Shown: positions 1 through 64,000 of the stretch, piece after piece
How positions within the stretch are numbered: the first letter of the stretch is position 1
Layout of the letters: each line of letters begins with the position of its first letter
IMG/VR virus record: IMGVR_UViG_3300025413_001239
DNA from: a virus
Lineage: Duplodnaviria; Caudoviricetes
Reading direction: 5' to 3' (one strand)
DNA: 64,000 nt
Made by a program: the position numbers and the translations under genes
Notes under the pieces: model-generated
The model's database searches: none
What the model was told of the DNA's origin: nothing
Seen by the model: only the letters and a program-made list of their open reading frames with translations

Positions 1-185
1 TCATGGTCTGGTGTACAAGTGATATCATCATTAATCACAATTAATTTACCACTATACGGTATTTTTTTTGTTTCTAAAACATCCCGATACTCACCAGTAT
101 GTGTTAATACTTTTTCACCAATTGTTATATTCTCAATTGATTTTTTTGTTGTTATAGTTGTAACTAAAGTACCATCAATAAAACA
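1..185 (-). mobile_element. Intein N-terminal part within the GMPR/IMPDH gene (partial)
   Basis: After GIGNG the frame reads CFIDGTLVTTITTKKSIENITIGEKVLTHTG...ITCTPDH: Cys1 block A and a TxxH block B. Confidence 0.85.
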
Positions 186-638
186 GCCGTTACCAATACC
201 AACCCTGATATAATCAGCACCAGCTTCTGAAAGTAGAGTATATGTTTTAGGGTTAGCAATATTACCAACCATAAGAGACATATAAGGATACTTTAATTTA
301 AGTTGTGTTGTAATATTAAGAATATTATCCATATGACCATTAGCAACATCTATTAGATACTTACCATATGGTTCAATCGCATCATTATCAAATAATGTTT
401 TAATGTCAGTATATGAATATGAATTAAAACCTAATTCACAATATTCATATCTTGGGGTGCAGATGTGTATTTTATTATAGTAATAATTGATTAGATTATA
501 TTTATTAATAACGGTATCCATTGGAGCCGTAATTAACGGTAAAAAACCTTCATTATCTAATGGGTTTATTGCCGTTCTAGAATTTACCTTAGTTATTTCT
601 TTTGGGACTATTAATAAGTCGTTGAAGTCTAATTTCAT
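1..638 (-). CDS. guaC: GMP reductase / IMP dehydrogenase family protein (GuaC-like, no CBS pair), runs off the window edge; missing from the ORF track
   Basis: Manual translation from ATG at 638: MKLDFNDLLIVPK...LITAPMDTV...YLIDVANGH...MVGNIANPKTYTLLSEAGADYIRVGIGNG. DVANG is more GMPR-like than IMPDH-like. Confidence 0.8.
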   Translation of the reverse strand, partial: MKLDFNDLLIVPKEITKVNSRTAINPLDNEGFLPLITAPMDTVINKYNLINYYYNKIHICTPRYEYCELGFNSYSYTDIKTLFDNDAIEPYGKYLIDVANGHMDNILNITTQLKLKYPYMSLMVGNIANPKTYTLLSEAGADYIRVGIGNGCFIDGTLVTTITTKKSIENITIGEKVLTHTGEYRDVLETKKIPYSGKLIVINDDITCTPDH

Positions 639-649
639 AATTATTTTAT

Positions 650-886
650 TTATAGATAAAATTGTTTGCTGCACATGATATTACCCTCATAATATGAGGT
701 CCAAGGGCCAATTTGTTGGTTATTTAAACATAAACCAATTAAACATAAATCACCATTACCATGATAAAATTTCCATAAACCATCTTGTGAGTTGTTTATA
801 TAATTACCTTCAGCTCTTAATTTATCAGAATTACTCCAATAATGTTGGAAAAACCCATGTTTTTTACCATTAATAAATTTATTCAT
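650..886 (-). CDS. MORN-variant / YwqK-like repeat protein
   Basis: Repeats KKHGFFQHYW, QDGLWKFYH and QIGPWTSYY with EGNY spacing. Confidence 0.6.
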   Translation of the reverse strand: MNKFINGKKHGFFQHYWSNSDKLRAEGNYINNSQDGLWKFYHGNGDLCLIGLCLNNQQIGPWTSYYEGNIMCSKQFYL

Positions 887-905
887 TTTTTAATTTATTC
901 ATTTT

Positions 906-1475
906 TTAATTTATTCCAGTTGAACCAAAACCATTAGAATTTCTTTCAGTTTTAGTTAAGATTTTATCAACTTGTAATAAATTAATCACCGATTTACTTA
1001 TTACTTGTGTTAATACAGCTTGAGCTATTCTATCACCATTATTAATGGTAAAGGGTTCATCACCATGATTTATTAAAATCACTTTAATTTCACCAGTATA
1101 ATCTGCATCAATGGTTCCTGGACTATTTAATACAACAACACCATTCTTTGCTGCAAGTCCACTTCTTGACCTAATAGTAATTTCAAAATTATCTGGAATT
1201 TGGAAAAATAAGCCCGTAGGGACGATAGTTCGTTGTCCAGCTGGTAATGTTATTACTTCCGTTAAAGAAGCCCTTAAATCGAACCCTGAGGCCCCAGCAG
1301 TAGCATATTCAGGATTAGGGTTTGTAGAAGTATTCACAAAATTAACACCGAGCTTAAAATTCTCAGTGTTAATATTTGTGTTACTAAATTCTTTATTGAA
1401 ATCTTCTTGAGTATAATCAACATCAGGATTGATAATATCCATTACCCTTTCTTTCATTTTATCAATTAGACTCAT
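906..1475 (-). CDS. dut: Trimeric dUTPase with N-terminal extension
   Basis: Motifs ASGFDL, RSRSGLA, GTIDADYTGEI, GDRIAQ and RNSNGFGSTG. Confidence 0.97.
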   Translation of the reverse strand: MSLIDKMKERVMDIINPDVDYTQEDFNKEFSNTNINTENFKLGVNFVNTSTNPNPEYATAGASGFDLRASLTEVITLPAGQRTIVPTGLFFQIPDNFEITIRSRSGLAAKNGVVVLNSPGTIDADYTGEIKVILINHGDEPFTINNGDRIAQAVLTQVISKSVINLLQVDKILTKTERNSNGFGSTGIN

Positions 1476-1722
1476 TTGTTAACATTTTTTCTTCAATTAT
1501 TTCAAAACTATCTCTTCTAGCTGGTCTAGGAACGTCAACAGTGTTAATTTTTATAAAATATAAAGGTTCTGCTTCTGTCAATGTAAACGGGTCGATTAAA
1601 CCAGACATTACCGATACAATTTCACCAATAGCATTATTCCACGGTGAAATTTTAATAATTGGTTCTTCAGTTAAAATTTTAACTTTATCACCAACTTTAG
1701 GAATTTTTTTCATTTTTTTCAT
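1462..1722 (-). CDS. Hypothetical protein (possibly SH3/KOW-like)
   Basis: 86-aa ORF in operon orientation; PKVGDKVKI start. Confidence 0.5.
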   Translation of the reverse strand: MKKMKKIPKVGDKVKILTEEPIIKISPWNNAIGEIVSVMSGLIDPFTLTEAEPLYFIKINTVDVPRPARRDSFEIIEEKMLTNESN

Positions 1723-1743
1723 TTTTTTTTTTTATTTTTTTTT

Positions 1744-2855
1744 TTAATTATTATACCAACTCCATTCATACCCACCAGCAGATTTTCTTTCTTTATTGCA
1801 TACTTTTGTTATATTTCCAATTTGAATTCCTAAATGTTTATAAATATAGTTATTGAATTCCACGTATTGATAATAATACCGTTTTTAGATTGAATAACTT
1901 TTTTACCTTTACTAGCTTTATATGTGGTATCTATTAGATTTTTTTTATTTTCAGTTGTTAATTTAACCTTTAAATTATATTTATCAAGTAATATATTCAA
2001 TAATTTTTCATCATAATTTTCAAGATAAAACCAAAATTTATTAAGACAAACACTATTTTTAATTATTGATTGACTTATAGCGGAAGTTGAAACACCATAA
2101 AATTTATTAGCCTCTGACAATGAGTGCCACTCTTTAGTAGTTTTTTTATTTATATCATATTCAATAATTTTTTTATTATTTGTTTTACCATTTATGCTAC
2201 GAATATTATAAGTTCTTTCATGATATTTAGAAATAAAATCTTGAAGATTGGATATGTTTTCAATATCATCCGAGTATCGCCAAATAAAATTATTTAAAGA
2301 AAATCTTTTTAATCTACAAACATCAGTTATTGAACCATAACCGAATTCTTTTTTCACCAAATCAATAGATTCCCATTCTTTAATAAACTCACCATTTAGT
2401 GAAAATTGTTTAACCTTTACTTTTTTAGTATCTAAAAAATCATCACTAAATTTATACCCAGATATACCATCACCACCATTTGTTAAATTAGTTAAAGGAC
2501 CTAAACCTAAATCATTTCTACCAATTAATCTAATTAATTCAACCTCTAAATTAAACGCATCATTTTCGAGCAAGTTTTTTTTAACTCTAATAATGATAGG
2601 TGATAAATTTTCAGATAGAATTTTTTTAATTTTATTGTTTTTATAACTAGATATAAAATTTAAATTATATTCGTTTAAATGACATTTATCTCTAAATCCA
2701 GAACCTTTACCAACATAAAAAGGTTCAAAATCAAATTCAAATTCACCATATTTATAATTTGATTTTTTTCTAGGGTCTAAGTAAACGTAAACATAAAATT
2801 TATTTTTCTTTTTGTTGTATTTCTTAGAATATTCAACTTGTTTTTTATTACTCAT
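1744..2855 (-). mobile_element. Free-standing GIY-YIG (LEM-3-like) homing endonuclease with NUMOD1 repeats; 1-nt frameshift near the 3' end
   Basis: FYVYVYLDPR...FYVGKG and KVKQFSLNGEFIKEWESI. The last NUMOD1 continues in another frame (HLGIQIGNITKVCNKERKSAGGYEW) to TAA at 1744-1746. Confidence 0.8.
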
Positions 2856-2901
2856 AATTTGTATTTAATAATAAATATAACAAAAAGAAAAATAAATTAA
2901 A

Positions 2902-3483
2902 CTATGACAAAAATAATTCTTTTTCTTCTTTGATAGCCATTATATTAGCAAATTTAAGTAATTCACCTAATACAGAATTATGATATTTTGATTGCTTATC
3001 AGAGTCATCTTTATCATGATTAATAATTGCCGCATATTCCACGTCAGTTAGAATAACACCATTTGAAAGTGCATAAAAAGCTGAACGTTCACCAACACGC
3101 ATAGAAACTTCTTCATTTCTAAATTCGTACATCTTGCCTTGGTTTTTAATATGCCATTCAGATGTGCAAGGTGTATAAAGATGCGCTTTACCAATTTGGT
3201 ACAAAAAACAAACCTTTATAATTTCTTCCTTAGGTAATCTAAGCTTCTCTGGTAACGCAGCATTAAAAGAAACAGCAAATTTTGTTGTTCTTAATAAATG
3301 GTCAATTAAACCACCCTCAAACGCATTGTTAAGGTCTTTGTTTGTTGACGCTGGTGCGGCCATGAAATCTTGACCTAAAAAAGCTGTAAGACTTTCAGTC
3401 ATGAAAGGTTCAGCTGTTTCAAAATACTTTTTAGTATTCTTAATAATTTTGTCTTTATCTAACATATTTTTTAATTTACGCAA
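2902..3483 (-). CDS. HD-fold protein with degenerate HD dyad (probable true start at MLDKDK)
   Basis: GGLIDH...FLYQIGK...INHD layout of HD-domain proteins. Confidence 0.6.
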   Translation of the reverse strand: MRKLKNMLDKDKIIKNTKKYFETAEPFMTESLTAFLGQDFMAAPASTNKDLNNAFEGGLIDHLLRTTKFAVSFNAALPEKLRLPKEEIIKVCFLYQIGKAHLYTPCTSEWHIKNQGKMYEFRNEEVSMRVGERSAFYALSNGVILTDVEYAAIINHDKDDSDKQSKYHNSVLGELLKFANIMAIKEEKELFLS

Positions 3484-3512
3484 ATATACAAAAAATATTT
3501 TAATAAAGCAAA
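3481..3512 (-). promoter_or_regulatory. Bacteroidota-type sigma70 promoter
   Basis: Minus strand TTTG-N20-TATATTTG, matching the -33/-7 consensus. Confidence 0.7.
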
Positions 3513-3755
3513 TTAACGATTCATAATTTTTATTGCTGATACACCATTTTCATAATCACCTAAATCATCCCATAACCCATTACTACTGTTAGGTATAAAT
3601 TTACCATATTTTTTGTCAATAATATTTAATATCCCATTAAAGGTATCTTCAGTTATTAACTTCTCAACATTTTCTTTGGTTACAGGAATAGGTTCATTTT
3701 GATTTTCAATATTATCCATGATTATCATCAATTGAATTAATTCTTTCTTCTTCAC
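3513..3755 (-). CDS. Hypothetical protein
   Basis: 80-aa ORF in the operon; start uncertain. Confidence 0.45.
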   Translation of the reverse strand: MKKKELIQLMIIMDNIENQNEPIPVTKENVEKLITEDTFNGILNIIDKKYGKFIPNSSNGLWDDLGDYENGVSAIKIMNR

Positions 3756-4407
3756 TTTTCATTCTACCAAAAAAACTTTCATGTGTTTCATTTTTATCAA
3801 CCTTAATCATAACTTCTTTTGCTTTTTCTAATTTAGGTTTTAACCTATTAACATCAAGTGTTGATGGTTTTTTTATTTGTAAAGCATCTAATTTAACTTT
3901 TTGTCTTTTTAATGAATTATAAGCAAAATCGTTCTCTTGTTTTATTAAAATATTTAATTCTGGACCTTTAATATCCTCTAACGATTCATTATGAATATCA
4001 ACAATTTCTGGCACATAAAATATTGGTGAAGAGTTACCGTCATAACCATGTAATGTTGCTTCAACGTGTGGTTTGCGCAACTCATCCATGTAGTTAAGTA
4101 TTTCCTTAACCCTTTCAGTTTTTATATTCCATTCATTTTTTAATATTAATTCATCTGTATTGGGCTTAAAAATTTTTACTTGTTCAAAATAAGATGGTAA
4201 AGGCTTATTAATCATAACCTTTTTTATAGAATACTGTAAATTCGACTTACGAATTCTTGTAAGTCTTTCATATTCTTTCATAGTACCTCTTTTACTCTTG
4301 ATACTAAGATAAACTATCAAGACTTTTAATTTTAAATCTTGAATAAATTCGTTAAATTGTCTTTTAATTTTTTGAAATTTCTTTTTCATTTTATTTCTTT
4401 TTTTCAT
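3712..4407 (-). CDS. Hypothetical protein
   Basis: 231-aa ORF overlapping its neighbours. Confidence 0.6.
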   Translation of the reverse strand: MKKRNKMKKKFQKIKRQFNEFIQDLKLKVLIVYLSIKSKRGTMKEYERLTRIRKSNLQYSIKKVMINKPLPSYFEQVKIFKPNTDELILKNEWNIKTERVKEILNYMDELRKPHVEATLHGYDGNSSPIFYVPEIVDIHNESLEDIKGPELNILIKQENDFAYNSLKRQKVKLDALQIKKPSTLDVNRLKPKLEKAKEVMIKVDKNETHESFFGRMKSEEERINSIDDNHG

Positions 4408-6709
4408 TTACCAGTTTAAGGTATAGGTTTTTTCTATCTTCAGTTACCTTATCCATAGAATACGTATCCTTAACTGTGTTATATAAGTTTTCACTAAGTT
4501 GTGTTACTAATTCTGGTTGTTGAATTAATTTCTTAATTGCTTTAACCCAATCTTTGGTTTGATGTTTACTTGGTTTAATCAAAATACCATTCGCATTAGT
4601 ATCCCAATTACCACCAAATTGTATAGCGTTAGTCACATCAATTTGATATGGACCAAAATCCTGAGCTATAATAGCCTTTTTATGGAATCCAGCTTCGATG
4701 ACTTTTAATTGACTCTTAACCTCATTAAAAATATTATCTTCAATTGGTGCCAATGATACATCAAATAAATTATAATTTGATGCGTATGTACTAATTGGCT
4801 TAGTCCAAACTCTTCTATAAGGTTCGTTAGCTACATTAGGATATTCTTCGTTCTTAAACTTCAATAAGAAATCCTTATACTCTGGACTTACAGTTGAATA
4901 GTTATCGGTAAATATTTTTTCATACTGATACCAAACGCTTTCAGTTGGCTTGATGGGTCTTTGAGTTTGTTGTTTAGTTTGCTCATCAATAATTGTCATA
5001 GTACCTCTAAGGTCATATCCACATAGTACAAATTGTACTTTATCTATAAGACCTTCACGATTAATGGTTCCAACCACATCGTTAATAAGTTCTAAGTCTT
5101 TAAGGTGACTATTGCCAATCCACATTGCTTTGCCGTTTCTTCTGACATAGATAATATGATTTTTAACTTCAACACAATAAACATTACCTTTATAATATCT
5201 ATTATATTGATTTTCTGTTTTAATTAGAGGGGTATTTTTATTATGCTTACTAGTACTATGATGTTTGGTAAAATTAACCACCAATGAATCATATTGTGAC
5301 TTTATTCCTCTTCCTTTAATTTCACTAGTTCGTTTACCTCGATTTGTTATTGTCGCTGAAATACCTATTTTTAAAGCAATTTCTTGTAAATTATTTGCTA
5401 ACGAAGGTGAGCAAGTAAATGCTCTGGTTCTTGTATATTTATTATTTTCAATATGGCCGTCACCTTTAATAAACCAATCTAAAAATATTGTTAATTGTCT
5501 TGGTGATAAATTTAATATTTCTTCAGGTACAAATTTATCATATGCATTACCAAAATTTGATAAGTATTCCCATAACATTTTATCAAAAACCCTAACTTGT
5601 TTTTTGTCTTTAGTATACGTTGGTTTGAAACCCATTTTAATTAATAATTCATACATATATGATAAATACCCATTATCTTTTGTTTGTGCTATACCTACTT
5701 GATGTAACCCATTTGTTTTAGTAGTCCACCCTTCAGCCATCCAAAAACCAAAAAATTGTAACCAATTATCCATATCGATATTTTTATCATAACCATATTT
5801 TTCGGATAATCCATTATAACGTTTTTTTGATATTAATTTATCAATATAGTTTTCGTTTTCTTCAAATTCAGCGTATTCATTTAGCATTGGTAAAACAAAA
5901 TATTTTTCTTTTTTACCAACCCATACTGCATCTTTTTTAACATGGAAATTTTTACCATGTATTTTTTCAGATTGGATTAATTCTAAATCAAGTTTTTTAT
6001 GTGTTAATGATTTGGCCACAGAGGCATACATATTGTGGTTTGGTGTAACTTCGTATTCAACTAAACCATTTTTACAACAATTTAATTCACCTTCAAATGG
6101 TTCACATATGTAACCTGTTGGTTTGTGGTACTCTAATTCATTTGTATTTGGATTTAATGTTGCAACCATTTCGGTTTGATTTAAAGCGTCAAATCTTTTC
6201 CAACCTTCATCAGTCAGAATTTCGGTATCTGGTGTCATACAACTACCACCTAACCAACCAATTCTAAGTCTCTCAGATGGTTCTACATTTGGTGTAAATT
6301 GTTTTTCGGTTGGGTCTACAGCATTTGGAAGTACGAATACGTTTTTATTAAATTTTTTAATTTCATCAGCAAATATGGGTGTTGTTGTTGTAACATTTCT
6401 TGAAATCTTAATGTTATTAAGAATTAACTTATCAAGACCATGATTTTTTATAAGTAAAAAAGCTGGGTGATGTGGTCCTGGGGACCAATAGTCATCTAAG
6501 TCCATTATTGTAACAATACCTAAATTGTCAAGTCTTTCAAGGAGTGCTGGTAATGCGCTATATTCACCAAGGGTTCTATGATAATGTATAATATCATATT
6601 GTTTAAGCCATTCATCATTATCTAATTGTGGTTCATAATCAATATCAATTGAGAACTCATCTGGGTAATTTTGTTCTAGGGCAATATGTGGCTTAGAACT
6701 TCTAAAGTA
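4391..6709 (-). CDS. GT-B (family 4-like) glycosyltransferase, main body; homologous coding extends 68 codons upstream of the tracked ATG with no ATG/GTG/TTG
   Basis: YFRSSKPH...YDIIHYHR...IMDLDDYW, LPNAVD, IGWLGGS|SHLKDL, DVSLAPI, KSQLKVIEAG. Frame is open 6733-4391 with first ATG at 6505. Confidence 0.85.
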   Translation of the reverse strand, partial: YFRSSKPHIALEQNYPDEFSIDIDYEPQLDNDEWLKQYDIIHYHRTLGEYSALPALLERLDNLGIVTIMDLDDYWSPGPHHPAFLLIKNHGLDKLILNNIKISRNVTTTTPIFADEIKKFNKNVFVLPNAVDPTEKQFTPNVEPSERLRIGWLGGSCMTPDTEILTDEGWKRFDALNQTEMVATLNPNTNELEYHKPTGYICEPFEGELNCCKNGLVEYEVTPNHNMYASVAKSLTHKKLDLELIQSEKIHGKNFHVKKDAVWVGKKEKYFVLPMLNEYAEFEENENYIDKLISKKRYNGLSEKYGYDKNIDMDNWLQFFGFWMAEGWTTKTNGLHQVGIAQTKDNGYLSYMYELLIKMGFKPTYTKDKKQVRVFDKMLWEYLSNFGNAYDKFVPEEILNLSPRQLTIFLDWFIKGDGHIENNKYTRTRAFTCSPSLANNLQEIALKIGISATITNRGKRTSEIKGRGIKSQYDSLVVNFTKHHSTSKHNKNTPLIKTENQYNRYYKGNVYCVEVKNHIIYVRRNGKAMWIGNSHLKDLELINDVVGTINREGLIDKVQFVLCGYDLRGTMTIIDEQTKQQTQRPIKPTESVWYQYEKIFTDNYSTVSPEYKDFLLKFKNEEYPNVANEPYRRVWTKPISTYASNYNLFDVSLAPIEDNIFNEVKSQLKVIEAGFHKKAIIAQDFGPYQIDVTNAIQFGGNWDTNANGILIKPSKHQTKDWVKAIKKLIQQPELVTQLSENLYNTVKDTYSMDKVTEDRKNLYLKLVNEKKK
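5111..6241 (-). mobile_element. 377-aa intein with LAGLIDADG domain in the glycosyltransferase
   Basis: Starts CMTPDTEILT, ends NGKAMWIGN|S; FFGFWMAEG and FLDWFIKGDG helices. Splicing restores GWLGGSSHLKDL. Confidence 0.92.
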
Positions 6710-6714
6710 GCTTG

Positions 6715-6801
6715 TCAGCTGACCCCAGTTCTGTCACTAGGTACTACTAATACCTTTACTTTGCGACTAACTGGGGTCAGATTAATAATGTTTGTTGTCA
6801 T
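6715..6801 (-). CDS. 28-codon leader ORF carrying a second copy of the glycosyltransferase N-terminus
   Basis: ATG at 6801 overlaps the endonuclease end: MTTNIINLTPVSRKVKVLVVPSDRTGVS then TGA. Confidence 0.65.
   Translation of the reverse strand: MTTNIINLTPVSRKVKVLVVPSDRTGVS
6719..6780. repeat. Perfect 12-bp inverted repeat enclosing a longer hairpin
   Basis: CTGACCCCAGTT (6719-6730) and AACTGGGGTCAG (6769-6780), with inner GTCGC/GTGAC and GGTATT/AGTACC pairings on the minus-strand transcript. Confidence 0.9.
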
Positions 6802-7671
6802 TTTGTGAAATTAATTCTCTTATTATATTTTTATTTTTTTTGTAATCCGATTCCCAGATTACAATACAATTATAATTATATTTTTTAGCTAAGTCAAGCT
6901 TATTCTTATCATATTCCCATATTTCTTTAGCTGTTTTACTCTTTTTTTTATTATAATACATTGAATCATATTTTTTAGGGTTACAATGCCAGTAATCACC
7001 ATTATACTCAATAAGTAAATTTAGCTCAGGAATATAAATATCAAAAATTTTTGATTCAATAATAAAATTAGGTTCGACTTTTAAATTTATGCTCTCAAGA
7101 TATTTAATAATTTCAAACTCTGGTTTTGAGCGATTAAAAGATTTTAACTCTCCGTTAGCAATTCTATTTTTCATAAGAATACTTAACTTGGTTCTAGTCT
7201 CTTCCATTTTACCACTTTTCCAACGTTCTTTAGCCATAATACTAAACATGTCTTTGTATTCTTGTTTAGACATATGGTCACTAGTTTTAACACCAATTTT
7301 TTTATCTGAAATTGTTTTTTTTGTAGTATTTGAATGAGTTTTTTTAAAAAACGGATTCCCCCCCCAACTTGTTTTTTTAAAGAACATTTTTTACATTCAT
7401 GTTTATTTTTTAAATTTCTATTTAGTAAAGATTTATTGTTTACTGAAAATTTTATTTTTTTATTACATGTAATACAAGTATAATGCCCACACCACATATT
7501 ACCCTCTTGCCAAAAATTTTTATAGAAAGACTCGCCAAGCAATCTATTTCTAGTTAAATTTTTGTCTTTTAATATTTTTAAAACTTGATTTTTTGTAATG
7601 TTAGGTATTAATTTACATATTTTAGTTGACCCAATACCGCTTAAATATAATTCAATTATTTTTTCTTCCAT
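6782..7671 (-). mobile_element. Homing endonuclease (zinc ribbon, NUMOD3, Vsr/DUF559/EDxHD-like nuclease) split by a frameshift in a G8 run
   Basis: ORFs 7183-7671 and 6782-7387 join at a C8 run (7358-7365) to give QVGGGNPFFKKTHS; C-terminal FDIYIPELNLLIEYNGDYWH...IVIWESD. Confidence 0.8.
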
Positions 7672-7674
7672 ATA

Positions 7675-7770
7675 TTATAAATATACAGAAAATAAAAATA
7701 AGTCTAAAAAGCTAACCCCAGTTCTGTCTGATGCTACTACTAAAACTTTAATTTTTTTGTTTTTTGTCAT
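7675..7770 (-). CDS. Orphan first copy of the glycosyltransferase N-terminus (31-codon ORF)
   Basis: MTKNKKIKVLVVASDRTGVS then FLDLFLFSVYL stop. The first 20 aa join YFRS at 6709 in frame if 6710-7710 is removed. Confidence 0.7.
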   Translation of the reverse strand: MTKNKKIKVLVVASDRTGVSFLDLFLFSVYL

Positions 7771-7829
7771 TATTTTTATTTTTAAAACGTTATTTTGATT
7801 AATATACTAAACATAAAATATTAGTCAAT

Positions 7830-7858
7830 AAAAAAGGCCCTATAAGGGCCTTTTTTTT
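7830..7858. terminator. Intrinsic terminator
   Basis: AAAAAAGGCCCT-ATA-AGGGCCTTTTTTTT. Confidence 0.85.
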
Positions 7859-7876
7859 ATTATAAATAATTTTAAT

Positions 7877-8524
7877 TTAAATAGATTTTCTCTTTGGTGT
7901 TACTTTTGGTGTAATTTTACCTTCTTTAATAAGGGTTGTTATTGTAGCCTTTACGGTTTCTTGTGTAACCATTTTATTATAGCTTTTAGTAAAGTACTCA
8001 AGAAGTTTTTTCTCAACCATACTATTAACCATTTCATTTAATTGAGATTTGCTAACTGTAATTGTGTCACCTTGATTAACTGGTCTTTTGATATTTTCAC
8101 TTAATTGTTGTTTAGAACCCTTTAATGGTATACCAGCAACTTTAGCAATATCTTCAGCTGTAAATTTGGATGGTGGTGCTGCAAATTTTGGAACTCTTTT
8201 TTCCATCATTACTTTTTTAATACTATCTGGTAATTTAGAATTCATAACTTGTTCATCACTATAATTATAAACGTTTGATGGTCCAGAAGGTACGTAATTG
8301 TCAAAACTCATTTCTCGTTCATCACTTTCGCTATACATTTCAGCTGGTCTTGATGATTGCCTTTTTGGTGGTGTTTCAACATAATCAAAATTATCTTCGT
8401 AACTTTCTTGAATTTGACCGCTTTGTTTTTTAGGGTTTTCTTTTTCTACTTTATTCATTACAGCAGCAGCTTTACCTAAAATACTACCTAACCTACTAAG
8501 GTCTACTGGTGGTGGTGTTGTCAT
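7877..8524 (-). CDS. Hypothetical protein
   Basis: 215-aa ORF. Confidence 0.7.
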   Translation of the reverse strand: MTTPPPVDLSRLGSILGKAAAVMNKVEKENPKKQSGQIQESYEDNFDYVETPPKRQSSRPAEMYSESDEREMSFDNYVPSGPSNVYNYSDEQVMNSKLPDSIKKVMMEKRVPKFAAPPSKFTAEDIAKVAGIPLKGSKQQLSENIKRPVNQGDTITVSKSQLNEMVNSMVEKKLLEYFTKSYNKMVTQETVKATITTLIKEGKITPKVTPKRKSI

Positions 8525-9554
8525 TTGTGTTTGTTTTTAAGTTGTTATTATTTTTTTGTTTCAACTTTTGTTGTAAACGTTTTTTTAATTCTTTTTCTTT
8601 TTCAATCTTAGCACGAAGTTTTTCTTGTCTAGCTTGTTGTTCTTTTTCTTTTTTTGCTAAATAAGCTTGTTTATCTTCTAGTTCTTTACGTTCAGCATCA
8701 AGTTTATCTTGATATTCTTGTTCCTCACCACTATTAAACTCTTCTTCGTTTTCTTCGTCTTCATCATTCTCATCTTCATCATTTGCAATATAAGATGAGT
8801 TTTTATTTAATTTAAAACCTTGTTTTTTTAACCAATTTGTTGCAGCATCTAAATCACCGTCAGAATTATTTAACGCTTGTCTAGCATCAAAATTACTAAC
8901 TCCAGTTGCTTGTGCTAATTTGTATATAGCATCAGCTGAAACTTCGTTATCTTTAGTTTCTTCTGGATTTTGTTTAATGTAAGAACTAGTATTTGGTTTA
9001 TTAACTTTATATTTTTCTCTATTAGCTTGTATTTTTTGATATTGTTTTTTAAATTCTTCAGGTGATATGTTTGAAACATCTCTTGAAGTAAAATCAGTAC
9101 TTTTTCTTTGATACTTACTTGTTTTATACTTATCATCGAATGTAGCAATGTCACGTACTGTTTTCATAGTTCTATCACCATTTGGATTAAACTTATCCAT
9201 TGGTCTATAAAACTTCATTTTGGTTGGTTGCCAACTACGGATTCTATCCAACCTAAAAATTTTCCAAGCACTACGACCTGGTGTTGTTTTAGAACCACCA
9301 CCAACTTGATAAGCTCTTATGGCTTTATTGTCAGCTATGGTATCTGAAAAGTTATATACTTGAATATACCTTTTACTAGGTGGTGCATCTGGATAATCTT
9401 CATAAGTTATATTTACAAAGTACTTTCCATTAATAGCATCAATAACAGCCTCATCTGAAACATTTTCAGTTAAAAGACTAGCGGTCTCTTCTAATATAAT
9501 ATTTTCAAATAATTTGTAAAGTTTCATTAATAATAAACTATTACTTGACCACAA
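8496..9554 (-). CDS. WYL-like domain plus EF-Ts N-terminal (UBA-like) domain, acidic tract and coiled coil
   Basis: WKIFRLDRIRSW; ADAIYKLAQATGVSNFDARQALNNSDGDLDAATNWLKKQG. Confidence 0.6.
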   Translation of the reverse strand: MWSSNSLLLMKLYKLFENIILEETASLLTENVSDEAVIDAINGKYFVNITYEDYPDAPPSKRYIQVYNFSDTIADNKAIRAYQVGGGSKTTPGRSAWKIFRLDRIRSWQPTKMKFYRPMDKFNPNGDRTMKTVRDIATFDDKYKTSKYQRKSTDFTSRDVSNISPEEFKKQYQKIQANREKYKVNKPNTSSYIKQNPEETKDNEVSADAIYKLAQATGVSNFDARQALNNSDGDLDAATNWLKKQGFKLNKNSSYIANDEDENDEDEENEEEFNSGEEQEYQDKLDAERKELEDKQAYLAKKEKEQQARQEKLRAKIEKEKELKKRLQQKLKQKNNNNLKTNTNDNTTTSRP

Positions 9555-9898
9555 TTTTTTGTCATATCTGGTTGCTTATAGCAATGATTTGGGTCAAAGC
9601 CCCATGTACCTAAATTTAGGGCAAATGCTGGCTTACGACCAGAACCTTGAGCTACATTTGGATTACCGTTAATATCCAAATCAGAACCACCATTATAATT
9701 TATAATAGCTGCTTGTAAATCATCACCAGTACCCTTTCCGTAATTTGGTGTTGTTTGGTCAGCCAATGCTCTAGTGTGGGTTACTGTATATTCATTTGAT
9801 GTAATGCAGTTATATGTATTTTGTGGAATTAAGCAATTTCTTGCTGAAATTGCTGCAATTTCTAGTGGTGATTGACCACCGTTTACTGGTGCTGGCAT
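9527..9898 (-). CDS. Hypothetical protein
   Basis: 123-aa ORF, G/N-rich, possibly structural. Confidence 0.65.
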   Translation of the reverse strand: MPAPVNGGQSPLEIAAISARNCLIPQNTYNCITSNEYTVTHTRALADQTTPNYGKGTGDDLQAAIINYNGGSDLDINGNPNVAQGSGRKPAFALNLGTWGFDPNHCYKQPDMTKNCGQVIVYY

Positions 9899-9901
9899 AA
9901 T

Positions 9902-10357
9902 TTAAAGTTTTTCTTTTTTATTGTTATTTAAGTATTCTATAAGATATAGAATTTTTTTTAAATCTTCTTGAAGAGATTCGTTATAAACCTCTTTATTTGT
10001 CATTATTTTTCGAAGGATACTACCTTTATTTAATTTAGGTAAACCACCGACTTTTGTTGGGTTTTTAGATGAATCCTTATCGTGAGTTTTAATAAATTGA
10101 TTTTCACGACCAGTATCCATTCCAATCTTCTTTATACCATAAATACTATCTCTATCTTTTTTTAACGTTTCTTCAATAAATTTTAACGCTGCATCACCAC
10201 CTTTTCTATTAAACTCATCCATATTACCATCTTTTTTGGCTTGTGTAAGTCTGGTTTTAGTTGTTTTAAGGTTTTCGTAAGTAATAGCGGTACCTAAAAA
10301 ACTTCTAAGGTTTTCTGGTACTGAATACGTCTTACCTTGCATTTGTGAATTAGGCAT
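9902..10357 (-). CDS. Hypothetical protein
   Basis: 151-aa ORF. Confidence 0.65.
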   Translation of the reverse strand: MPNSQMQGKTYSVPENLRSFLGTAITYENLKTTKTRLTQAKKDGNMDEFNRKGGDAALKFIEETLKKDRDSIYGIKKIGMDTGRENQFIKTHDKDSSKNPTKVGGLPKLNKGSILRKIMTNKEVYNESLQEDLKKILYLIEYLNNNKKEKL

Positions 10358-10820
10358 CTTTATTTAATTTACTTAATACAGCTTTTTTTATTCTATCTAA
10401 TTGTTTATCAGTTAAATCAACATCATTTATTATATCAAGAACCTTTTCAGTCTTTTTATCATATTCTTTATCAAATACTTCACTATTCTTAGACTTCTTA
10501 ACTAAGTCTTCTTCAAGTTCTTTTTTGGTTATAACTTTCTTTTTAGTTTCGTTAACTGGGAGACCACGACCAGATTGGCTACGGTAACTGTAAACTGCGA
10601 ACCAAGGTATATTTTGCCTATATCTAGAAGCCCTATCTGTGGTTGTTGAGATGCCTTTTTCATAATCAGAATCGTCATTCCATGGTTTTTGAACAGGTCC
10701 AGTTTCAATTTCACTATCATTGGTAGCATTTCTATCACCACTGATAATACCACCATCGGCACCAACAAGTTCATCCAATTCAAATTTCTCCTTAATATTC
10801 TTTACTTTAATTATTGGCAT
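10350..10820 (-). CDS. Hypothetical protein
   Basis: 156-aa ORF preceded by the ATATTTAT motif. Confidence 0.65.
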   Translation of the reverse strand: MPIIKVKNIKEKFELDELVGADGGIISGDRNATNDSEIETGPVQKPWNDDSDYEKGISTTTDRASRYRQNIPWFAVYSYRSQSGRGLPVNETKKKVITKKELEEDLVKKSKNSEVFDKEYDKKTEKVLDIINDVDLTDKQLDRIKKAVLSKLNKDA

Positions 10821-10836
10821 AAATAATTCTTTTATA

Positions 10837-10866
10837 ATAAATATATTGAAAACGCTGAATATTTAT
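10837..10866. promoter_or_regulatory. Divergent pair of ATATTTAT putative late-promoter motifs
   Basis: Minus copy at 10837-10844 before 10820; plus copy at 10859-10866 before 10884. Confidence 0.55.
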
Positions 10867-10883
10867 TAAATAAATAAAGAATA

Positions 10884-11561
10884 ATGGCATTTATTACAAA
10901 ATTAGACTATTCATCAAATAGACAAATATCACAATACCCAGAAACAATAACTTATTTATCTGGTGGAACAGTATTTGGATTACCATTTAATCAATTGGTT
11001 ACAGGACCGAATTTAAATACAAGTGCAATAACACAAACTTACGGTGGTGCTATTAGTACTTTTTCTGGAAATACTGGTACAACTGTTTATACTTGGTATA
11101 ATTCTGGTATGCAATTGGCTTATTCTAGACTTTCGGCAATAACACCTTCAAATAGTGCAATAACACAAAATACTGGTGTGGTATTTACTGGTACGAATAC
11201 CACTATTATTGATGGGAATACAGTTAATTTATCTTACAGTGGTGTTGGTTTTGATATTACACCAATTGCTATGATAAGTCTTGGTGGTGGTAATTTTAGT
11301 GGTACATCATATAGTCAAACAGTTAATTTTTATAGTGCTGGTACTTTAGATTATACTGGGCGTACTATATGGGTTGATGTTAGTGGTATTACAAGAACAA
11401 ATACTCTTTTAGCGGATAATATCCAATTAACAGCTTTAAATACCGCACCATCATCATCTGGTGATACTGGTACAACTGGTCAAATAAAAATAAGTAATGG
11501 ATTTATATATGTTTGTGTTGCAACAAACACATGGAAAAGAGCAACTCTATCAGGGTTTTAA
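10884..11561 (+). CDS. Putative virion/fibre-associated protein
   Basis: T/S/G-rich; C-terminal PSSSGDTGTTGQI...FIYVCVATNTWKR is a fibre-type motif. Confidence 0.6.
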   Translation: MAFITKLDYSSNRQISQYPETITYLSGGTVFGLPFNQLVTGPNLNTSAITQTYGGAISTFSGNTGTTVYTWYNSGMQLAYSRLSAITPSNSAITQNTGVVFTGTNTTIIDGNTVNLSYSGVGFDITPIAMISLGGGNFSGTSYSQTVNFYSAGTLDYTGRTIWVDVSGITRTNTLLADNIQLTALNTAPSSSGDTGTTGQIKISNGFIYVCVATNTWKRATLSGF

Positions 11562-11570
11562 TATAAAATT

Positions 11571-14500
11571 ATGGGTTATAATATCAATGAAAATAAAACA
11601 AATATTGTACCATTTCAAAGTGGTAAGGGTATTCCAACACATATATCACCATTAGGTTCAGTCTATATTGATAATACAACTGGTGTACAATATATAAATA
11701 AGGATGGTTTAGCTGGTTGGGCGTTTTTTTATGATTCGACAATACCGATAAGTGGTGGTACTGGTGGCGGTGGTGCTTATGTTCCATTATCTGGTGGTAC
11801 CATGTCTGGTACACTTTATGCCCCAACCTTTTCTGGTGGTACATTTTATGGTGATGGTAGTCATTTAACTGGTGTTGGTGGTACATTTAATGGTGGAACG
11901 GTTACTGGTTCAACAATATTTACTAGTGGACTTACAGCAAATACAATATCCGCTACAACATATCAGAATCTACCAGCAACACCATACTTGAATTTATCTG
12001 GTGGTACTGTAACTGGTAATACCGTATTTACTAGTGGACTTACAGCAAATACAATATCTGCAACCACTTATTTAAATTTACCAGCAACACCATACTTGAA
12101 TTTATCTGGTGGTACTGTAAGTGGTAATACTGTATTTTTAAGTGGACTTACAGCTAATACAATATCAGCTACAACATATCAGAATCTACCAGCAACACCA
12201 TACTTGAATTTATCTGGTGGAACTGTAAGTGGTAATACTGTATTTTTAAGTGGACTTACAGCAAACACAATATCCGCTACAACATATCAGAATCTACCAG
12301 CAACACCATACTTGAATTTATCTGGTGGAACTGTAAGTGGTAATACTGTATTTTTAAGTGGACTTACAGCAAACACAATATCAGCAAATACTATAACCGC
12401 AAATGCGTTATCACCTGTTGGTTATATTGATTTTAATACAGGTACAACAGTAACACCTAAAGGTGGAAGATTATTTTATAATAGTCAATTTGATGGTCCA
12501 TCATATTATCCAACAAATGATACAAATGTTTTAATTAATCTTGGACAACAATTATACATGTCAGTGATTAATGTCTCTGGTTCTTTAATACCAAAGGGTA
12601 GTGCAGTTTCAGTTTTAGGTAATACAAATGGTGTACCTAATATCACTTTAGCGGTAAATGTTCATACTGGAAATAGTTATTTAGTTGGTCTTGCCGCTGA
12701 TGATATACCAAATGGTAATTTTGGTTTTGTATTAAATGAAGGTATATTAAGTGGTTTAACTCTTAATAATTTTAAGATTGGTGATACCTTGTATTTATCA
12801 CCATTTTCAGCTGGTACATATACAAATTCAACATTATCATTTCCATATACTGCTAGGACAAACCAAATTGGTTACGTACTTAAAACAGGTTCAACGACTG
12901 GTGAAATATATGTTAAAATATATAATGAAGATACAAATTCAACACTTACAACACTTGAAAGAAATATTGTTGATGGTAACTCTATGGCTACTGGTATCTA
13001 TCAATTCACTGGTATTACACAGACATCTAGTACTACATTTAATATAGCACCAGCTTTAGGCTGGGTGGTTAATAATACTTATGAAAAAGCAACGTTACCC
13101 GATGTTACAGAAATTAGTTATTCTGGTGGTACTAATTTAACAACGCCATATTTAACCATTGCCGATAACACATATGTGTTAATAACTACAGCATCAACCA
13201 TTACATTTCAACCAACATATCCAACACCACAACAAAGAAGACAAAATTTGTTTTTAGGTAAAATTATTCACACTAATAGGTCTTCAATTATATCTATAAA
13301 TCAAACTGTTGATTTTGACGTATCACCAATGGCAGCATTACGTGATTTATGGACACCTTTGGTATTAATTAATCAAGGTATTGTACCTTCAGCATATAGT
13401 GCTGGTACGTTAAGTATTCAAACAAGCTATGGTACATTATGGGGTAATGGTATCGGTTGGACTACAAATCAATTAAATCCAAATAGTGTTACTTTATCTA
13501 CCACAACACCGACTACATTTCAATATAGAACACAATTAGGTGCGGTAACAGGTAACACTGCACCATATACAGGTAATACAATTTATATCGACCCATTACA
13601 TTATGATTATAATGGTGTTGTAACAAATATACCATCGTCTCATGGTAACACAATTTATGCAACTAACCAAAGAATCTATTTATTCCCAACTGGACTTGTA
13701 AGAATTCAATATGGGCAACAATATTATACAACATTTGCTAGTGCAATTGCTGGTTATAGTAATGAATCATTCCAGGTTTATTCTAATAATGCGACAAATG
13801 GTATTTTAATTGGAATATTAACAGTTGTTAGGGAAACAACTGATTTAACAAATACTTCATATGCTTTATTTTCTTATGTTTCTAAGTTTGGTGAATTATT
13901 AGGTGGAACAGCTGGTATTTCAACAACAACACTTCAACAAGCATATAATAATTCATCAAGTCCTGAAATAGTTATTAACTCAACACTTGATGGTTTAACA
14001 ATACAAAATGGAACAGGTAATCCCGATAATACCACACACTTATTGGAAGGAATGAATGCTTCTGGCCAAGTTACATCATTTATTAAGGCTGATGGTGGTT
14101 TCAGTGGTTCTAGTGTATCCGCAACAACATACTATGGCTTACCTTTAGATATACGTACAACTGGTGCGACTTACTTAAATAATACATTTACGTTTACAAA
14201 TAATACTGGTGGAACTTATAGCGTTTTATTTAATACATTAACTGGTTTAACTGTAAACGGTATTTTATCAGCAACAACAATATCTGGTGGTACATTTTAT
14301 GGTAATGGTAGTGGGTTAACATTAACTAATTCTCAAATTATTAGTGGTTTAACTTATACACCATATAATGGTGCTACAAATCCGAATGGTTATATTAGTG
14401 GTATAACTAGTGTAATAACTGGTACTGGTGTTAATAATACAGTTGCGTTTTTTAATAATACAAATTCATTAAGTGGGACAACTGGTTTAACTTATAATGG

Positions 14501-16970
14501 TAATTTAGGTTTAGGTACTAATAATCCTTTAGCTTCAACTACAACACGTAAAGCATTTGTTATTAGTGACTTTGTAAATGATACTACTGTTAGATTAGAG
14601 GGTTCGAGTAGTATAGTTTCTGAGTATTTTACAAATGGAACTATTTCTGGAATAGGTACAAGAACTGCTAATCAATTTACTCTTTTTTCTAATAATGCAA
14701 CTAGATTAATTGTAGATTCTACTGGTCTTATTAGTTTAGGTAGTGTAAACCCAACGCATACCTTAACATTTCCTTCAACATCAACAGGTACTGCTTATTA
14801 TAATACCTCAGACCAAACAACTAACTATGAAAGAACTAGAATGTATTGGTCTGGAAATACTTTTTATATAAGTGCAGAACAAGCTGGTACTGGAACAAGT
14901 AGAACTATAAATTTTATTCAAAATACTCAAACTAAGCTTTCAATAGGTTCAACACAAGTAATTGGTGCTTTAAATATTGGGTTTACCTCAGCAATTGCTG
15001 GTTCAATATTAGGTTTAACACCATCACTAACTGTTTCTAGTGGTATTCAAAGTTCATTAGCTATTATACCAACAGTAAATCAAAGTAGTACTGGTGGTTC
15101 TAAGGGTATATGGATATCACCTTATTTACAAACTACTGGTAGTGGTGGTAACTATTTGATAGATGCTGGTATAAATAGTGCTGCCAGTGGTGGTGGTACA
15201 CATACCGCTAAATTTACGGTTGATACTTCTGGTAATGGTGTTTTTTCTGGTTCATTAACTGCAACTACTATTAATGCAACTACCAAACTTTTAGTAGGAA
15301 CTAATGTTGATAATGGTTATATATTACAGTCTAATGGAACTAGTTGGTTAAATGGTAACACAGTAATAAATGGGACCGCTGCAATTAGTAGTACAATAAC
15401 ACAACCAGTATCGGCTGGTACACAAATGTATCATACTACAATAACACCACAATTAAATTATACATCTACTGGTCAAACTAATACAGCATTTAGATTATTA
15501 CCAACATTTTCTGGTGCAACTGGATTAACACCAATAAATATAATTGCAGATATTGGTGCAAGTGGTGTTGGTTCTCAATTAGTTATAACTGATGCAACAA
15601 CTGGTTCAACATTCTTAGTGAATGATATATCTGGTTTACCAATAGCTGAAGCAACATCAACTTGGGATTTTAATCTGTATAATTATCCAACAAAGGTTTT
15701 TCAAAAAACTGGAACGAATATTAATATAAATGGAGCATTAAATACAACTGGTTCAACAAAAACAACAGCTGGTTTTTATTCTACAAGTGCTTATACTAGT
15801 TCGTTTACTCGTAGTATTGTGATGGATTATGTTACTGGTAATGGTAGAATATCCGTTAGTACAGGAGATACTATAACATTTTATAATGGTGGTGTTGCAA
15901 CAACATCATTAATGACTATATCAAGTGGTGGTACTGTTAGTGCAAATGCATTTTCCGCAACAACATCTTTTTCAAGTGTTGGAACTTATGGTACAGCGAC
16001 TGTAAATGCTGGTAATACTAATGGTATGATTACTTTTGCTGGGTCAGGTACTATTGGTGGAACTGGTTATACCGATTTTATTAAAGTAACAAATACCTCA
16101 GCAGGAGCGACAACACCATCTAAAACATTTAGAATTAATAATAATGGTGGTTTTGAAATACTTAATAATGCTTACACTGCATCAACATTAACTCTTTCAG
16201 ATAACGGTATATTATATGTTGGTGGTGGTAATACTTCAACTAGTTCTAATACAGATGGTACATCAAATTACTTATCATTTAATCTAAATAATTCACAAAT
16301 TTATGATGATGGTAACATCCACATACATTCAAGGGGTTCAGGTCAATCCATGTGGATTAATACCAATGGTGGACAATTAATGTTATTAAATCAAGCACCT
16401 TTAAATAATGCTGCTTCTGGTACAGGTGTGATAATTGGTAGTGGTACAACAACATTAACTGGATTTGTAACTATAAATGGTTCTAAGAATCAAACGGTAA
16501 CAAATTATGGATATTTATCACAAGGTGGTGCTGGGCAAATTCCAGGTGGTTCTGGTTCAGTTCCGTATGGTCTATCAGCTGTTGGTCGTATCCAATGTCC
16601 AGAGTTTGATGCAACGTCAGATGAAAGATTAAAAGATATACAAGGTGAGATAAATATACAAGATGCTATTAATTTAGTTAAGGATATTAAACCAATTAAA
16701 TTTACTTGGAAAGATAGTATCGATAAAGGCCTTAAGGCTGGTTATTCAGCTCAACAAGTTGCAAAAGTTGGATTTGGTCATTTAATAAGTCAAATACCTA
16801 ATGAAAACTTAACGGAAACAATTGATGATGATGGATTTATGAGCCCAGATAAAGTTCAATTAACAATGAATTATGACCAAGTTACACCTTATCATGGTAC
16901 AGTATTGAAGTATCTATTAGAAAAGATAGAATTGTTAGAGAAAGAAATACAAGACCTTAAAAATAAATAA
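11571..16970 (+). CDS. Long tail fibre with C-terminal intramolecular chaperone (peptidase S74-like)
   Basis: T/G/S-rich repeats; TSDERLKDI...LVKDIKPIKFTWK plus a terminal coiled coil. Confidence 0.85.
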   Translation: MGYNINENKTNIVPFQSGKGIPTHISPLGSVYIDNTTGVQYINKDGLAGWAFFYDSTIPISGGTGGGGAYVPLSGGTMSGTLYAPTFSGGTFYGDGSHLTGVGGTFNGGTVTGSTIFTSGLTANTISATTYQNLPATPYLNLSGGTVTGNTVFTSGLTANTISATTYLNLPATPYLNLSGGTVSGNTVFLSGLTANTISATTYQNLPATPYLNLSGGTVSGNTVFLSGLTANTISATTYQNLPATPYLNLSGGTVSGNTVFLSGLTANTISANTITANALSPVGYIDFNTGTTVTPKGGRLFYNSQFDGPSYYPTNDTNVLINLGQQLYMSVINVSGSLIPKGSAVSVLGNTNGVPNITLAVNVHTGNSYLVGLAADDIPNGNFGFVLNEGILSGLTLNNFKIGDTLYLSPFSAGTYTNSTLSFPYTARTNQIGYVLKTGSTTGEIYVKIYNEDTNSTLTTLERNIVDGNSMATGIYQFTGITQTSSTTFNIAPALGWVVNNTYEKATLPDVTEISYSGGTNLTTPYLTIADNTYVLITTASTITFQPTYPTPQQRRQNLFLGKIIHTNRSSIISINQTVDFDVSPMAALRDLWTPLVLINQGIVPSAYSAGTLSIQTSYGTLWGNGIGWTTNQLNPNSVTLSTTTPTTFQYRTQLGAVTGNTAPYTGNTIYIDPLHYDYNGVVTNIPSSHGNTIYATNQRIYLFPTGLVRIQYGQQYYTTFASAIAGYSNESFQVYSNNATNGILIGILTVVRETTDLTNTSYALFSYVSKFGELLGGTAGISTTTLQQAYNNSSSPEIVINSTLDGLTIQNGTGNPDNTTHLLEGMNASGQVTSFIKADGGFSGSSVSATTYYGLPLDIRTTGATYLNNTFTFTNNTGGTYSVLFNTLTGLTVNGILSATTISGGTFYGNGSGLTLTNSQIISGLTYTPYNGATNPNGYISGITSVITGTGVNNTVAFFNNTNSLSGTTGLTYNGNLGLGTNNPLASTTTRKAFVISDFVNDTTVRLEGSSSIVSEYFTNGTISGIGTRTANQFTLFSNNATRLIVDSTGLISLGSVNPTHTLTFPSTSTGTAYYNTSDQTTNYERTRMYWSGNTFYISAEQAGTGTSRTINFIQNTQTKLSIGSTQVIGALNIGFTSAIAGSILGLTPSLTVSSGIQSSLAIIPTVNQSSTGGSKGIWISPYLQTTGSGGNYLIDAGINSAASGGGTHTAKFTVDTSGNGVFSGSLTATTINATTKLLVGTNVDNGYILQSNGTSWLNGNTVINGTAAISSTITQPVSAGTQMYHTTITPQLNYTSTGQTNTAFRLLPTFSGATGLTPINIIADIGASGVGSQLVITDATTGSTFLVNDISGLPIAEATSTWDFNLYNYPTKVFQKTGTNININGALNTTGSTKTTAGFYSTSAYTSSFTRSIVMDYVTGNGRISVSTGDTITFYNGGVATTSLMTISSGGTVSANAFSATTSFSSVGTYGTATVNAGNTNGMITFAGSGTIGGTGYTDFIKVTNTSAGATTPSKTFRINNNGGFEILNNAYTASTLTLSDNGILYVGGGNTSTSSNTDGTSNYLSFNLNNSQIYDDGNIHIHSRGSGQSMWINTNGGQLMLLNQAPLNNAASGTGVIIGSGTTTLTGFVTINGSKNQTVTNYGYLSQGGAGQIPGGSGSVPYGLSAVGRIQCPEFDATSDERLKDIQGEINIQDAINLVKDIKPIKFTWKDSIDKGLKAGYSAQQVAKVGFGHLISQIPNENLTETIDDDGFMSPDKVQLTMNYDQVTPYHGTVLKYLLEKIELLEKEIQDLKNK
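11900..12395 (+). repeat. 108-bp (36-aa) coding tandem repeat, about 4.5 units
   Basis: GGACTTACAGC recurs at 11928, 12036, 12144, 12252 and 12360. Confidence 0.95.
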
Positions 16971-16971
16971 T

Positions 16972-17685
16972 ATGTCAGTAAACATAAGTCAATCATTTTT
17001 TGGAACACCACCAATTATAACAAATGGGTTAGCCTTATATTTAGATGCTGGAAATCTTGTATCATACCCACAAGGTGGTTCAATATGGTCTGATTTGAGT
17101 GGAAATGCGAATAACGCTACATTATTTAATTCACCAACATTTACATCAGTTGGTAATATTGGTAACTTCACCTTTAATGGAACGAGCCAATATTGTACTT
17201 CAGTAAGTCAACCAATAACTAATAACTCTTCTTTTACAATAGCTGCTTGGATATACTTACCTACTTTACCTAACAATTATTCTGTAATTATAGATGGTGG
17301 TAATATTGGGGTTGGTAACATTGGTTATGGACTTGGGTTGGATACTAGTAATCGAGTTTTTATTGCAGCTAATACGGGTTATTATAACGGCCCAGCAATT
17401 TCTAGCTCTAAATGGTATTTTATAACCGCAACAGCTACTTATGGTTCACCTTATGTATTTAATATGTATTATAATGGGGTATTGCAAGCTAATGCTGGCG
17501 CAGCATCTACTAGTAGTTTAAGTAATATAAGTTCAAGTGTATATATTGCTAAAGGTACCTCAGTATCTTTTCCGTATTATTTTAAAGGAATATTTAGTCA
17601 AGCACTAATTTATAATAGAGCATTAACAGCACAAGAAGTATTACAAAATTATAATGCATTAAAGGGAAGATTTGGATTAAACTAA
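16972..17685 (+). CDS. LamG/concanavalin A-like lectin domain protein (paralog 1)
   Basis: GLALYLDAGN...WSDLSGN...KWYFIT...LIYNRALTAQEVLQNYNA. Confidence 0.85.
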   Translation: MSVNISQSFFGTPPIITNGLALYLDAGNLVSYPQGGSIWSDLSGNANNATLFNSPTFTSVGNIGNFTFNGTSQYCTSVSQPITNNSSFTIAAWIYLPTLPNNYSVIIDGGNIGVGNIGYGLGLDTSNRVFIAANTGYYNGPAISSSKWYFITATATYGSPYVFNMYYNGVLQANAGAASTSSLSNISSSVYIAKGTSVSFPYYFKGIFSQALIYNRALTAQEVLQNYNALKGRFGLN

Positions 17686-17690
17686 TATAT

Positions 17691-18401
17691 ATGGGATTAC
17701 CAATAGTTACAAATGGATTAATATTATGTTTGGATGCTGGAAATATTAAGTCATATTCACAATCGGGTTCAACATGGTCTGATTTAAGTGGAAATGCTAA
17801 TAATACCACTCTTCTTAATTCACCAACATTTAGTAGTAATAATAGTGGATATTTTACATTTAATGGTACAAACCAATCAGCTAATAGTGTCAGTACAATA
17901 AACTTATCATCAACAAACGCAATTAGTATTTCTTTATGGTTTAAAGTTTCTGGAACTTCTTTATATGTTTTAAGTGAATTTGGTACAAATATAAATACAA
18001 ATGCAAATTCATTTCTTTTTGACATAAATGAAGTAGCTACTGGTAAAATTTCATTTGCTGATGTTCTTGGTGTTGGTTCATCATATAATCAAGTTCAAAC
18101 AGTTAATACATATAATGATAATAAGTGGCATAATGTGTGTCTTGTATCAAATAGAGCTTTAAATACTAGTAATCACAATTTTATTTATGTTGATGGAATT
18201 TTAGATACAGTTCAAGGTTCACTTAATAATGCCAATAATTCAAATTATGGTAATTATACTATGTATTTTTTTTCTAGGGCTAATACTAGTTATTTTATAA
18301 GTGGTAATTCATCTAATTACTTACTATATAATAGAGCATTAACACTACAAGAAATTGAACAGAATTATAACTCTTTAAAATCAAGATACGGATTAAATTA
18401 A
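17691..18401 (+). CDS. LamG/concanavalin A-like lectin domain protein (paralog 2)
   Basis: GLILCLDAGN...WHNVCLV...IYVDG...YNRALTLQEI. Confidence 0.85.
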   Translation: MGLPIVTNGLILCLDAGNIKSYSQSGSTWSDLSGNANNTTLLNSPTFSSNNSGYFTFNGTNQSANSVSTINLSSTNAISISLWFKVSGTSLYVLSEFGTNINTNANSFLFDINEVATGKISFADVLGVGSSYNQVQTVNTYNDNKWHNVCLVSNRALNTSNHNFIYVDGILDTVQGSLNNANNSNYGNYTMYFFSRANTSYFISGNSSNYLLYNRALTLQEIEQNYNSLKSRYGLN

Positions 18402-18408
18402 TTAGAAT

Positions 18409-19092
18409 ATGGCTTCATCAATATTTAACCCATCAATAGTAATAAATGGTTTAGTGTTACTTTTAGACTCAGGAAATGTAATATCATATCCACAAACTGG
18501 TTCAACTTGGACTGATTTGAGTGGAAATGGTAATAGTGGTACTTTATTTAATTCACCAACTTTTACATCTGGTTATTTTACTTTTAATGGGTCAAATCAA
18601 TATGTTTCTTTTGGTAAGCAATTAATTAGTAATTTAAGTAGTTCAACTGTAAGTATTTGGGTAAAAGTTTCTAGTGGTGGGGCAATGTATTGTGAGAGAG
18701 ATTCAAGTGGTAATGACATATTTAAGATTGATAATGGTAGTTCTTTTGATGGTTACACAATAGGTTTTGTACAGCGTAATGACGCAGGTAATTTAACACA
18801 AGTAAAAACTAGCACTTCAATAAGAAGTGGAAATTGGACAAATATATGTGTTACAAACAATTGTAATGCAATTACAATATATCTCAATGGAGTATTATCT
18901 ACAACAGGTAGTATTACAAATAGTACGTTAACAAATAGTGGTATTGATGCTAGATTAGGTGCTGATAAGGGAGATGGTACACAATATTATAGTGGTAATA
19001 TTTCATCATGTTTATTATATAATAGAGCATTAACAGCACAAGAAACACAACAAAATTATAACGCATTAAAGGGAAGATTTGGTTTAAGTTAA
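18409..19092 (+). CDS. LamG/concanavalin A-like lectin domain protein (paralog 3)
   Basis: GLVLLLDSGN...WTNICVT...IYLNG...YNRALTAQET. Confidence 0.85.
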   Translation: MASSIFNPSIVINGLVLLLDSGNVISYPQTGSTWTDLSGNGNSGTLFNSPTFTSGYFTFNGSNQYVSFGKQLISNLSSSTVSIWVKVSSGGAMYCERDSSGNDIFKIDNGSSFDGYTIGFVQRNDAGNLTQVKTSTSIRSGNWTNICVTNNCNAITIYLNGVLSTTGSITNSTLTNSGIDARLGADKGDGTQYYSGNISSCLLYNRALTAQETQQNYNALKGRFGLS

Positions 19093-19095
19093 ACC

Positions 19096-19371
19096 ATGAT
19101 ATTTATAAATAAAAAAATGGCACTAACAGCAAATATTGAACCAGTACAAATTATTTCACAAACTGGTGTGAAATTATCATGTTATGTGATAAATTATGAC
19201 TTACAATCACAATCTTGTGATTTATATTGGTGGTTGTCTGATGACAATGGAAACAATATATATAGTGGTAATTATAGTGTTCCACCAGATGTTTTAGCAA
19301 ATTGGGGGCATGATGATACGATTATTATACATGCATTAGCTAATGATAAAGGTTTTATTATAATTGAATAA
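19096..19371 (+). CDS. Hypothetical protein (probable true start 19117, MALTAN)
   Basis: Short ORF; the ATATTTAT motif at 19099-19106 lies just before 19117. Confidence 0.6.
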   Translation: MIFINKKMALTANIEPVQIISQTGVKLSCYVINYDLQSQSCDLYWWLSDDNGNNIYSGNYSVPPDVLANWGHDDTIIIHALANDKGFIIIE

Positions 19372-19397
19372 TTATTTGATATTTATAATAAAAAGAT

Positions 19398-21110
19398 ATG
19401 GGTAATATTAAAAACTATGATTTTAGAAGGCTTGATTTAAAATTATCCAATAGTGATTATTGGGATTTTTATTTGGCTGATGATTATACAACGATTGGTC
19501 CAAGTGATTATAATAGTTGTTTAATTATTGATTTTGATTTTAATAACCCAAATATATTCACATCTGGTGCACCAACAACAATTTCTAGTCTCGCTGCATG
19601 GACTGGTGCAACAAATACTGGTTATACACTCACAACAATAGGTTTAACTGGTATTGATAATGGCTTAGTAACTTTTACAAAAGACCCAACAGACCCAACC
19701 AATCAAGCATTATTAGCAGCATTAACAGGTTCAACACTTTATATACCTTCTGGTGATAGTCGTTTACACCTAAATATGGTTTCTGGTATGACTGGTGAAT
19801 ATATTTATCCAATCGATATTTTAACTGGTACAACGGGTCAATACGCTAAATTATCTGGTGGTTTCTATCAAGGTTATTATAAAATTCATGGTACTAATTA
19901 CAGAGTTTTACCAGATAAATACGATAATGGATTTACAGCTAAATTTACACTTTATAAAGATGATACAACCATTTATGATGGTAATACTTTAAATGATAAG
20001 TATCCAAATAATAAAGGGTTTTTCTTTTATATGGGTACTAGAGCTGAAAATAAATTCTGGGATTTATTTACTGGTGCTGATACTGGTTGTACTAGTGGTT
20101 GTACGGTTACATCTGGTTGTACAGATATTTTAAGTCCATGGTGTACAATACCAAAGGAAAATCAAATATTCATTCAAGGAACTGTTAATACTGGTGATAC
20201 AATATCCTTATATCCAGACCAAACAAATAAAGAATATATTACAAATCAATTTTTGATTTATGGTCAGGCTGGTCCAAATAATTCAAATTTTTATCCATGT
20301 TCAACAGGGCCTAGTGGTTTAGGTAATCAAACTGCTTGGTCATATGATGGTAAACCAGTTGTTATTGTTACCCCTAAAACTGTTGTAACCAACACACAAA
20401 ATCCATTTTTAATTTATGGACAAGCTGGTCCAAATAATTCAAATTTTTATCCATGTTCAACAGGGCCTAGTGGGTTTGGTAATCAAACTGCTTGGTCATT
20501 TAGTGGATTTACAAAATCTATTGAGTTTGATAACATAGACTATAAATTAGATGTGGTTGATAATGCTGTTGGTTTTAGAATTAAAGATGATGGTAGTATT
20601 GGTTATAGGTTATTAACAGTTACTGGACAATGTTCTGGTGGTACTTATGTTAACGGACAATTAACGGGTGGTACATATATAACTGGTGTAACAGTACAAG
20701 AAGCCTATTCAGATGCTGGTTTGATACCATATCAAACGTGGACTGATATTGTTATTAGATTTACAATGCCAGATTATTATAATCTTAATCAAATTTATAG
20801 TAAAAAAAATAAGACTGGTAATCTTATGTTTTATATTAATGGTAAACTTAAATTTGTTGTAAAGAATTTTCCAGAATATGTTGGTAAACACTTAAATGAC
20901 CACATGGAAAAACAAATTGGTGTTCCATTTAATATTAGTCTTGGCGGTGGTTCACAGGGTCTTATTGAAACGATGACCTTTGATGGGATTGATGCAAGTG
21001 ATTTGGGTTTAGATATTGAAACTAATTTTGCTGGAAGTTTTATTGGTGGAATATCTGATTTTAAATTTTTTAATTGTGATTTAAGTTATGTTGACATTCA
21101 ATATTTATAA
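19398..21110 (+). CDS. Putative structural protein with internal 52-aa duplication
   Basis: FLIYGQAGPNNSNFYPCSTGPSG occurs twice, 156 bp apart; lectin-like C-terminus. Confidence 0.6.
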   Translation: MGNIKNYDFRRLDLKLSNSDYWDFYLADDYTTIGPSDYNSCLIIDFDFNNPNIFTSGAPTTISSLAAWTGATNTGYTLTTIGLTGIDNGLVTFTKDPTDPTNQALLAALTGSTLYIPSGDSRLHLNMVSGMTGEYIYPIDILTGTTGQYAKLSGGFYQGYYKIHGTNYRVLPDKYDNGFTAKFTLYKDDTTIYDGNTLNDKYPNNKGFFFYMGTRAENKFWDLFTGADTGCTSGCTVTSGCTDILSPWCTIPKENQIFIQGTVNTGDTISLYPDQTNKEYITNQFLIYGQAGPNNSNFYPCSTGPSGLGNQTAWSYDGKPVVIVTPKTVVTNTQNPFLIYGQAGPNNSNFYPCSTGPSGFGNQTAWSFSGFTKSIEFDNIDYKLDVVDNAVGFRIKDDGSIGYRLLTVTGQCSGGTYVNGQLTGGTYITGVTVQEAYSDAGLIPYQTWTDIVIRFTMPDYYNLNQIYSKKNKTGNLMFYINGKLKFVVKNFPEYVGKHLNDHMEKQIGVPFNISLGGGSQGLIETMTFDGIDASDLGLDIETNFAGSFIGGISDFKFFNCDLSYVDIQYL

Positions 21111-21162
21111 ATTAAATTAGGATTAAGAGTATATTTATATAAAAAGTATTTAATTTAAAAAT

Positions 21163-22857
21163 ATGTCAGACAGTTTAATATTAAGGACATCGATAAGTCC
21201 ATATGGTGATACCACTAAGGGTAGTGTTTTATCTGCACAAGAACTTGATGGAAATTTAATTACGTTAAAGGGTGGTCAGGTTAGCTCTATGAGTCTTACC
21301 AATAATGTTCTAATGCTTAATCAATTAAATGGTAACGTTTTAGATATTAATTTAAGCTCAATTGTTGCTGATAGTAAATCTGGTATTAATGGAATGGTTT
21401 TCGATAATTCCAATTATAATTTATCAATTTATAGGAATGATGGTGTAACTTTTACACAAAGTTTAGCTATTTTAGCAACCGATATGACTATTACTGGTGG
21501 TACATTTGATAGTGGTACTGGAACAGCAACCTTTACGAATAATAAGGGTGGTTCATTTCAAGTAACTGGATTTGTTACTGGTTATACTGATACTCATATT
21601 ACTGGTGTAACATTTGATAATTCAAATTATATACTTACATTAGGTGATAACGCTGGTGAAATATTTAACACAAATTTATCTATTTTAGCAACAGATATAA
21701 CCGTTACTGGTGGTACGTATAATACAACTACTGGGATAGTAACTTTTACAAATAATAAAAATGGTTCATTTCAAGTTAGTGGTTTTACCGTTGGGTATAC
21801 AGATTTATATGTTAGTGGTGGAACATTTTCAAATGATACATTATATTTAAACAGAACAGATGGTGTTAATGAACAAGTTACTGGGTTAAGTGAAAATATT
21901 CTATATAATACAAAAATTCCTTCAGGTACAACGGTTGGTTATAGTGTTGGTGGGATTAGTGGTGGAACATTAGTTAACAGCTTAACTGGACAAACAATAA
22001 TTAATATTTTAGATAATATTTTATTCCCAACAATAAATCCTAATGTACAAACAAATCCGTCATCATCTTTAGGTGTTACTGTAACACCATCGGCTGGTGG
22101 TCAATATTTATATTTATTAAGTAATAACACTTATTTATTTTTAGTTTCTGGTGCAACAACATTTAATATATATTTAACTGATAGTTATAATGCTGGTTCA
22201 GTTTATTTAAATGGAACACTTCAAGGAGCTGCTGGTGGTAATGCTAATGTATATACCTTTTATGTACCTAACTCAACATCACCAGTTACCATAGGTTCAT
22301 CCAATTATAATTATATCCTTACACCAACAATAGGTCAATTAACGTCATTTGGTGTCACAACAACTTATGACGTTGGTCCATCATATAAAGATAGTCGTGG
22401 TAATAATGTTGGTAGTCTTGTTCCAGCTGGTAAAACACCAAAAGCATCAAGTAATGTTGAAGGGGTTTATCCATTATATGCTACAGTTTATAATGGTAAT
22501 ATTAGTGCTATTAGTGCTTTTACACAATTACCATTATTATCAATGGTGAACCCACCATCAACTCAACCTAATGGTACCCAATCTACAAATGGTGCATTTG
22601 CAATAAGTTTTGCGTCTGAAGTTAATCCAAATGGCGGTGCTTGGTTAGGATATAAACAAAAAATAATAATACCAACTGGTATAACAAAAACATTAAATAT
22701 TATTAAATACACAAATAATGTTGGAAATAATGAAACTAATTCTTGGCCAAGGACCACAATAACATATAATGGGTTAGGTTATTATCAATATGTATATAAT
22801 GGTAGTAATAGAGGTGCAACTAATGGTGGAAATCAAACGTATATTTACTTTACATAA
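21163..22857 (+). CDS. Putative tail/head fibre protein
   Basis: N-terminal KGSVLSAQELDGN anchor-like motif; TGGTY..T.TFTNN repeats. Confidence 0.65.
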   Translation: MSDSLILRTSISPYGDTTKGSVLSAQELDGNLITLKGGQVSSMSLTNNVLMLNQLNGNVLDINLSSIVADSKSGINGMVFDNSNYNLSIYRNDGVTFTQSLAILATDMTITGGTFDSGTGTATFTNNKGGSFQVTGFVTGYTDTHITGVTFDNSNYILTLGDNAGEIFNTNLSILATDITVTGGTYNTTTGIVTFTNNKNGSFQVSGFTVGYTDLYVSGGTFSNDTLYLNRTDGVNEQVTGLSENILYNTKIPSGTTVGYSVGGISGGTLVNSLTGQTIINILDNILFPTINPNVQTNPSSSLGVTVTPSAGGQYLYLLSNNTYLFLVSGATTFNIYLTDSYNAGSVYLNGTLQGAAGGNANVYTFYVPNSTSPVTIGSSNYNYILTPTIGQLTSFGVTTTYDVGPSYKDSRGNNVGSLVPAGKTPKASSNVEGVYPLYATVYNGNISAISAFTQLPLLSMVNPPSTQPNGTQSTNGAFAISFASEVNPNGGAWLGYKQKIIIPTGITKTLNIIKYTNNVGNNETNSWPRTTITYNGLGYYQYVYNGSNRGATNGGNQTYIYFT

Positions 22858-22868
22858 AAAAATAAAAA

Positions 22869-25112
22869 ATGAGAATAACTGGAGATACAATACTAGCTTC
22901 TTCATACGAAGTACAAAAATCAACACCATTAGATACTAGACAATGGGTTCAAAATTTATCAGATTTAACTGGTGTGACATTTGGTTCATATTATAGTGGT
23001 ATGACCGTTTCAGTTTATGGTGATACAGCATCAACAGCTAATAATGGTGTATATTATTTTAATGGCCAAAATCAAACTAGTTTAAGTAGTTGGGTTAAAT
23101 TAATTGATACAACCGTAATTGGAAATTACTTGACACTATCTGGTGGAACTGTAAGTGGTAATACTGTATTTTTAAGTGGTCTTACCGCAACAACAATATC
23201 CGCTACAACATATCAGAATCTACCAGCAACACCATACTTGAATTTATCTGGTGGAACTGTTACTGGTGCAACGAAATTTACTAGTGGACTTACAGCAAAT
23301 ACAATATCCGCTACAACATATCAGAATCTACCAGCAACACCATACTTACCTCTATCTGGTGGAACTGTTACTGGTAATACCGTATTTACTAGTGGACTTA
23401 CCGCAACTACGTTAAACGTGGGTCAAATATTTAGTGTTAATAGTAATGGTAATGTTGGGTTTGGTACTAACATTTCAGGTGGTACAACTAATGGAATGTG
23501 GTATGATGCTACAAATAAAGCATTAAATATTAATAACCAAACACCTCAAAGTACATATAATTTAGAGGTTAATGGTACAATTAGAAGTAATAATGGTATT
23601 TTTCTTGGTCAATACTCAGCTCCAAGCTTAAGTGCAACAACTGGTACATCGGGTACATTAACAGCTGGTACTTATTATTATATTGTCACAACTGTAGATA
23701 ACTATGGTAATTCGACAAATGGTAGTAATGAGGTATCAGCAACATTACCAATTGGTACCACAAATGGTAGTATTTATTTAACTTGGAATCTTATCTCAGG
23801 GGCTTCATCATATAATCTTTATAGGTCTACTGGTGGTACAAAAAATGAAAACCAATACATTAATGTATCATCATCAATAGGTGCATCAAGTGTTCCAACA
23901 ACTGTCTCATATACTGATAAAAACTACACTGGTTATACAAATGGTACTGTTCCAGCATTTAATGCATCGGCTCAAATAGCCATACAACCAAGTGCTGGTA
24001 GAACAATTACATCTGGTGGTGCATTATTTGTTGGTGATGGAAACAATTATTTAAGTGATGTGGTATTAACATTAAATCCATCATTTAGTGTTGCTGGTCC
24101 TTCGTCATCTGGTTCGACACCTAGTAATAGACTTATAGTTAAGGGTTTAAGTTGGAACTCAACATATGGTGCTACACCAAGCGTTGGTTTTTTACAAATG
24201 AACAATGTTTTAAATAATAACAACCCAACGATTGATAAGCTTTCATTTAGTGTTGGTTCGGCTACTCAATCAAATTATAATGGTTCAACACTTAATGGTG
24301 TTGAGAGATTCAACATACAGACTGACGGTTCATTTAACCATTATCTTTCAAATAAATTTAATGTATCCCAATCATTGACTGGAAATGGAAACATAAATTT
24401 ATATAGTGGTTCAACAACTGTTTATGGGAATGTAACTAACTTTTTAACCCAATTTAATATAGGTGATACGTTTACTGCTGGAACTAATGTTTATACTGTA
24501 ACAGCTATTACCAGTGATTCACAATTAAGTATAAGTCCAGCATTTTCTGGAACTTTGACATCTAACCAAATAACTATTCTATTATATAGTGGTGCTTCTT
24601 CTGGTGTTACATATTATGGGGATGTTAGTAAATGGGCGTTTGCACCTAATACACAAATTACAATAAGTGGTTCGGTATATACTGTGATATCATCTGCCGC
24701 TGGTACATTTTATTTAGGTACAAACTTTACTGGTACAACTAGTGCTTATACATATACAACATATAATACTTATAATACACCATATTATTTAAATGGTGGT
24801 ACTAAATTTAATGTTAACGCTAATGGTCAAACAACTATTAATGGTAAATTAAGTATTCTTTCTGGTGTTACTGGAAGTAGTGCTTCTGTGGGTACTGCTA
24901 AATTTACTTCTGGTGTTGTGACTTTAACTAATACATGTATAACATCAAATTCTAAAGTGTTCTTAACCGTTACCGCACCTTCTGGTAATATTGGTATACC
25001 AACAAGAAGTGGTACAACAACCAATTCTATGCAAATTGTTAGTTTATCAGCTGGTACAACAGCCGTTCAAACTGGTGATAATAGTACATTTGATTATTGG
25101 ATTATAAATTAA
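22869..25112 (+). CDS. Putative tail fibre protein
   Basis: PLDTRQWV N-terminus; shares the 36-aa repeat with 11571-16970; GTYYYIVTTVDNYG beta-rich domain. Confidence 0.7.
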   Translation: MRITGDTILASSYEVQKSTPLDTRQWVQNLSDLTGVTFGSYYSGMTVSVYGDTASTANNGVYYFNGQNQTSLSSWVKLIDTTVIGNYLTLSGGTVSGNTVFLSGLTATTISATTYQNLPATPYLNLSGGTVTGATKFTSGLTANTISATTYQNLPATPYLPLSGGTVTGNTVFTSGLTATTLNVGQIFSVNSNGNVGFGTNISGGTTNGMWYDATNKALNINNQTPQSTYNLEVNGTIRSNNGIFLGQYSAPSLSATTGTSGTLTAGTYYYIVTTVDNYGNSTNGSNEVSATLPIGTTNGSIYLTWNLISGASSYNLYRSTGGTKNENQYINVSSSIGASSVPTTVSYTDKNYTGYTNGTVPAFNASAQIAIQPSAGRTITSGGALFVGDGNNYLSDVVLTLNPSFSVAGPSSSGSTPSNRLIVKGLSWNSTYGATPSVGFLQMNNVLNNNNPTIDKLSFSVGSATQSNYNGSTLNGVERFNIQTDGSFNHYLSNKFNVSQSLTGNGNINLYSGSTTVYGNVTNFLTQFNIGDTFTAGTNVYTVTAITSDSQLSISPAFSGTLTSNQITILLYSGASSGVTYYGDVSKWAFAPNTQITISGSVYTVISSAAGTFYLGTNFTGTTSAYTYTTYNTYNTPYYLNGGTKFNVNANGQTTINGKLSILSGVTGSSASVGTAKFTSGVVTLTNTCITSNSKVFLTVTAPSGNIGIPTRSGTTTNSMQIVSLSAGTTAVQTGDNSTFDYWIIN

Positions 25113-25118
25113 AAATAT

Positions 25119-25490
25119 ATGGACTTTTTTATAAATAAAAACTCAACACTTCCTATTCTCAAGCTTGAGCTAATTCAAGATGGTCGAAACGATTTTGAGA
25201 AGTTTTTTGAAAAAATACAAAATGCTAATATATACTTTAGCATGAGTGATATTGTGACAGGTGTTAAGCGTATTGGTTTTAAACCAGCCACTTTATCATT
25301 AGTTACTCCTGAAAGTTGTATGGGTGAAGAATATTACATAACTTATCAATTTTCAGAACAGGAAACAAGTAAAGCTGGTCGTTATGTTGGTCAATTTACA
25401 ATTCAATTTCTTGACGGTACTGGAACATTGATAGTTCCTATCAAAGAAGAGTTATATATAAACGTATTGGATGGTGGAATAAAAAAGTAA
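25119..25490 (+). CDS. BppU-like baseplate/fibre adaptor protein
   Basis: FFINKNSTLPILKLEL...AGRYVGQFTIQF pattern. Confidence 0.45.
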   Translation: MDFFINKNSTLPILKLELIQDGRNDFEKFFEKIQNANIYFSMSDIVTGVKRIGFKPATLSLVTPESCMGEEYYITYQFSEQETSKAGRYVGQFTIQFLDGTGTLIVPIKEELYINVLDGGIKK

Positions 25491-25493
25491 TAA

Positions 25494-25525
25494 TTTGTTT
25501 TTTTAAAAAATAAAACGTATATTTG
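25494..25525 (+). promoter_or_regulatory. Bacteroidota-type promoter 1 upstream of polB
   Basis: TTTG (25494-25497)-N20-TATATTTG (25518-25525). Confidence 0.75.
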
Positions 25526-25568
25526 TTAAACTTTAAGTAAAGTTTAAAAATCTTTTTTAGTTAAATCA

Positions 25569-25600
25569 TTTGGTATTTTAATTTTATCAATGTATATTTG
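25569..25600 (+). promoter_or_regulatory. Bacteroidota-type promoter 2 upstream of polB
   Basis: TTTG (25569-25572)-N20-TATATTTG (25593-25600). Confidence 0.75.
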
Positions 25601-25617
25601 CATAAAATTATATATAA

Positions 25618-28600
25618 ATGAGTAAAGTAGATGCTACGATTATTGAATCGTTTCTTAATGGTAACAACCCTAAAAAGTATGTTGTTGGTATTGAAGCCAA
25701 TTACGGTGAGCCATTCGTTAATTTAATTGTTAACGACCCAGATACTGGAAAAAAAATAGAACGCTATCCTTTTAAGCCATTTTTATGGTTTAAAGAAGAT
25801 GTTGCCAAAATACTCTATGGTGGTAGTAAAGTAAAAGCCATGCAAAAAGCTCAAGATTATGGTATTAAAAGCCAAAGATTAATGGTGGGTGATGCAAATG
25901 GGAATATCCCTAAGAGATTAGAAAATGGGTATAGATATCTAGCAACTTGTAATAAATCCTATAACGATTTAATTCGTTACTTTAAAGATGGTGGTGTCGA
26001 CATCTTTGACAAAGAATTCTCTAAATTATTTTTCTCTTTTACACCAGTTGAACAATTTATGATTCAAAGTGGTATCCGTATGTTTAAGGGTATGGATGAT
26101 TATAATGATTTACATAGGTTCCAATTTGACTTGGAGACTGAAGGGTTATCTGGTAATGTTGATGGTATATTTCAAATTGGTATGCGAGACAATAGAGGTT
26201 TTGAGCAAGTGCTTGAAACTAAAGGTAATACCTTACAAGAAAAACGTGAATGTGAACGTGAAAATATTAAAGAATTTTTTAGGATAATTGATAGGTTAAA
26301 ACCAGATATTATAACTGGTTACAACTCAGAATCATTTGACTGGACTTTTATTGTTGATAGATGCCAAAGGCTTTCTTTAGATGTATCTAAAATTTCAATA
26401 TGTTTAGATGCAAATTCTAGTTTAAAGAGAAAACCAGCAATGCTTAAATTGGGTAATGAGATGGAATCATATAACCAAACATATATGTATGGTTATAATA
26501 TTATTGATATTGCACATTCTGTTAGGCGAGCACAAGCGATTAATTCTGATATTAAGGGTTGGGGTTTAAAGTACATTACACAATATTCTGAAATTAATAA
26601 AAAGAATCGTGTTTACATCCCAGGTGATAAAATCCACACAATTTGGTCCGATACAGTAAATGAGTATGCTTTTAATGATAATAATGGTGATTGGTATAAG
26701 ATATCCGATAGGATGGAACTAAAAGAAAACTATGTTATAGTTAAGGGTGATTATCTTATTCAAAGATACTTATTAGATGACTTATGGGAAACTGAACAAA
26801 TTGATACAATATTTAATCAAGCAGCTTTTTTGATTGCTAAATTATTACCAACAACATATAGTCGTAGTTCTACGATGGGTACTGCTAGTCAGTGGAAGCT
26901 TATCATGGCCGCTTGGTCTTATGAGAATGGCTTAGCTATTCCAGAAACAGAACCTAAGCGTGAATTTACTGGTGGTTTATCAAGACTTTTAGAATTAGGT
27001 TATGCTAGAAATGTTGTTAAACTTGACTATGCTGCGTTGTATCCTAAAACTGAGTTAACACATTTAATTTTTCCAGATTTGGATATTAGTGGTGTGATGG
27101 AAGGCTTGTTGACTTATGTTGTTGATACTCGTGATACATTTAAATTCTTAACTGGTAAGGAAAAGAAAGTAGCTAAAAAATTAGCTGATGAAATTGAATC
27201 AAATAAAGATAATTATACACAAGAAAAACTAGATGAATTAAAAGTAGAACAAAAAAATCATAAGGCTTTAGCTAGTCTTTATGATAAAAAACAGCTACCA
27301 CTTAAAATACTTGCAAACTCTTGGTTTGGTGCATATGGTGCTCCTTATATTTTTAATTGGGGTGCCTCTGATTGTGCTGAAGAAACAACTTGTCGTGGCC
27401 GTCAGTACTTAAGACTTATGGTTAGACACTTTAGTGAAAAGTATGGGTTTAAAGCACTTGTTGGTGATTCTGTAACATACGATACACCTGTTTATATTAG
27501 ATATAAATCAAATAAAAATTATATTGATGTATTACCTATATGTGATTTATTTAATGAAAATTCAGAATTTTTAGATATTGATAAATTTAGGGATTTTGAA
27601 GAAAAACCATTTGAAGTTTTGACACGTAATGGTTGGAAAGATATAAAATACGTATACAGACATGAAACAAATAAAAAAATTCATAGGATAACAACTAAAG
27701 ATAGACTAATAAATGTTACTGAAGACCATTCGTTATTTAAAAATGGTAAAGAGGTTAAACCATCTGAACTTAAAAGATTCGATGAAATTGACACATATGA
27801 AATTCCGAGAAATAATGTTGATACAACGTTTAATATTAGTAAAGCATATTTGTGTGGTTTTTTCTTAGGGGATGGTTCTGCCAATTGTTCAACTAGAAAA
27901 CAAAAATATGTTTCTAAAAAAACTGGTGAAGTACATATAAATAAAGGTAAAAGAAGTGATTGGAAAATATCTAATTCGAGAATTGGGTTATTAGAAAAAT
28001 TACAGACTATACTTAAAGATGAATATTCCATTGATGCCGTGATTAAGAATCATGTTAAATCAAGCGGTGTTTATAATTTGGTTGTACATAATGTTGATTT
28101 TGCTAATAATTTTTGCGAAAACTTTTATACATCATATAGAGAAAAGAAAATACCATATATGATATTAAATGCAACTGAAGATATTAAAAAAGCATTTATT
28201 GAGGGTGTTTTTGCTTCGGATGGTTATGGTGATACAATAGAGGATTGCTCTGATATTGGTATGAAGTCACAAGTAGCTATGGCTGGTATTAGTTTGTTAC
28301 TTAAAGAATTAAATATTGAATATAAGATTAAAACAAGGTCTGATAAGCAAAATTTTATTTCATTTTCACTAAAAAACAATAATAGAAATAATTCTCCATT
28401 TACAGAATTAACAAAAAAGAAAACTAATGAGGTTTGGAAAAACGAAATTATTTTAAATAAAGATAAAAATAAATTTGTTTATGATATATCAACAGAAGAT
28501 GGTACTTTTATTTGTGGTATAAACGGTATAATAGCACATAATACTGATGGTTTCAACTTTTCTTTTCCTGATAATATCGATAATATTAAGTATTTAGCTA

Positions 28601-30294
28601 AGGGTTCACATTGGAAAACAACTGAAGATGCTGGTAAGGAATTATCTGGCTTAGAAGCTGTTTTGGCTGAGTTTAACGAAACTTATATGATTGGTAGGAT
28701 GGGTTTGGATATTGATGATATTTGTACTTCAACAATCAATTTCTCACGTAAAAACTACGCTAACGATATTAATGGTAAAATTAAATTTGTGGGTAACTCC
28801 ATCAAATCTAAAAAGATGCCAGTTTATATTGAAGATTTCTTAAGTAAGGCTATTAGGTTATTATTAGATGGTAAGGGTTCAGAATTTATAGACTTTTATT
28901 ATGAATACGTTGATTTGATTTATAATGGAAATATTCCAGTTGTAAAAATAGCATCTAAATCTAAAGTTAAATCAAGTATTTCAGATTATAAGAAAAAAGC
29001 ATTTAAGAAAAATAAGGCTGGTAATCCAATGCCTAAACAAGCACATATGGAGTTGGCTATTAGGGCCGATTTAGACGTTAATTTAGGTGATACCCTTTAC
29101 TATGTTAACACTGGTAATTCAAAGTCTCAAGGTGACCTTAAAAGCGTTAAAAAAGATAATGGTGCAACTGAGTTGCAATTGAATTGTAAACTGATTGACC
29201 CGATGATTGTTGAAAGCAATTTAGAGGTTCTTAAGGAGATTGAAACCATTAAAAAGATTATAGCTACGGAAACAGATGATGATAAGATAGAAAAGCTTCA
29301 AAATCAAATTGTAGAAATGGAATCAACTCTTATTAGAGATGATTATAATGTTGCTAAGTATCTTGAAGCTTTTAATAAAAAGGTAAAGCCGCTTTTGGTT
29401 TGTTTTCATATCGATATTAGGGGTAAAATTCTTTTAAATATCAAAAAAGATAAAAAAACTAAACTTGAGAAGTTGGAAGAAAAAAATATATTCACTAAGT
29501 TGCAATGTGAACTTGTATCTGGAATGCCAAATAAACCAGAAGACCAAGATTCCTATGAAGAATTGATGACAATGGAAGATAAGGAAATTAAATTCTGGAT
29601 TAAGGTGAATAAGATTCCAAATAATATGACCGAAGACGAATTTGATATTATACAAAGAAATTATATTGAAAGAAAACGTATTGAAAGAGAAGAAGGTATT
29701 GCTCACGAAAAACAACTGTTACAAGATATATTTAAACATCTTGAATATCATGAATTATTAGATATTAAGAATGGTGAAAATATACCAGTTGAGATACTCA
29801 CAAATAGAGACTTAAACTTTGAAAATGGTGATATAATATCTAAAAAATGGGATGAAGTTGTTGGTAATTTTAGGGATATCTTTAAATACGAAAAGGAAAT
29901 TAAAGAAAGACACGAATGGTATAAATCAACAAATAATACTAAGGATGATAGATACCAAGATTGGATAAATTATCGTAACGAATTAGAGGTTACTTCAATT
30001 AAAGTTCATTTTGAGGAAGAGCTTGAAGCATTTGATATTAGCGAACCAATTAGAAGGGTAGCTGATAAAATATCAAAAAATGAAATAATTATACCAGTAG
30101 TTGTTGAAACTAAGAAACAAGTTAAAAAAGAAGATGATGACGATGATGAAGAAATTGAAATAGAACCAATTGATGATTTTAGTCCAGAACTCCAACAGTT
30201 TGAATTTAATGTTGAGGTACCAGAAAGTATATCTGAACCACCTATTCAAAAAGTTGAAGAGGTTGAGGAAGAGGATGAATGGAATATGTTTTAA
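25618..30294 (+). CDS. polB: Family B DNA polymerase with intein
   Basis: Exonuclease motifs FDLETEG and GYNSESFD; motif A DYAALYP; KILANSWFG; VGD|TDG; RKNYA. Confidence 0.95.
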   Translation: MSKVDATIIESFLNGNNPKKYVVGIEANYGEPFVNLIVNDPDTGKKIERYPFKPFLWFKEDVAKILYGGSKVKAMQKAQDYGIKSQRLMVGDANGNIPKRLENGYRYLATCNKSYNDLIRYFKDGGVDIFDKEFSKLFFSFTPVEQFMIQSGIRMFKGMDDYNDLHRFQFDLETEGLSGNVDGIFQIGMRDNRGFEQVLETKGNTLQEKRECERENIKEFFRIIDRLKPDIITGYNSESFDWTFIVDRCQRLSLDVSKISICLDANSSLKRKPAMLKLGNEMESYNQTYMYGYNIIDIAHSVRRAQAINSDIKGWGLKYITQYSEINKKNRVYIPGDKIHTIWSDTVNEYAFNDNNGDWYKISDRMELKENYVIVKGDYLIQRYLLDDLWETEQIDTIFNQAAFLIAKLLPTTYSRSSTMGTASQWKLIMAAWSYENGLAIPETEPKREFTGGLSRLLELGYARNVVKLDYAALYPKTELTHLIFPDLDISGVMEGLLTYVVDTRDTFKFLTGKEKKVAKKLADEIESNKDNYTQEKLDELKVEQKNHKALASLYDKKQLPLKILANSWFGAYGAPYIFNWGASDCAEETTCRGRQYLRLMVRHFSEKYGFKALVGDSVTYDTPVYIRYKSNKNYIDVLPICDLFNENSEFLDIDKFRDFEEKPFEVLTRNGWKDIKYVYRHETNKKIHRITTKDRLINVTEDHSLFKNGKEVKPSELKRFDEIDTYEIPRNNVDTTFNISKAYLCGFFLGDGSANCSTRKQKYVSKKTGEVHINKGKRSDWKISNSRIGLLEKLQTILKDEYSIDAVIKNHVKSSGVYNLVVHNVDFANNFCENFYTSYREKKIPYMILNATEDIKKAFIEGVFASDGYGDTIEDCSDIGMKSQVAMAGISLLLKELNIEYKIKTRSDKQNFISFSLKNNNRNNSPFTELTKKKTNEVWKNEIILNKDKNKFVYDISTEDGTFICGINGIIAHNTDGFNFSFPDNIDNIKYLAKGSHWKTTEDAGKELSGLEAVLAEFNETYMIGRMGLDIDDICTSTINFSRKNYANDINGKIKFVGNSIKSKKMPVYIEDFLSKAIRLLLDGKGSEFIDFYYEYVDLIYNGNIPVVKIASKSKVKSSISDYKKKAFKKNKAGNPMPKQAHMELAIRADLDVNLGDTLYYVNTGNSKSQGDLKSVKKDNGATELQLNCKLIDPMIVESNLEVLKEIETIKKIIATETDDDKIEKLQNQIVEMESTLIRDDYNVAKYLEAFNKKVKPLLVCFHIDIRGKILLNIKKDKKTKLEKLEEKNIFTKLQCELVSGMPNKPEDQDSYEELMTMEDKEIKFWIKVNKIPNNMTEDEFDIIQRNYIERKRIEREEGIAHEKQLLQDIFKHLEYHELLDIKNGENIPVEILTNRDLNFENGDIISKKWDEVVGNFRDIFKYEKEIKERHEWYKSTNNTKDDRYQDWINYRNELEVTSIKVHFEEELEAFDISEPIRRVADKISKNEIIIPVVVETKKQVKKEDDDDDEEIEIEPIDDFSPELQQFEFNVEVPESISEPPIQKVEEVEEEDEWNMF
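27469..28542 (+). mobile_element. 358-aa intein with LAGLIDADG domain in polB motif C
   Basis: VGD|SVTYDTPVY...VTEDHS...GFFLGDG...GIIAHN|TDG. Confidence 0.95.
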
Positions 30295-30296
30295 AA

Positions 30297-30337
30297 AAAA
30301 TGGGTTCTGTGTTTATAAATAACACAGAACCCATTTT
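30297..30337. terminator. Bidirectional terminator between convergent genes
   Basis: 17-bp inverted repeat AAAATGGGTTCTGTGTT / AACACAGAACCCATTTT. Confidence 0.85.
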
Positions 30338-30343
30338 ATATTG

Positions 30344-31492
30344 TTAATAAACCCAGAATCCCATTGGACGAAATTTAAGTGTAGTGTTTAAATTAGTGGA
30401 CTCATCTGCTTGTCGCTGTAATTGTGATGTTGAACTTAATCTAAGAAGTCTTGCATCGAGTCTTTCAAGTACTGCCTTTTTTTCATCGTTACCTTCGGAT
30501 ATAAGTGTTTCGTAATCCATTGTTCTTTCAGCTTCTGGGGGTCCTACTACACCACCGAATTTACCTCTTGTTCTACCTAAGGCTCTTTTTGATTCCGCTA
30601 TAAATAATTGTCTAATAAGGACTTTGGTTGGTTCGTTAAAGTCAGCGAAGTCTAATTTTGCTAATGGTACCTCATTTGGCATTCTAATGATGTCTTTATT
30701 AGCTTGTCTACATTCATCAACATTTTTTGAATCAGTTTCATAATAATGATACCAAACTTGACAACCAGCAACAGACATTGAGCTACCAACATTACCGATA
30801 CCAGCACCGAAGGATAGTTTAGAACCTGGTGTACTTAAAAGATGTAATAATTTTGTACCATCTGGACCAGCTGTAATTTTATAAACTAAGTCACTTCTTA
30901 CAATTCTATTCTTTAGATTCATATCAGCGGCTGTTAAAAGAATATCAAATGCTGGTGCAATGTAATAACCACTACGACCACCACCTGTACCAGTACCAGC
31001 GGTACCATAACCACCACCCATTTGTGCAAATCCACCACCAAAACCATAATCGATACCACCATAGTTAGCTAAAAGAGCTTGACTTACTGCACCTGGTGTT
31101 AACCAAAGAACTTCATTTACTTCTCTACCAGCTGGAATTTGATAAACTTGTCTACCTTCTTCAAGGTTTATGAAGTCTTTCTTAAGTTCCCACGGACCAT
31201 TAGTTTGAAGACCGACTTGCTTAGAGTAAGCATAAGTATATTGGGTTGTTAAATCGAATGACCTTACACTTAAAGCGAATGCCATATCAGTTGTATCTAT
31301 ATTTTGACCTAAAAGAGATTGCCATTGGTGCTCGATTAGCCATTCTTGAACGTATTGTGAGTAATCTTCGATGGATATTTCCAAAAGAGTACAAAGAGTT
31401 TCATCTTCCAATTCAATTTGACGAATTGGGGCACCCATTGAATGTCTAAATTGCTTAAAAAGTCTATCTCTTTCTTCGGTACTAACAGCCAT
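30344..31492 (-). CDS. Neck / head-tail connector protein (T4 gp13-like)
   Basis: MGAPIRQIEL...EISIEDY N-terminus; LIRQLFIAESKRALGRTRGKFGG C-terminal pattern. Confidence 0.6.
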   Translation of the reverse strand: MAVSTEERDRLFKQFRHSMGAPIRQIELEDETLCTLLEISIEDYSQYVQEWLIEHQWQSLLGQNIDTTDMAFALSVRSFDLTTQYTYAYSKQVGLQTNGPWELKKDFINLEEGRQVYQIPAGREVNEVLWLTPGAVSQALLANYGGIDYGFGGGFAQMGGGYGTAGTGTGGGRSGYYIAPAFDILLTAADMNLKNRIVRSDLVYKITAGPDGTKLLHLLSTPGSKLSFGAGIGNVGSSMSVAGCQVWYHYYETDSKNVDECRQANKDIIRMPNEVPLAKLDFADFNEPTKVLIRQLFIAESKRALGRTRGKFGGVVGPPEAERTMDYETLISEGNDEKKAVLERLDARLLRLSSTSQLQRQADESTNLNTTLKFRPMGFWVY

Positions 31493-31529
31493 AATGTTTA
31501 TTTTCTTATAAATATCGTAAAATGTCGAA

Positions 31530-31784
31530 TTAACCTAAAAATTGTTTAGTTAATTCAAACAGTTCATTGATACTTCTAAAAGAAACATTTGGTATAAGTA
31601 CTTGATTTTTCACACGTACCATTGGTACATCATCACATTTGGTGATTTCGTAAAGTTTATTAAACTCTTCTTCATTTTCTGGTAGATTAACATCTACATC
31701 AATAAATTCAATACCTTCATTTGTAAGCATTTCTTTTAATTCCTTACAATATGGGCAATTTTCCACACTATATACTCTCGTCAT
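31530..31784 (-). CDS. Glutaredoxin (NrdH/Grx-like)
   Basis: YSVENCPYC and cis-Pro motif DVPMV. Confidence 0.9.
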   Translation of the reverse strand: MTRVYSVENCPYCKELKEMLTNEGIEFIDVDVNLPENEEEFNKLYEITKCDDVPMVRVKNQVLIPNVSFRSINELFELTKQFLG

Positions 31785-34700
31785 TTTCTAAAAGCATTTT
31801 ATCTATCATAATTTCAAGTATTTCATCATCTGAAAGCTTTGCATCACCCATGATAGTTGAGATGATGTCTTTTTTATTTTTTAAAACATTCCACATTCTT
31901 GTTGATATTGTTTTATCGAACAATTGATAGTAAACATTTACGTCATTCTTTTGGCCAATTCTGTAGCAGTTGTGTACATTATAGTTTCCAACAACAAAAG
32001 AATTATCGTCTTCAACAGATAAATCATAAACTCTTTCTTGACCTCTTTTTGGCTTACTAATGTGTATACCAACTATTGGATATGTAATGTATTCACCGAT
32101 TTTTTTAATTCTATTTAACCCATTTTTATTGTCAATAGAATTTTCAGTTTGATAATATACCATATCATTTATTGGTCTAATAGAAAAACTGACATTATTA
32201 CCTAAGTTGGCTGAACATCTTACCAATTCGGAACCTAGCTGACTTGAAGCTGTAATATTTTGCTGTGTATTTTTTCTAAAATACCCATCACCATGATTAA
32301 AACCGTTAATTAATGATGATAATTGTTCAAAATTTAACTCATTAATCCAATCAGGCATTTTTTTATTTTTAACACCACAACCAAATAACTCACTAAATAT
32401 AATCGCTAAATTTTTTGAATAAATAGTACAAGTTTTTACGTTATTCTTATCAATATATGAAGAATGTTTGTCAATATTAAAATGTTTTTTAATTATATCA
32501 ATAATATACTCGGCAGAGTCATACATTTTTTTATTTGTTATTTTTTGACAAACATTTACCGATGAAGATTTTGTTTTATTTTCTATTACCGACCAACCTT
32601 CTGCAATATAAAATCCAAAAGAATATAATAATTCATTAGTTAATTCTATTTTTTCTGGTAGCTCAATTAATCGTCCATTTATTTGTTCAGTATTGTGACT
32701 ATTTATAAATGTTTTATTAACATTATTATTAATAATTAGATATTCTTTCCTTGATTCTGGTAAATTATTAGACTTTAAAGTTAAAAAATGTTTTTTAATA
32801 TCTAAATTTTTAGCTTCAACCCAACTAAAAATTTCTAATTCTGAATCATAAATAAATAGTTTATGGTCTTCTGTTACTGATAATTCTTTATTGTAACCAA
32901 ATGCGTTTATATCATATCTTAATTTATTCCTTTCTAAATGGGTGTGCTTATTAACAACCTTTTTAAAATTACCCATGTGCGTGTAAACCATATCCCCAAT
33001 ATTAATATCTTCAATTAATTTATAACCATTATTAGTCATGACTAATTGTCCGCCAAATATACATCTATCTTCAGCTTGTTCATTATTACCAGTAACCCAA
33101 TCAAATGAATTAAAAATAACAACTGTAGCTTCAGTAAGTGTTATCCCAACACCAGCTGATTTTATATTACCAATAAAGACTTTAACATTTGGATTATTTT
33201 GAAATGAATCGACAGAATTTTGCTTATCTCTGTCACTCATAACACCATTATGTGTTACACATAGTTTACCAAAGTGTTCAGCGAGCTCATTAAGCTCATC
33301 TGTAAAGCTTGTAAATATAATTACTTTTTTACCAATTTCAAGAGCATTCTCAGTCATCTCTATTGTTTCTGGAATAGCTTCCATAGCAATAAACTTACGC
33401 AAAAGAATCAATTCAACAAGGTCTCTTTGTGTTGATGCCTTTTTATTTTCTTTTTCTAATTTTTGAAGGTACTCATCCCAAAGCATATCATACTCTTTCC
33501 AACCCTTATCCGATAATTCATGATAAACTGGTGTTATCACTTTATCTGGCATATCCAAAACATCTGTTTTAAGTCTTCTAATAATAAGATTTCTTGTTTT
33601 AATAGATAATTCTTCAAGGTTTGATGCACCATCAGTTAACCAGATTTGTTTTCTACTACCATTCTTAAGTGTTCTAAAGAATTTTTTAGCATCACAATAT
33701 CTACTAGCAAAATAATGCCAATTATCAGCTATTGGTGCTTTGATAATCTTAAGCAAATTAAAGAAATCCATTGGTCTGTTAGCTATTGGAGTACCAGTTA
33801 AAAGCCAAACCTTTTCAATACCGTGGTTTACAGATAGGTCAACCATAATTTCACCACGAATGCTCTTATTGTTTTTAAGATTATGTGCTTCATCTACAAT
33901 TGCAAGGTCAAAACGAGAATTAACTATGTGTCTATTAAGTTCAAGAACTGGGTCAGTGTCTTTTTTCTTTTTACCATCACCAATTGTGTGAAAATTCTTA
34001 AGTATATCAAAATTTATGATTGTAAATTTGGCTCTATCCCATTTTCTACCGTTAACTATTGTTACATCCTTACAAAATACCTCTATTTCACGTTTCCAAT
34101 TTATTTTAACAGATGATGGACATACAACAAGTATATTCTTAGCACCACTTTCTAATGCGGCAATAATTGATTGAGTTGTATTATGTGTAACAACATAGCT
34201 ATCCATTACATATAAATGGTCTTTTGCCTCAACCATAATACATTGACCAGTTGTAACCCTAGAAAATTCTACAGATTTAATACCTCTAGTTGGATGATAT
34301 TTTTTATTTTTATTTAAGTATTTAATTTTTCGATTTAATTTAAATGGTATTATTTCAATTGGTAAATTAATTGTTAAAATAAAACATAATTTACAATCTT
34401 TTATTGTTCCATCTGGTAGTTTATATTTTCCAACTTTTGAAGTCATTTTTACAACACCACCTAATGATTGAACCAATTCTCTAACATTGTTTGCAAGTTC
34501 TTTAGAAACAGTATAATATTGTACCGTTCCAAGTTTACTACAATAACCATCTGTATCTAATAATCCTTGAAGTAAATTAATTCTATCATCAATATCACTA
34601 TATAGATATGGTTTTGGTATAAATTTAAATTCGGATGTTAAACCCATAAGAGAATATTCATTTAATTCCCTAATTACTAAATTAGTATTATTAACACCAC

Positions 34701-35751
34701 ATAAATGATATTGCATATCACTGAACATTTTTAATTTATGCCCAAGTGGTAATCGTTTATTTATTTCGCTTATAATTTCAATATCATTTGATGTAAATCT
34801 AATATTATGTGAACTAAACCCACCGTCACCTAATAAACACCCCATAATATAAGGGTCTAAATTTAAACTAGACTTACAAAATTCAACAGGTTTAACTATT
34901 GGTAAATACCATTTAACATTACCATTGGTTCCATAAGTTAAATCGGACATAATAGCTTTTAATTCTTTAACAATAAAACCTTTGTTTCTTTTTTTATGGT
35001 TAGTAGTTTGAACAGCCCATAAGTGTTCATCGCAAGACTCAATCATAGTTCCATCGGTTAACGTTATATTAAAAAATTGTTTTTTAGGTTGCGGATAAAC
35101 ACCTAATATTTTAGTTGGTTTACCATTTGAACCTATAACGTAATCACCAACTTTTAAATCACCGTTTTTAACCCAACCATAAGGTGTTAAAACAGGTGTG
35201 TCGTTAGCTAAAACCTTACCAAGTCCCATATCATCTGCGAGGATACATCCGTTACGACTTAATAAAAATTTTATACCTTCTTCTTGGTGTTTATAGAGTT
35301 GTTTACCATCTTTAGCCAATACATTATTATACTTAGTAAAATCAACTTCAATATTAATTTCTTCATAATAAGGGTCATCTAAGACTTGTGTCTTTGGTAG
35401 CCAATACATTTTAGATTGTTGTTGGTTTTGTTTTAGTTTACCATAAACGTGATAAGTTTTTTCACTATCAGCTAAAATATATTCAATAAGTATTTTTTCT
35501 GGAATAAAAGATAATTCATTTTGTTTTTGTAGTTCTTCACCTAAATAAGGTGATATTCTTATCACTTTATTAATAAGGATTGGTTCTTTATCGTGATTAT
35601 CAATTATGTATTTTGTTTGTGTTTCAGTAAGTACAATTTTTTTATTATTTAGATATTCATTTCGTAATTTTTTTAAATACGGATTTATACCTGAATAATT
35701 TTCAAGAAAGGTTATTGCTGAACGGCCCTTTATGTCATCAAGATTTATCAA
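31768..35751 (-). CDS. SNF2/HARP-like helicase with two inteins (TTG start)
   Basis: LADDMGLGK|T, VDEAH, LLTGTP and QAEDR|CYRIGQ. Confidence 0.92.
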   Translation of the reverse strand: MINLDDIKGRSAITFLENYSGINPYLKKLRNEYLNNKKIVLTETQTKYIIDNHDKEPILINKVIRISPYLGEELQKQNELSFIPEKILIEYILADSEKTYHVYGKLKQNQQQSKMYWLPKTQVLDDPYYEEINIEVDFTKYNNVLAKDGKQLYKHQEEGIKFLLSRNGCILADDMGLGKVLANDTPVLTPYGWVKNGDLKVGDYVIGSNGKPTKILGVYPQPKKQFFNITLTDGTMIESCDEHLWAVQTTNHKKRNKGFIVKELKAIMSDLTYGTNGNVKWYLPIVKPVEFCKSSLNLDPYIMGCLLGDGGFSSHNIRFTSNDIEIISEINKRLPLGHKLKMFSDMQYHLCGVNNTNLVIRELNEYSLMGLTSEFKFIPKPYLYSDIDDRINLLQGLLDTDGYCSKLGTVQYYTVSKELANNVRELVQSLGGVVKMTSKVGKYKLPDGTIKDCKLCFILTINLPIEIIPFKLNRKIKYLNKNKKYHPTRGIKSVEFSRVTTGQCIMVEAKDHLYVMDSYVVTHNTTQSIIAALESGAKNILVVCPSSVKINWKREIEVFCKDVTIVNGRKWDRAKFTIINFDILKNFHTIGDGKKKKDTDPVLELNRHIVNSRFDLAIVDEAHNLKNNKSIRGEIMVDLSVNHGIEKVWLLTGTPIANRPMDFFNLLKIIKAPIADNWHYFASRYCDAKKFFRTLKNGSRKQIWLTDGASNLEELSIKTRNLIIRRLKTDVLDMPDKVITPVYHELSDKGWKEYDMLWDEYLQKLEKENKKASTQRDLVELILLRKFIAMEAIPETIEMTENALEIGKKVIIFTSFTDELNELAEHFGKLCVTHNGVMSDRDKQNSVDSFQNNPNVKVFIGNIKSAGVGITLTEATVVIFNSFDWVTGNNEQAEDRCIFGGQLVMTNNGYKLIEDINIGDMVYTHMGNFKKVVNKHTHLERNKLRYDINAFGYNKELSVTEDHKLFIYDSELEIFSWVEAKNLDIKKHFLTLKSNNLPESRKEYLIINNNVNKTFINSHNTEQINGRLIELPEKIELTNELLYSFGFYIAEGWSVIENKTKSSSVNVCQKITNKKMYDSAEYIIDIIKKHFNIDKHSSYIDKNNVKTCTIYSKNLAIIFSELFGCGVKNKKMPDWINELNFEQLSSLINGFNHGDGYFRKNTQQNITASSQLGSELVRCSANLGNNVSFSIRPINDMVYYQTENSIDNKNGLNRIKKIGEYITYPIVGIHISKPKRGQERVYDLSVEDDNSFVVGNYNVHNCYRIGQKNDVNVYYQLFDKTISTRMWNVLKNKKDIISTIMGDAKLSDDEILEIMIDKMLLENDESI
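31969..33063 (-). mobile_element. 365-aa class 1 intein in helicase motif VI
   Basis: DR|CIFGGQLVM...VTEDH...YNVHN|CYRIGQ; LAGLIDADG helices GFYIAEG and GFNHGDG. Confidence 0.93.
34180..35214 (-). mobile_element. 345-aa class 3-like intein (Val1) in helicase Walker A
   Basis: GK|VLANDTPVLTPYGW...DEHLW...GQCIMV...VVTHN|TT, carrying the W-C-T triad. Confidence 0.88.
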
Positions 35752-35862
35752 TTAATTTAAATTTATAATAAATAGTTGTTATTGTATAATATACTAATTT
35801 TTTAAATAAAATCAATACTTATCGAATATTTAGATTAATGTAAATATTTATAAAAAAAGATT

Positions 35863-36384
35863 ATGCCAAACGATAAGATAGTCCCAATTACGAGAATTAA
35901 TAAATGGTTCTCTGAAGAAGATTTTAAATTGGAAGAAAAATTAGGTCGTGAAGCCATTGAGGGTGATGGAAACTTTACTGTGATACTTTATAGAGTTGAC
36001 CGTGAAAATAGTGAATATGATGCTGTTTATGGTGAAGCATCTAAAGATGGTATAAGGTACTTTGCACCAATTGAGTTAAAGGTTGTACCTATCTTGGCCG
36101 AACCAGAAAATAAAACTTATAATTCAAATGGTACTGGTAGATACTTACAAGATGGTCAATTAACCTTTGGTATTTATCAAGCACAATTAGATGAATTAGA
36201 AGTTGAGATAGCTTACGGTGATTACATAGGTTATGCGGAGAATGAAACAAATATAAGGTATTATAGTGTTTCAAATGATGGTAAGAAATTTTACGATAAT
36301 AAACATACAATAATGGGTTATAAGGGTGCGTTCAGAACTATTTTATGTGCGCCAGTTAGCTCTTCAGAATTTACAGCTATATAA
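35863..36384 (+). CDS. Head-closure / neck protein (gp14-like)
   Basis: YDAVYGE...ELEVEIAYGDYI; lies before the tail terminator-like gene. Confidence 0.5.
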   Translation: MPNDKIVPITRINKWFSEEDFKLEEKLGREAIEGDGNFTVILYRVDRENSEYDAVYGEASKDGIRYFAPIELKVVPILAEPENKTYNSNGTGRYLQDGQLTFGIYQAQLDELEVEIAYGDYIGYAENETNIRYYSVSNDGKKFYDNKHTIMGYKGAFRTILCAPVSSSEFTAI

Positions 36385-36386
36385 TT

Positions 36387-37439
36387 ATGTCAGTACCTAA
36401 AAACTTTAGAACAAATATCAATATTAACCCACCTAAAATTGGATATGATAGGAGGCAAGAAATTATTCATGGAATTGAAGATAATGGTACTTTTTTGCCT
36501 AGAGGTGTGAATGAAGAAGATATGGATGCAACATTTATTGATTTTGTTAAGAATCAATTAACTATGAGTTTTGACGGTAATAAAGTTCCAGTTTATTTCT
36601 TTACAATACAAAGATGGTCAGAATATACAAAGACTTGGCAATCAACCGATACGTTTAAGGATATTGAGATACCATTTATTAGTATAGTTAGAAGACCAGA
36701 TATACAAGTTGGTCAAAATCAAGCTGGTATGTGGAACATACCTGGAAATAGAACCTATACATATTTAAAAGTTCCAACTTGGGATGGAATTAGAAAGGGT
36801 GTTGATTTATATAAGATTCCACAACCAACTTCAGTAGATATTACATATGAGGTAAGGTTATTTACTGAAAGAATGAAAGACTTAAACCAATTAAATTCAA
36901 AAATACATAGGACTTTTCAATCTCAACAAGCATATATTAATGTTAAGGGTCATCCAATGCCAATAATTCTTGAATCAATAAGTGATGAAAGCAATATTGA
37001 TGATTTTGAAAATAAAAGATTTTATATTCAATTATTTGAGATGAGGCTTATGGGTTATTTATTATCTGAAGAAGAATTTGAAATAATTCCAACAGTTAAT
37101 AGAACATTCTTATCATTAGAGATTGATTCAAATAAGATGAATAATATGATAACATTTGAGCCTAATAGAAAGGGTAATGTTGTTAATTATTTAGTCGTAT
37201 TTAAACCAAGGTCACCATTACAATTTACATTTACAGCACAATATTCATTAATTTTTAATCAGTTAATTAATATTGAAAACTTAAAAAATATAAATATGCA
37301 AGTTAATGGTGTAACCGTTCTTAATGGTTTAACATTAAGTAAACCAATTACATTAAATTCTGGTGATTTAGTATTGATTACTGTATCAAAAAATTTAATG
37401 TTATCTGGACAATTTCAATTAATAGGTAACACAATATGA
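36387..37439 (+). CDS. Tail terminator / sheath stabilizer (gp15-like)
   Basis: KVPVYF...IPFISIVR...PTSVDITYEVRLFT; position in the head-tail joining block. Confidence 0.55.
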   Translation: MSVPKNFRTNININPPKIGYDRRQEIIHGIEDNGTFLPRGVNEEDMDATFIDFVKNQLTMSFDGNKVPVYFFTIQRWSEYTKTWQSTDTFKDIEIPFISIVRRPDIQVGQNQAGMWNIPGNRTYTYLKVPTWDGIRKGVDLYKIPQPTSVDITYEVRLFTERMKDLNQLNSKIHRTFQSQQAYINVKGHPMPIILESISDESNIDDFENKRFYIQLFEMRLMGYLLSEEEFEIIPTVNRTFLSLEIDSNKMNNMITFEPNRKGNVVNYLVVFKPRSPLQFTFTAQYSLIFNQLINIENLKNINMQVNGVTVLNGLTLSKPITLNSGDLVLITVSKNLMLSGQFQLIGNTI

Positions 37440-40009
37440 GTCAAAGTATAAACGAAACATTTATTATAGAACCATCAATTGCAATTGCTTTAACTGGTGG
37501 TACGTTTAGTTATGAAACACAAACACTTACACTAGTTAATGGTGATGGTACTATTGTTAATGTAACTGGTTTTACCGATACCTATGTAACTGGTGGTACT
37601 TATTCCAATGGTATAGCAACATTTATTAATAATAGTGGTAATACATTTACTATTGGTGGTTTTTATACTGGAACACCAATAACAATATCTGGTGGTACTG
37701 GTATATTAACTGGTGGAACATATCCAAATTTTACGATTACTAATACACTTCCAGACCAAATTGTTACTTTATCAGCTCAAACTGGTATATCAATAGATGG
37801 TTCTTATCCTAACTTTACATTAACTAATACACTTCCAGACCAAATTGTTACTTTAACAAGTGGTACACAAATAAATATTAGTGGTACATACCCTAATTTT
37901 ATTATATCAACAATTGGGATTACGGACACTTATGTAACTGGTGGTACTTATTCAAACGGTACAGCTATATTCACAAATAATACTGGTGGTACATTTACTG
38001 TTTCTGGGTTTAGTACAAATAATGCTACGCAGTTTACTGGTGGTACAGTTACTGGTGCAACTCAGTTTACTAATGGCCTTACAACAAATTCAATATCAGC
38101 AACCACTTATCAAAATTTACCCTTAGATATAACGGTTACTGGTGGTACTTACTCTAGTGGTACTGCAACATTCACAAATAATACTGGGGGTACGTTTACT
38201 GTAAGTGGATTTAGTACGAGTAATGCCACACAATTTACTGGTGGTACTGTAACTGGTGCAACTCAGTTTACTAATGGGTTAAGTGGTAATACAATCTCTG
38301 GTGGTACACTTTATGGTGATGCATCAAATTTAGTTAATTTTACGAGTAATCAAATTACAACAGCATTAAGTTACACACCTCAACAACCTTTAAGTGGTAG
38401 CGGTATTGTTTATGGGAATAATACTAATCCAGTAACATACATTGCTGGTAATGCCAATCAATATGTTAGAGGTGATGGTGTTCTTGCGGATTTTCCATCA
38501 TCTGCTGGTGGTGGTGGTGGTTCAATTTATTATTTTAATGGTGGTACGGTTGAGACGACAATAAGTGGGAATACTTTTTTACAAATGAGTAAGATTCCAT
38601 CATCAAGTACTGGTGTTAATTTTAGTGCTACAACTACTGGTGATTTTGCTTATTTCTTAACTGATGTCTTAAGTCCAGACCAAACATCTATACCAGCAGG
38701 TATATGGACATTTCAAGCATTTTTCTCAACAAATAGTAATTCCATACCAGCAATTACCGCAAAAATATATAAATATGATGGTGTTAATTTAATACTTGTT
38801 GGTCAAAGTCAACCTGAAAATATTGATACTGGTAGTATCATAGATTTACATTACTTTGCCGCATCAGTTTCTGGTACATCTTTAAATATTACTGATAGGA
38901 TTGCTGTTGTATTTAATGCTAGTAATATTCAAAGTAATAAAAATGTAACACTATATACACAAGATAATACCTTAAGTTCTGTAAATACTACTTTTCCAGT
39001 TGGTATTGGTTCCCTTAATGGATTAACTTTAGGAACGCAGTACTTCACGGTAAGTACAAGTGGTACATCATTTAATATTATTTCATCAGCTGATACACAT
39101 ACATTTAATATACCATTAGCCGCAACAAATAGTGTCACAGCTGGTCTTTTAAGTAACACAGATTACAACACATTTAATACTAAAGTGAATGGTAGTGGTA
39201 CATTAAATCAATTAGCGTATTGGTCAGGTGCGACAGGTATAAGTTCAAGTAATAATTTAACATGGAATGGTTCTTCACTAAACGTTATTGGTAGTATATC
39301 CGCAACAACATATTATAATCTACCACTAGATATAAGGGTTACTGGTGGTACTTATTCTGCTGGTACAACTACTTTTACTAATAATACTGGTGGTACATTT
39401 ACCGTTACTGGTTTTAGTACTAGTAATGCTACTCAGTTTACTGGTGGTACTGTTACTGGTTCAACCCAATTTACCAATGGTCTTACAACAAATTCAATAT
39501 CAGCAACCACTTATCAAAATTTGCCTTTAGATATAAGAGTAACTGGTGGTACCTATTCTACTGGTACAGCTACTTTCACTAACAATACTGGGGGTACTTT
39601 TACTGTAACTGGGTTCAGTACGAGTAATGCTACTCAGTTTACTGGTGGTACTGTTACAGGTTCAACCCAATTTACTAATGGACTTTCGGCTAATACTATA
39701 TCGGCTACAACAATAACTGGTGGTTCTTTAACATTAACAAATTTAATTAATTTAACTGGTACAACTAGTAGAATGGTTGAGGTTAATACTGGTGGTACTG
39801 TAACCGCTACTACAAGTATAATTTCGGCATACTTAACATCTGGTGGTACAATAGCTAATTTGTTAGAAAATACTAGTAATTGGGATATTGATGGTAACTA
39901 TACTGGAAGCTCTATTACTGGAACATATCAAGGTCAAAAACACTATAATGGTAATTATCTTTTTGAGGCGGTTGCTGATAACTTATTTATAAGATTAATT
40001 AGAGGATAA
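37436..40009 (+). CDS. Tail/head fibre protein with 67-aa repeat modules
   Basis: LPLDIxVTGGTYSxGTxTFTNNTGGTFTV modules; central beta-sandwich IPAGIWTFQAF. Confidence 0.7.
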   Translation: MSQSINETFIIEPSIAIALTGGTFSYETQTLTLVNGDGTIVNVTGFTDTYVTGGTYSNGIATFINNSGNTFTIGGFYTGTPITISGGTGILTGGTYPNFTITNTLPDQIVTLSAQTGISIDGSYPNFTLTNTLPDQIVTLTSGTQINISGTYPNFIISTIGITDTYVTGGTYSNGTAIFTNNTGGTFTVSGFSTNNATQFTGGTVTGATQFTNGLTTNSISATTYQNLPLDITVTGGTYSSGTATFTNNTGGTFTVSGFSTSNATQFTGGTVTGATQFTNGLSGNTISGGTLYGDASNLVNFTSNQITTALSYTPQQPLSGSGIVYGNNTNPVTYIAGNANQYVRGDGVLADFPSSAGGGGGSIYYFNGGTVETTISGNTFLQMSKIPSSSTGVNFSATTTGDFAYFLTDVLSPDQTSIPAGIWTFQAFFSTNSNSIPAITAKIYKYDGVNLILVGQSQPENIDTGSIIDLHYFAASVSGTSLNITDRIAVVFNASNIQSNKNVTLYTQDNTLSSVNTTFPVGIGSLNGLTLGTQYFTVSTSGTSFNIISSADTHTFNIPLAATNSVTAGLLSNTDYNTFNTKVNGSGTLNQLAYWSGATGISSSNNLTWNGSSLNVIGSISATTYYNLPLDIRVTGGTYSAGTTTFTNNTGGTFTVTGFSTSNATQFTGGTVTGSTQFTNGLTTNSISATTYQNLPLDIRVTGGTYSTGTATFTNNTGGTFTVTGFSTSNATQFTGGTVTGSTQFTNGLSANTISATTITGGSLTLTNLINLTGTTSRMVEVNTGGTVTATTSIISAYLTSGGTIANLLENTSNWDIDGNYTGSSITGTYQGQKHYNGNYLFEAVADNLFIRLIRG

Positions 40010-40746
40010 TGATATTAAAATTTAATACTAGTGTATTATCGTATAATGGTAGAATTTTAAATTTTGTAACCCCATCTACAGGTACAACTGGAAATTTGGT
40101 TACAACAGCTACGTTATCTAATGCGAGTATTGTATCTCAAAGTCCATTTACTGGTGCATCATCTGGTAATTCATATTCAGTTACAGCATCTACAACATCC
40201 TATTTAAGTGTTTCTGGTCAAACAGGTTTTGCGATGGGTACTGGTGATTATACAATTGAATGGTTCCAATATGAAACCGATTCAAATTCATTCCCAAGGA
40301 TATATTGGTATGGTAGTTCACCTAGTTTGGGTATGAGTTTAGAGGGTAGTTATTATTCTTGGGTTGGTGCTTCTGGAACAGCATTAGGTACAAAGGGTGC
40401 TATAACAAATGCTTGGCAACACTTTGCTTTAGTTAGAATAAGTAGTAAACTTTACTTTTATAAGAATGGAACGTTAGTTTCTAGTGCTGGTGGGGTTAGT
40501 GATGCAAGTAATATTACTGATACAACATCAAATTTTATAATTGGTGCTAAAATAGGCGGTTTAACTAGTGAACAATTTGGTGGTTACATAACTAATTTTA
40601 GGGTTGTAAAGGGTCTAGGGGTTTATACTGGTAATTTTACAAGACCAACAAGTGTTTTAACAGCTGTAGCAGCTGCAAATCCTTACGGTGGAAGTAATAC
40701 CGTAGAAATACCTAATGGTTACACAAAATTATTGTTAACACCTTAA
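40009..40746 (+). CDS. LamG-like lectin domain protein
   Basis: GDYTIEWF, WQHFALVR, LYFYKNG and FGGYITNFRVVKG. Confidence 0.8.
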   Translation: MILKFNTSVLSYNGRILNFVTPSTGTTGNLVTTATLSNASIVSQSPFTGASSGNSYSVTASTTSYLSVSGQTGFAMGTGDYTIEWFQYETDSNSFPRIYWYGSSPSLGMSLEGSYYSWVGASGTALGTKGAITNAWQHFALVRISSKLYFYKNGTLVSSAGGVSDASNITDTTSNFIIGAKIGGLTSEQFGGYITNFRVVKGLGVYTGNFTRPTSVLTAVAAANPYGGSNTVEIPNGYTKLLLTP

Positions 40747-40760
40747 TATTTATTATATAT

Positions 40761-43646
40761 ATGGCAACTAAAAATATAAATGCGGAAAAAATACAAGGTA
40801 ATTTATCAATTACTTCTGTATCAGCTACAACATATCAAAATTTACCTTTAGACATAAGGGTTACTGGTGGTACTTATTCAGCTGGTACAGCCACCTTTAC
40901 CAATAATACTGGTGGAACATTCACCGTTACTGGTTTTAGTACAAGTAATGCAACGCAGTTTACTGGTGGTACTGTTACTGGTGCGACCCAATTTACTAAT
41001 GGACTTTCGGCTAATACTATATCAGCAACAACATATTATAATCTACCTTTAGACATAAGGGTTACTGGTGGTACTTATTCAGCTGGTACAGCAACTTTCA
41101 CAAATAATACTGGTGGTACATTTACCGTTACTGGGCTTACAACACCATTTAATGGTGGGGTAGTATCTGGTGCGACTCAATTTACTGGTGGCCTAACAGC
41201 TAATACAATAACAAAATCTGGTGGTACAGCAACACAAATTCTTGTGGCTAATGGTGGTGTTATAAGTGGTGGTACTGGTATAAATATATCCGCTGGTACA
41301 ATATCTGTTACGGGTGTAACTTCTGTTATTGTTCAAGACACTGGTACTGGTAGTACTGTAAGATGTGGTAATAATAACTTAGCTAGTGGTCTTTGTTCTG
41401 GTGCTCTTGCTGGTACTTATAACTGTGCAACAAATGCTAATTCTTTTGTTGGTGGTGGTACACATAATGTTGCTAGTGGTACGGCAAGTGCTGTAAATGG
41501 TGGTATCTCTAATACATCATCTAATCAGTATTCAACAATAGGTGGTGGTAATACTAATTCGTCATCAGGTTACGCATCAACAGTAGGTGGTGGTCATACC
41601 AATTCATCATCAGGTTATGCATCAACAGTAAGTGGTGGTTATGGTAATGCATCTGTTGCTTATTATTCAACAGTAGGTGGTGGGTTAAGTAATACCGCTT
41701 CTGGTTATTGTTCATTTATTGGTGGTGGTACTTATAATAGTAGTAAGTGTTTTAATTCAGCACTAATTGGTGGACAAAATAATTCATCATCGGGTTATTT
41801 TTCAACAGTTGGTGGTGGTAGATTTGTTAAGGCAATAAATGCTTATTCAACAGTTGTTGGTGGGTTAAGTAATTCGGCTTACTGTAATTATTCATTTATA
41901 GGTGGTGGTAGACACAATAAAATAAGAAAAGATATAAATGGTACTGTATCTTCACCTCTTTGCGGTAGCGGTGCTAGTGTTATTGCTGGTGGTCAAGGTA
42001 ACGCTTTAGTCGGTTATAATAATTTTATTGGGGGTGGTGTGATGAATACTATAGGTTGTGGATTACAAACTTATAATATTATTAGTAATTGTAATAATTC
42101 AATTTGTGTTCAAGGAAATCAACCACAATTAAATGAACATTATGTTGAATATTATAATAACAGTGATTGTTTAGTATATGGTGGACGTATAATATATTCA
42201 TCGTATTATGGAGGTTATTCAATTTTTTCAACAACTTTTTATGCGGGAAACAATGCTGGTGGTAATAAATTATATGATTTAACTTCATTAACTAATACCA
42301 ATAAATGTTATCATCATTCAATAATTGTTGGTGGTAAAATGAATACAATTTCTGGTAAATATAGTCCGAGTTCATTCATTGGTGGTGGATATAGAAATAC
42401 CGCTTCTGGTTATTGTTCAATAGTTGTTGGTGGTGGTTATAATTGTTCAAATGGTTCGGGTTCATTTATTGGTGGTGGTGGTGGTAATAGTATAAGTGGT
42501 ACGTATAATTGTCAATCGTCAATAGTTGGTGGCCGTAATAATAGTGTTTCTAGTAGTTCTAGTGGGTTTTCATTCATTGGTGGTGGGACTTGTAATTCAA
42601 TAAGTGGTTATGATTCTGCTAATTCATTCATTGGTGGTGGTGCTTTTAATAGTATTTCTGGTTGGTACGCCTATTGGTCTACAATTAGTGGTGGTTATGG
42701 TAATCAGATTACTGGATATAATTCATGTTATTCAACGATAAGTGGTGGTAGGAATAATAGTATTTCTGGATATAATTCAGGTTGGTCAACGATAAGTGGT
42801 GGTAGATTTAATACAATTTCTGGTTGTTATACTCTTTATTCAACAATAGGTGGTGGTCATGGTAATCAGATTACTGGTACAAATTCACAGTATTCAACAA
42901 TAAGTGGTGGATATAATAATTATATTAATGGAACAAATTCACAGTATTCAACAATAGGTGGTGGTGTTGGTAATCAAATTTCTGGACAATATTCATATTA
43001 TTCAACAATAGGTGGTGGTCATGGTAATCAGATTACTGGTACAAATTCATGTTATTCAACAATATCTGGTGGTAGGGTAAATTACATTTCTGGAACTAAT
43101 TCATGTTATTCAACAATAGGTGGTGGTTACGATAATCAGATTTCTGGAGATAATTCATACCTCTCAACAATAGGTGGTGGTATAATTAATACAATTTCTG
43201 GTTGTTATACTCTTTATTCAACGATAAGTGGTGGTTATAATAATCAGATTACTGGAACTAATTCACGATATTCAACAATAAGTGGTGGGATACATAATTA
43301 TATTAATGGTATAAATTCATTGGGTTCAACGATAAATGGAGGTGTAGGTAATTGTATATGTGGTACATACTCACAATATTCTACAATAGCTGGTGGTTAT
43401 AGTAATTGTATTTCTGGGCAATATTCATTTGCTGCTGGATATGGTAATACAGTATCAGGTAGTTACTCAGCAGCTATAGGATTTGGGTTAAATGCAACTA
43501 GTTGGTGCACTTTATATATAAATAATTTAGTATCACCAACAATACAAACTAAAAATTATACAAATGACACAACAGCCGCTACTGGTGGAATACCAGTAGG
43601 TGGGGTATATCATACCGCAGGTGTATTAAAAATAAGATTAACATAA
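40761..43646 (+). CDS. Fibre/adhesin with STIGGG.N repeats (YadA-head-like solenoid)
   Basis: Dozens of 15- and 18-aa S-T-I-G-G-G-x-x-N units; shares the 67-aa module at its N-terminus. Confidence 0.7.
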   Translation: MATKNINAEKIQGNLSITSVSATTYQNLPLDIRVTGGTYSAGTATFTNNTGGTFTVTGFSTSNATQFTGGTVTGATQFTNGLSANTISATTYYNLPLDIRVTGGTYSAGTATFTNNTGGTFTVTGLTTPFNGGVVSGATQFTGGLTANTITKSGGTATQILVANGGVISGGTGINISAGTISVTGVTSVIVQDTGTGSTVRCGNNNLASGLCSGALAGTYNCATNANSFVGGGTHNVASGTASAVNGGISNTSSNQYSTIGGGNTNSSSGYASTVGGGHTNSSSGYASTVSGGYGNASVAYYSTVGGGLSNTASGYCSFIGGGTYNSSKCFNSALIGGQNNSSSGYFSTVGGGRFVKAINAYSTVVGGLSNSAYCNYSFIGGGRHNKIRKDINGTVSSPLCGSGASVIAGGQGNALVGYNNFIGGGVMNTIGCGLQTYNIISNCNNSICVQGNQPQLNEHYVEYYNNSDCLVYGGRIIYSSYYGGYSIFSTTFYAGNNAGGNKLYDLTSLTNTNKCYHHSIIVGGKMNTISGKYSPSSFIGGGYRNTASGYCSIVVGGGYNCSNGSGSFIGGGGGNSISGTYNCQSSIVGGRNNSVSSSSSGFSFIGGGTCNSISGYDSANSFIGGGAFNSISGWYAYWSTISGGYGNQITGYNSCYSTISGGRNNSISGYNSGWSTISGGRFNTISGCYTLYSTIGGGHGNQITGTNSQYSTISGGYNNYINGTNSQYSTIGGGVGNQISGQYSYYSTIGGGHGNQITGTNSCYSTISGGRVNYISGTNSCYSTIGGGYDNQISGDNSYLSTIGGGIINTISGCYTLYSTISGGYNNQITGTNSRYSTISGGIHNYINGINSLGSTINGGVGNCICGTYSQYSTIAGGYSNCISGQYSFAAGYGNTVSGSYSAAIGFGLNATSWCTLYINNLVSPTIQTKNYTNDTTAATGGIPVGGVYHTAGVLKIRLT

Positions 43647-43700
43647 TAAATGTGTTTAATAACATATTTATAATAATAAAAATAAAAAAAAATAAAAAAA

Positions 43701-44039
43701 ATGATTTACGCTAAAATTAATCCAGTTGCTACAAAGGTAGAACAAATTACACCATTTTCAAGTACGACAATAACAGCAGATACAATAACTGCAATTGCTC
43801 GTCCATATATTTTAGGTTCAGATAAAACTAGATTTGAAGTTAAATATGGTAACGTAACTTTAGATGAAAATAACATTGTAATTAAATTTAATAATATATT
43901 ATCAAGTGAATCAATATTAACTTCTGAACAATTATCTACTTGGGGTTCTGATGATTCAGTAGTACTTAATATTATTGCAACAAGTTTAGGAACATCAGTT
44001 ACAGAAATTTTAAGTGGTGCCACTAGAAATATGTTCTAA
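43701..44039 (+). CDS. Hypothetical protein
   Basis: 112-aa ORF; LSTWGSDDSVV resembles WGHDDTII in 19096-19371. Confidence 0.6.
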   Translation: MIYAKINPVATKVEQITPFSSTTITADTITAIARPYILGSDKTRFEVKYGNVTLDENNIVIKFNNILSSESILTSEQLSTWGSDDSVVLNIIATSLGTSVTEILSGATRNMF

Positions 44040-44043
44040 AGTA

Positions 44044-44072
44044 TTGACAAATAGGATTTATATTCATAAATT
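44044..44072 (+). promoter_or_regulatory. Sigma70-like promoter for the glycan/sulfation cassette
   Basis: TTGACA-N17-TAAATT immediately before ATG 44079. Confidence 0.5.
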
Positions 44073-44078
44073 TACCCT

Positions 44079-44954
44079 ATGAATATAATTTTTCAAATTA
44101 ATGGTGGTATGGGTAAGTGTATCATGGCCACCGCAGTATGTGAAGCTATAAAAAAACAATACCCAGATGATACTTTAATTGTAGTATCTGGCTACCCAGA
44201 CGTGTTTTTAAATAACCCAAATATTGATAGAACATACGCATTTAATGGGTTTTCTTATTTCTATGAAGATTACATAGAAAATAAAAAATTTAAAGTTTTA
44301 GCTCACGACCCGTACTTAGAAACAACTCATTTGTTACAAAATGAACACCTTATTATTACATGGTGTAATATGTTTGGTATTACTTATAATGGTGAACAAC
44401 CTAAAATTTATCTTAGTGATAGAGAGAAGAAGTTTTACGGGAATAAGTATGTTTTTGAAAAACCAATCTTATTACTACAAACAAATGGTGGTGCAAGTAC
44501 TGATATGAAATATTCTTGGGCTAGGGATATTCCAGTTGTAGTTGCAGCCTCAGTAATTGATGAATTTAAAGATGCTTATACAATTTTACACATAAGAAGA
44601 GATGACCAATTCATCTTAGAAAACACAATACCAGTTACAGATAATTTTAGGGCATTGGCAGTATTAATTAGTATTAGTAGAAAAAGATTATTCTTAGATA
44701 GCTTCGCACAACATACAGCAGCTGCTTTAAATATGAATTCAACCGTTTGTTGGATTGCTAATAAGCCAGAAGTATTCGGTTATGAATTACACGATAATAT
44801 CATAGCAAATCATTTTACCGTTAAACCAGAACTTAAGGGTTCATATTTACAAAAATTTAATATTAGTGGCGATTTATTAGAATTTCCTTTTAATAGTGAA
44901 AAGGAAATCTTTAATATCGAACAAATAATTAATTCAATTAAAAAGCAAAAGTAA
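44079..44954 (+). CDS. GT9-like (heptosyltransferase-fold) glycosyltransferase
   Basis: NGGMGKCIMATAVCEAIKKQYP and FLDSFAQHTAAAL. Confidence 0.7.
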   Translation: MNIIFQINGGMGKCIMATAVCEAIKKQYPDDTLIVVSGYPDVFLNNPNIDRTYAFNGFSYFYEDYIENKKFKVLAHDPYLETTHLLQNEHLIITWCNMFGITYNGEQPKIYLSDREKKFYGNKYVFEKPILLLQTNGGASTDMKYSWARDIPVVVAASVIDEFKDAYTILHIRRDDQFILENTIPVTDNFRALAVLISISRKRLFLDSFAQHTAAALNMNSTVCWIANKPEVFGYELHDNIIANHFTVKPELKGSYLQKFNISGDLLEFPFNSEKEIFNIEQIINSIKKQK

Positions 44955-45863
44955 TTGCAAAACCCTTTTAAAAATATAAAATCATATACCAAACCCAAAA
45001 GTAACAATATTGCGGTATGTTCTGTTTTTTTTAATGCTGGTAATTTTACTAAAACAATAATGAATAATCTATATGTGGATAATCTTCTTAAAAAAAGTGA
45101 AATACCTCATTATATGATTGAATTAATTTATCCAAATCAAAAACCAACATTTATTGAAAGTGAATTTGTATTTCACGTTAAATCTAATTCATACATGTTT
45201 CATAAAGAAAATTTATTTAACATTTTAGTAAATAATTTACCTAAGCACATAAACAAGATTGTTTGTTTGGATGGTGATGTTATTTTTGAGAATAAAGATT
45301 GGATAAATGATGTTGATAGCGAATTAGATAAATATGATGTTGTAGTACCGTATCATGATGGTTGTAATTTAGACCCTTATTTTGATAAGGTCTTATTTCA
45401 TGCTAAAACGCTTTTAGATATTAGATATGATACTGATGATGGTCCATTTTGTTCTGGTTATGCAATAGCATTCAGACGTAGTTTTTTTGAAACTATAGGT
45501 ATGTATGAATATGCTATTTTCGGTGGTGGGGATAAGATGAACTTAGTTAATTATATAAGACGACCAATAATGATTAATTCATTTAATTCAACAAAAAAAG
45601 ATGATTATATTCAAAAACTAAAGTCCTTAAATTTAACATATTCTTATTTAGGTGGTATAGTCTATCATTTATATCATGGTAACGCTTTAGATAGAAAGTA
45701 TTTAGATAGACATGTACTTTTACAAGGTTTACAATTAGACACTGAAATTACAAAAAATGCTGATGGTGTTTTAGAATTTGTAAACCCACAGAAATATAAT
45801 AAAATAATGTATGATTATTTCATTGGAAGAAATGAAGATTATATAGACCCAAATTTACTTTAA
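44955..45863 (+). CDS. GT-A fold glycosyltransferase (GT2/GT7-like)
   Basis: DxD motif CLDGDVIF, FGGGD and VYHLYHG. Confidence 0.65.
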   Translation: MQNPFKNIKSYTKPKSNNIAVCSVFFNAGNFTKTIMNNLYVDNLLKKSEIPHYMIELIYPNQKPTFIESEFVFHVKSNSYMFHKENLFNILVNNLPKHINKIVCLDGDVIFENKDWINDVDSELDKYDVVVPYHDGCNLDPYFDKVLFHAKTLLDIRYDTDDGPFCSGYAIAFRRSFFETIGMYEYAIFGGGDKMNLVNYIRRPIMINSFNSTKKDDYIQKLKSLNLTYSYLGGIVYHLYHGNALDRKYLDRHVLLQGLQLDTEITKNADGVLEFVNPQKYNKIMYDYFIGRNEDYIDPNLL

Positions 45864-45864
45864 T

Positions 45865-46683
45865 ATGATAGAACAAATATTTTATCAGAGTTCAATGCCT
45901 CGTGCGGGTTCAACTCTATTACAAAACATTTTAGCACAAAATCCAGATATATACGCGACACCAACATCTGGTGTTCTTGAATTAATTTTTGCTGCTAGAG
46001 GTAATTACACCTCATCACCTGAGTTTAAAGCACAAGACCCTGAATTGATGAAATCAGGATTCCTTAACTTTTGTAAAGAAGGTATGTATGGATTTTATAA
46101 TGGGATTACGGATAAAAAGTATGTTATCGATAAGAGTAGAGGGTGGGGAATTCATTATGATTTTTTAAACCTTATACATGGTAACCCAAAGATTATATGT
46201 ATGGTTAGGGACCCTAGGGATATATTTACATCAATGGAAAAAAACTTTAGAAAAGCTAGTGATAAAGCAAGTCCGTTGGTTGATTGGAGTAAAATGCAAG
46301 GAACAACGACACCTAAGCGTATTGATATGTGGGTTCAAAATCCACCAGTTGGTATGGCATTTGAACGTTTAGGTGAAATGATTAGAATGGGTATTGATAG
46401 TAAAATTCATTTTGTAAGATTTGAAGACTTGTGTCTTTATCCAGAACAAACTCTAGGTAAGATATATGCTTATTTAGATATTCCATATTTTAAACATGAT
46501 TTTGATAATATCGAACAAATAACAAAAGAAGATGATGAAGTTTATGGTGTGTATGGTGACCATACTATCAGAACAACACTTGAACCAGTTACATCTAAAG
46601 CTAAGGAAATTCTAGGTAAGGATGTTTGTGATTGGATAATGAATAATTATAAATGGTATAACGATAAATTTAGATACAAATGA
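45865..46683 (+). CDS. PAPS-dependent sulfotransferase
   Basis: 5'-PSB motif SMPRAGSTLL; 3'-PB motif CMVRDPRDIFTS. Confidence 0.9.
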   Translation: MIEQIFYQSSMPRAGSTLLQNILAQNPDIYATPTSGVLELIFAARGNYTSSPEFKAQDPELMKSGFLNFCKEGMYGFYNGITDKKYVIDKSRGWGIHYDFLNLIHGNPKIICMVRDPRDIFTSMEKNFRKASDKASPLVDWSKMQGTTTPKRIDMWVQNPPVGMAFERLGEMIRMGIDSKIHFVRFEDLCLYPEQTLGKIYAYLDIPYFKHDFDNIEQITKEDDEVYGVYGDHTIRTTLEPVTSKAKEILGKDVCDWIMNNYKWYNDKFRYK

Positions 46684-47108
46684 TAATTTGGTTAACTGGC
46701 CAGCCAAGTTCTGGTAAAACAACAATAGGAAAGGAGTTATTAAAAAGAAAAGAATTTAGTAACGCATTTTTAATTGATGGTGATAAATTAAGGGAATTAT
46801 TCAATAATCAAGACTATTCTGAAAAAGGTAGAAGAGAAAATATTGAATTAGCTCAGAATTTAGCTTACTACATTAATGATAATTTTAAAACGGTTATCGT
46901 TGCAATGGTATCCCCATACAGGGACCAAAGAGAACGTTTTAAGGAAAAAATGGGTGAAGATATTAAAGAATATTATATACATACAAGTGAAATTAGAGGT
47001 AGGGAAAACTTCCATGTAAGTGATTATGAACCACCATTATTTAATTTTATAGATATCGATACAACAGCAAAAACACCTGAAGAGTCATCAAAATTAATAT
47101 CAATTTAA
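46680..47108 (+). CDS. cysC: Adenylylsulfate (APS) kinase
   Basis: IWLTGQPSSGKTT, IDGDKLR, RRENI, VSPY and YEPP. Confidence 0.9.
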   Translation: MIIWLTGQPSSGKTTIGKELLKRKEFSNAFLIDGDKLRELFNNQDYSEKGRRENIELAQNLAYYINDNFKTVIVAMVSPYRDQRERFKEKMGEDIKEYYIHTSEIRGRENFHVSDYEPPLFNFIDIDTTAKTPEESSKLISI

Positions 47109-47157
47109 AGATATTTTAAACATTTCTAAGAATAACTTATTTTTCTGTTTTTTTTGA

Positions 47158-47165
47158 ATATTTAT
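47158..47165 (+). promoter_or_regulatory. ATATTTAT putative late-promoter motif before the sheath gene
   Basis: Same 8-mer precedes about 18 genes in the window. Confidence 0.55.
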
Positions 47166-47197
47166 TAATAACAATAATTAAATTAAAAAAAAACAAT

Positions 47198-50100
47198 ATG
47201 GCAAATCAAGTATTCGTTAGTCCAGGTGTTTACACTTCAGAATTAGACCTAACATATGTAACCCGTCAAGTAGGTGTTACAACATTAGGGTTGGTCGGTG
47301 AAACAACAAAAGGACCAGCTTTTCAACCAATTTTCATTAGTGATTATGGTGGCTTCCAAACATTTTTTGGGGGGTTAGATAATACATTAGTAAATGGACC
47401 AGATGGTAATGGTGCTCCATTGTATGAGTTACCATACATTGCAAAATCTTACTTATCTCAATCAAATCAGTTATTCGTAACAAGGATATTGGGTCTTTCT
47501 GGATACCATGCTGGTTTAGCTTGGGGTATCACGCTTAGTGCGGCATTAGACCCGACAACAACTGGTACATCATATGTTTCAACTTATACAGCAAATTATA
47601 CAGTTACTACTGGTGATACTCTTTATAGTATCCAAACAACTGATAGTAATTTAAATGCTTATTATCAACAAAACCCATCAGCATTTAGCTTTTTGGCTGG
47701 TGCAACTACTGGGCAAAGCTATACAATATACATACCACAAGTTAAAAATGGTCTTATATTTAGTGGTGGTTATATTACATTTAATATTATTTCTGCCAGT
47801 GTTACACCATTTATTACTGCTGGTACAGTAACAAATATTTACCCAAATTCTGGTTCATCAACTTTATTAACTTATAAACTTACAACAGGTGGTACTCTTA
47901 CTTCAATTGTATCTACTGATTCATTTGTTAATCAAGTTTATACCGCAACACCTAGTTATTTTAATTTATTTATTACAGCAGCAACTGGTACAGCACAAAA
48001 TATACTAATACCACAAACATCAGATGGTACAACATTCTATGGTGGTAATATTAATTCAAAAGTTCTTTCAACTGGTTATACAGATGCATCAATACCTGTT
48101 TCAGCAAGTTCACCAACTAATTTTACATATACTGCGTCATCAAATAGTAATGTTCTTTATGGTATAACATCTACTGATTCATTTGTTAATCAAATTTATG
48201 CTGCTAGTGCAAGTAGTTTTAATTTCTTAACTGGTGCTACAATTGGTACACAACAAATTTTAACTGAACCAACATTATTATATGGTGGTAATAACTATAG
48301 TGGTGGTTATATAACAATTAATGTTGCTACAACTGGTTACTCTAGTAGCATATTAACTGGTAATTCTATATCACAATTTTTTGGTACATATTCAGCAAGT
48401 ACTGGAAATACACTTTATTCAACAACAGCAACTGCTGGTGGTGGTGCTAACGCATATAATCAATATTATCAACAAAATCCATCAGCATTTACCTTTATAG
48501 CTAGTGGTGTTAGTCAAACAATACAAACCCCAAATGTTTATAACGGTATTCTTTATAGTTACAATACATTAGCTATTACACCATATGCAACTGGTTATAC
48601 AAATGGTGGTAATATAACAGCTGTTGGTAATGCAAATATATACCCAGATACTAGTGGTAATGCTCTATTCTCATATACAGCTTCAACCACAGCAAATACA
48701 CTTAGTAGTTTTGTATCAACGGATGCAATAACAAATCAAATTTATGCTGCTAGTGCAAGTAACTTTAACTTCTTAACTGGTGCTACATTAAATTCAACTG
48801 GTTCTTTAGCTACAGCTTATGCTCCAAACGGAATTAATTTTAATTATAGTGGTATTAATTATAATATTAATGTATTAAATTATACAACACCAGTAACAAG
48901 TGCTATAACTTCTGGATATACCGCTGTATATTCAGCTAGTACTAATGGTATACTTTATTCTACATATAGTCTTAATAATTCAATATATAACTTAGTTTAC
49001 GCTGCTAATCCAGTTCCTTTTTACTTCTTAGCAACAGCTAATACTGGTGCAACAAGTAATATTGCTATAACACGCACACAAATTGGTGCTTACTTTAGTG
49101 GTGGTAATGTAAGTGTAAATGTACTTTCAACTGGTTTTACAAGTCCATCTAGTGTAAATACAGCTGGAACAGTTGGTGTTGGAAGTAATTACATAACAAA
49201 TTTAAATGGTGTTGTATCTTCTTACGCATTGACTAATGTATATGGTAACCCAAATTATGTTACTTATTTTAGTGGTTCAGTATCACCTTCAGCGTTTACT
49301 TTCTTAAATACTGCTAGTACTGGTACTATAACTGGTCCAACATCAAATAACGGTGCTTACTTTACTGGTGGTAGTATTGCAGTAAGTGTACTTTCAACAG
49401 GTTATACAAACCCATCTAGTTTAACAGCATCTACTTCAGTATTTAATGGTACATTCTCTGCAACAACTGGTGGTACACTTAATACAACAAGTGCAACTGG
49501 TGGTGCTGGTTCAGGTTTATATAACTCAGCTTATGCGGCTACACCAAGTGCATTTAACTTCTTAGCAACTGGTGGTACTTATTCAGTTGTAAATGCGCCA
49601 TCATCGTCTAACGGTGCTAATTTTACTAGTGCAAATACTGTAACAATAGTTGCTTTTGCAACTGGTTATACAAACCCATCTAGTGCAACAACAGCAACTA
49701 CACAGTTTACTGGTGTATACTCAGCAAGTACTGGTAATACTCTTTATTCAACAAGTGCAGTTGGTGCTGGTTCAGGTTTATATAACTCAACTTATGCAAC
49801 TACACCAAGTGCGTTTAACTTCTTAACTGGTGGTACAGGTGGAATTGTAACAATAGGTCAATCATCAAATGGTATTAACTATAGTAGTGGTACACTTAAT
49901 TTAAGTGTTCTTTCAACTGGTTATACAAACCCATCAAGTGGTACAACTGTTAGTACATCAGCTTATACAGCAACGTTCTCGGCTAATTCAAGTAATTTAC
50001 TTTACACAACTAGTGGTTCAACACCATTGTATAATAGTACATATAGTGTAAATCCTAATATATTTAACGTAATATCTTCAACAGCTACAGGTACAACAGT

Positions 50101-53100
50101 TAACTTAGCAACAACTTACACACCAAATGGTATTAATTATAGTGGTGCAAATATTAGCGCATATATAGTTTCGACTGGTTATACAAGTCCATCTAGTGCA
50201 ACTACAATTAGTTCATTTACTGGTACTTACGCAGTTAATTTAGGAAACCACACAATTATTAGTACACCAACATTTAGTACACCAATTGCTAATCAAATAT
50301 ATTCAACATACTCAGCTAGTAGCTTTGGTTTTATATATTCAGCAAATAACAATTCTAGTTATGTTGTAAATGTACCTCAAACACAAGTTGGTGCGGTTGC
50401 TACTAGTGGAAATATGTTAACAACAATTAATAGTATAACACCATCTGGTTCATTTACAAACCCATTATTTAATTATACTGGTAATACGTTTACGTATACG
50501 GCTAACTCAAGTAATGGTAATATTGTTGCTATAAATATTCCAGCGTCTAATTCTGGTACAACATTTTTCTACAATTATGGTCCTTACTATTTTAATGGTT
50601 TTGGTCTTTTATCTCCAGGTCAATCATTAACACTTAATTATAATATTGATTGGTTACAATATAGCCCTAACTATACTAGTTACATGGACATTTATATGCT
50701 TTCACAAAACTATGTGGTAACGCAAACTGGTACAACTGGTCAATATATTACAGGTACAACAAGTGGTTTCACTAATGGTTATGCGATTGCTTATAATAAC
50801 ATTACTGTTGGTGTTGGTGGGAATACGACTATAAATACTACATTATATAATATTACTGGTACAACAACTGGTTTAACTGTAAGTACTACAGGTTATTATC
50901 AATCTGTAACTGGTTCTACTAGTGGTTTAACAACAGTTAACTCTGGTATTTACCAATCAATTACTGGTTCAACAAGTGGTACAAGTAGAACTAATTCTGG
51001 TTCATATCAAAGTATTCAATATAATATGACTGGTACTAGTAGTGTTAACACTGGTATTTACCAATCAATTACTGGTTCAACAAGTGGTACAACTATAATT
51101 AGTGGTGGTGTTTATACTTTACTAATTGGTTCAACAAGTGGTACAAGTCAATCATACACTGGTAATTACCAATCAATTACTGGTTCTACAAGTGGTATTA
51201 CAACACAATATAGTGGTTATTATCAAAACTTAACTGGTACAACAAATAATGTCACATTAACATATAATGGTTTCTATAGTAGTATTACTGGTTCTACAAG
51301 TGGTAGTAGCTATACTTACTATGGTGATAATGCTGGTGATTTAACTGGTTTAACAACTGGTATAAGTTACGCTTATACTGGTAGTGGTTATTCGGATGTT
51401 GAAGGAAAGATAATAGCACTTTTACGTTCTAGGGCTACGGTTGACGTATCAACTCAATTACCAACATTCCAAATTGCTAATGTAACTGATATTAACTTTA
51501 GTTCAACTGCAACTGGTGCAACAAAAAATCCTTTAGGTATATTTAATTTGACTGGTACATCTGTAACGCAAGGTATATTTAATTATGAACTTTCATTTGA
51601 TGTTACTAAAAAAGATTACGTTCCTAGAGCATTAGGTAGAATGGCTTTTGATAAAAAGACATCAGTATTCGTTGAGGAATTTTACGGTAATGTATTTACT
51701 AATGACTTTAATGAAGGTAAAATTTATGGTATTAACCAAAGTTTAATTAATTACTCTTCACCAGGTGAATTTGGTCCATTTGATAACTATTTACAACAAT
51801 ATCAATCTGCTGTTACCCCATATGTGGTATCGGAAGTTAAGGGTAACCAAGTTATTAGATTATTTAGATTCTGGACAATATCAGATGGTAATATGGCTAA
51901 TATGGAAATTAAAGTTTCAATTGCTAATATTAGACCTGATACTCAAGAATTTGATGTACAAATTAGAGATTATAACGATACAGATGCTAGACCTAAAATC
52001 CTAGAAGCTTATAGTCGTTGTAATTTAGACCCAACTTCAAATAATTACATTGGTCAATTAATTGGTACATATGATGGTGCTTATGCGTCAAAATCTTCTT
52101 ACGTACTTGTTGAATTAGATGTGAACTCAGATACAACTGATGCTTTCCCAGCTGGTTTTGTTGGGTACCCAGTAAGAGATTACCAAACTAGTGGTAATGA
52201 TAGTGTATTAACACCAGATATTATGTATTATAAGGCTTACGGTACATATGATAACCCACGTAAATTCTATTTAGGTTTAAATGATACTGTTGGTATCGAT
52301 ACAGACTTCTTTGATTACAAAGGTTTACCAATAAAAGGTTTAGAATATAGCGAATGGACTGGACTTACACCAGGTTATCACATGGATATTAATGCTAGTG
52401 CGGTAACAATTGCTGATATTGCTGAATACATAAATGGTGGTTCTGGAGCGACTTATAACCCAATATTTAAATTTGATACTGGTGACGCACCATTCCAAAG
52501 TGAAGCTGGTGTTCAAGGTACGCCATACGCAAACTTATATGCTCGTAAATTTACACTTGTACCTTATGGTGGTTTCGATGGTTGGGACATTTATAGAACA
52601 AGAAGAACGAACTTGGACACTTACGATATTAAGGGTAAGGGTGGTCAAACTGGTTTAAGTTATGGAGCATTTTCTAAGTATCCTCTTCAAGATGGTTCAG
52701 AAGGTCTTACATCAGATTACTACGCATATTTAGAAGGTATTTGGACATTTATAAATCCTGAAGCTGTTAATATAAATGTGTTTGCAACACCAGGTATTGA
52801 TACTTTCGATAACCAATCATTGGTTAACCAAACTATTGAAATGGTTGAGAATAACAGAGCTGACTCATTGTACATAGTTACAACACCAGATTCTGATTCT
52901 ACTGGTACTCCATTGACGGTTTCAAATGTGGTTGATGAGCTTAATGGTAATTTTGATAGTAACTATACAGCAACGTATTGGCCTTGGGTTCAAATATTTG
53001 ATTCTGAAAACACAACATACATATATGTTCCACCAACAAGAGATGTTGTAAGAAATATCGCTTTAACTGATAACATTTCATTCCCATGGTTTGCTGTGGC

Positions 53101-53578
53101 TGGTGTTAACAGAGGTTCGGTAGATTGTATTAAAGCTAGAGTTAAATTAACGCAAACAGATAGGGATACACTTTATGAAAATAGAATTAATCCTATCGCA
53201 ACATTTGCTTCAAATGGTGTTAATATCTGGGGTAATAAAACACTTCAAGTTGCTGATACTTATCTTAATAGAATCAACATTAGAAGACTTTTATTACAAG
53301 CAAGAAAACTTATTTCTGCTGTTTCAATCAGATTGTTGTTCGAACAAAATGATGCTGTGGTTAGAAATCAATTCTTATCACTTGTTAACCCAATATTGGA
53401 TAACATTAGAAGCGAAAGAGGTCTTTCTGATTTTAGAGTTGTGTTAAATAATAGCCCAGAAGATTTTGATAATAATCAATTAACTGGTCAAATATTCCTT
53501 AAACCAACAACAGCGTTAGAATTCATTCAAATTCAATTTGTTATACTTCCATCAGGTGCATCATTTGATAACATTTAA
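47198..53578 (+). CDS. Contractile tail sheath protein with ~1275-aa repeat insertion
   Basis: FVSPGVYTSELD...GETTKGP N-terminus; YWPWVQ, PWFAVAG, LYENRINPI, WGNKTL and RINIRRL C-terminal motifs. Confidence 0.95.
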   Translation: MANQVFVSPGVYTSELDLTYVTRQVGVTTLGLVGETTKGPAFQPIFISDYGGFQTFFGGLDNTLVNGPDGNGAPLYELPYIAKSYLSQSNQLFVTRILGLSGYHAGLAWGITLSAALDPTTTGTSYVSTYTANYTVTTGDTLYSIQTTDSNLNAYYQQNPSAFSFLAGATTGQSYTIYIPQVKNGLIFSGGYITFNIISASVTPFITAGTVTNIYPNSGSSTLLTYKLTTGGTLTSIVSTDSFVNQVYTATPSYFNLFITAATGTAQNILIPQTSDGTTFYGGNINSKVLSTGYTDASIPVSASSPTNFTYTASSNSNVLYGITSTDSFVNQIYAASASSFNFLTGATIGTQQILTEPTLLYGGNNYSGGYITINVATTGYSSSILTGNSISQFFGTYSASTGNTLYSTTATAGGGANAYNQYYQQNPSAFTFIASGVSQTIQTPNVYNGILYSYNTLAITPYATGYTNGGNITAVGNANIYPDTSGNALFSYTASTTANTLSSFVSTDAITNQIYAASASNFNFLTGATLNSTGSLATAYAPNGINFNYSGINYNINVLNYTTPVTSAITSGYTAVYSASTNGILYSTYSLNNSIYNLVYAANPVPFYFLATANTGATSNIAITRTQIGAYFSGGNVSVNVLSTGFTSPSSVNTAGTVGVGSNYITNLNGVVSSYALTNVYGNPNYVTYFSGSVSPSAFTFLNTASTGTITGPTSNNGAYFTGGSIAVSVLSTGYTNPSSLTASTSVFNGTFSATTGGTLNTTSATGGAGSGLYNSAYAATPSAFNFLATGGTYSVVNAPSSSNGANFTSANTVTIVAFATGYTNPSSATTATTQFTGVYSASTGNTLYSTSAVGAGSGLYNSTYATTPSAFNFLTGGTGGIVTIGQSSNGINYSSGTLNLSVLSTGYTNPSSGTTVSTSAYTATFSANSSNLLYTTSGSTPLYNSTYSVNPNIFNVISSTATGTTVNLATTYTPNGINYSGANISAYIVSTGYTSPSSATTISSFTGTYAVNLGNHTIISTPTFSTPIANQIYSTYSASSFGFIYSANNNSSYVVNVPQTQVGAVATSGNMLTTINSITPSGSFTNPLFNYTGNTFTYTANSSNGNIVAINIPASNSGTTFFYNYGPYYFNGFGLLSPGQSLTLNYNIDWLQYSPNYTSYMDIYMLSQNYVVTQTGTTGQYITGTTSGFTNGYAIAYNNITVGVGGNTTINTTLYNITGTTTGLTVSTTGYYQSVTGSTSGLTTVNSGIYQSITGSTSGTSRTNSGSYQSIQYNMTGTSSVNTGIYQSITGSTSGTTIISGGVYTLLIGSTSGTSQSYTGNYQSITGSTSGITTQYSGYYQNLTGTTNNVTLTYNGFYSSITGSTSGSSYTYYGDNAGDLTGLTTGISYAYTGSGYSDVEGKIIALLRSRATVDVSTQLPTFQIANVTDINFSSTATGATKNPLGIFNLTGTSVTQGIFNYELSFDVTKKDYVPRALGRMAFDKKTSVFVEEFYGNVFTNDFNEGKIYGINQSLINYSSPGEFGPFDNYLQQYQSAVTPYVVSEVKGNQVIRLFRFWTISDGNMANMEIKVSIANIRPDTQEFDVQIRDYNDTDARPKILEAYSRCNLDPTSNNYIGQLIGTYDGAYASKSSYVLVELDVNSDTTDAFPAGFVGYPVRDYQTSGNDSVLTPDIMYYKAYGTYDNPRKFYLGLNDTVGIDTDFFDYKGLPIKGLEYSEWTGLTPGYHMDINASAVTIADIAEYINGGSGATYNPIFKFDTGDAPFQSEAGVQGTPYANLYARKFTLVPYGGFDGWDIYRTRRTNLDTYDIKGKGGQTGLSYGAFSKYPLQDGSEGLTSDYYAYLEGIWTFINPEAVNINVFATPGIDTFDNQSLVNQTIEMVENNRADSLYIVTTPDSDSTGTPLTVSNVVDELNGNFDSNYTATYWPWVQIFDSENTTYIYVPPTRDVVRNIALTDNISFPWFAVAGVNRGSVDCIKARVKLTQTDRDTLYENRINPIATFASNGVNIWGNKTLQVADTYLNRINIRRLLLQARKLISAVSIRLLFEQNDAVVRNQFLSLVNPILDNIRSERGLSDFRVVLNNSPEDFDNNQLTGQIFLKPTTALEFIQIQFVILPSGASFDNI
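47560..51390 (+). repeat. Sheath insertion: 12 x ~87-aa units then 12 x ~18-aa strands
   Basis: Units with a (P/A)SxFxF core ending S/ATGYT; strands of consensus GxYQSITGSTSG. Confidence 0.85.
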
Positions 53579-53591
53579 TTAGCACAATAAA
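53531..53591 (+). repeat. 61-bp direct repeat, copy 1 (sheath 3' end plus UTR)
   Basis: 51/61 identical to 55218-55278. Confidence 0.9.
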
Positions 53592-53601
53592 TTAATTTTA
53601 A

Positions 53602-53631
53602 AAAAAGGAGACAAATATTTGTCTCCTTTTT
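53602..53631 (+). terminator. Intrinsic terminator after the sheath gene
   Basis: AAAAAGGAGACAAAT/ATTTGTCTCCTTTTT palindrome. Confidence 0.85.
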
Positions 53632-53649
53632 GTTTTTTTAGTATATTTG
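53618..53649 (+). promoter_or_regulatory. Bacteroidota-type promoter overlapping the terminator, driving the endonuclease
   Basis: TTTG (53618-53621)-N20-TATATTTG (53642-53649). Confidence 0.65.
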
Positions 53650-53698
53650 TAATATTTATTTGTAGATAAACATTTGTTAGTATAAAAAATATATAACC

Positions 53699-55255
53699 AT
53701 GAAAATAAAGTTAAATTGTATAAACTGTAATAATGATTTTGAAACGGAGTTTAAATATAGAAGTAAGAAGTTTTGTGGTAGGAAGTGTTTTTTTGAATAT
53801 TCTAAAGAGCATAAAACTATTGGTAGAAAAATAGATGAAGAAATAAGGGAAAAAAGAATTTGTTTAATTTGTAATAAAGAATTTGAGTGTAAGAAAAAAC
53901 AAGAAAATAAAATGTGTTCTAATGAGTGTAGAAAAGAATGGAACTCTATAGAAGAAAATAAGTCTAATAGAATAAAATTAAGTAAAGATACATTATTAAT
54001 AAATCATGGTGTTGATTCAATGTTTAAGAAAATTGAATATAAAGCTAACCGTAATCAAATTTTCTTAGATAAAATAGGTGTTATAAATCCGATGAAAGAT
54101 AAGTTAATTGTAAATAAACTACAAAAAACTCTGAATGAAAAACAAATTAAAAACTTACTACCAAAACTTAATGAACATAATATAATATTACTTGATGAAT
54201 ACAGTGTAAATAAAAGTGGTTCAACATCAATGTCTTATAATTTTAAATGTAAAAAGTGTGAAAATATATTTTCAAGTACCGTGCTTGGTTCTGGTAAGAT
54301 ACCAATTTGTAGAAAATGTACACCGTTAGAAAAAAATTCAAAAATTGAAGAAGTAATAAAGGATTTTTTAAATTTAAAAAATATTAAACACTTAGATAAC
54401 AGTAGAAAAATACTTAACGGTAAAGAGATTGATATATTCTTGAGCGATTTTAATTTAGGTATAGAGGTAGACGGCAATTATTTTCATAGTGAAATAAGTG
54501 GTGAAAAAGATAGTAAATATCATTTAAGTAAAACAAAATTAGCACATGAAAAAAATATAAAATTAATACACATATTTGAAGACGAAATACTATATAAAAA
54601 AGACATAGTATTATCTAGATTGAGTAATCAGTTAAATTTAAATAATATAAGATACTTTGCAAGAAATTGTGAAATTAGAATTGTAAGTAAAAAAGAATCT
54701 ACTTTATTTTTAGATAATAATCATATTCAAGGAAATTCTATTGATTTAATAAGATTAGGGTTATATTATAATAATATATTAATTTCATTAATGACATTTG
54801 GTAAAGAGCGAAAAGCTTTAGGTAATATAGAAACTGAGGATACTTATGAATTGGTTAGATTTTGTAATTTAATAAATTCTAATGTTGTTGGTGGGTTTTC
54901 TAAACTTTTAAAACATTTTATTGTAACATATAAACCTAAAAAAATTGTAACTTACGCTGATATTAGATGGTCTGGATTAAATGAATTAGATACTGTTTAT
55001 ATAAAAAATGGTTTTAAGTATATTAAAAATACATCACCAAATTATTGGTACTTAAAAGTTGGACAATATAATCATAGATATCATAGATATAATTTTAGAA
55101 AAGATATTCTAGTTAAAGAAGGTTTTGATAAAAACATGTCTGAATTTGAGATTATGAAATTAAAGGAATTTGATAGAATATGGGACTGTGGAAATATGAA
55201 ATTTGAATGGACTAGAAATTCAATTTGTAATCATGAACTCAGGTGCATCATTTGA
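53699..55255 (+). mobile_element. Hef-like homing endonuclease: zinc ribbons, Vsr/EDxHD-like nuclease, GNAT(Mom)-like C-terminus
   Basis: CxxC...FCGRKC; EIDIFLSDFNLGIEVDGNYFH; YELVRFC...GGFSKLLKHF...IVTYAD. Confidence 0.75.
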
Positions 55256-55278
55256 CAATGTTTAATTAGCACAATAAA
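55218..55278 (+). repeat. 61-bp direct repeat, copy 2 (orphan sheath C-terminus IQFVIMNSGASFDNV*)
   Basis: Diverged copy of 53531-53591, read in another frame by the endonuclease ORF. Confidence 0.9.
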
Positions 55279-55284
55279 ATAAGT

Positions 55285-55312
55285 AAAAAGCCTCTAGCAA
55301 TAGGGGCTTTTT
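55285..55312 (+). terminator. Intrinsic terminator
   Basis: AAAAAGCCTCTA-GCAA-TAGGGGCTTTTT. Confidence 0.85.
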
Positions 55313-55336
55313 ATTTTATATGAAATATTTATTGAT

Positions 55337-55774
55337 ATGAAAAGACTCATAATAAAAGAAAGTCAATTAAAGATTATTGAAAACCACATATTAGAAACAA
55401 TTGACCCTGAAGAAGCTAATAACCATGAAAAATCACTACTAATGGTAATTAATAAAAAAAGAAATATTGGATTTTACGGTGGTGCAAGTGAGAAGGATAT
55501 TAATGATTTAAAAAAAAGTGGTTTAAAATACATACCAATTAACATGAATAACGCTTATGTATTTTATAACGATGGTTATGAGATTGAAGCTCAAGAGTTA
55601 GCTAATATTGCTAGAAAATTTAGTGGTTTCTTACCATCAACAGGTAAAACTAATTTTAATGGTTTATTCGCAAAACCAGAAGAAGTTTATAGGATAGGAA
55701 TATTACTTGGTTATGATGAAAAATCAGTAAGAGAATTCGTTTTAGAAAAATTCAAAGACTTTAAATTTTACTAA
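55337..55774 (+). CDS. Hypothetical protein
   Basis: 145-aa ORF with ATATTTAT upstream. Confidence 0.65.
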   Translation: MKRLIIKESQLKIIENHILETIDPEEANNHEKSLLMVINKKRNIGFYGGASEKDINDLKKSGLKYIPINMNNAYVFYNDGYEIEAQELANIARKFSGFLPSTGKTNFNGLFAKPEEVYRIGILLGYDEKSVREFVLEKFKDFKFY

Positions 55775-55801
55775 AAAATCAGATATTTATAAATAAAGTA
55801 T

Positions 55802-58800
55802 ATGGCAACAAAAATATTGTTAACAACTGAACAACATGAAAAATTAATGAATCATCTTGTATCAGAAATGGTTACAAACACCAATGAATTAATTAATGAA
55901 AATGGTACCATAAATGAAAGTGTATGGGAAAAAGTTAAATATGGTCTTTCAAAATTAGGTAGATATAAAGCTAATGGTAAAATTTTTGGAAAGGGAAAAA
56001 TAGACAAAGAAGCTGGTGCTAAAATTCAAGCAATTATTGATAAAGAAGGTAATGAACTTATCAAGAATTTAAATGCTAGTATTAAAGAAACTAATCCAGA
56101 ATTCCCTAATAACGAAAAAGGTGACCAATTCTTAAATACTATAATGGAAATTGCAGCTGTTTATGATTCTGTAATCGATGGTGCTAAGAAAGGTACAATA
56201 CCAGCAGACGCTGCTAATGGTATTATTAATGACCTTAGAGATTATGTTAAGAAATTTTTAGATATTGATTTAAAGGCAGCTTATTCAGTTGTTGATGAGA
56301 TTCAAGGTAATACTCTTGAATTAACAGAAGAAGAAGCTATGAGCTTAGATGAAGCTTGGGGCCTAGATGAAGAAGATGGTCCAAGTGGTATAAGAAAAAA
56401 ACCAAATCCAGAAGATATATATGCTAAAGGTGAACCTGAAGACATATCAAAACCAATTGATTTAAATCCAAATGATACCAGACCAGTTAAAGCAAATTCA
56501 CAAGTTGCCACAACCAATCAAAATACTGGCGTTGCCAACACTAATCAAAATACTGGCGTTGCTACAACTAATCAAAATACTGGCGTTGCCAACACTAATC
56601 AAAATACTGGCGTTGCTACAACTAATCAAAATACTGGTGTTGCCAACACTAATAATAGTAATATTATAGATAAAGGTACTGGTAAGGCTAGTACTAGAAA
56701 TAAAGATATAACAGATATTGATTACGAGGATATACCAAATAATCAAGCATCAAATGGTGGTGCTGCTAGTTCTGCTGGTGGTATTGGGAATGGTGCAGCT
56801 GCTAGTTCTGCTGGTGGTATTGGGAATGGTGCAGCTGCTAGTTCTGCTGGTGGTGGTGCAGCTGGTGGTGGAAAACAAGGTTTAAACGCTAAGGATGTTA
56901 GAGCTGGCTTACAAGCTAAAAGAGGTGCTGGTGATGATTTTGCTAGTACTAGAATGAATACACTTAAATCAAATAAATTACCAATGACACTTGCTGGTAT
57001 TGGTGCTAGTTTGGGTGCTTTTAGTTGGCTTGTTAATACAGATTGGTTTAAACACTTATTTGATGTCGTTAGTAAAAATCCATCTATTGAAATGGTTAAC
57101 AAACAGGTTGCTAGTAATTCAGATATTATTGGTAATATAAAACCAGGTCAAGGTCTTACTCAACTTATGAATGCGATGAACCATGCTGGTATAACACCTA
57201 AAACAACACCAGAACAATTTTTAGAACAAGTTAAAATACTAGGTGGTGGTGACGTAAATGCTGGTATTAATGCTTTAGCAGCTAAAGGTGGTATATTTGT
57301 TAATCCAGATGCCGCTAAATCAGTATTGACTGATATAGCAAAAAATCCACATGGTCATGGTGATACTCTAGGTCAAATATTTAAAGGAAAATGGGCTGGT
57401 ACTGGTAAATCAGTGGGTGATATGCTTACTTGTAAGGACATGGGCCAAGTAAAAGGACTTATATCTACTACAATTACTAAAGCAGTACCAACACTAGTTA
57501 TGAAAACAGCTATTAAGACTGGTGCTGGATATGCTGCTGCGAAGGGATTAGGAGCCATTCTAGGCCCTATTGGTTTAGCTGCTGTGGGTACGGGTGCATT
57601 AGTTAAAATAATGCGTATGAAAGGCCAAAAACAGTCAAGGGCTAAAACTCTTAACGACTTGTATCAATCATTAAGAAACATAGATGGTGGTGTTGGTTTA
57701 GTTGAACCAGAAACAGAAACAGTAAGTGTTGATGCTGTATCAAATCCACAAGAATTAAGTAATATAGCTAGTAGTGATAATGGTGGTGATAAAGGTGGTG
57801 ATAAAGGTGCTAACGTAGCTAATGCTGATACGCAAAAGGGTGGTGACAATAAGATGTCACAAGTTAATGATGACCTTTATAATTCTATTAAAAATTTATT
57901 TAAATTTGTTGTTAATAATAGAAAAAATTTAGGTGTTCGTTCTGCTAATAATGTTGGTACAGCTAATGCTGATAAACTTGTGAAGGGTCAAAAGGTTAGT
58001 TGGACCAAAAAGGATGGTTCTAATACTACTGGAACAATTGTTGGACCAAGTCAAAACCCAAATGAAACAATTGTTAAAACTCAAAATGGTAATCAAATTT
58101 CTATTAAGACAATAAAACTAACACCAAGTACAAGTCTTAATGAAGGTAAGTACATAAAAGATAAGAGACTTATTCAATTTTTACAGAAAAGCCTATCATA
58201 CGATAAATTAAAATCGTTTGAAGACTTTATGAATAGAGTTGAAATAATCAGGAATAAAATTAAAAAGATTGACCCAATGGGTGATAAGGCTATTCAAAAT
58301 TTTATGTCTGAATATAGTTCAAACCCAATTATGTCAACTGATTTTCAAAAATTATTCTCAATAGACCCTAATAATCCACAAGCTGTAAATGCGCTTAAGG
58401 CTTTTATTGATGATATTTTTATTACGGTTTATTCTGGTAAATTCAAATATGGTAACATGATTGATAAGATGGCTGGAATCGGTGGAAGTATAAATTCATT
58501 GGAAGAAGAAGCTGGGTATAATTTTAAAGAACCAAATAAATCATTTAAAAAAGATGCTCAAAATAGAGGTTCATTTAAAAATAATTTGGTTAAGTTCTTA
58601 TCAACAACAATTAATTTGTTCCAATATATGAATAAATTAAAGGATAGTGGTAAATTAAATTCTGGTAAAAAAACAAGTAATTCTGGTTCACAAAAACCAC
58701 AAGCACAACCACAACAAAATAAAGAACCACAAGCACAACAAAATAAAGAACCACAAGCACAACAAAATAAAGAACCACAACAAGTACAACAAGCTAAACC

Positions 58801-58927
58801 AGCTGGTCAAGCAAATCCGAATAGAAATCCAGAAAAATCAGAAATATCAAATGATATAGAATGGATGGAAGAAAATAAGAGTGTGAAAGAAAATATAGAA
58901 AGAATTAAAAAAATAATGTTTAGTTAA
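55802..58927 (+). CDS. Large putative virion protein with low-complexity repeats and hydrophobic G/A-rich segments
   Basis: 9-aa, 12-aa and 8-aa tandem repeats; LAGIGASLGAFSWLV and GLGAILGPIGLAAVGTGALV. Confidence 0.7.
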   Translation: MATKILLTTEQHEKLMNHLVSEMVTNTNELINENGTINESVWEKVKYGLSKLGRYKANGKIFGKGKIDKEAGAKIQAIIDKEGNELIKNLNASIKETNPEFPNNEKGDQFLNTIMEIAAVYDSVIDGAKKGTIPADAANGIINDLRDYVKKFLDIDLKAAYSVVDEIQGNTLELTEEEAMSLDEAWGLDEEDGPSGIRKKPNPEDIYAKGEPEDISKPIDLNPNDTRPVKANSQVATTNQNTGVANTNQNTGVATTNQNTGVANTNQNTGVATTNQNTGVANTNNSNIIDKGTGKASTRNKDITDIDYEDIPNNQASNGGAASSAGGIGNGAAASSAGGIGNGAAASSAGGGAAGGGKQGLNAKDVRAGLQAKRGAGDDFASTRMNTLKSNKLPMTLAGIGASLGAFSWLVNTDWFKHLFDVVSKNPSIEMVNKQVASNSDIIGNIKPGQGLTQLMNAMNHAGITPKTTPEQFLEQVKILGGGDVNAGINALAAKGGIFVNPDAAKSVLTDIAKNPHGHGDTLGQIFKGKWAGTGKSVGDMLTCKDMGQVKGLISTTITKAVPTLVMKTAIKTGAGYAAAKGLGAILGPIGLAAVGTGALVKIMRMKGQKQSRAKTLNDLYQSLRNIDGGVGLVEPETETVSVDAVSNPQELSNIASSDNGGDKGGDKGANVANADTQKGGDNKMSQVNDDLYNSIKNLFKFVVNNRKNLGVRSANNVGTANADKLVKGQKVSWTKKDGSNTTGTIVGPSQNPNETIVKTQNGNQISIKTIKLTPSTSLNEGKYIKDKRLIQFLQKSLSYDKLKSFEDFMNRVEIIRNKIKKIDPMGDKAIQNFMSEYSSNPIMSTDFQKLFSIDPNNPQAVNALKAFIDDIFITVYSGKFKYGNMIDKMAGIGGSINSLEEEAGYNFKEPNKSFKKDAQNRGSFKNNLVKFLSTTINLFQYMNKLKDSGKLNSGKKTSNSGSQKPQAQPQQNKEPQAQQNKEPQAQQNKEPQQVQQAKPAGQANPNRNPEKSEISNDIEWMEENKSVKENIERIKKIMFS
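56504..56653 (+). repeat. 27-bp coding tandem repeat, 5.5 units (VA[N/T]TNQNTG)
   Basis: GTTGCxAxAACxAATCAAAATACTGGC. Confidence 0.95.
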
Positions 58928-58929
58928 AT

Positions 58930-58958
58930 AAAAAACCCAAGTTAATCTTGGGTTTTTT
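58930..58958 (+). terminator. Intrinsic terminator
   Basis: AAAAAACCCAAG-TTAAT-CTTGGGTTTTTT. Confidence 0.85.
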
Positions 58959-59086
58959 TATGTGTATTATTTTTATTTATAAATTTTTATGATTTATCCA
59001 TTTTTTTTTATTTTAATGATATTTATAATAAACAATAAACATTAGTATGCAAATATGCTAATAAATATTTTAAAAAAGAAAAAAAT

Positions 59087-59575
59087 ATGTCAGATTTATT
59101 AATGAAAATGCCCTTACCATACGAACCTAAAAGGAAAAATCGTTGGTTAATAACTTTCCCAGCTGATTTGGGTATTCAACAATGGTGGTTAGAAAGTGCT
59201 TCTAGGCCTTCAATTACACAAAATGAAACAGAAATTCAATTTTTAAACACTTCAACATGGGTTATTGGTAGATTTACTTGGGAAGCAATTGACGTTACAT
59301 TTAGAGACCCTATTGGTCCTTCTGCATCACAAGCACTTATGGAATGGGTTCGTCTTCATTCTGAATCAATTACTGGTCGTCAAGGTTATGCCGCTGGTTA
59401 TAAGCGTCAAGTTAATCTTGAGATGCTTGACCCGACTGGTGTTGTTGTTGAAAACTGGCTTTTAGATGGTACTATGCTTACAAACGTTAGCTTCGGTGAC
59501 TTAGGTATGGATGATGATGGTATCGCTCAAATTACAGCAACTTTACGTTTTGATAGAGCTATACTTTTATTCTAG
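59087..59575 (+). CDS. Tail tube protein (gp19-like)
   Basis: PYEPKRKNRW, TWEAIDVTFRDP, YAAGYKR and ITATLRFDRA. Confidence 0.88.
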   Translation: MSDLLMKMPLPYEPKRKNRWLITFPADLGIQQWWLESASRPSITQNETEIQFLNTSTWVIGRFTWEAIDVTFRDPIGPSASQALMEWVRLHSESITGRQGYAAGYKRQVNLEMLDPTGVVVENWLLDGTMLTNVSFGDLGMDDDGIAQITATLRFDRAILLF

Positions 59576-59616
59576 TATCTTATTCGACAAAGCTATATTA
59601 TTATTTCCGTCAAATA

Positions 59617-59648
59617 CTTGACTTGTATTAATTCTTTTAGTATATTTG
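59617..59648 (+). promoter_or_regulatory. Bacteroidota-type promoter for the downstream endonuclease
   Basis: CTTG-N20-TATATTTG. Confidence 0.55.
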
Positions 59649-59683
59649 TATAAATAACAAGTATATTAAAAGAATTTTTATTT

Positions 59684-60574
59684 ATGGTAATTTGTAAAGA
59701 ATGTAATAGAGAGTTTGAAACGTTAGATGCTTTAAGAAGACATCGTGTTCAAAAACATAAAGTATCCGCTGAACAAACATATATTGATTATGTATTAGAT
59801 GGAATTGAACCTAAATGTAAATGTGGTTGTAATGAAAAACCTAAATTTTTAGGTGTTGAAGTTGGTTTTAGGGATTATAAATTAGGTCATGCTTCTAGGG
59901 TAAATAACAATTGGGGACATAATCCTAATGCTATAAAAAAATCACATGAAACTCAAAAAAAAATGCACGAGAATGGTGAGCTAACAATTTGGAATAAAGG
60001 GTTAACAATTGAAGACGATAGAGTTAGGGATAATATTACTAAAGTTATGTCAAACCCAGAACGTGGTAACAATATCTCAAAAAAATTAACTGGTGTTGCT
60101 AAGAGTCAGGAACATATTAAAAAAATAAAGGAACATTCAAAATTAAGATGGGAAAATCCAGAAGAACGTGAAAAACAATCTAATAGAAGAATGGAGTATA
60201 TAATTAAAAATGGTTTTACACCAACTTCAAAATTAGAAGAAACATTTGAAAAAATATTAATTGATAATTTTAATTTTAAACTTGATAAGGATTATTACTA
60301 TCAATTTTATGTTAGAAAAATTAAAGCAATTTTTGATTTTAAAATTTCAGGTAAAAAAATATTAATTGAGGTTGATGGTGATTATTGGCATTGTAACCCA
60401 AATTCAAGATATGCTGAACCAACTTCAGATGCACAAATAGGTAATTTAATTCAAGACAAAATTAAATCTGAATGGTGTATTGAGAATGGTTTTAAATTAC
60501 TTAGATTTTGGGAATCAGATATTAAAAATGATTTAGAATCGGTTATTAAAAAATTAAAAGAAGAATTACTTTAA
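59684..60574 (+). mobile_element. Free-standing endonuclease: C2H2 finger, NUMOD3-like region, DUF559/Vsr-like nuclease
   Basis: CKECNREF...HRVQKH; PKCKCGC; LIEVDGDYWH...LLRFWESDI. Confidence 0.75.
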
Positions 60575-60594
60575 ATTTACAAAATTTATTACAA

Positions 60595-60628
60595 AGAACC
60601 CTATGGATAATTCTATGGGGTTTTTTAT
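60595..60628 (+). terminator. Probable intrinsic terminator
   Basis: AACCCTATGGA-TAAT-TCTATGGGGTT followed by a T-run; imperfect stem. Confidence 0.6.
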
Positions 60629-60687
60629 TTGTGGTATTTACAAAAAAATTATATTATCTATATTTATTAGAATAAAGTTTTAAAAAT

Positions 60688-61851
60688 ATGAGTGATATAA
60701 AGCCTAATGTATTTCCAAAGGTACAACTAAAAACAACAAATCAAGAAACAACAAATCAAGAAACATTAATTCCAAAACCAGAAGATATTAAACAAATATC
60801 AAGTCAACCTGAGTATGAAGAAAAATTACCAGAACTTATTGATGAATTTTATAATGGTGGTAAAACAAACACGCCGTTAGATGATGCTATTGAGCAAATG
60901 AGACTTAGAACTTTAGAACAATTAAGGCTTAGGAGTGAAGCTAAACAAAAAGAACAAGAAAAATCTAAGGATGAAGTACAAACTGAAAAACCTAAAGAAC
61001 AAATAAAAGAACAACCTAAAGTTATTGTACCAACAAAACAAACAATAACATCACCAATTAAAACAAATTTTAATATGAATTCACAAGATTCTTACATTGA
61101 ACAATTAAGTCAACCTCAATATAATATGAGTTTTGATGTTATTCCTTTACCATCTGAGGGTAAACTTTATAAAAATAAAAAAGCTAATGTTAGAGTAGCT
61201 TATATGACAACGGCAGATGAGAATATTCTTACATCACCTAATTTATTAAAAAGTGGTGAATTTTTAGAGATTCTTATAAATAGAAAACTTCTTGAGCATG
61301 ATTTAAGATATCGTGATTTACATGTTGGGGATAGAAATGCGATTATGCTTTGGATTAGGGCGACTGGTTATGGTGAAATGTATCCAGTAACACTTTTTGA
61401 TGAAAATAATGACCCATTTGAAACGGAGGTTAACCTTAATACATTAAAAGTAAATAAATTAGGAGCTGAACCAGATGCTGAAGGGTTATTTAATTTTAAA
61501 TTACCAGTATCTAAGTTTAATATTAAATTTAGACTATTAAACGTTGGTGACATTGATGATATACAAAAGATTGTTGATGATGAAGAAAAAAATGGTATAC
61601 CAATAAATAATACATCAACATATGCTTTAGAAAGACAATTGGTTGAAGTAGATGGTGAAAGAAATAAAACCCTTATAAAAGAATTTGTTCAAAATATGAG
61701 GGTTGGTGATGCTAAGGCTTTAAGGGACTATATAAGTAATATTGAAAGTGGTGTTGATTTAAATATTGAAGTTGGAACCCCTGGAGGTGGTTCCATTAAA
61801 ACATTTCTTCCACTTAACTTCAAGTTTTTTTGGCCTAACATTTCAATATAA
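60688..61851 (+). CDS. Baseplate hub assembly / tail assembly chaperone (gp26-like)
   Basis: IPLPSEGKLY...MTTADENIL...GDRNAIMLWIRATGYG...FFWP; lies between tube and tape measure. Confidence 0.7.
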   Translation: MSDIKPNVFPKVQLKTTNQETTNQETLIPKPEDIKQISSQPEYEEKLPELIDEFYNGGKTNTPLDDAIEQMRLRTLEQLRLRSEAKQKEQEKSKDEVQTEKPKEQIKEQPKVIVPTKQTITSPIKTNFNMNSQDSYIEQLSQPQYNMSFDVIPLPSEGKLYKNKKANVRVAYMTTADENILTSPNLLKSGEFLEILINRKLLEHDLRYRDLHVGDRNAIMLWIRATGYGEMYPVTLFDENNDPFETEVNLNTLKVNKLGAEPDAEGLFNFKLPVSKFNIKFRLLNVGDIDDIQKIVDDEEKNGIPINNTSTYALERQLVEVDGERNKTLIKEFVQNMRVGDAKALRDYISNIESGVDLNIEVGTPGGGSIKTFLPLNFKFFWPNISI

Positions 61852-62095
61852 AGCTGAATTATGGGAAGAAATATTTCTTTGTACACAACATATGAATGTA
61901 ACTTATGCTGATGTTATTATGATGCCAACTTGCGAAAGAAGATTTTATTTAGGTTTATTAGTTAAAAAGAAAAATAAAGAAAGAGAAATGGTTGATGGGC
62001 AAAAAAATTCAACTGGAAAGGGTAAAAGACAATCATCAATAAGTGGGAGTGCATTAAAAAGTAAAATAAAAACTGGTGAAATACCATTAAATTAA
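61826..62095 (+). CDS. Overlapping +1-frame extension of the chaperone (gp51 / lambda gpT-like)
   Basis: FFGLTFQYKAELWEEIFL...MMPTCERRFYL begins at the T7 run 61825-61831. Confidence 0.65.
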   Translation, partial: FFGLTFQYKAELWEEIFLCTQHMNVTYADVIMMPTCERRFYLGLLVKKKNKEREMVDGQKNSTGKGKRQSSISGSALKSKIKTGEIPLN

Positions 62096-62120
62096 AAAGA
62101 ACCCCATATGGGGTTTTTTT
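62095..62120 (+). terminator. Intrinsic terminator before the tape measure
   Basis: AACCCCATATGGGGTT followed by a T-run. Confidence 0.7.
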
Positions 62121-62149
62121 ATTTTAAGATATTTATATAAAAATAAAGT

Positions 62150-64000
62150 AATGGCAGTTAACGAAAAAAATAATAGTGGTGGTAATGATGGTGGTAAAAT
62201 TGTACCAAATAGTAAAGATTTACAAAATTCGGAACAATTAAGTAAAATAATTGACGAATGGGGTTCTAGTGCAGCTAAGTATGTTAGGATACTTAGAGAA
62301 ACTCATGATGTTCAAGATTCAATTAAAAAAGATAGTTCAGAATACTTAGAGTATCTTAAAAAGTGGAAAAAAACACAAACTGAAATTAATTTTTTAGAAG
62401 AAAGATTATTAAAATTAAATAAAGAAAATAAAGAGGAAAACAATGAAAGGATTTCTCAGTTAATTAAACAAATAAATTATTTAAAGGAGCAAAATAATGA
62501 AATTAAAGAAGGTCTTGATTCTATTAATAAATGGAATTTAGGTCTTCAAATGTCAGGTAAAATACTTGCAAAAATACCAGATTTAATGATGTCTGGTTTT
62601 GGTATGATTAAAAATAGTGGTGTTTTTGAAATAGATAAAGCTATTAAAAAATCAGCATTAAGTTTAGGTGTTTTTAATGATAAAGCCAATGATTTTAGAG
62701 GTAATTTTTTCGATGCTGTTGACCAAACTTCACAAATTGGTGGTAACATTGAACAAATGTCCAAAATGCAAAATGAATTCAGTGATGAATTAGGTAGGTC
62801 TGTTGAACTTGGTTCAAAGGGGTTAGTGGCTATGACTCAAATGGCTCAAGGTACTGGTTTAGGTGAAGAAGCCGTAATAAAATTGGCGGCTAGTTTTGAT
62901 AAATTAGGTATGTCAGTTGAAGATGCTCGTGATTTTACCCAAGATACTTATCAAGAAGCTAGAAAATTAGGTCTTAAACCTAAAAAAATACTTAACGACA
63001 TAACCAATAATATGGATATGTTAAATAAGTATGATTTTAAAAATGGTGCCAAAGGTTTAGCTAAAATGGCTGAAACAGCTAATAAATTGGGAATTGAGAT
63101 GAAAACAATTGAACCAATGGCTGATAAGGCTTTTGATATTGAAGGTGCTGTTGAAATGTCAGCCCAATTACAAGTATTGGGTGGTAGTTTATCAAGTTTG
63201 GCAGACCCATTCAAATTAATGTATAAAGCACGTAATGATGTTGAAGGATTAACTCAAGATTTTGCTGATGCCGCAAAATCTTCAATGCATTTTGGTAAGA
63301 ATGGTATAGAAATGAACACATATGAGATGTCAAGACTTAGAGAGGCTGCTAAGGCTACTGGTGTTGAATATGATAAGATTGTTACTATGGGTAGAAACCA
63401 ATTAAAATTAGACGAAATTAAAAAAAGAATTAGTCTTTCTGGTGAACCCGATAAAGATTTAGAAGAATTTTTAGCTAATAAAGCACAAATTAGTAAAAAT
63501 GGTGTAATAACCTTAAATATTAATGGTGATACTAAAGATATTAAAAATTTAAATAAGCAACAACTTATTAATGAAATGAATAGACAAAAAACTCTTTCGG
63601 AGTTGGCTGAAAATTCAAAAAGTTTTGATGAGAGTATTGATGGGATTATTAATAAATTTAAAGTTGATTTTGCTAAAGGATTTTTAACAGATGAAAACAT
63701 GAAACGTATTTCAAATGGGTTTAAAAAATTAACCGATACGTTAAGTGATAAAGGTTTTCAAGAAGCGATAATTGGTTTTGGTAAGGCAGTTGGAAAAGTA
63801 TTTTCATTTGTTGTAGAGAATTGGAAATTAATTGCTGGTGTTTTTCTTGGTGGTAATATGGTAAAGGCTCTTTCAGATGTTGGACAATGGATTGAAAATG
63901 GAGTTTTACTTTCTGAAGGGTTTTTATTTGGAATGAAAAAAAATAATTTAATTAGCCTTACTGGTGGTGGTGGTGGTGGTGGTGGTGGCCCTACTGTAGC
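62150..64000 (+). CDS. Tape measure protein, N-terminal part (runs off the window; missing from the ORF track)
   Basis: ATG at 62150; helical A/K/E-rich sequence including AFDIEGAVEMSAQLQVLGG; follows tube and chaperone. Confidence 0.8.

Follow-up and report, generated by a model that had tools for sequence, protein, structure and literature searches.

In a 64,000-nucleotide stretch of viral DNA (Duplodnaviria; Caudoviricetes; IMG/VR record IMGVR_UViG_3300025413_001239), hereafter the window, a mobile homing-endonuclease cassette appears to have replaced the 5′ end of a glycosyltransferase gene and to carry a built-in short translational bypass, or "stop-hop," a reading to which we assign a probability of about 80%. 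From its 5′ end the proposed cassette would comprise the endonuclease gene; a new start codon with an N-terminal extension; the first ~15 codons of the enzyme in recoded form; a stop codon and 0–9 extra bases placed after a Ser or Gly codon; and a repeat of that codon. Comparison of related alleles strongly, if indirectly, supports the hop.

The interrupted reading frame and its natural variants

All features described here lie on the minus strand of the window. ORF1 (6801–6715) consists of 28 codons and a UGA; from its ATG (6801–6799), which opens a 20-nt overlap with the 3′ end of the endonuclease ORF (stop codon 6784–6782), it encodes MTTNIINLTPVSRKVKVLVVPSDRTGVS and then reaches TGA 6717–6715. 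This product joins an N-terminal extension borne by the cassette, MTTNIINLTPVSR, which is missing from uninterrupted ("plain") alleles, to a recoded copy of the glycosyltransferase N-terminus, KVKVLVVPSDRTGVS. The last sense codon of ORF1, AGC (Ser28, 6720–6718), is the proposed take-off codon, which would be decoded and then left by the peptidyl-tRNA. It is followed by a 5-nt coding gap (6717–6713), made up of the UGA and CA (6714–6713), that is proposed to go untranslated, and by a second AGC (6712–6710), the proposed landing codon, with which the peptidyl-tRNA would re-pair without a second decoding event. ORF2 (6709–4391), the remainder of the predicted GT-B (GT4-like) glycosyltransferase precursor, begins YFRSSKPH and continues in the -1/+2 frame relative to ORF1, with UAC (6709–6707) as the first codon after landing. 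It lacks a usable start of its own: its first in-frame ATG is codon 69 after the landing codon, and neither GTG nor TTG occurs in the first 200 codons. The joined product would be 800 aa, or 423 aa after intein removal. The first-pass annotation of this DNA had drawn the same layout, with an ORF from ATG 6801 coupled to the end of the endonuclease gene, AGC-UGA-CA-AGC followed by a resuming YFRSSKPH, 68 codons of the main frame free of ATG, GTG and TTG, and a precursor of that size, and all of its coordinates were reproduced here.

That annotation had also suggested looking for UGA-CA-AGC in related genomes. The gap TGACA is common to the window and relatives L148, L195, L204, and L174, the full junction reading AGC TGACA AGT in L148 (84% identical to the window) and AGC TGACA AGC in L195 and L204. 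The retention of the junction in two independent metagenome assemblies indicates that it is neither chance nor artefact.

Fifty-one distinct plain alleles read ...PSDRTGV(S/G)(Y/F/K)(F/Y)RS without interruption and align with no gap to the hop product across GVS|YFRS, and a megaphage homolog likewise aligns to the hop product without a gap. In a protein-based sample, which is unbiased with regard to interruption, 12 of 80 loci were interrupted, all at the same codon and always with a stop directly after it. Pattern scans of IMG/VR and metagenomes enlarged the set to 78 distinct interrupted alleles representing 40 junction types; as the alleles are mutually related, counts among them overstate the number of independent events. 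All 78 are interrupted at the codon affected in the window, and all have an AGY or GGY take-off codon, a stop, 0–9 further nucleotides, and a cognate or near-cognate landing codon. The earlier proposal of a hop from AGC over UGA-CA to AGC, giving GVS-YFRS, is thus supported at the level of sequence comparison by ungapped homologs and by the 78 alleles alike.

The hops implied by these alleles range from +5 to +15 nt, the shorter ones being +5 (4 alleles), +6 (32), +7 (13), and +8 (18), and the longer ones +9 (3), +10 (1), +11 (5), +14 (1), and +15 (1). They fall into all three frame classes (0/1/2 = 36/14/28), so that no one frameshift or readthrough event can account for the alleles. The stop after the take-off codon is TGA in 42 alleles, TAA in 35, and TAG in one; the pattern-derived alleles were selected for RGY followed by TRA or TAG, so that the 10 alleles recovered by protein similarity, that of the window among them, are the only ones in which stop and take-off codon type are free of this bias; all 10 have TGA or TAA. 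The landing codon equals the take-off codon in its first two bases in 68/78 alleles. Ten have a first-position mismatch, nine of them from AGY to GGC, for which a G.U pair is possible, and 15 alleles land on GGA or AGA, a third-position mismatch. TCN serine codons, which occur in 18 of the 28 plain alleles with Ser at this position, are never found at the landing site of interrupted alleles. In the +5 hops the last base of the stop is also the first base of the landing codon, and the sole TAG allele is a Gly case of this kind, GGT TA[G GT]. Beyond the stop, the gap sequences have no motif in common.

An explanation by conventional recoding, differing from allele to allele (a -1 or +2 frameshift within 6733–6715 in the window, readthrough in the in-frame alleles, and a +1 frameshift in others), seems to us improbable. 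A -1 shift is formally possible, as both frames are open over 6733–6715 in the window, and readthrough is possible in the in-frame +6 alleles. However, three different mechanisms would be needed among closely related alleles, and the products would be 2–3 residues longer than all uninterrupted homologs, with the additional residues in the loop between strand β1 and helix α1. The -1 frameshift, raised as an alternative in the first-pass annotation, would add three residues in the window and does not generalize to other alleles; the interval 6733–6715 contains no X XXY YYZ slippery heptamer, and the RNA structure is upstream of it rather than downstream. Moreover, in many alleles the downstream frame is open for just 0–2 codons ahead of the landing codon, which would force any shift onto the take-off codon itself, and conventional recoding leaves the conservation of a matching landing codon unexplained.

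A large hairpin abutting the take-off codon

The sequence immediately upstream of the gap folds into a 5′ "zipper" hairpin (6780–6719), the 3′ arm of which encodes VLVVPSDRTGV and ends inside the take-off codon. It has a perfect 12-bp basal stem (6780–6769 with 6730–6719) that spans the first two bases of the take-off codon, a middle stem (6767–6763 with 6737–6733), and an apical stem (6755–6749 with 6745–6739). The 102 nt from 6801 to 6700 fold with -32.7 kcal/mol (z = -5.0 against shuffles). The 12-bp stem that had been reported to end in the take-off codon is therefore real and forms the base of a larger hairpin. A mini-hairpin, AGCU-GACA-AGCU, had been suggested to cover take-off, stop, and landing codons; it can form in the window but is not conserved, as the gaps of relatives differ. 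We regard the large 5′ hairpin, with the 12-bp stem as its base, as the important RNA element.

A hairpin of ~60 nt was present in all interrupted alleles folded (n = 29) and absent from plain alleles (n = 51), with mean minimum free energies of -29.8 and -7.6 kcal/mol, respectively, and non-overlapping distributions (p = 1e-13). In every one of the 78 interrupted alleles, its 3′ end falls between -2 and +1 relative to the take-off codon. A MAFFT alignment of all hairpins was inconsistent with the structure and gave a meaningless consensus fold, and was set aside; the hairpins were analyzed instead by per-allele folds, chimera energies, and an ungapped subfamily alignment. At the paired positions 88.5% of cells are paired, compared to 31–48% when the partner column is slid, and 57 cells have two-sided changes, compared to 14.6 ± 4.7 in shuffles (0 of 500 reached 57). 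All four Watson-Crick pair types are seen at the Val wobble position within the hairpin, and the nucleotide facing position 1 of the take-off codon changes in step with the choice of AGY or GGY. In only a few alleles could the stem be lengthened into the gap through pairing with the 5′ flank; this pairing was weak, and we do not rely on it. Other roles for the hairpin could be in mRNA processing, in mRNA stability, or at the DNA level in homing. Action of the G4 run through rRNA pairing is unlikely here, because Shine-Dalgarno-like motifs are so rare in the window (ahead of 1 of 35 genes).

The glycosyltransferase and the endonuclease cassette

An AlphaFold model of the plain homolog L018 (pLDDT 91.3) has two Rossmann-like domains in a GT-B arrangement, and its best Foldseek matches were GlgM, MshA, BshA, PglA, and PimA (E down to 4e-13). 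By sequence, the window protein matched Pfam Glyco_transf_4 at 18 bits, below the gathering cut-off of 28.5, there were no Pfam matches for L018 or L016, and a PDB sequence search with the plain enzyme returned none. On the strength of the predicted fold, we consider the enzyme to be a GT-B, GT4-like glycosyltransferase. The model places the hop junction in the N-terminal Rossmann domain, between strand β1 with its loop and helix α1, and consequently both pieces would be needed within one fold.

ORF2 is intact over its first 150 codons in 29/29 interrupted alleles and full-length in 10/10 loci. In clades consisting of interrupted alleles only, its dN/dS is 0.04–0.17 with dS saturated, and in those interrupted-only clades that align without gaps, dN/dS is 0.02–0.07 over the first 25–50 codons past the landing codon. 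Two further pairs gave 0.37–0.46 for the first codons past landing, probably because the comparison was ungapped; ungapped values for codons 51–100 are unreliable because of indels, and aligned values were used instead. Judged by these substitution patterns, the downstream ORF2 is functional and under strong purifying selection.

An enzyme made in two pieces, or truncated at its N-terminus, with ORF2 started separately by re-initiation or at an internal start, would have precedent in the homing endonucleases that split genes into functional halves, as for T4 gp39/gp60 and Aeh1 NrdA (bioRxiv 10.1101/2022.08.31.505936). We nevertheless find it very unlikely here, since no allele has an ATG, GTG, or TTG at the landing site or close to it, and no start codon near that site is conserved among the interrupted alleles. 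The first ATG is mostly 53–69 codons downstream, and the codons ahead of it are constrained, as the values for the first 25–50 codons attest. AGY and GGN are not initiation codons, and in light of the structural model it is unlikely that a 28-aa peptide would provide strand β1 in trans.

It might also be argued that the interruption inactivates the gene and is tolerated as a footprint left by the endonuclease cassette, the glycosyltransferase being a pseudogene in its carriers: the cassette is selfish, the endonuclease of the window is itself frameshifted, and the enzyme may be dispensable. The dN/dS values largely refute this, with ORF2 intact and under strong purifying selection across interrupted clades, and carriers have kept the stop, the matching landing codon, and the hairpin, with compensatory changes. 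The inactivating 8-bp insertion mentioned in the first-pass annotation is contradicted by the same purifying selection, and we give a pseudogene little credence. Equally slight is the chance that the extra bases are removed from, or absent in, the nucleic acid itself, by hairpin-guided RNA editing or micro-splicing or through an assembly or sequencing artefact at the palindrome GTCAGCTGAC; the hairpin does end at the gap and the take-off region is palindromic, but this junction recurs in assemblies made independently from different metagenomes, and varied gaps are present in dozens of others, which contradicts the artefact that had been considered earlier. The gaps share no motif beyond the stop, splicing from an upstream copy finds no second copy of the N-terminus in the window, and we know of no mechanism that excises 2–12 nt from bacterial or phage mRNA.

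The standard genetic code applies in the window, where ORFs are long under translation table 11 and the stops are TAA (27), TAG (5), and TGA (3). Stop reassignment (e.g., UGA as Gly or Trp) was considered and rejected: long table-11 ORFs are intact, TAA is found in gaps as often as TGA, and many of the gaps change the frame. Within ORF2 there is a 377-aa LAGLIDADG intein (6241–5111; Pfam LAGLIDADG_3) that begins with Cys and ends ...GN, followed by Ser. The close relative L148 and many other alleles lack this intein, which is a separate selfish element outside the hop cassette.

The homing-endonuclease gene of the cassette (7674–6782) matches PHROG 3339/559, annotated "homing endonuclease." Its product is predicted to have an N-terminal HTH, a NUMOD3 motif, and a C-terminal PD-(D/E)XK/Vsr-like nuclease; Pfam matches (NUMOD3, HTH, REase_MTES_1575) were weak, PHROG names were "homing endonuclease/HNH endonuclease," and the motif EYNGDYWHCNP looks Vsr/PD-(D/E)XK-like in sequence. 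In the window a frameshift within a G8 run (7365–7358) divides the gene between two frames, and across the two frames it is 60% identical to an intact 305-aa ORF of L002; in most relatives the gene is intact. An endonuclease or its remnant lies upstream of 40 of 58 interrupted alleles and of none of 49 plain ones. Interrupted alleles are scattered over the gene tree, with at least nine forced changes, the cassette is variably present among close relatives, and the endonuclease decays. The interrupted allele L016 and the plain allele L018 are ~96% identical outside the cassette region and diverge over a stretch from ~60 nt before the ATG to ~12 nt past the landing codon. The plain allele L018 carries the sequence GGTGTTTCGTATTTTAGA. 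The phage lineage is uncultured: a DNA search of cultured phages with 6200–7900 and a structural-protein search both gave no match. An Rfam search of 3000–12000 found no group I intron or other known RNA; there were weak terminator-like matches near 7790–7870.

A proposed short bypass and its relation to known recoding

In the stop-hop that we propose, the ribosome would translate 28 codons and come to hold peptidyl-tRNA-Ser on AGC with UGA in the A site, where termination would be slow. At this point the basal 12 bp of the ~60-nt hairpin would be melted, since the 3′ arm would sit in the mRNA channel, while the 5′ arm would be waiting outside the ribosome exit. When codon-anticodon pairing breaks, the stem would re-zip and drag the mRNA 5′-ward by a few bases, so that the retained peptidyl-tRNA could re-pair with the next AGC, 8 nt on. 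Decoding would then restart at UAC to yield ...SDRTGVS-YFRS..., with a length as in uninterrupted enzymes. The extra bases and the recoding would presumably also immunize the carrier against its own endonuclease, as in T4 mobA/gene 60.

The closest parallel is T4 gene 60, with its 50-nt bypass on a MobA homing-endonuclease element (Bonocora et al., 2011; Manning and Atkins, bioRxiv 10.1101/2022.08.31.505936). In both, take-off and landing codons match and a stop directly follows take-off; both elements consist of an endonuclease ORF, an overlapping N-terminal extension, a recoded homologous region, and a bypass (here proposed); and in both the bypass often outlasts the endonuclease, which decays or disappears, and insertion into related phages has recurred. 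A 5′ stem-loop is also shared, although the one described here is far bigger (~60 nt, -24 to -38 kcal/mol) and directly adjoins the take-off codon; for the 5′ stem-loop of gene 60, a role as a "motor" that zippers at the mRNA exit has been proposed (PMC5009743; bioRxiv 10.1101/2024.12.09.627546). Unlike gene 60, in which 47 nt separate the GGA codons, the gap here is 2–12 nt (5 nt in the window), which is too short to hold a take-off stem-loop, a 3′ stem-loop, or an internal Shine-Dalgarno element; the gene 60 take-off stem-loop, which is built from the take-off codon together with the beginning of the gap, accordingly has no counterpart. The systems also differ in host gene (a GT4-like glycosyltransferase versus a topoisomerase), probably in endonuclease (putatively NUMOD3/PD-(D/E)XK-like versus MobA), in take-off at codon 26–28, and in that the cassette here occupies the 5′ end of the gene rather than dividing it into two proteins. 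ORF1 is conserved in sequence and in length (26–28 aa in 75 of the 78 interrupted alleles), as a nascent-peptide stimulator might require, but the enzyme N-terminus and hairpin complementarity also explain this conservation.

In its basic step the proposed event resembles the synthetic stop-hops of Escherichia coli (Weiss et al., 1987; O'Connor et al., 1989), which took place at low efficiency in artificial constructs. There the peptidyl-tRNA left the codon preceding a stop and paired again with a matching codon slightly downstream, and +5 and +6 hops and frame independence were seen (PMC5009743). The event proposed here would differ in being natural, conserved, and selected, with a dedicated putative stimulatory hairpin; a 2016 review by Atkins stated that no natural in-frame stop-hop was known (PMC5009743). 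The mitochondrial "byps" of Magnusiomyces capitatus (Lang et al., 2014; PMC5009743) are likewise mobile short coding inserts skipped in translation, with take-off and landing codons that are sometimes just near-matched. However, byps are GC-rich inserts of 27–55 nt at many sites in a mitochondrial system with relaxed decoding (PMC5009743), whereas the present interruption occurs at a single site, in a bacterial-type translation system, with a stop codon in the A site and a hairpin lying upstream. Finally, in the programmed +1 frameshift of prfB (RF2) the A site likewise holds UGA, often as UGA C, and a G-rich element again precedes the shift codon by a few bases; there, as with upstream refolding hairpins that favor forward shifts, an upstream element pushes the ribosome forward (PMC5009743). 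That shift is of one base to an overlapping codon by SD:anti-SD pairing (PMC5009743), unlike the non-overlapping codons (except in +5 alleles) and shifts of +5 to +15 found here in a genome almost without Shine-Dalgarno usage.

We think it probable that these alleles represent a natural, widespread, and diversified family of short stop-hops (+5 to +15 nt) in which the pull comes from a refolding hairpin abutting the take-off codon, a family simpler than and independent of T4 gene 60, with a different endonuclease in a different gene, and in which the bypass goes on working after the endonuclease is lost. Gene 60 has been regarded for decades as a near-unique case, and its cassette was still termed unique by Manning and Atkins (2022; bioRxiv 10.1101/2022.08.31.505936). 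If our reading is correct, the cassettes described here provide a natural short-range counterpart of that bypass. With dozens of natural variants in gap length, frame, stop, and codon pair built around one common hairpin, the family is a ready mutational series for studying how ribosomes leave a codon, slide, and land, and one suited to testing whether zippering of mRNA at the exit channel serves as a motor. It would also follow that gene callers mis-annotate such genes as truncated or as pseudogenes, and that homing endonucleases may be able to shield their carriers by means of very small untranslated inserts.

The break and its uninterrupted homologues

The window uses the standard stop codons, has a G+C content of ~30% and encodes a tail sheath, baseplate hub, DNA polymerase and helicase, genes that identify its source as a large tailed phage, and no DNA match to it was found among cultured phages. 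On its minus strand, a 28-codon start ORF (ORF1, MTTNIINLTPVSRKVKVLVVPSDRTGVS) opens at ATG 6801 and ends with the take-off codon AGC (6720-6718), which is followed directly by UGA (6717-6715), a CA spacer and a second AGC, the landing codon (6712-6710). From this second AGC a 773-codon frame (ORF2), opening S-YFRSSKPH, runs to 4391. The first-pass annotation had described this frame as free of nearby starts and as an intein-bearing glycosyltransferase, and had coupled ATG 6801 to the end of an endonuclease gene. All three descriptions hold: the first ATG of ORF2 is codon 69, with no GTG or TTG; Glyco_transf_4 matches the frame weakly and a LAGLIDADG intein lies within it; and ATG 6801 sits 20 nt inside the end of the upstream ORF. 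The intein (5111-6241, minus strand, 377 aa) is inserted after a conserved WLGGS motif and is missing from many alleles, its distribution being independent of the hop cassette. Two uninterrupted (plain) alleles, L003 and L013 (L-numbers denote glycosyltransferase loci or alleles from IMG/VR and metagenomes), are ~1150 aa long, which suggests that they carry two inteins.

A scan of IMG/VR with the N-terminal part of the enzyme as query returned 80 loci, 68 of which are uninterrupted, start MKKIKVLVV and read ...KVLVVPSDRTGV(S/G)(Y/F/K)(F/Y)RS.... Measured against these homologues, the window has exactly 8 nt too many at the break. A metagenomic megaphage encodes a 400-aa homologue (MIKVLVLTSDVDGIGYYRNFMPH) that likewise aligns ungapped to KVKVLVVPSDRTGVS|YFRSSKPH. 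Because uninterrupted homologues align to the hop product without a gap, the junction originally proposed, GVS-YFRS, restores the ancestral length; the product of a -1 shift, offered as an alternative, would gain three residues relative to them. The remaining 12 loci (9 alleles) are broken at exactly the same codon. With pattern scans of IMG/VR and JGI/ENA metagenomes added, the set grew to 78 distinct interrupted alleles, among which there are 40 junction types. All share an AGY/GGY take-off codon, an immediate stop, 0-9 nt, a landing codon and then the conserved (Y/F/K)(F/Y)RS; as the scans demanded RGY plus TRA or TAG and left the landing codon and gap length free, stop and take-off type are unbiased only in the protein-based sample.

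An assembly artefact at the junction, also raised earlier, is contradicted by relatives of the window. L195 and L204 (77% identical) retain AGC TGACA AGC, and AGC TGACA AGT is read in L148, which has no intein and shares 84% identity with the window over 6239-7755. Variant gaps are present in dozens of further assemblies, and we therefore conclude that the break is not an artefact.

ORF2 is intact in 29/29 interrupted alleles over the first 150 codons and in 10/10 loci at full length. Within clades composed only of interrupted alleles dS is saturated (>1) and dN/dS is 0.04-0.17 over 150 codons; for the gap-free clades among them, the first 25-50 codons past the landing site give 0.02-0.07. Higher values for codons 1-50, 0.46 in L102/L108 and 0.37 in L037/L104 (both of them interrupted pairs), are likely a consequence of indels in the ungapped comparison. 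Across the interrupted alleles no conserved start codon was found near the landing site. Judged from these sequence patterns, the glycosyltransferase gene is alive in cassette carriers. When modelled with AlphaFold (pLDDT 91.3), the plain homologue L018 matches GT4 retaining glycosyltransferases such as GlgM, MshA, BshA, PglA and PimA (E down to 4e-13). In this model the junction (S17|Y18) has strand beta-1 and its loop (residues 4-15) on one side and helix alpha-1 (16-31) on the other, so that a core strand integral to the N-terminal Rossmann domain is predicted to come from ORF1.

A mobile cassette

In a tree built from 150 N-terminal residues, interrupted alleles are scattered, with at least nine changes forced by well-supported branches and 16 required by parsimony. 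The interrupted allele L016 and plain L018 are ~96% identical on both flanks and diverge from ~60 nt upstream of the ATG to ~12 nt past the landing codon. As divergence is confined to this region and the serine codon of L018 is TCG, the cassette arrived with a recoded N-terminal copy of its own. Flanking sequence was sufficient in 58 interrupted alleles: 34 have a homologue of the window's endonuclease immediately upstream, six have remnants of 38-119 aa and 18 have none; no such homologue precedes any of 49 plain alleles. Taken together, these patterns mark the region as a mobile cassette. The endonuclease-like ORF of the window (6782-7674, minus strand) is similar to phage homing endonucleases (PHROG 3339/559 hits), with weak NUMOD3, HTH and REase-like Pfam matches. 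A frameshift in a G8 run (7358-7365, minus strand) divides it between two frames, through either decay of a selfish gene or a homopolymer sequencing error; in L002, L148, L195 and most relatives it is a single ORF.

In life cycle and architecture the cassette matches the MobA element of T4-like phages, in which an endonuclease ORF is overlapped at its end by an N-terminal extension and accompanied by a divergent homologous region and a bypass. Protection of the carrier from its own endonuclease has been shown for MobA, and by analogy the insert and recoding probably shield the carrier here.

Selfish elements are abundant in this genome, which also has free-standing ORFs for a GIY-YIG (LEM-3-like) endonuclease (1830-2855, minus strand) and a 518-aa HNH/homing endonuclease (53699-55255, plus strand; PHROG 3339, E 8e-99). 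Between the cassette endonuclease gene and the gene upstream is a G+C-rich hairpin (7788-7873; GGCCC-UAUA-GGGCC) with flanking A/U runs on both strands, which looks like a bidirectional intrinsic terminator; its Rfam matches are limited to weak sRNA or leader hits. Elsewhere, tail sheath family matches are confined to the last ~280 residues of a 2126-aa ORF (47198-53578, plus strand), which is a fusion or else a sheath protein of unusually large size. The helicase ORF (31768-35751, minus strand; 1327 aa, matching helicase, primase and terminase-like ATPase families) and the DNA polymerase ORF (25618-30294, plus strand; 1558 aa) are both long enough for inteins or extra domains.

A hairpin ending at the take-off codon

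An N-terminal extension, M x6-8 (T/A/S)P(V/L)(G/N/S)R(K/E)..., is common to all interrupted alleles and absent from plain ones, and ORF1 is 26-28 aa long in 75/78. The extension codons are the reverse complement of the (P)SDRTGV codons, and the two would therefore form a three-stem hairpin from about -62 as far as the take-off codon. Within the window, the 12-bp stem said to end inside the take-off codon is borne out (6780-6769 with 6730-6719), and further stems pair 6767-6763 with 6737-6733 and 6755-6749 with 6745-6739 (all minus strand). The 102-nt fold from 6801 to 6700 has a free energy of -32.7 kcal/mol (z = -5.0). Interrupted alleles average -29.8 kcal/mol (range -24 to -38, n = 29) versus -7.6 kcal/mol for the equivalent stretch of plain alleles (n = 51), with zero overlap of the distributions (p = 1e-13). 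In 78/78 alleles the stem terminates on its 3' side between -2 and +1 of the first take-off base, and chimeras of 5' and 3' halves from different alleles lose ~9 kcal/mol.

Covariation was measured on an ungapped alignment of 37 alleles, in which 88.5% of cells are paired, compared with 31-48% when partners are slid. Two-sided changes affect nine pairs and 57 cells (shuffles, 14.6 +/- 4.7 cells; 0/500 reach 57). The valine wobble pair occurs as C-G, U-A, A-U and G-C, and the base opposite the first take-off base switches between U and C, tracking AGY versus GGY. Since these compensatory changes fall at synonymous sites of a conserved enzyme motif, the 5' arm follows the 3' arm. The TGV glycine codon is GGG in 78/78 interrupted versus 8/51 plain alleles, although GGG was a search requirement for the pattern-derived alleles and is unbiased only in the 10 protein-similarity alleles, all of which have it; it supplies the invariant C4:G4 core of the stem.

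Hop length, candidate mechanism and landing

The hop is most often +6 nt (32 alleles), followed by +8 (18), +7 (13), +11 (5), +5 (4), +9 (3) and +10, +14 and +15 (one each). Frame classes 0/1/2 contain 36, 14 and 28 alleles; a single frameshift or readthrough cannot suit all three, whereas a hop from take-off to landing codon suits each. In the most likely working of such a hop, peptidyl-tRNA-Ser would occupy AGC at codon 28 with UGA in the A site. Among the true stops of the window UGA is the least frequent (TAA 27, TAG 5, TGA 3 of 35 genes), and at hop sites it is the most frequent (42/78, subject to the scan pattern), a pattern compatible with slow termination. The mRNA channel would hold the 3' arm of the basal stem, and both the hairpin's apical part and its free 5' arm would be outside. 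Once codon-anticodon pairing breaks, up to 12 bp could re-zip and pull the mRNA 5'-ward until the retained tRNA re-pairs with the first cognate codon. For a stem ending at the P-site codon, the pull would be limited to about the mRNA between P site and exit, roughly a dozen bases, in agreement with the observed +5 to +15, mostly +6 to +8. The longest gaps, those of L176 and L209 (TAACAAAAAAA and TAACAAAAAACA; +14 and +15), extend the TAAC-type gap with A-rich sequence and may mark the upper limit of a hairpin-driven hop. Shine-Dalgarno-like motifs precede only 1/35 large ORFs in the whole window, which, with the G+C content of ~30%, suggests a host not reliant on SD-led initiation, e.g., Bacteroidota.

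A "motor" of this kind has been proposed in gene 60, where the 5' stem-loop is much smaller (PMC5009743; bioRxiv 10.1101/2024.12.09.627546), and the hairpin would play the same part; in its working the cassette would resemble gene 60 bypassing as well as the synthetic stop-hops described by Weiss and colleagues. Unlike gene 60, however, it has neither a take-off stem-loop nor an internal SD, its gap is tiny, its host gene and endonuclease are different and the gene is not split, all of which place it outside the gene 60 cassette family. A 2016 review knew of no natural in-frame stop-hop (PMC5009743), Manning and Atkins called the gene 60 cassette unique (bioRxiv 10.1101/2022.08.31.505936), and our full-text literature search found no description of this glycosyltransferase cassette.

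Although the landing codon would not be decoded in a hop, its first two bases are identical to those of the take-off codon in 68/78 alleles. TCN serine codons occur at the landing site in 0 of 78, compared with 18/28 plain Ser alleles. Stop and landing codon overlap in +5 alleles (AGT TG[A GC], AGT TA[A GT], AGC TG[A GC]), and the sole TAG allele found is a glycine case in which the shared base must be G, GGT TA[G GT]. First-position mismatches occur in 10/78 alleles (including L108, L131, L132, L137, L159, L172 and L152), nine from AGY to GGC, where the tRNA-Ser anticodon could form a G.U pair on the landing codon, and one from GGC to AGC. Fifteen alleles land on GGA or AGA, and together with the first-position mismatches these are natural tests of the tolerance of landing for mismatch.

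Follow-up and report, generated by a model that had tools for sequence, protein, structure and literature searches.

How does a phage gene survive when an endonuclease gene sits between two versions of its own 5′ end, and when the version adjoining the gene body closes with a stop codon? The question is raised by a glycosyltransferase locus in the 64,000-nucleotide stretch of viral DNA (Caudoviricetes; IMG/VR record IMGVR_UViG_3300025413_001239) analysed here and called the window. All parts of the interrupted locus lie on the minus strand, and the features referred to below are as follows.

7877-8524: gene upstream of the terminator-like hairpin
7830-7856, strand not given: terminator-like G+C hairpin after that gene, a 12-pair stem and then a T run
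7801-7828, minus strand: promoter-like site ahead of copy 1 (TTGACT, 16 nt, TATATT)
7675-7770, minus strand: copy 1, the glycosyltransferase gene's original 5′ end, now orphaned (ATG at 7770, MTKNKKIKVLVVASDRTGVS)
6782-7671, minus strand: homing endonuclease gene (HTH, Cys4, NUMOD3 and a Vsr-like nuclease domain), with a -1 frameshift
7358-7365, minus strand: run of eight G, the site of the endonuclease frame shift
6715-6801, minus strand: copy 2, the replacement N-terminus (28 codons, MTTNIINLTPVSRKVKVLVVPSDRTGVS, TGA at its end)
6719-6780, minus strand: conserved RNA hairpin (5′ arm 6780-6769, 3′ arm 6730-6719, inner helices between them)
6718-6720, minus strand: proposed take-off codon AGC (Ser)
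6713-6717, minus strand: coding gap TGACA, which opens with the stop codon TGA (6717-6715)
6710-6712, minus strand: proposed landing codon AGC, after which decoding would resume at TAC (6709-6707)
4391-6709, minus strand: main frame of a GT4-type (GT-B fold) glycosyltransferase, 772 codons with its intein included
5111-6241, minus strand: LAGLIDADG intein of 377 amino acids (GGS/C...GN/SH) inside the glycosyltransferase gene
6710-7710, minus strand: 1001-nt excision put forward by the first-pass annotation, in frame but unsupported as a mechanism

The first-pass annotation had described two versions of the gene's 5′ end on either side of the endonuclease gene, and both were found, copy 1 starting at ATG 7770 and copy 2 at ATG 6801. 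The two copies form a 46-nt direct repeat with 78% identity (6717-6762 versus 7710-7755). Copy 1 is now a 31-codon mini-ORF whose stop lies 3 nt ahead of the endonuclease ATG; it is a remnant, and at most a leader for the endonuclease gene. The start codon of copy 2 overlaps the 3′ end of the endonuclease gene, and its reading frame, which ends ...KVKVLVVPSDRTGVS, is out of frame with the glycosyltransferase: copy 2 ends AGC TGA, and YFRS resumes 8 nt past the first AGC. The first ATG, GTG or TTG in the main frame is at 6505, 69 codons past the landing codon. The promoter-like site at 7801-7828 is a consensus match only and may not fit the promoter type of the host; the same motif is also present in relatives, e.g. 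L063, L010 and L144. A megablast search of 4300-9600 against a phage collection gave no match.

The arrangement is not peculiar to the window. We found about 60 distinct alleles with the same layout in viral and metagenome contigs, each with an N-terminal extension and with a covarying hairpin, the 3′ arm of which finishes within the last sense codon; a stop codon follows at once, and a cognate or near-cognate codon lies 5-13 nt downstream. The gaps stand in all three frame relations, and the downstream gene is intact and under purifying selection (dN/dS 0.05-0.25). In a first set of 80 loci gathered by protein similarity, 12 are interrupted at exactly this codon, and the extension and hairpin are found in all 12 of them and in none of the 68 uninterrupted loci. 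The order copy 1, endonuclease gene, copy 2 recurs in twelve loci, with a conserved left junction, (Y)(L/F)DFL. A second set was gathered with a DNA pattern of the hairpin alone, which selects for the hairpin by design and did not demand the stop, and it yielded 48 distinct glycosyltransferase alleles. TGA, TAA or TAG comes straight after the Ser/Gly codon in every one of the 48, and a stop is likewise found right after the take-off codon in further alleles recovered through the endonuclease gene. Within the 48 alleles the frame resumes 5-10 nt from the take-off codon, again in all three frame relations. Thirty-one of them, the window included (AGC and AGC), have a strictly cognate landing codon, which is then the first cognate triplet downstream; in the other 17 it is one position off (AGY to GGC or AGA, GGY to GGA, and once GGC to AGC); the largest group of these 17 pairs if a first-position G-U is allowed. 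TCN is never used as a landing codon, although uninterrupted alleles often have TCN at that position. Of the 38 alleles with enough sequence, 36 have a full-length downstream gene; the L167 allele has one nonsense codon.

In more than 30 loci the endonuclease gene is accompanied by copy 2, which bears out one of the two readings initially offered for the insert, that of an element supplying a replacement N-terminus. Copy 1 is far less constant. Among the 39 alleles with enough upstream DNA it is absent from 27, and 14 of these 27 are also without the endonuclease gene. Where the endonuclease gene has been lost, the hairpin, stop and landing codon are all still there, as is a gene of full length.

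The hairpin itself is well defined. In the window its 5′ arm CTGACCCCAGTT (6780-6769) is exactly complementary to the insert's own copy AACTGGGGTCAG (6730-6719), as had been noticed at the outset, and the local fold has a free energy of -32.7 kcal/mol (z -5.0), with none of 200 shuffles folding as well. Across the alleles, 89.7% of the cells are paired, and the covariation score is 0.242 as compared with 0.123 in shuffles (0 of 500 reach the observed value) and at most 0.109 in slid controls. One pair of the hairpin shows all four Watson-Crick types, and covariation extends to the first base of the take-off codon and its hairpin partner. The conserved stem is on the 5′ side of the take-off codon, and its 3′ arm closes with that codon. 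The same hairpin recurs in ten more alleles that were recovered by way of the endonuclease rather than the pattern, some of them built from other sequence, such as GGA paired with TCC. A 3-bp AGCU...AGCU helix across the gap, proposed by RNAalifold, was discarded as a by-product of the duplicated codon, and alleles with Gly (GGY) cannot form it.

For the glycosyltransferase, a model of an intact homologue (pLDDT 86, pTM 0.84) has the GT-B/GT4 architecture, and its best structural matches are GlgM, MshA, BshA, PimA and PglA (E 1e-12 to 1e-9); the model contains the two-Rossmann-domain GT-B fold with strand beta-1, a Gly-rich loop and helix alpha-1 at the N-terminus. Matches at the sequence level are weak: an NCBIfam search with an intact glycosyltransferase found nothing, and a PDB profile search gave only a weak match to the GT1 family (E 0.012). 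The gap is placed between the Ser/Gly and Tyr/Phe codons of a conserved SDRTGV(S/G)-(Y/F)FRS motif, which in the homologue model is where helix alpha-1 begins, just past strand beta-1 and its loop, so that the N-terminal piece would be integral to the fold. Both coding parts are under purifying selection. In the clade in which all members carry the gap, the glycosyltransferase has a dN/dS of 0.05-0.25, dS being about 1 or higher for most pairs, and the endonuclease gene has diverged along with it (dS about 1). Across all 48 alleles the Leu, Ser (AGY/TCN) and Arg (AGR/CGN) codons of copy 2 show synonymous changes only, indicating that the copy 2 peptide is translated and selected; since the hairpin overlaps this coding region, part of the peptide conservation could reflect a constraint on the RNA.

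The window's endonuclease gene runs in two frames, split at the eight-G run (7365-7358), and is one base shorter than the intact gene of its closest relative, L128. Pfam found nothing in the two half-frames, and the family was recognised only from intact relatives, of which there are 17 distinct ones of 291-312 amino acids. NUMOD3 scores 24.9 bits in L049 (cut-off 20.4) and 19.7 bits in L001, and PHROG homing-endonuclease families are matched at E 5e-12 and 3e-10. A structural model (mean pLDDT 77) has I-Bth0305I and Escherichia coli Vsr (1vsr, 1cw0) as its four best PDB matches, with a target-normalised TM of 0.73 and E 1e-3 for I-Bth0305I (3r3p), the E-values being borderline. On these grounds the protein is classed as a Vsr-like (I-Bth0305I-type) homing endonuclease with a predicted Vsr-type nuclease fold.

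Several observations show that the gap is physically linked to the homing endonuclease gene and moves with it. The interrupted state requires at least 20 changes on the glycosyltransferase tree, where the starred branches force at least 8, and near-identical glycosyltransferase genes differ in state (L017 versus L015; L010 versus L144). Between the window and L128 the identity is 92-100% from about 7250 to 6707, that is, up to the landing codon, and about 78% beyond. This sharp boundary at the gap, together with the scattered distribution, suggests that the endonuclease cleaves a specific site in alleles that lack its gene. Some paralogues of the endonuclease lie upstream of uninterrupted glycosyltransferase genes (L231-L250), so the gap is not obligatory for this endonuclease family.

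Taking these results together, we consider it likely that the locus holds a mobile endonuclease cassette and that ribosomes cross its gap, which disrupts the target site, by a programmed hop. According to this hypothesis, a free-standing Vsr-like/NUMOD3 homing endonuclease gene would have invaded a phage GT4 glycosyltransferase gene at its 5′ end. The cassette to which it belongs would comprise a left junction, which cuts the original start (copy 1) off from its gene, together with the endonuclease gene, a new start codon, an extension of 8-10 residues, the re-supplied N-terminus (copy 2) and a short stop-containing gap. The ribosome would read copy 2 as far as the take-off AGC, bringing UGA into the A site. 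By then the 5′ arm of the hairpin would already be outside the ribosome, where it could zip with the 3′ arm as this leaves the exit channel and pull the mRNA through, so that the peptidyl-tRNA(Ser) would release and re-pair with the next AGC, 8 nt downstream. Decoding would resume at UAC to give a single polypeptide, ...SDRTGVS-YFRS.... The gap probably disrupts the target site of the endonuclease, by analogy with T4 gene 60 and MobA, and would in this way protect the genome that carries it. The 17 of 48 alleles in which the landing codon is only near-cognate count against a hop, as does the placement of the hairpin 5′ of the take-off codon, where such a structure is not known to drive one.

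Other explanations of the same layout have to be weighed against this one. The cassette might simply kill a dispensable glycosyltransferase gene, the gap being a repair scar or an immunity mutation and the gene bodies remaining intact only because the invasions are recent. The cassette is indeed mobile and some invasions are recent, and decay can be seen in the frameshifted endonuclease gene of the window and in the nonsense codon of L167. However, the all-gap clade has co-diverged to synonymous saturation and its glycosyltransferase dN/dS is still 0.05-0.12, the full set of hairpin, stop, landing codon and complete gene persists in alleles that no longer have the endonuclease gene, and neither the purely synonymous changes in copy 2 nor the covariation of the hairpin would be expected of a dead gene, all of which makes this reading improbable.

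We give the same low credence to the removal or skipping of the short gap at the RNA level, by an unknown hairpin-guided editing or mini-splicing rather than by the ribosome. The conserved hairpin does end at the gap, and sequence comparison cannot separate RNA removal from a translational hop, but we know of no bacterial or phage system that removes 5-13 nt from an mRNA. Nor would such a process need a stop to follow the final sense codon directly, a same-tRNA match at the landing codon, or indifference to frame; these are hallmarks of hopping (10.1101/2022.08.31.505936).

Still less probable is a split protein, in which termination and reinitiation would yield a 28-residue N-terminal peptide and a separately made remainder that assemble in the manner of the MobE-split NrdA. 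Endonuclease-split genes whose products reassemble are on record (NrdA, gp39/gp60; cited in 10.1101/2022.08.31.505936). Against this, the window offers no ATG, GTG or TTG near the landing site, no start codon near that site is conserved among the alleles, and the homologue model suggests that a lone beta-strand and loop of 17-28 residues is unlikely to be an independent subunit.

The other reading offered by the first-pass annotation, a 1001-nt RNA excision or ribosomal bypass (6710-7710) that joins copy 1 to YFRS under the guidance of a pairing between CUGACCCCAGUU and the end of copy 1, is in our view extremely improbable. Its premises in the window were accurate: AGCT is present at both junctions, deletion of the 1001 nt gives an in-frame MTKNKKIKVLVVASDRTGVS-YFRSSKPH, CTGACCCCAGTT also pairs over 12 nt with AACTGGGGTTAG of copy 1 with one G-U, and non-ORF sequence within the proposed excision is small (39 nt 5′ and 72 nt 3′). 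However, an Rfam scan of 6300-8000 with E up to 10 returned no intron family, the permissive scan giving only weak sRNA and terminator-like matches around the 7830-7856 hairpin, and the splice-site rules are unmet, as the AGCT junction options can yield neither the combination of a 5′ exon U with an intron-terminal G (group I) nor GUGYG...AY ends (group II). Copy 1, from which such an event must start, is missing from the 27 of 39 alleles mentioned above, and the 14 that have also lost the endonuclease gene nevertheless keep the gap and an intact gene. The G4 core of copy 1 needed for the guide pairing is kept in only 2 of the 12 loci with copy 1, whereas the hairpin's own 3′ arm is complementary to the 5′ arm in all 12, and covariation, which had been proposed as a check, ties the 5′ arm to copy 2's own 3′ arm. 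The long excision is also unneeded, because the approximately 60 related phage sequences indicate a short hop over a stop-containing gap.

Finally, three further explanations were rejected: readthrough or stop-codon reassignment, as all three stops are used and few gaps have a length divisible by three; transcriptional slippage, for which the gap offers no homopolymer; and an artefact of assembly, as more than 60 independent assemblies show the layout.

If the programmed hop is accepted, the cassette would be a short-range counterpart of T4 gene 60, where a bypass is carried by the MobA homing-endonuclease element (Manning and Atkins, 10.1101/2022.08.31.505936; Atkins et al. 2016, PMC5009743). 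In both, an endonuclease gene and a stop-initiated gap make up one mobile cassette in a conserved motif of a phage gene, the stop comes directly after the take-off codon, the landing codon is matched or, in part of the alleles here, may be wobble-matched, and the downstream part bears an N-terminal extension. In both, too, the endonuclease gene decays or goes while the gap persists, and the gap plausibly shields the carrier genome from its own endonuclease. The differences are nonetheless substantial. The gap is 5-13 nt here and 50 nt in gene 60, and the take-off stem-loop that is essential in gene 60, with the take-off codon on its 5′ side, has no equivalent 3′ of the take-off codon here, nor is there an internal Shine-Dalgarno; what is present here is a covarying hairpin on the 5′ side of the take-off codon that ends in that codon. 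Whereas the gene 60 cassette sits in the Toprim domain of Topo2L and has the HNH endonuclease MobA, the present one interrupts a GT4 glycosyltransferase gene and has a Vsr-like endonuclease. The upstream fragment, a functional subunit in the gene 60 system, is here a useless 20-residue remnant. The gene 60 cassette has been called unique and restricted to Topo2L (10.1101/2022.08.31.505936). We saw no sequence similarity between it and the present cassette.

A study of 'fractured genes' reportedly describes Vsr-like endonucleases together with split inteins, and MobE in nrdA is said to be likewise a free-standing endonuclease. As in these cases, a free-standing endonuclease lies in or beside a conserved gene whose function is restored by a dedicated device, but here the device would be an mRNA recoding site and not a split intein or the assembly of subunits. 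The short hops treated in the 2016 review (PMC5009743) resemble ours in their short distance, in the matched codons flanking a stop and in the frame-independent outcome; they were, however, engineered or observed under starvation and inefficient, in contrast to a natural arrangement present in about 60 alleles with a dedicated hairpin. According to the same review, no natural in-frame stop hop was known, and shorter natural counterparts of the bypass had "long been presumed". The mitochondrial byps of Magnusiomyces capitatus, cited in that review, differ in being 27-55 nt long and located in mitochondrial genes, in having an unused sense codon in the A site, in lacking a link to an endonuclease and in being seemingly independent of mRNA context.

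Beyond yeast mitochondria, programmed bypassing rests on a single studied case, T4 gene 60 (10.1101/2022.08.31.505936; PMC5009743). The present locus, if correctly interpreted, would be a second, independent bypass cassette, one that occurs in dozens of natural variants differing in gap length, frame, stop and codon pair. Together with the covarying 5′ hairpin, these would form a ready-made mutational series in which one could test what makes a peptidyl-tRNA release and land, and whether mRNA pairing on the exit side drives the movement, a question raised in 10.1101/2024.12.09.627546. With somewhat less confidence than in the hop at this locus, we favor the broader view, also drawn from sequence comparison, that phages of lakes and seas may harbor a widespread natural family of programmed hops of 5-13 nt that evolved independently of T4 gene 60, in which the endonuclease would use bypassing as a 'translational intron' to break its own target site within an essential motif, and in which a hairpin re-forming on the exit side, rather than a take-off stem-loop, would give the forward pull. 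Genes of this kind get called truncated genes or pseudogenes in annotation, and their existence would mean that a selfish endonuclease needs neither intron nor intein to settle in a conserved motif.

The glycosyltransferase gene of the window is preceded by two versions of its N-terminus, already recognised in the first-pass annotation, which form a 46-nt direct repeat of 78% identity. The locus is organized as follows.

Features of the interrupted glycosyltransferase locus
7830-7856, terminator-like hairpin of the upstream gene
7828-7801, minus strand, promoter-like site, after this hairpin and ahead of ATG 7770
7770-7675, minus strand, copy 1, which starts at ATG 7770, opens MTKNKKIKVLVVASDRTGVS, runs on into unrelated DNA and ends with a stop at 7675, 31 codons in all
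7671-6782, minus strand, endonuclease gene in two frames, starting three bases past the copy 1 stop
7365-7358, minus strand, run of eight G, site of the endonuclease frame switch
6801-6715, minus strand, copy 2, which starts at ATG 6801, opens MTTNIINLTPVSRKVKVLVVPSDRTGVS and ends at the stop TGA 6717-6715
6709-4391, minus strand, main glycosyltransferase frame, which reads YFRSSKPH... and has 772 residues including an intein
6241-5111, minus strand, LAGLIDADG intein of 377 residues (GGS/C...GN/SH), inside the glycosyltransferase gene

The ATG of copy 2 lies within the last codons of the endonuclease gene. The junction reads AGC TGA CA AGC TAC. Between the first AGC (the proposed take-off codon, 6718-6720) and the point where the gene resumes, 8 nt intervene, the last three being a second AGC (the proposed landing codon, 6710-6712); copy 2 and the main frame are in different frames, and the latter contains no ATG, GTG or TTG for 69 codons past the landing codon. 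Compared with the intact endonuclease gene of the closest related locus, L128, that of the window lacks one base at the G run (7358-7365), which could reflect decay, a homopolymer sequencing error or a slippery site. A strong sigma-70-like match (TTGACT, 17 nt, TATAAT, 11/12) was found inside the 3′ end of the endonuclease gene (6869-6897, minus strand), about 68 nt ahead of the copy 2 ATG; it could be a glycosyltransferase promoter independent of the endonuclease gene, or a chance occurrence in A+T-rich DNA. The intein is patchy among relatives, whose gene products are either ~770 or ~400 aa long, and thus two selfish elements target one gene.

When we searched with the N-terminal part of the main frame, we retrieved 80 viral-contig loci at 54-80% protein identity. 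Sixty-eight have an uninterrupted start of the form M(x)2-6 K[IVL]KVLVVPSDRTGV[S/G][Y/F/K]FRS, and in the other 12 (nine distinct sequences) the frame is broken exactly between [S/G] and [Y/F]. All 12 interrupted loci harbor an extra N-terminal stretch (xTPVGRK), a hairpin pairing this stretch with the RTGV codons, a stop directly past the Ser/Gly codon and, a few bases on, a second Ser/Gly codon followed by the remaining gene. A scan of viral and metagenome contigs with a pattern specifying the hairpin cores only, the stop being left free, yielded 48 distinct glycosyltransferase alleles, a set enriched for the hairpin by construction and counted as alleles, not as independent events. Each of the 48 has a stop directly past the Ser/Gly codon (TGA in 34, TAA in 12 and TAG in 2); should amber suppressor tRNAs be widespread among these phages, TAG would serve poorly as a slow-to-decode codon. 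The gene resumes 5 nt from the take-off codon in 3 alleles, 6 nt in 10, 7 nt in 14, 8 nt in 19, and 9 and 10 nt in one each, so that all three frame relations occur. The unbiased controls are the protein-based set and a set obtained with the endonuclease protein as query. The latter search added about a dozen alleles from a more distant glycosyltransferase clade, and there, unselected for, the hairpin is present and ends at the same codon, in some alleles with a core of different bases (GGA paired to TCC). In one of these added alleles, L218 (~2480-2500), we observed a 13-nt step, GGC TGAATTTAAA GGA AAA, over two stop codons, the longest gap in the glycosyltransferase cassette family.

Proposed take-off and landing codons (alleles of 48 tabulated)
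AGY to AGY, 13 alleles
AGY to GGC, 8 alleles
AGY to AGA, 3 alleles
GGY to GGY, 19 alleles
GGY to GGA, 5 alleles
GGC to AGC, 1 allele

By direct scan, the first strictly cognate downstream triplet in any frame is the frame-restoring one in 31 of the 48 alleles. The others, without a strictly cognate landing, show a one-position mismatch, and their largest group, AGY to GGC, pairs if G-U is allowed. TCN is absent from both take-off and landing positions; uninterrupted alleles often use it for the same Ser. The AGA (Arg) landing, a drastic residue if translated, fits a codon that is re-paired and never decoded. Across the 48-sequence alignment 89.7% of hairpin cells are paired, with a covariation score of 0.242 as against 0.123 in shuffled alignments (0 of 500 reach 0.242) and at most 0.109 with slid partners. 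One pair occurs in all four Watson-Crick types, and base 1 of the take-off codon changes in step with the base it pairs to (A-U or G-C).

Judged by their sequences, copy 2 and the downstream gene both appear to be selected as protein. The Leu, Ser and Arg of copy 2 vary only synonymously in all 48 alleles, and where AGY is exchanged with TCN or AGR with CGN, the opposite hairpin arm has compensating changes. Of the 38 alleles with enough sequence, 36 contain a full-length downstream gene, the exceptions being one point nonsense codon and one assembly gap. About 300 nt past the gap, the Leu TTA of relatives is replaced in L167 by a lone TAA, and this may be a genuinely dead allele. L103 looks truncated at a place with N runs and a duplicated stretch of sequence, suggesting a fault of the assembly. 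In a well-supported clade whose members all carry the gap, the glycosyltransferase dN/dS is 0.05-0.25 and dS reaches about 1 or higher for most pairs, indicating that the gene has long been functional with the cassette in place; the resident endonuclease genes diverged in parallel (dS ~1). An intact homologue, modelled with AlphaFold (pLDDT 86), is a GT-B/GT4 enzyme, with GlgM, MshA, BshA and PimA as best structural matches (E 1e-12 to 1e-9), and the break maps to where helix alpha-1 begins, directly past strand beta-1 (KVLVVP) and its loop. On this model, the N-terminal piece (beta-1 and loop) cannot plausibly be dispensable or supplied in trans.

Two selected coding parts, a stop, a gap of a few bases that varies in length and frame, a cognate or near-cognate codon past it and a dedicated RNA structure ahead of it together make up the signature used to recognise bypassing of the type known from gene 60 of phage T4. 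In the mechanism we propose, AGC would occupy the P site and UGA the A site, with the 3′ arm of the hairpin in the E site and exit channel, and the inner helices and the 5′ arm would already be outside the ribosome. Zipping of the outer 11-12 pairs would then pull the mRNA a few bases out of the exit side, a movement that would help the peptidyl-tRNA to leave AGC and to meet the next pairing triplet 5-13 nt downstream. The conserved N-terminal extension could act as a nascent-peptide signal.

The first-pass annotation had offered, as one possible reading, a 1001-nt excision that joins copy 1 to the main frame. We did find AGCT at both junctions, an in-frame fusion upon deletion of 6710-7710 (1001 nt), and a 12-nt segment perfectly complementary to the end of copy 2 itself and, if one G-U is allowed, to copy 1 as well, in a stretch that folds at -32.7 kcal/mol (z -5.0), far better than shuffled sequence. 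However, the excision fails, as no intron model matched at the locus and the junction cannot meet group I or group II rules. Moreover, copy 1, needed as the splice donor, is absent from two thirds of the interrupted alleles, and where present it usually has Gly as GGT, GGA or GGC, a difference that disrupts the C4:G4 core on which the guide pairing would depend; among loci with copy 1, this core is kept only by the window and L144. The pairing of copy 1 with the guide in the window is a by-product of the homology between the two copies. The best reading of copy 1 is that it is the orphaned start of the recipient; because its stop is 3 nt before the ATG of the endonuclease gene, it may be a leader for that gene.

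The endonuclease comprises an HTH, four Cys, a NUMOD3 motif and a nuclease domain for which the homing endonuclease I-Bth0305I and Vsr of E. coli gave the best structural matches; 17 distinct intact copies were found. Among the first 80 loci its gene occurs only beside interrupted alleles, and its end always reaches or overlaps the new ATG. For 39 interrupted alleles the upstream DNA was long enough to score: copy 1, the endonuclease gene and copy 2 are all present in 12, as in the window; 13 have the endonuclease gene without copy 1; and 14 have lost the endonuclease gene, some retaining a remnant of its last codons. The interrupted state changes at least 20 times on the glycosyltransferase tree (at least 8 forced by starred branches), and near-identical genes differ in it (L017 versus L015, L010 versus L144). 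The window and L128 are 92-100% identical from ~7250 to 6707 and ~78% identical immediately past the landing codon, and the L010/L144 exchange points lie within copy 1 and just past the landing codon. This identity boundary and these exchange points make the gap the right-hand edge of the transferred DNA, as expected of a homing break and its repair, and by such comparisons the cassette is mobile. The gap probably abolishes the endonuclease recognition site, by analogy with MobA and gene 60, in a motif too conserved for substitution. More distant endonuclease paralogues (35-41% identity) are found directly upstream of uninterrupted glycosyltransferase genes (L231-L250, L257). These genes lie ~20-70 nt beyond the endonuclease match and have a short N-terminus with neither extension nor gap; since the paralogues adjoin uninterrupted genes, the free-standing position is probably older, the gap having been added later in one lineage.

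The window also contains a second homing endonuclease gene (53699-55255, plus strand, 518 aa) matching PHROG 3339 (E 8e-99) and 559 (E 1e-83), which are PHROG families of the cassette endonuclease too. Close by the cassette, an ORF with a LEM-3-like GIY-YIG nuclease domain (1830-2855, minus strand, Pfam E 2e-11) is a third mobile-nuclease candidate. Elsewhere, 22869-25112 (plus strand) encodes a 747-residue protein that ends in a K1-lyase (chaperone-type) domain (Pfam E 6e-6), as in tail fibres and tail spikes.

The glycosyltransferase cassette follows the same logic as that of gene 60 and MobA (bioRxiv 10.1101/2022.08.31.505936; PMC5009743), and for gene 60 it has been suggested that base pairing in the mRNA emerging from the ribosome drives the forward movement (preprint 10.1101/2024.12.09.627546). 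However, gene 60 relies on a take-off stem-loop located 3′ to its take-off codon as the essential structure, its own 5′ stem-loop being poorly conserved, whereas here the hairpin lies 5′ of that codon. A literature search, incomplete in coverage, found no published description of the glycosyltransferase cassette with its proposed hop. Because gap length, structure position, host gene and endonuclease family all differ, and no homology to the gene 60/MobA cassette was seen, we place the glycosyltransferase cassette outside that family, as a new form of putative programmed bypassing coupled to homing endonucleases.

Follow-up and report, generated by a model that had tools for sequence, protein, structure and literature searches.

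Rhizobial NodH and NoeE, working with NodP and NodQ, and Xanthomonas RaxST, working with RaxP and RaxQ, are dedicated sulfotransferases accompanied by their own PAPS-supply enzyme(s), an arrangement in which one specific product is sulfated independently of the cell's assimilatory flux. Among phages, mycobacteriophages encode cytoplasmic glycosyltransferases that decorate their own structural proteins at the C-termini of capsid and tail-tube proteins; to our knowledge, no sulfation has been reported for these virions, and we know of no phage virion that carries sulfate. Nor do we know of any BAHT system, one of the closest described counterparts of the glycosyltransferase considered here, that is coupled to a sulfotransferase. 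The BAHT enzymes TibC and Aah, associated with the adhesins TibA and AIDA-I, are cytoplasmic GT9-fold proteins encoded beside a long Ser-rich repeat protein of the beta-helix type, which they hyper-heptosylate (PMC4358343). In freshwater phages with large genomes, cysC genes transcribed in situ have been read as part of assimilatory sulfate reduction (PMC10914622).

Here, we describe a cassette in a 64,000-nucleotide window (IMG/VR record IMGVR_UViG_3300025413_001239), the source of which is an uncultured giant T4-like water phage. Four co-directional, abutting ORFs on the plus strand (44079-47108; ORF calls in the window) encode, in order, a GT9-like transferase, a GT-A transferase, a sulfotransferase and an APS kinase, with junctions of 0 nt (ORF1/ORF2), 1 nt (ORF2/ORF3) and a 4-nt ATGA overlap (ORF3/ORF4). 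The first-pass annotation had described four such coupled genes between fibre genes and the sheath, and the ORF coordinates, protein families and folds confirmed both their identity and their position: upstream lie a repeat-rich 961-aa fibre protein (40761-43646, +; recognized by translation, composition and synteny) and a LamG baseplate-wedge-like protein, whilst a 2126-aa giant sheath (47198-53578, +) forms the downstream boundary. Sheath domains in the latter are limited to residues 1839-2116, and its N-terminal 1840 aa are S/T/Y-rich. All four cassette proteins are devoid of hydrophobic segments and membrane anchors and appear soluble, and the GC content of their genes (0.26-0.33) is the same as that of the phage, which together suggest cytoplasmic proteins of long residence. 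We propose, with a probability of roughly 45%, that the phage uses the enzymes of the cassette to decorate the adjacent tail fibre within the host cytoplasm.

The cassette shares features with each of the systems above. Like the rhizobial and Xanthomonas systems, it pairs a sulfotransferase with a PAPS-supply enzyme; it departs from the mycobacteriophage systems in having a fibre as its candidate acceptor and in its added sulfation branch. As in the BAHT systems, a GT9-fold enzyme lies beside a repeat protein, here with a sulfotransferase coupled to it. The freshwater phage cysC genes (PMC10914622) probably belong to the same gene family as ORF4, namely short adenylyl-sulfate kinases, whereas in our loci the gene order connects the kinase with a sulfotransferase and glycosyltransferases beside fibres. 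Relatives were compared as 80 related viral contigs, which formed 34 groups at 90% sulfotransferase identity.

Predicted enzymes of the cassette

ORF1 (44079-44954, +; 291 aa) is predicted to be a GT9-fold (GT-B) glycosyltransferase-like protein, on the basis of its structural model (pLDDT 89.5), Foldseek and VIA. The model has the two Rossmann lobes of GT-B enzymes, with GT9 enzymes as the nearest solved structures: the top Foldseek matches were exclusively GT9 (3tov, 3e-14; WaaF (1psw), 4e-11; then WaaC and TibC), and VIA Z scores were 23.3-19.3 for these four against approximately 11 for the next GT-B families. The best structural matches were those to WaaC/WaaF-type enzymes (GT9; PDB 2h1h, 1psw, 3tov; Z 20-23), and TibC residues 97-387 aligned to ORF1 1-291 with a Z of 19.9 over 255 residues, so that by VIA ORF1 is no closer to TibC than to LPS heptosyltransferases. 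At the level of sequence models, no match to WaaC/WaaF was significant: no Pfam family was matched (PF01075 (GT9) was absent at E<=0.1), TIGR02201 scored below threshold (E 0.008, 15 bits against a cut-off of 170), a profile search of the PDB found nothing and hhalign gave a probability of <3% to both WaaC and WaaF. The genomic settings differ as well, WaaC and WaaF belonging to an LPS core operon and ORF1 to a phage fibre locus. Judged from its model, ORF1 is a probable heptosyltransferase. Its homologues number 1792.

The active site of ORF1 departs from that of GT9 enzymes, which carry a catalytic xxxGD motif. Where WaaC has SSMGD13 and WaaF SWVGD13, ORF1 has GGMGK13, with the Asp that follows strand 1 (WaaC Asp13, TibC Asp110) replaced by Lys13 throughout the phage family; K13 is retained in at least 90% of 42 family members and in gp49 of Pelagibacter phage HTVC112P. 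The corresponding Asp110 of TibC is the catalytic residue (PMC4358343). In the C-lobe, K144-YSW and D207-SFAQH212, in which D207 and H212 are invariant, fall in register with the segments that hold the donor-binding residues of WaaC, DK192HW and D261-TGLSH (patterns K-x-x-W and D-S/T-x-x-x-H), in alignments that are statistically weak. Given the Lys substitution, the ORF1 family may rely on a different base or a different type of acceptor, or may fall outside the conventional inverting transferases. ORF1 also differs from the 406-aa TibC in beginning at strand 1 of the catalytic domain, thereby lacking the N-terminal beta-barrel (TibC 1-97), and in the absence of the beta-hairpin thumb insertion. 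Instead of the Cys4 iron finger of TibC (C339, C342, C358, C370; PMC4358343), only four scattered Cys residues (14, 21, 96, 224) are present, and a C-terminal insertion bearing Cys is lacking. Heptose-pathway genes were not found in the window, which makes the donor sugar a guess. In some relatives, ADP-heptose genes do accompany the ORF1-type enzyme, as in the BAHT systems: heptose-7-P kinase, heptose-1-P adenylyltransferase, ADP-heptose 6-epimerase, a cupin and a HAD phosphatase, including homologues of rfaE domains I and II, flank the cassette in five of the 34 groups.

ORF2 (44955-45863, +; 302 aa, TTG start) is predicted to adopt a GT-A glycosyltransferase fold (pLDDT 93.4; Foldseek ~2e-7 against PDB and Swiss-Prot models), with structural matches that include WrtF, heparosan synthase, B4GalT, SpsA and Rv2957; the match to Pfam GT2 was weak (E 0.02, below cut-off). 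Its DxD motif is LDGD (105-108), in which D106 and D108 are invariant across 52 sequences. The family has 2812 representatives at E<=1e-3. ORF2 occurs at its cassette position in only two of the 34 groups, the window's own included, and from this distribution it appears to be a rare, variable insert.

ORF3 (45865-46683, +; 272 aa) matched Sulfotransfer_3 (3e-19; 70.6 bits, cut-off 27), Sulfotransfer_1 (3e-13; 50.4 bits, cut-off 22) and phrog_27463 (1.7e-39), and is predicted to be a PAPS-dependent sulfotransferase. Its 5'-PSB motif PRAGST (residues 12-17) and 3'-PB motif RDPRD..S (114-122) are both present in the family consensus. Against the PDB, the family profile scored best with TPST1 (8.5e-9; residues 4-208), with an OLS/CurM-type sulfotransferase at 1e-8, and the best NCBIfam match was the carbohydrate sulfotransferase NoeE (3.5e-7, below cut-off). 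In TPST, the GEETR segment carries the catalytic Glu and a substrate-binding Arg; its GEET part aligns to TPTS in ORF3, which places Pro/Thr at the catalytic Glu, with a conserved E38 five residues later.

ORF4 (46680-47108, +; 142 aa) is, as predicted from its sequence, an APS (adenylyl-sulfate) kinase with most of the lid missing. Pfam APS_kinase was matched at 1.9e-17 (64.1 bits, cut-off 21.1) over model positions 4-109 of 152, leaving 110-152 unmatched, and all 21 PDB matches were APS kinases. The NCBIfam adenylyl-sulfate kinase models gave 6e-19 and 9e-18, scores that miss the equivalog cut-offs (64.6 vs 138.7). The P-loop GQPSSGKTT, IDGD (DGD) and VSPY (SPY) motifs are kept. A full-length mobile lid over the active site is absent, residues 100-103 spanning chain residues 108-129 of 7yq0 in the PDB alignment, a shortening of approximately 18 residues; an RGRE motif that is conserved in 55 distinct phage homologues takes its place. 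Short kinases of this type (~145 aa) number 1268.

The shortened lid sets ORF4 apart from the Nod and Rax systems, as does the fact that the window encodes the APS kinase step only. In agreement with the first-pass annotation, no ATP sulfurylase (Sat, CysD/N) was detected by Pfam in 34 window ORFs, a set that leaves aside the final 4 kb and the three longest ORFs. PF01747 was likewise not found in five records of relatives, which run to 145 kb, nor were cysH, cysD/N or sat in these records or the scanned window ORFs. The earlier proposal that the kinase supplies PAPS to the sulfotransferase from APS made elsewhere holds in its logic, with both gene identities confirmed. Relatives further differ from the Nod and Rax systems in adding, in 21 of the 34 groups, an NMNAT-like HxGH nucleotidyltransferase of 128 aa, encoded after the kinase and distinct from a canonical ATP sulfurylase; it had no match in the window.

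Gene order beside the repeat fibre

The core order in relatives is repeat fibre, small ORF, GT9-like gene, sulfotransferase and APS kinase. The GT9-like gene directly precedes the sulfotransferase in 26 of 31 groups, with gaps mostly of -1 to 7 nt, and the kinase directly follows the sulfotransferase in 22 of 34, or lies within five genes in six more (28/34 in total). Upstream of the GT9-like gene, a fibre is reached within three genes in 25 of the 28 informative groups; this adjacency survives inversion in three loci, and in a further four, fibres occupy both flanks. Outside this set, the ORF1 homologue of Pelagibacter phage HTVC112P (24% identity), which has the GGxGK and DS..H motifs in common with ORF1, is encoded in overlap with an annotated tail fibre at the stop codon of the latter, whilst the ORF3 homologues of cultured cyanophages (26-29% identity) are not adjacent to fibre genes. 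The synteny is drawn from one broad phage clade, and part of it consequently reflects shared ancestry.

This conservation is what the suggested synteny comparison across related phages yielded: the order is maintained beside the fibre and the location correlates with structural genes. The tie to virion genes drawn by the first-pass annotation is supported for the fibre and not for the sheath, as relatives with sheaths of 590-1055 aa keep the cassette, and its retention alongside ordinary 590-aa sheaths links it to the repeat fibre instead. Around the core, many relatives add the HxGH nucleotidyltransferase with a DUF2061 gene, and some a full ADP-heptose pathway; variable inserts comprise Sulfotransfer_4, GT25, GT4, FkbM methyltransferase and GNAT (acetyl-) genes, with up to three sulfotransferases per locus. 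Taken at the level of gene content, this is the pattern of a putative glycan-tailoring island, unlike that of sulfur assimilation.

The adjacent fibre contains approximately sixteen 18-aa repeats (GxxNxISGxxSxYSTISG) with nearly no charged residues. Residues 541-900 comprise 18% S, 9% T, 10% Y, 23% G and 11% N, with no K or E (composition and lag-18 autocorrelation), and the protein matched no Pfam or PHROG family. By analogy, these repeats are plausibly comparable with the beta-helical repeats that TibC and Aah heptosylate (PMC4358343).

Proposed decoration of the fibre and alternative readings

If the cassette decorates the fibre, ORF1 would glycosylate the Ser/Thr-rich 18-residue repeats, the likeliest sugar being heptose drawn from the ADP-heptose of the host, and in the window phage the inserted ORF2 would add a second sugar. 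ORF3 would then O-sulfate the glycan using PAPS, with ORF4 phosphorylating host-made APS to enlarge the PAPS supply; the host is the suggested source of APS because this phage lineage lacks the candidate adenylyltransferase carried by many relatives. The fibre, otherwise nearly uncharged, would thereby gain a coat of sulfated glycan with negative charge. This reading builds on the enzyme folds and families, the tight gene coupling and the conserved order beside fibre genes, whereas the donor sugar, acceptor, order of steps and biological benefit are our inference, the fibre being suggested as the target solely by gene position. A broader version, in which the tail fibres of a large group of uncultured aquatic phages, common worldwide, carry a sulfated heptose O-glycan made by a GT9 offshoot without the catalytic Asp, with PAPS from a minimal phage pathway, is more doubtful; that pathway would consist of the short-lid APS kinase and, in relatives, the 128-aa HxGH adenylyltransferase in the role of a miniature ATP sulfurylase.

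It is unlikely, in our estimation, that the GT9-like enzyme and sulfotransferase instead alter the host LPS core or another surface glycan during infection, which could block superinfection or keep progeny off cell debris. Such remodelling of the envelope would fit the structural ranking of ORF1, in which the LPS heptosyltransferases 3tov, WaaF and WaaC (Z 23-20) come slightly above TibC (19.9), and its lack of BAHT-specific modules. However, the catalytic Asp of LPS heptosyltransferases is the very residue replaced in ORF1. The cassette lies inside the structural block and adjoins a fibre in 25 of 28 groups, as does the homologue in the unrelated Pelagibacter phage, its four proteins are soluble and without a membrane anchor, and a flippase or ligase is absent nearby.

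The envelope reading would also gain from early expression, which could be provided by a sigma-70-like promoter candidate, TTGACA-17-TAAATT (44044-44072, +), found by hexamer matching. This element is the top match within 4 kb (43400-47400) and ends 6 nt before the first start codon, and a separate cassette promoter is a plausible candidate on this sequence evidence. For the claim that the cassette has its own promoter, the best hexamer match is in place, but sigma-70-like matches were not enriched over shuffled sequence (23 found vs 28.7 expected) and the element is kept solely in the two closest relatives. Among 54 distinct upstream regions, a perfect -35 occurs in one and a -35 with at most one mismatch in six.

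Quite improbable is direct O-sulfation of fibre Tyr (or Ser/Thr) by ORF3 in the manner of TPST or RaxST, with the glycosyltransferases acting separately. The Xanthomonas raxST system does bring together a TPST-like enzyme and dedicated genes for PAPS synthesis, TPST1 tops the solved structures for the ORF3 family profile and the fibre repeats contain approximately 10% Tyr in a fixed YSTI context. Against this, the solved part of Sulfotransfer_3 consists mainly of TPST and CurM-type enzymes in any case, the catalytic Glu of TPST aligns to Pro/Thr in ORF3 and the best NCBIfam match is to a carbohydrate sulfotransferase. The first-pass annotation had left sulfated glycan and Tyr/Ser sulfation side by side; we favour the glycan because translational coupling of the sulfotransferase with the GT9-like gene is nearly universal, start to stop in most relatives, and because the variable genes of the island are typical glycan-tailoring enzymes, with Tyr sulfation less favoured even though the nearest solved relatives are TPSTs.

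Two further explanations carry very little weight. Modification of phage DNA or a small molecule, whereby the GT-B and GT-A enzymes would glycosylate a modified base or build a sulfated metabolite, could draw on the T4 alpha- and beta-glucosyltransferases as examples of GT-B enzymes that T4-like phages use on DNA and on the Lys-for-Asp change as a hint of an unusual acceptor, but DNA glucosyltransferases are missing among the top ORF1 structural matches, the cassette sits in the tail module and not among nucleotide-metabolism genes, and we know of no sulfated DNA bases. Equally remote is an auxiliary role of the kinase (cysC) in boosting host assimilatory sulfate reduction next to unrelated neighbours: large freshwater phages commonly carry cysC genes, which are transcribed in situ and have been so interpreted (PMC10914622), but here the kinase gene shares 4 nt with the sulfotransferase gene at its stop codon, the kinase follows a sulfotransferase in 28 of 34 groups, its product PAPS is the co-substrate of that enzyme, and no cysH, cysD/N or sat accompanies it in the scanned ORFs or the five records.

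Implications and the neighbouring small ORF

Should the fibre-decoration reading prove true, it would supply the first case of a sulfated phage virion, with receptor-binding fibres chemically dressed in sulfated sugars. Adsorption, host range, stability and contact of the virion with sulfated polysaccharides in water would then be affected. The reading of phage 'cysC' genes would move from nutrient metabolism to virion chemistry, correcting the published interpretation (PMC10914622). With more than 1,700 GT9-like homologues, more than 1,200 short kinases and the cassette itself on at least 116 viral contigs, any such effect would be ecological in scale. The cassette also holds two peculiarities that enzymologists could readily take up: in the GT9-fold transferase Lys replaces the catalytic Asp, and the APS kinase does without most of its lid.

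Between the fibre and the cassette lies a small conserved ORF (43701-44039, +; 112 aa) that matched no family in Pfam, PHROG or NCBIfam and possibly encodes a fibre tip or assembly factor. Its slot is occupied in most related loci, either by a homologue or by an alternative ORF of 107-125 aa from a single cluster.

Layout and identity of the cassette genes

The low-GC window (~30%) derives from an uncultured T4-like jumbo phage; a nucleotide search against cultured phages gave no match, and the exact ORF4 kinase protein was also present on a 343-kb contig. Four coupled plus-strand genes at 44079-47108 encode proteins of 291 (ORF1), 302 (ORF2), 272 (ORF3) and 142 aa (ORF4), with the ORF1 stop leading without a gap into the TTG start of ORF2, a 1-nt gap between ORF2 and ORF3, and an ATGA overlap joining ORF3 to ORF4. 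As hydrophobic segments were found in none of the four proteins and the GC content of their genes (0.26-0.33) was the same as that of the surroundings, the products are soluble and the genes long resident in the phage. Upstream lie a LamG baseplate-wedge-like protein, a 961-aa repeat fibre (40761-43646) and a 112-aa ORF, whilst the downstream neighbour is a 2126-aa protein (47198-53578) with tail sheath in its last 290 residues. Recognisable sheath domains are confined to residues 1839-2116 of this protein, and residues 1-1840 are nearly charge-free and rich in Ser (12%), Thr (15%) and Tyr (8%); the sheath measures ~1055 aa in the closest relatives and ~590 aa in most others. A 518-aa HNH homing-endonuclease gene (53699-55255) directly follows the sheath gene on its 3' side, with GIY-YIG (1830-2855) and LAGLIDADG (within 4391-6505) elements elsewhere in the window.

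The four labels of the first-pass annotation (GT9-like, GT-A, sulfotransferase and APS kinase) were correct, by sequence for ORF3 and ORF4 and by predicted fold for ORF1 and ORF2. ORF3 matched Pfam families Sulfotransfer_3 (3e-19) and Sulfotransfer_1 (3e-13) and carries the PAPS-binding motifs PRAGST and RDPRD..S. ORF4 matched APS_kinase (1.9e-17), and its sole solved relatives are APS kinases; its lid is shorter by ~18 residues, replaced by an RGRE motif conserved across 55 distinct phage homologues, and this short form (~145 aa) is common to more than 1,200 proteins. Pfam and both plain and profile sequence searches of the PDB gave no identity for ORF1 or ORF2, which were identified through structure prediction alone, from family alignments that were built and then folded. 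The ORF2 model (pLDDT 93.4) is a GT-A glycosyltransferase with invariant D106 and D108, and its family comprises 2,812 representatives.

ORF1 was modelled as a GT-B protein (pLDDT 89.5), for which the top Foldseek matches were exclusively GT9 enzymes (3tov, WaaF, WaaC and TibC; E 3e-14 to 2e-7), and VIA placed GT9 at Z 23 to 19, with the next GT-B families at ~11. In WaaC and WaaF, strand 1 is followed by xxMGD13 or xxVGD13, in which the residue at the Asp13 position is the proposed catalytic base, equivalent to TibC Asp110 (PMC4358343). ORF1 shares their strand-loop-helix, with GGMGK13 in place of these sequences, and this lysine is nearly invariant across 42 family members and also present in a homologue of Pelagibacter phage HTVC112P that is 24% identical. 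In the C-lobe, the motifs K144-YSW and D207-SFAQ-H212 line up with K192 and D261 of WaaC, although these alignments are statistically weak: hhalign of the ORF1 family to E. coli WaaC and WaaF gave non-significant scores and served for motif register only. Unlike the autotransporter heptosyltransferases TibC and Aah (BAHT), ORF1 lacks the defining beta-barrel and iron finger. Given this absence and the substitution of Lys13 for Asp, ORF1 is a GT9-fold offshoot, neither a BAHT member nor a typical LPS heptosyltransferase. Scanning bacterial genomes with the ORF1 family recovered three MAG contigs only, each of them a phage-like fragment that shared the gene order of the cassette; cellular homologues were essentially absent from the genomes scanned, which gave no clue to the host.

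Gene order and accessory genes in related phages

The cassette is real, conserved and widespread. Scanning viral contigs with the sulfotransferase yielded 116 relatives, of which 80 loci (61-88% identity; numbered with the prefix L) were retained, all their ORFs called and clustered, and the set dereplicated at 90% sulfotransferase identity into 34 groups. The GT9-like gene was immediately 5' of the sulfotransferase in 26 of 31 groups, and the kinase lay immediately downstream in 22 of 34, with a further 6 of 34 carrying it within five genes downstream. Comparison of synteny across related phages, as suggested in the first-pass annotation, tied the cassette to fibres: in 25/28 groups, at most three genes separated the GT9-like gene from the start of the count at an upstream fibre homologue. 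This adjacency was kept through inversion (L054, L062, L063), and fibres flanked the cassette on both sides in L029, L036, L041 and L043. Sequence identity of the neighbouring sheath was just 35-40% across most of the loci, indicating that the clade is deep. A GT-A gene occupied the cassette position in only two of the 34 groups, and ORF2 is therefore a lineage-specific insert. Outside the clade the picture is mixed: in HTVC112P the GT9-like gene directly follows an annotated tail fibre, and no fibre linkage was found for the sulfotransferase homologues of the cultured cyanophages S-SKS1, S-SRM01 and S-SCSM1.

In 21/34 groups a 128-aa NMNAT-like HxGH nucleotidyltransferase, a candidate miniature ATP sulfurylase, came after the kinase (e.g. 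L062:5755-6141), as did a 70-aa DUF2061 membrane protein in 18/34 (e.g. L070:9404-9625). Five of the 34 groups carried a complete-looking ADP-heptose set (seen in loci L007, L010, L015, L033 and L074; e.g. L010:9296-10854), compactly placed between the kinase and HxGH genes and comprising matches to heptose-7-P kinase (8e-40), heptose-1-P adenylyltransferase (2e-25) and ADP-heptose 6-epimerase (3e-52), together with a cupin and a HAD phosphatase. A second, very divergent tandem sulfotransferase (~20% identical, 264-266 aa) directly followed the first in L026, L033, L038-L044, L064, L070 and L071, and a Sulfotransfer_4 insert in L004 and L013 brought the number of sulfotransferases in one cassette to as many as three. 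Other inserts encoded GT25, GT4, FkbM methyltransferase, GNAT and fatty-acid-hydroxylase-like proteins. This variable repertoire is the signature of a glycan-building island, and suggests that heptose is likely the first sugar of the glycan. In the window itself, the HxGH, DUF2061, ADP-heptose and other extra genes are all absent. The first reading that the window lacks an ATP sulfurylase also held for the 34 window ORFs scanned with Pfam, among which none was found, and five related records likewise had none, so the phage would have to rely on its host for APS and for any heptose donor.

Transcription of the cassette

The first-pass annotation had assigned the cassette its own promoter, and TTGACA-17-TAAATT at 44044-44072 is indeed the best local hexamer pair. 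Matches of this type were, however, no commoner than in shuffled sequence, and the element was common to the window and its two nearest relatives only; a comparison of 54 distinct upstream regions ruled it out as a general cassette feature. Neither flank of the cassette showed a terminator, and the cassette shares the orientation of the flanking structural genes, making read-through transcription equally possible. The T4-type late motif TATAAATA showed only mild enrichment across the window (38 occurrences against 24 expected) and did not occur immediately in front of the cassette. A different element, consisting of (A/G)TTGGT.., ~17 nt, TA(A/T)ATT and then TAAGTTATG, recurs in many relatives within the 75 nt preceding the GT9-like gene. 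Ending a few bases 5' of the start codon, this element could serve the clade as a specific promoter and produce an almost leaderless mRNA.

Proposed function and alternatives

The adjoining fibre contains approximately sixteen clean 18-residue repeats, GxxNxISGxxSxYSTISG, in a region composed of 18% Ser, 9% Thr, 10% Tyr, 23% Gly and 11% Asn that lacks both Lys and Glu. It matched no Pfam or PHROG family. Its N-terminal end has two copies of a 37-aa module followed by 15-aa repeats and then the very regular 18-aa repeats, in which Ser, Thr and Tyr positions are fixed and Cys positions scattered.

Beyond the observed families, gene coupling and gene order, we infer the donor, acceptor, order of steps and benefit of the cassette, its function being read from position only. 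We propose that ORF1 would glycosylate the fibre repeats in the cytoplasm, ORF2 would extend the glycan, and ORF3 would sulfate it with PAPS that ORF4 makes from host APS, a chain to which, taken whole, we assign a probability of about 0.45. On this reading the cassette would combine known kinds of system, namely adhesin heptosylation and a dedicated supply of PAPS with sulfotransfer. Our literature search found no paper describing phage sulfotransferases adjoining fibres, or sulfated virions. The sheath, which the first-pass annotation had also put forward as a target, was not borne out as a conserved one, the cassette being retained in relatives with ordinary sheaths.

Remodelling of host LPS or capsule would fit the slightly better match of ORF1 to LPS enzymes and a possible early promoter; set beside the recurrent fibre linkage, we consider it unlikely. 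Direct sulfation of fibre tyrosine or serine draws on TPST1, the best solved match of the sulfotransferase (8.5e-9), and appears slightly less likely still. From large freshwater phages, Chen and Banfield reported 62 cysC genes that are transcribed in situ, interpreting them as assimilatory sulfate reduction (PMC10914622); contrary to that interpretation, gene order here argues for a sulfation role, leaving a sulfur-assimilation auxiliary metabolic gene highly improbable. Modification of DNA or small molecules by these fibre-linked genes is similarly remote.

A second fibre or baseplate block in the window (16972-19092 and 22869-25112) encodes two more LamG (concanavalin-like) proteins. It also encodes a 747-aa protein whose C-terminal end is a K1-capsule-lyase C-terminal domain, which suggests a putative capsule-degrading tail spike.

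What the first reader, a model, noticed from the sequence alone, without database searches (positions are those of the whole stretch)
47560..51390. Matryoshka tail sheath: 12 outgoing units mirrored by 12 returning strands, implying a long stalk on every subunit
Seen: 12 units of ~87 aa, with cores NPSAFSF, TPSYFNL, SASSFNF, NPSAFTF, SASNFNF, NPVPFYF, SPSAFTF, TPSAFNF, TPSAFNF, NPNIFNV, SASSFGF and GPYYFNG. After a turn near 50710 come 12 strands of ~18 aa: QYITGTTSG, NNITVGVGG, YNITGTTTG, QSVTGSTSG, QSITGSTSG, QSIQYNMTG, QSITGSTSG, TLLIGSTSG, QSITGSTSG, QNLTGTTNN, SSITGSTSG and GDLTGLTTG. Read in mirror order, atypical unit 7 pairs with the atypical QYNM strand, unit 5 (no TGY end) with TLLIG, and near-twin units 8/9 with near-twin strands. 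Known: T4 gp18 domains are nested like Russian dolls. Inference: each domain is inserted in a loop of the previous one and completed by a returning strand. This gives a there-and-back beta stalk, perhaps 35-50 nm long, and a bottle-brush tail that grows by nested duplication.
Basis: partly seen in the sequence, partly recalled or inferred. Interest (0 to 1): 0.9.

Follow-up and report, generated by a model that had tools for sequence, protein, structure and literature searches.

The report
Giant tail sheath with nested repeat stalk
A 2126-residue tail sheath protein of an uncultured large phage carries 12 repeat modules that most likely sit one inside another like Russian dolls, which would make a thin bristle on each sheath subunit and the deepest nested domain architecture I found described.

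Summary
ORF 47198-53578 (+) is a T4-type contractile tail sheath. Between its N-terminal core (aa 1-117) and C-terminal core (aa 1397-2126) lie 11 canonical ~87-aa units, one divergent tip unit, and then 12 segments of 17-19 aa.

They have 1+1 (about 100 clusters), 2+2 (8), 4+4, 5+5, 7+7 (11) and 12+12 units and strands, and the counts are always equal. Module number changed in about eight lineages of the core tree. Compared with 1+1 proteins, 2+2 proteins carry one contiguous unit+strand insertion between the unit and its strand.

An AlphaFold2 model of a 2+2 sister protein gives confident 18-residue strands for the end of unit 1 and for the last strand, 115 residues apart. Their register matches covariation seen in the 1+1 modules.

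Limits:
- Direct folding of the window's own repeats failed (pLDDT 33).
- Sequence tests of the mirror order were mostly not significant.

The nested out-and-back stalk is therefore well supported by comparison (about 0.65) but has not been seen directly. Stalk length, straightness and function (probably adhesion) are inferred.

The parts
47198..53578 (+). Tail sheath gene, 2126 aa (about 226 kDa), protein P0001
   Evidence: ORF, translation. Pfam PF04984 at aa 1839-2016, E 2.6e-11. PHROG 23 tail sheath, E 1.3e-54. Family profile hits T4 gp18, E 3e-40.
47198..47548 (+). N-terminal sheath core, aa 1-117
   Evidence: Nearly identical in all family members (MANQVFVSPGVYTSE...). Aligns weakly to residues 4-61 of a solved T4-like sheath.
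47549..47821 (+). Unit 1 (aa 118-208), core NPSAFSF
   Evidence: family unit HMM 69 bits.
47822..48085 (+). Unit 2 (aa 209-296), core TPSYFNL
   Evidence: 60 bits.
48086..48346 (+). Unit 3 (aa 297-383), core SASSFNF
   Evidence: 50 bits.
48347..48625 (+). Unit 4 (aa 384-476), core NPSAFTF
   Evidence: 41 bits.
48626..48886 (+). Unit 5 (aa 477-563), core SASNFNF; lacks the TGY end
   Evidence: 51 bits.
48887..49144 (+). Unit 6 (aa 564-649), core NPVPFYF
   Evidence: 55 bits.
49145..49411 (+). Unit 7 (aa 650-738), core SPSAFTF; atypical N-terminal half
   Evidence: 24 bits.
49412..49675 (+). Unit 8 (aa 739-826), core TPSAFNF
   Evidence: 29 bits. 61% identical to unit 9.
49676..49930 (+). Unit 9 (aa 827-911), core TPSAFNF
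   Evidence: 34 bits.
49931..50188 (+). Unit 10 (aa 912-997), core NPNIFNV
   Evidence: 48 bits.
50189..50446 (+). Unit 11 (aa 998-1083), core SASSFGF; lacks the TGY end
   Evidence: 22 bits.
50447..50734 (+). Tip unit 12 (aa 1084-1179), core GPYYFNG; divergent, 21% aromatic, ends VVTQTGTTG
   Evidence: Not found by the unit HMM. Variable tip units hold the same position in the 4+4, 5+5, 7+7 and some 2+2 homologues.
50735..50788 (+). Strand 1 (aa 1180-1197), QYITGTTSG; proposed partner is the tip unit
50789..50839 (+). Strand 2 (aa 1198-1214), NNITVGVGG; atypical; proposed partner is unit 11
   Evidence: family PSSM -13.6.
50840..50893 (+). Strand 3 (aa 1215-1232), YNITGTTTG; proposed partner is unit 10
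50894..50947 (+). Strand 4 (aa 1233-1250), QSVTGSTSG; proposed partner is unit 9
50948..51001 (+). Strand 5 (aa 1251-1268), QSITGSTSG; proposed partner is unit 8
   Evidence: Part of the 54/108-nt DNA periodicity.
51002..51055 (+). Strand 6 (aa 1269-1286), QSIQYNMTG; atypical; proposed partner is unit 7
   Evidence: PSSM -19.6.
51056..51109 (+). Strand 7 (aa 1287-1304), QSITGSTSG; proposed partner is unit 6
51110..51163 (+). Strand 8 (aa 1305-1322), TLLIGSTSG; atypical; proposed partner is unit 5
   Evidence: PSSM 2.0.
51164..51217 (+). Strand 9 (aa 1323-1340), QSITGSTSG; proposed partner is unit 4
51218..51271 (+). Strand 10 (aa 1341-1358), QNLTGTTNN; proposed partner is unit 3
51272..51328 (+). 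Strand 11 (aa 1359-1377), SSITGSTSG; proposed partner is unit 2
51329..51385 (+). Strand 12 (aa 1378-1396), GDLTGLTTG; proposed partner is unit 1; runs directly into the C-core
   Evidence: Homologous to the single strand of 1+1 proteins, which precedes Y[AS]DVE.
51386..53575 (+). C-terminal sheath core, aa 1397-2126, starting YSDVEGK
   Evidence: 64-67% identical to homologues over 727 aa. Pfam PF04984 and PF17482. Profile matches gp18 residues 300-653.
59087..59575 (+). Tail tube gene (162 aa), genomic context of the sheath
   Evidence: PHROG 4542 tail tube, E 2.4e-27. The order sheath, ~900-aa ORF, 162-aa ORF is the same in homologue loci L199 and L201.

Best explanation
This is the contractile tail sheath protein of an uncultured large myovirus. 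Relatives lie on contigs of up to 378 kb.

Its conserved sheath core is split into aa 1-117 and aa 1397-2126. The 1279 residues between them form 12 modules. Each module consists of a body of about 87 aa (two short strands, two short helices around the NPSAF motif, and a hairpin whose second strand is about 18 residues long and ends in ..STGYT) plus one returning strand of about 18 aa (Y.ITGSTSG....YSG).

The returning strand pairs antiparallel with the last long strand of its body. The next module is inserted at the distal turn of that hairpin. The chain therefore runs outward through bodies 1 to 12, turns after the aromatic-rich tip unit, and runs back through strands 1 to 12, so that strand k completes body 13-k.

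The result would be a thin, nearly uncharged out-and-back rod on the outer face of the sheath subunit, ending in a variable tip domain. The most likely use is adhesion to host-surface or environmental glycans, which would enlarge the capture radius of the tail.

Shown: the sheath identity, the repeat anatomy, the equal counts in all homologues, the contiguous unit+strand insertion in 2+2 proteins, and the confident unit 1 and last strand in a modelled relative.

Inferred: the physical pairing in this protein, the mirror order, the rod shape and length, whether every sheath subunit in the tail carries it, and the function.
For: Sheath identity:
- Pfam and PHROG matches, a profile match to T4 gp18, and a neighbouring tube gene.
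- The AF2 model of relative P0168 matches T4 gp18 and other sheaths (Foldseek E 2e-13; VIA Z 20-22).

One-to-one relation of units and strands:
- Architectures are 1+1 (about 100 clusters), 2+2 (8), 4+4, 5+5, 7+7 (11) and 12+12, with no unequal case.
- The tip unit counts as a unit.
- Multi-module proteins sit on about eight lineages among 1+1 proteins in the core tree.

Insertion site:
- MAFFT aligns the unit and strand of 1+1 proteins to unit 1 and the last strand of 2+2 proteins. Unit 2 plus strand 2 is left as one block between them.

Structure:
- In the AF2 model of P0168 (sister clade of this protein), unit 1 has pLDDT about 88, and its last strand is E189-206.
- The last returning strand is E321-338, pLDDT about 88. 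Both strands are 18 residues long.
- DCA on 100 1+1 modules puts column pairs 87-102 and 89-100 on one antidiagonal. This is a hairpin register that maps to 190/338 through 206/322 in P0168.

Other points:
- A single strand in 1+1 proteins cannot form a solenoid of its own.
- The Mantel test in this protein gives mirror r=0.40 (P=0.025) against parallel r=0.05.
- The two most atypical units (7 and 11) mirror the two most atypical strands (6 and 2).
- Published surveys describe nested, two-segment extra domains in sheaths (PMC9230969).
- Function hint: relatives P0015 and P0191 carry a PF11999 ice-binding-like domain at the same site.
- The tip is 21% aromatic, and the insert has 1.5% charged residues against 17.9% in the core.
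Against: - AF2 of this protein's own inner four units plus four strands failed (mean pLDDT 33.6).
- In the 2+2 model the inner module is not modelled (pLDDT about 35). The alignment itself places 1+1 sequences on unit 1 and the last strand, which may bias the model.
- The DCA rests on an effective 54 sequences, and its top pair may reflect clade structure.
- Mirror-order statistics are weak. The Mantel result is not replicated in eleven 7+7 homologues (r -0.35 to +0.17). The rank correlation of atypicality has P=0.31. The log-odds pairing test is uninformative. The unit and strand match between P0016 and P0003 is ambiguous.
- Strands 5-9 are homogenised at the DNA level while their proposed partner units are only 30-48% identical. 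The strands therefore look generic rather than co-adapted.
- There is no evidence on stalk geometry or on function.
Confidence: 0.65

Rival explanations
1. Beads plus a return strut. The 12 units are self-sufficient domains strung outward like beads. The 12 strands form a separate extended beta structure that only brings the chain back to the core. Counts match because the return path must span the same distance, not because each strand is part of a unit's fold.
For: Strands 5, 7 and 9 are nearly identical while their proposed partner units differ. Sequence tests show no specific unit-strand co-adaptation. AF2 gave no confident model of the repeats.
Against: In 1+1 proteins the single strand follows its unit directly and covaries with the unit's last strand. 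In the 2+2 model the last strand is a confident 18-residue beta strand, the same length as the unit's last strand. Exact count equality over six architectures is more than length matching requires.
Confidence: 0.15
2. Domain-swapped mesh. The returning strands complete units of neighbouring sheath subunits, or the modules lie flat and interlock around the tail. The result would be an outer lattice or second layer rather than free bristles.
For: Extra sheath domains are reported to contact neighbouring subunits and stabilise the tail (PMC9230969, read). An outer sheath layer exists in jumbo phage phi-Kp24 (entry 8au1, listed). No geometry was obtained here.
Against: The sheath must rearrange on contraction, and a covalently continuous 12-module swap between neighbours would hinder that (inference). 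The variable, aromatic-rich tip unit at the chain's turning point suits a free distal end.
Confidence: 0.1
3. Disordered brush. The Ser/Thr/Asn/Gly-rich insert is largely unstructured, perhaps glycosylated or sulfated, and the repeats are only compositional.
For: The insert is 54% S/T/N/G and 1.5% charged. AF2 confidence was very low. A sulfotransferase and an APS kinase gene lie directly upstream.
Against: The units keep conserved hydrophobic and aromatic positions and are detected by a family HMM across proteins that share only 20-40% identity. Unit 1 of the relative is modelled at pLDDT about 88 with defined strands and helices. Homologue loci lack the sulfation cassette.
Confidence: 0.05
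4. Assembly artefact. The repeat number was inflated by misassembly of a metagenomic contig.
For: The strand array holds 37- to 108-nt near-identical DNA repeats. Read-level checking was not available.
Against: Units are too diverged at the DNA level to collapse or expand, since TRF finds no unit-length repeat. The frame is open over 6.4 kb and the counts balance at 12 and 12. A protein 100% identical over the parts compared (aa 100-1420 and 1400-2126; stored length 2125 aa) is in the public protein collection from a 68,850-bp JGI contig; it may be this same contig, so this is not independent confirmation.
Confidence: 0.02

Closest known systems
T4 gp18 tail sheath and other multi-domain phage sheaths
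   Same: [quoted passage not shown] Extra domains are inserted between these parts and point away from the tube. Some of them are built from an outgoing and a returning chain segment (PMC9230969). The Russian-doll nesting of gp18 domains is from my own knowledge of Aksyuk et al. 2009.
   Different: gp18 has about three nested, unrelated extra domains in 659 aa. The sheaths surveyed have five or more domains at most. Here one module type is repeated 12 times, giving 2126 aa. The modelled body has two helices, so it does not look like the Ig-like sandwich that is typical of sheath decorations.
Si3 insertion of cyanobacterial RNA polymerase beta' (nested SBHM domains)
   Same: Domains of one type are inserted recursively into one another, producing a long appendage on a conserved core. 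A survey of 2.7 million domains cites it as the deepest case, at six levels (PMC13114784).
   Different: It is an unrelated protein and fold. Its depth is six, against a proposed twelve here, on top of the sheath's own nesting. In the phage family the depth varies between close relatives (1, 2, 4, 5, 7, 12).
Flagellin hypervariable outer domains, including giant flagellins
   Same: A helical polymer subunit has conserved N- and C-terminal parts that form the core, and an out-and-back variable middle that forms surface domains of very different size between relatives. This is from my own knowledge and was not tested here.
   Different: The protein family and the polymer differ. Flagellin outer domains are not a recursion of a single module.
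Surface Ig-like decorations of phages (for example T4 Hoc) and side fibres
   Same: The likely role is the same: weak adhesion to glycans and a larger capture radius. This is an inference.
   Different: Those are separate proteins or beads-on-a-string domains, and fibres are usually trimers. Here a single chain would form the rod and return to its starting point.

Membership tests
Contractile tail sheath (T4 gp18-like; Pfam PF04984 and PF17482) | Phage_sheath_1 domain in the C-terminal part | tested here: met
   PF04984 at aa 1839-2016, 44.1 bits against a cut-off of 31.4. PHROG 23, E 1.3e-54.
Contractile tail sheath (T4 gp18-like; Pfam PF04984 and PF17482) | C-terminal sheath domain (PF17482) | tested here: inconclusive
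   18.3-20.5 bits, below the curated cut-off of 26.9. However, the family profile aligns to gp18 residues 300-653 through to the C-terminus, E 3e-40.
Contractile tail sheath (T4 gp18-like; Pfam PF04984 and PF17482) | Sheath fold with the core formed by the N- and C-terminal parts | tested here: met
   Tested on relative P0168 (core in the sister clade). The AF2 model has pLDDT 76. Foldseek matches T4 gp18 at E 2e-13. VIA Z is 20-22 to sheaths over model residues 24-1043.
Contractile tail sheath (T4 gp18-like; Pfam PF04984 and PF17482) | Gene lies in a tail module next to the tube gene | tested here: met
   Tube gene at 59087-59575 and baseplate hub at 60688-61851. Synteny is conserved in L199 and L201.
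Nested (discontinuous) insertion domains | Equal numbers of outgoing bodies and returning segments in all relatives | tested here: met
   1+1, 2+2, 4+4, 5+5, 7+7 and 12+12 by explicit segmentation. The automatic count agrees except where the first strand is degenerate.
Nested (discontinuous) insertion domains | The inner module is one contiguous insertion between the two segments of the outer module | tested here: met
   Alignment of 1+1 with 2+2 proteins. The alignment is anchored by the flanking cores.
Nested (discontinuous) insertion domains | Three-dimensional contact of body i with strand 13-i (anti-diagonal in the contact map) | tested here: inconclusive
   AF2 of aa 825-1250 failed. In the 2+2 model only the outer pair is confident, and contacts could not be read.
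Ig-like or other known decoration domains | Match to a known domain family or fold | tested here: not met
   No Pfam or PHROG family covers aa 118-1396. The Atlas structural neighbours of a 1+1 module all have TM below 0.5. The exhaustive HMMER search gave only spurious repeat hits. The modelled body contains two helices.
Beta-solenoid or hexapeptide-type helix of 18-residue turns (for the strand array) | Array folds by stacking its own repeats, with copy number independent of other parts | tested here: not met
   No Pfam repeat family was found. Most relatives have a single strand, which cannot stack on itself. Copy number always equals unit number.

The most novel reading that the evidence does not exclude
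One ~105-residue module has been inserted recursively into the distal hairpin of its own copy, twelve levels deep. This would give a single-chain out-and-back rod of roughly 40-70 nm on the sheath subunits (on every one, if this is the phage's only sheath protein), with a variable binding tip. It would be the deepest nested domain architecture I found described (the surveyed maximum is six) and a new way to build a fibre without trimerisation. The depth is tuned between close relatives (1, 2, 4, 5, 7, 12), which needs matched changes in two distant repeat arrays.
Probability: 0.5. Interest if true: 0.85.

Novelty: new variant of a known kind. Interest (0 to 1): 0.72.

Why it matters
- If the nested model holds, this family is a natural series of the same module nested 1 to 12 deep. 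That makes it a test bed for how discontinuous domains fold and how insertion depth evolves.
- It would show that a long rod-like appendage can be made from a single chain that returns to its origin.
- It predicts an unusual virion, with a contractile tail covered in long bristles. Electron microscopy of environmental samples or of a cultured relative could test this.
- It raises an evolutionary question: how are two repeat arrays about 1 kb apart kept at the same copy number?
- For annotation, it explains sheath genes of 1.2 to 2.1 thousand codons in large marine and freshwater phage contigs.

Tried and rejected
- AF2 of aa 825-1250 with a 14-row alignment gave pLDDT 33.6 and is unusable.
No whole genome is held.
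- The exhaustive HMMER search with aa 221-1420 returned five hits, all unrelated short-repeat proteins.
- The word-based search with aa 100-1420 found only the protein itself.
- A degenerate DNA pattern for two consecutive strands in IMG/VR matched 118 loci, none with a sheath core.
- The search for related loci with the family alignment returned 80 loci. By the length of the match nearly all look like 1+1 proteins (about 947 aa); units and strands were not counted in them.
- HMM and PSSM counting of strands undercounts degenerate first strands, so the counts rest on explicit segmentation.
- Mirror-order tests:
  - The Mantel test was positive only in this protein.
  - The rank correlation of atypicality gave P=0.31.
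  - A hand Fisher test of units without TGY ends against atypical strands gave P of about 0.13.
  - Orthology between P0016 and P0003 was ambiguous.
  - The MI log-odds pairing test was uninformative.
- The tip unit gave only weak language-model leads to carbohydrate-binding families (scores 0.75-0.82), too weak to use.
- The 1041-aa ORF downstream is not a second sheath.
- The idea that the strand array is a separate 18-residue solenoid was rejected, because 1+1 relatives have a single strand and copy number always follows unit number.

Full report
**What is there**

The finding lies inside one ORF, 47198..53578 on the + strand, 2126 aa and about 226 kDa. It is a contractile tail sheath.
- Pfam PF04984 matches aa 1839-2016 at E 2.6e-11, and PF17482 matches weakly.
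- PHROG 23 'tail sheath' matches at E 1.3e-54.
- tblastn finds sheath genes in 2446 phage records, but only over the last 300-700 residues.
- A profile of the family matches T4 gp18 residues 300-653 at E 3e-40.
- A tail tube gene (59087-59575) and a baseplate hub gene follow. They are separated from the sheath by homing-endonuclease genes and a ~1040-aa ORF.
- The order sheath, ~900-aa ORF, 162-aa tube recurs in homologue loci.

The window is a low-GC (about 30%) phage genome fragment. Relatives sit on contigs of up to 378 kb.

All 12 core motifs and all 12 strand motifs are present in the stated order. Cores are spaced 83-92 aa and strands 17-19 aa. The protein divides as follows:
- N-core, aa 1-117
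- eleven canonical units, aa 118-1083
- a divergent tip unit, aa 1084-1179
- twelve strands, aa 1180-1396
- C-core, aa 1397-2126

The insert has an unusual composition. It is 54% Ser/Thr/Asn/Gly and 8.8% Tyr. Only 1.5% of its residues are charged, against 17.9% in the core. No Pfam or PHROG family covers it. The module occurs nowhere else in the window.

Searches with the C-core found a family that is 64-82% identical in the core but very different in length. Explicit segmentation gives these architectures:

| Length | Clusters | Units + strands |
|---|---|---|
| 945-955 aa | about 100 | 1 + 1 |
| 1058-1066 aa (P0140: 1002 aa, N-terminally incomplete) | 8 | 2 + 2 (second unit canonical in some, tip-like in others) |
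| 1294 aa (P0016) | 1 | 4 + 4 |
| 1433 aa (P0003) | 1 | 5 + 5 |
| 1635-1653 aa | 11 | 7 + 7 |
| 2126 aa (this protein) | 1 | 12 + 12 |

Two further proteins, P0015 and P0191, have a PF11999 ice-binding-like domain followed by 1 + 1.

No unequal case was seen. Automatic counting agrees except where the first, degenerate strand falls below threshold. On a tree of the cores, multi-module proteins are scattered among 1+1 proteins on about eight lineages. One example is (P0016 n=4, (P0003 n=5, an n=1 protein)). This protein is sister to a clade that holds one 1+1 protein and the canonical 2+2 proteins. Module number therefore changed repeatedly, and both arrays changed together each time. This is the strongest evidence for a one-to-one structural relation.

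**Where the extra modules sit**

MAFFT places the unit and strand of the 1+1 proteins on unit 1 and the last strand of the 2+2 proteins. Unit 2 plus strand 2 remains as one contiguous block between them. A 2+2 protein is thus a 1+1 protein with a whole module inserted between body and strand. The flanking cores anchor this alignment, so it is parsimonious rather than proven.

**Structure prediction**

Folding aa 825-1250 of this protein (four units plus four strands, 14-row alignment) failed, with mean pLDDT 33.6.

Folding the 2+2 relative P0168 with 146 rows gave mean pLDDT 76. The model matches T4 gp18 and other sheaths.
- Unit 1 is confident (pLDDT about 88). Its elements are strands 130-139 and 144-149, helices 152-160 and 162-170 over the NPxxF motif, and strands 176-186 and 189-206.
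- Unit 2 plus strand 2 (residues 208-318) is not modelled (pLDDT about 35).
- The last strand, residues 321-338, is again confident (about 88) and is a single 18-residue beta strand.

Mean-field DCA on 100 1+1 modules (effective number 54) puts two body-strand pairs among the top couplings, columns 87-102 and 89-100. Both lie on one antidiagonal, which indicates an antiparallel hairpin. Mapped to P0168, that register runs from 190/338 to 206/322, which is exactly the span of the two 18-residue strands. I take this as consistent, indirect evidence that the returning strand pairs with the long last strand of its body. On that reading the next module hangs from the distal turn of the hairpin.

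**Mirror order**

Topology favours it. Bodies follow one another without linkers, and so do strands. The tip unit is directly followed by strand 1. Strand 12 runs into the core, as the single strand does in 1+1 proteins.

Sequence statistics add little.
- In this protein, unit similarity correlates with strand similarity in mirror order (r=0.40, P=0.025) and not in parallel order (r=0.05).
- The two most atypical units (7 and 11) mirror the two most atypical strands (6 and 2).
- The Mantel result is not reproduced in the 7+7 homologues.
- The overall rank correlation has P=0.31, and a covariation-based pairing score is uninformative.
- Strands 5, 7 and 9 share up to 37 identical nucleotides and show a 54/108-nt periodicity, while their proposed partner units are only 30-48% identical. 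The strands look generic and prone to gene conversion or unequal crossing-over.

**How it probably works**

Each module of about 105 residues is a narrow alpha/beta unit whose long hairpin points away from the sheath. Twelve of them, nested, would make a thin single-chain rod that goes out and comes back.

If the 18-residue ribbons are roughly straight and collinear, each module adds about 3-6 nm. This geometry is inference only.

The rod ends in a variable tip unit with 21% aromatic residues. Its surface is nearly uncharged and rich in Thr, Ser, Asn and Tyr. Relatives display an ice-binding-like adhesin-type domain at the same site. Together these point to adhesion to host or environmental glycans. 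I hold this loosely, at about 0.4.

Growth by inserting a contiguous module is possible only at the innermost hairpin. Other changes need matched gains in both arrays, and the repetitive strand DNA may make the second step easy.

**Comparison with what is known**

Nested two-segment extra domains are known in sheaths. T4 gp18 is the example I know of, and a survey of 153 modelled sheath proteins and homologues notes domains formed by an outgoing and a 'returning' part, with at most five or more domains (PMC9230969). Recursive insertion of one domain type is known in the Si3 insertion of cyanobacterial RNA polymerase. A survey of 2.7 million domains cites it as the deepest nesting, at six levels (PMC13114784).

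This family would be a new variant of that kind. It uses one module of no recognised fold, nested up to twelve deep, with the depth varying between close relatives.

**Verdict**

- The sheath identity is certain.
- Nested pairing is well supported by comparison (about 0.65) but not seen directly.
- Stalk length, shape and function are open.

**Rivals**

- Autonomous beads with a return strut (0.15)
- A domain-swapped outer mesh (0.10)
- A disordered brush (0.05)
- Misassembly (0.02)

Noticed in passing
window 53529-53602 and 55216-55289: The last 48 nt of the sheath gene plus 26 nt downstream are repeated 1687 bp further on (74 nt, 81% identity). The two copies bracket the HNH homing-endonuclease ORF 53699-55255. 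The second copy would encode ..FVIMNSGASFDNV, which is closer to the family consensus ..FVIMNTGASFDNI than the end now in use (..FVILPSGASFDNI).
   Followed up: partly
window 45865-47108: A sulfotransferase gene (PF13469, E 3e-19) and an APS kinase gene (PF01583, E 2e-17) lie directly upstream of the sheath gene. The homologue loci L199 and L201 do not have them. They might modify the Ser/Thr-rich insert, but this was not tested.
   Followed up: partly
window 55802-58927; L199 13421-16114; L201 12412-15234: A conserved ORF of about 900-1040 aa lies between the sheath and tube genes in this window and in both homologue loci read. The window's copy has no Pfam or PHROG match and no similarity to the sheath family (hhalign probability 0.1%).
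   Followed up: partly
window 50948-51245: The DNA of strands 5-9 shows a 54-nt period and a stronger 108-nt (two-strand) period at 78-79% identity. Strands 5 and 7 share 37 identical nucleotides. This suggests recent gene conversion or two-strand duplications inside the strand array.
   Followed up: partly
proteins P0015 (1177 aa) and P0191 (1158 aa), homologues from other contigs: These relatives carry a PF11999 (DUF3494, ice-binding-like) domain of about 220 aa between the N-core and a single unit+strand module. The same surface site of the sheath is thus used to display a different, adhesin-type domain.
   Followed up: partly
proteins P0017-P0121 (1170-1375 aa): A second, larger group of sheaths is about 46% identical in the core and also has long inserts, but none matches the unit HMM. 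Their inserts were not analysed.
   Followed up: no
window 31768-35751 (-): A 1327-aa ORF matches both DNA helicase/primase and terminase-like PHROGs. I did not examine it.
   Followed up: no
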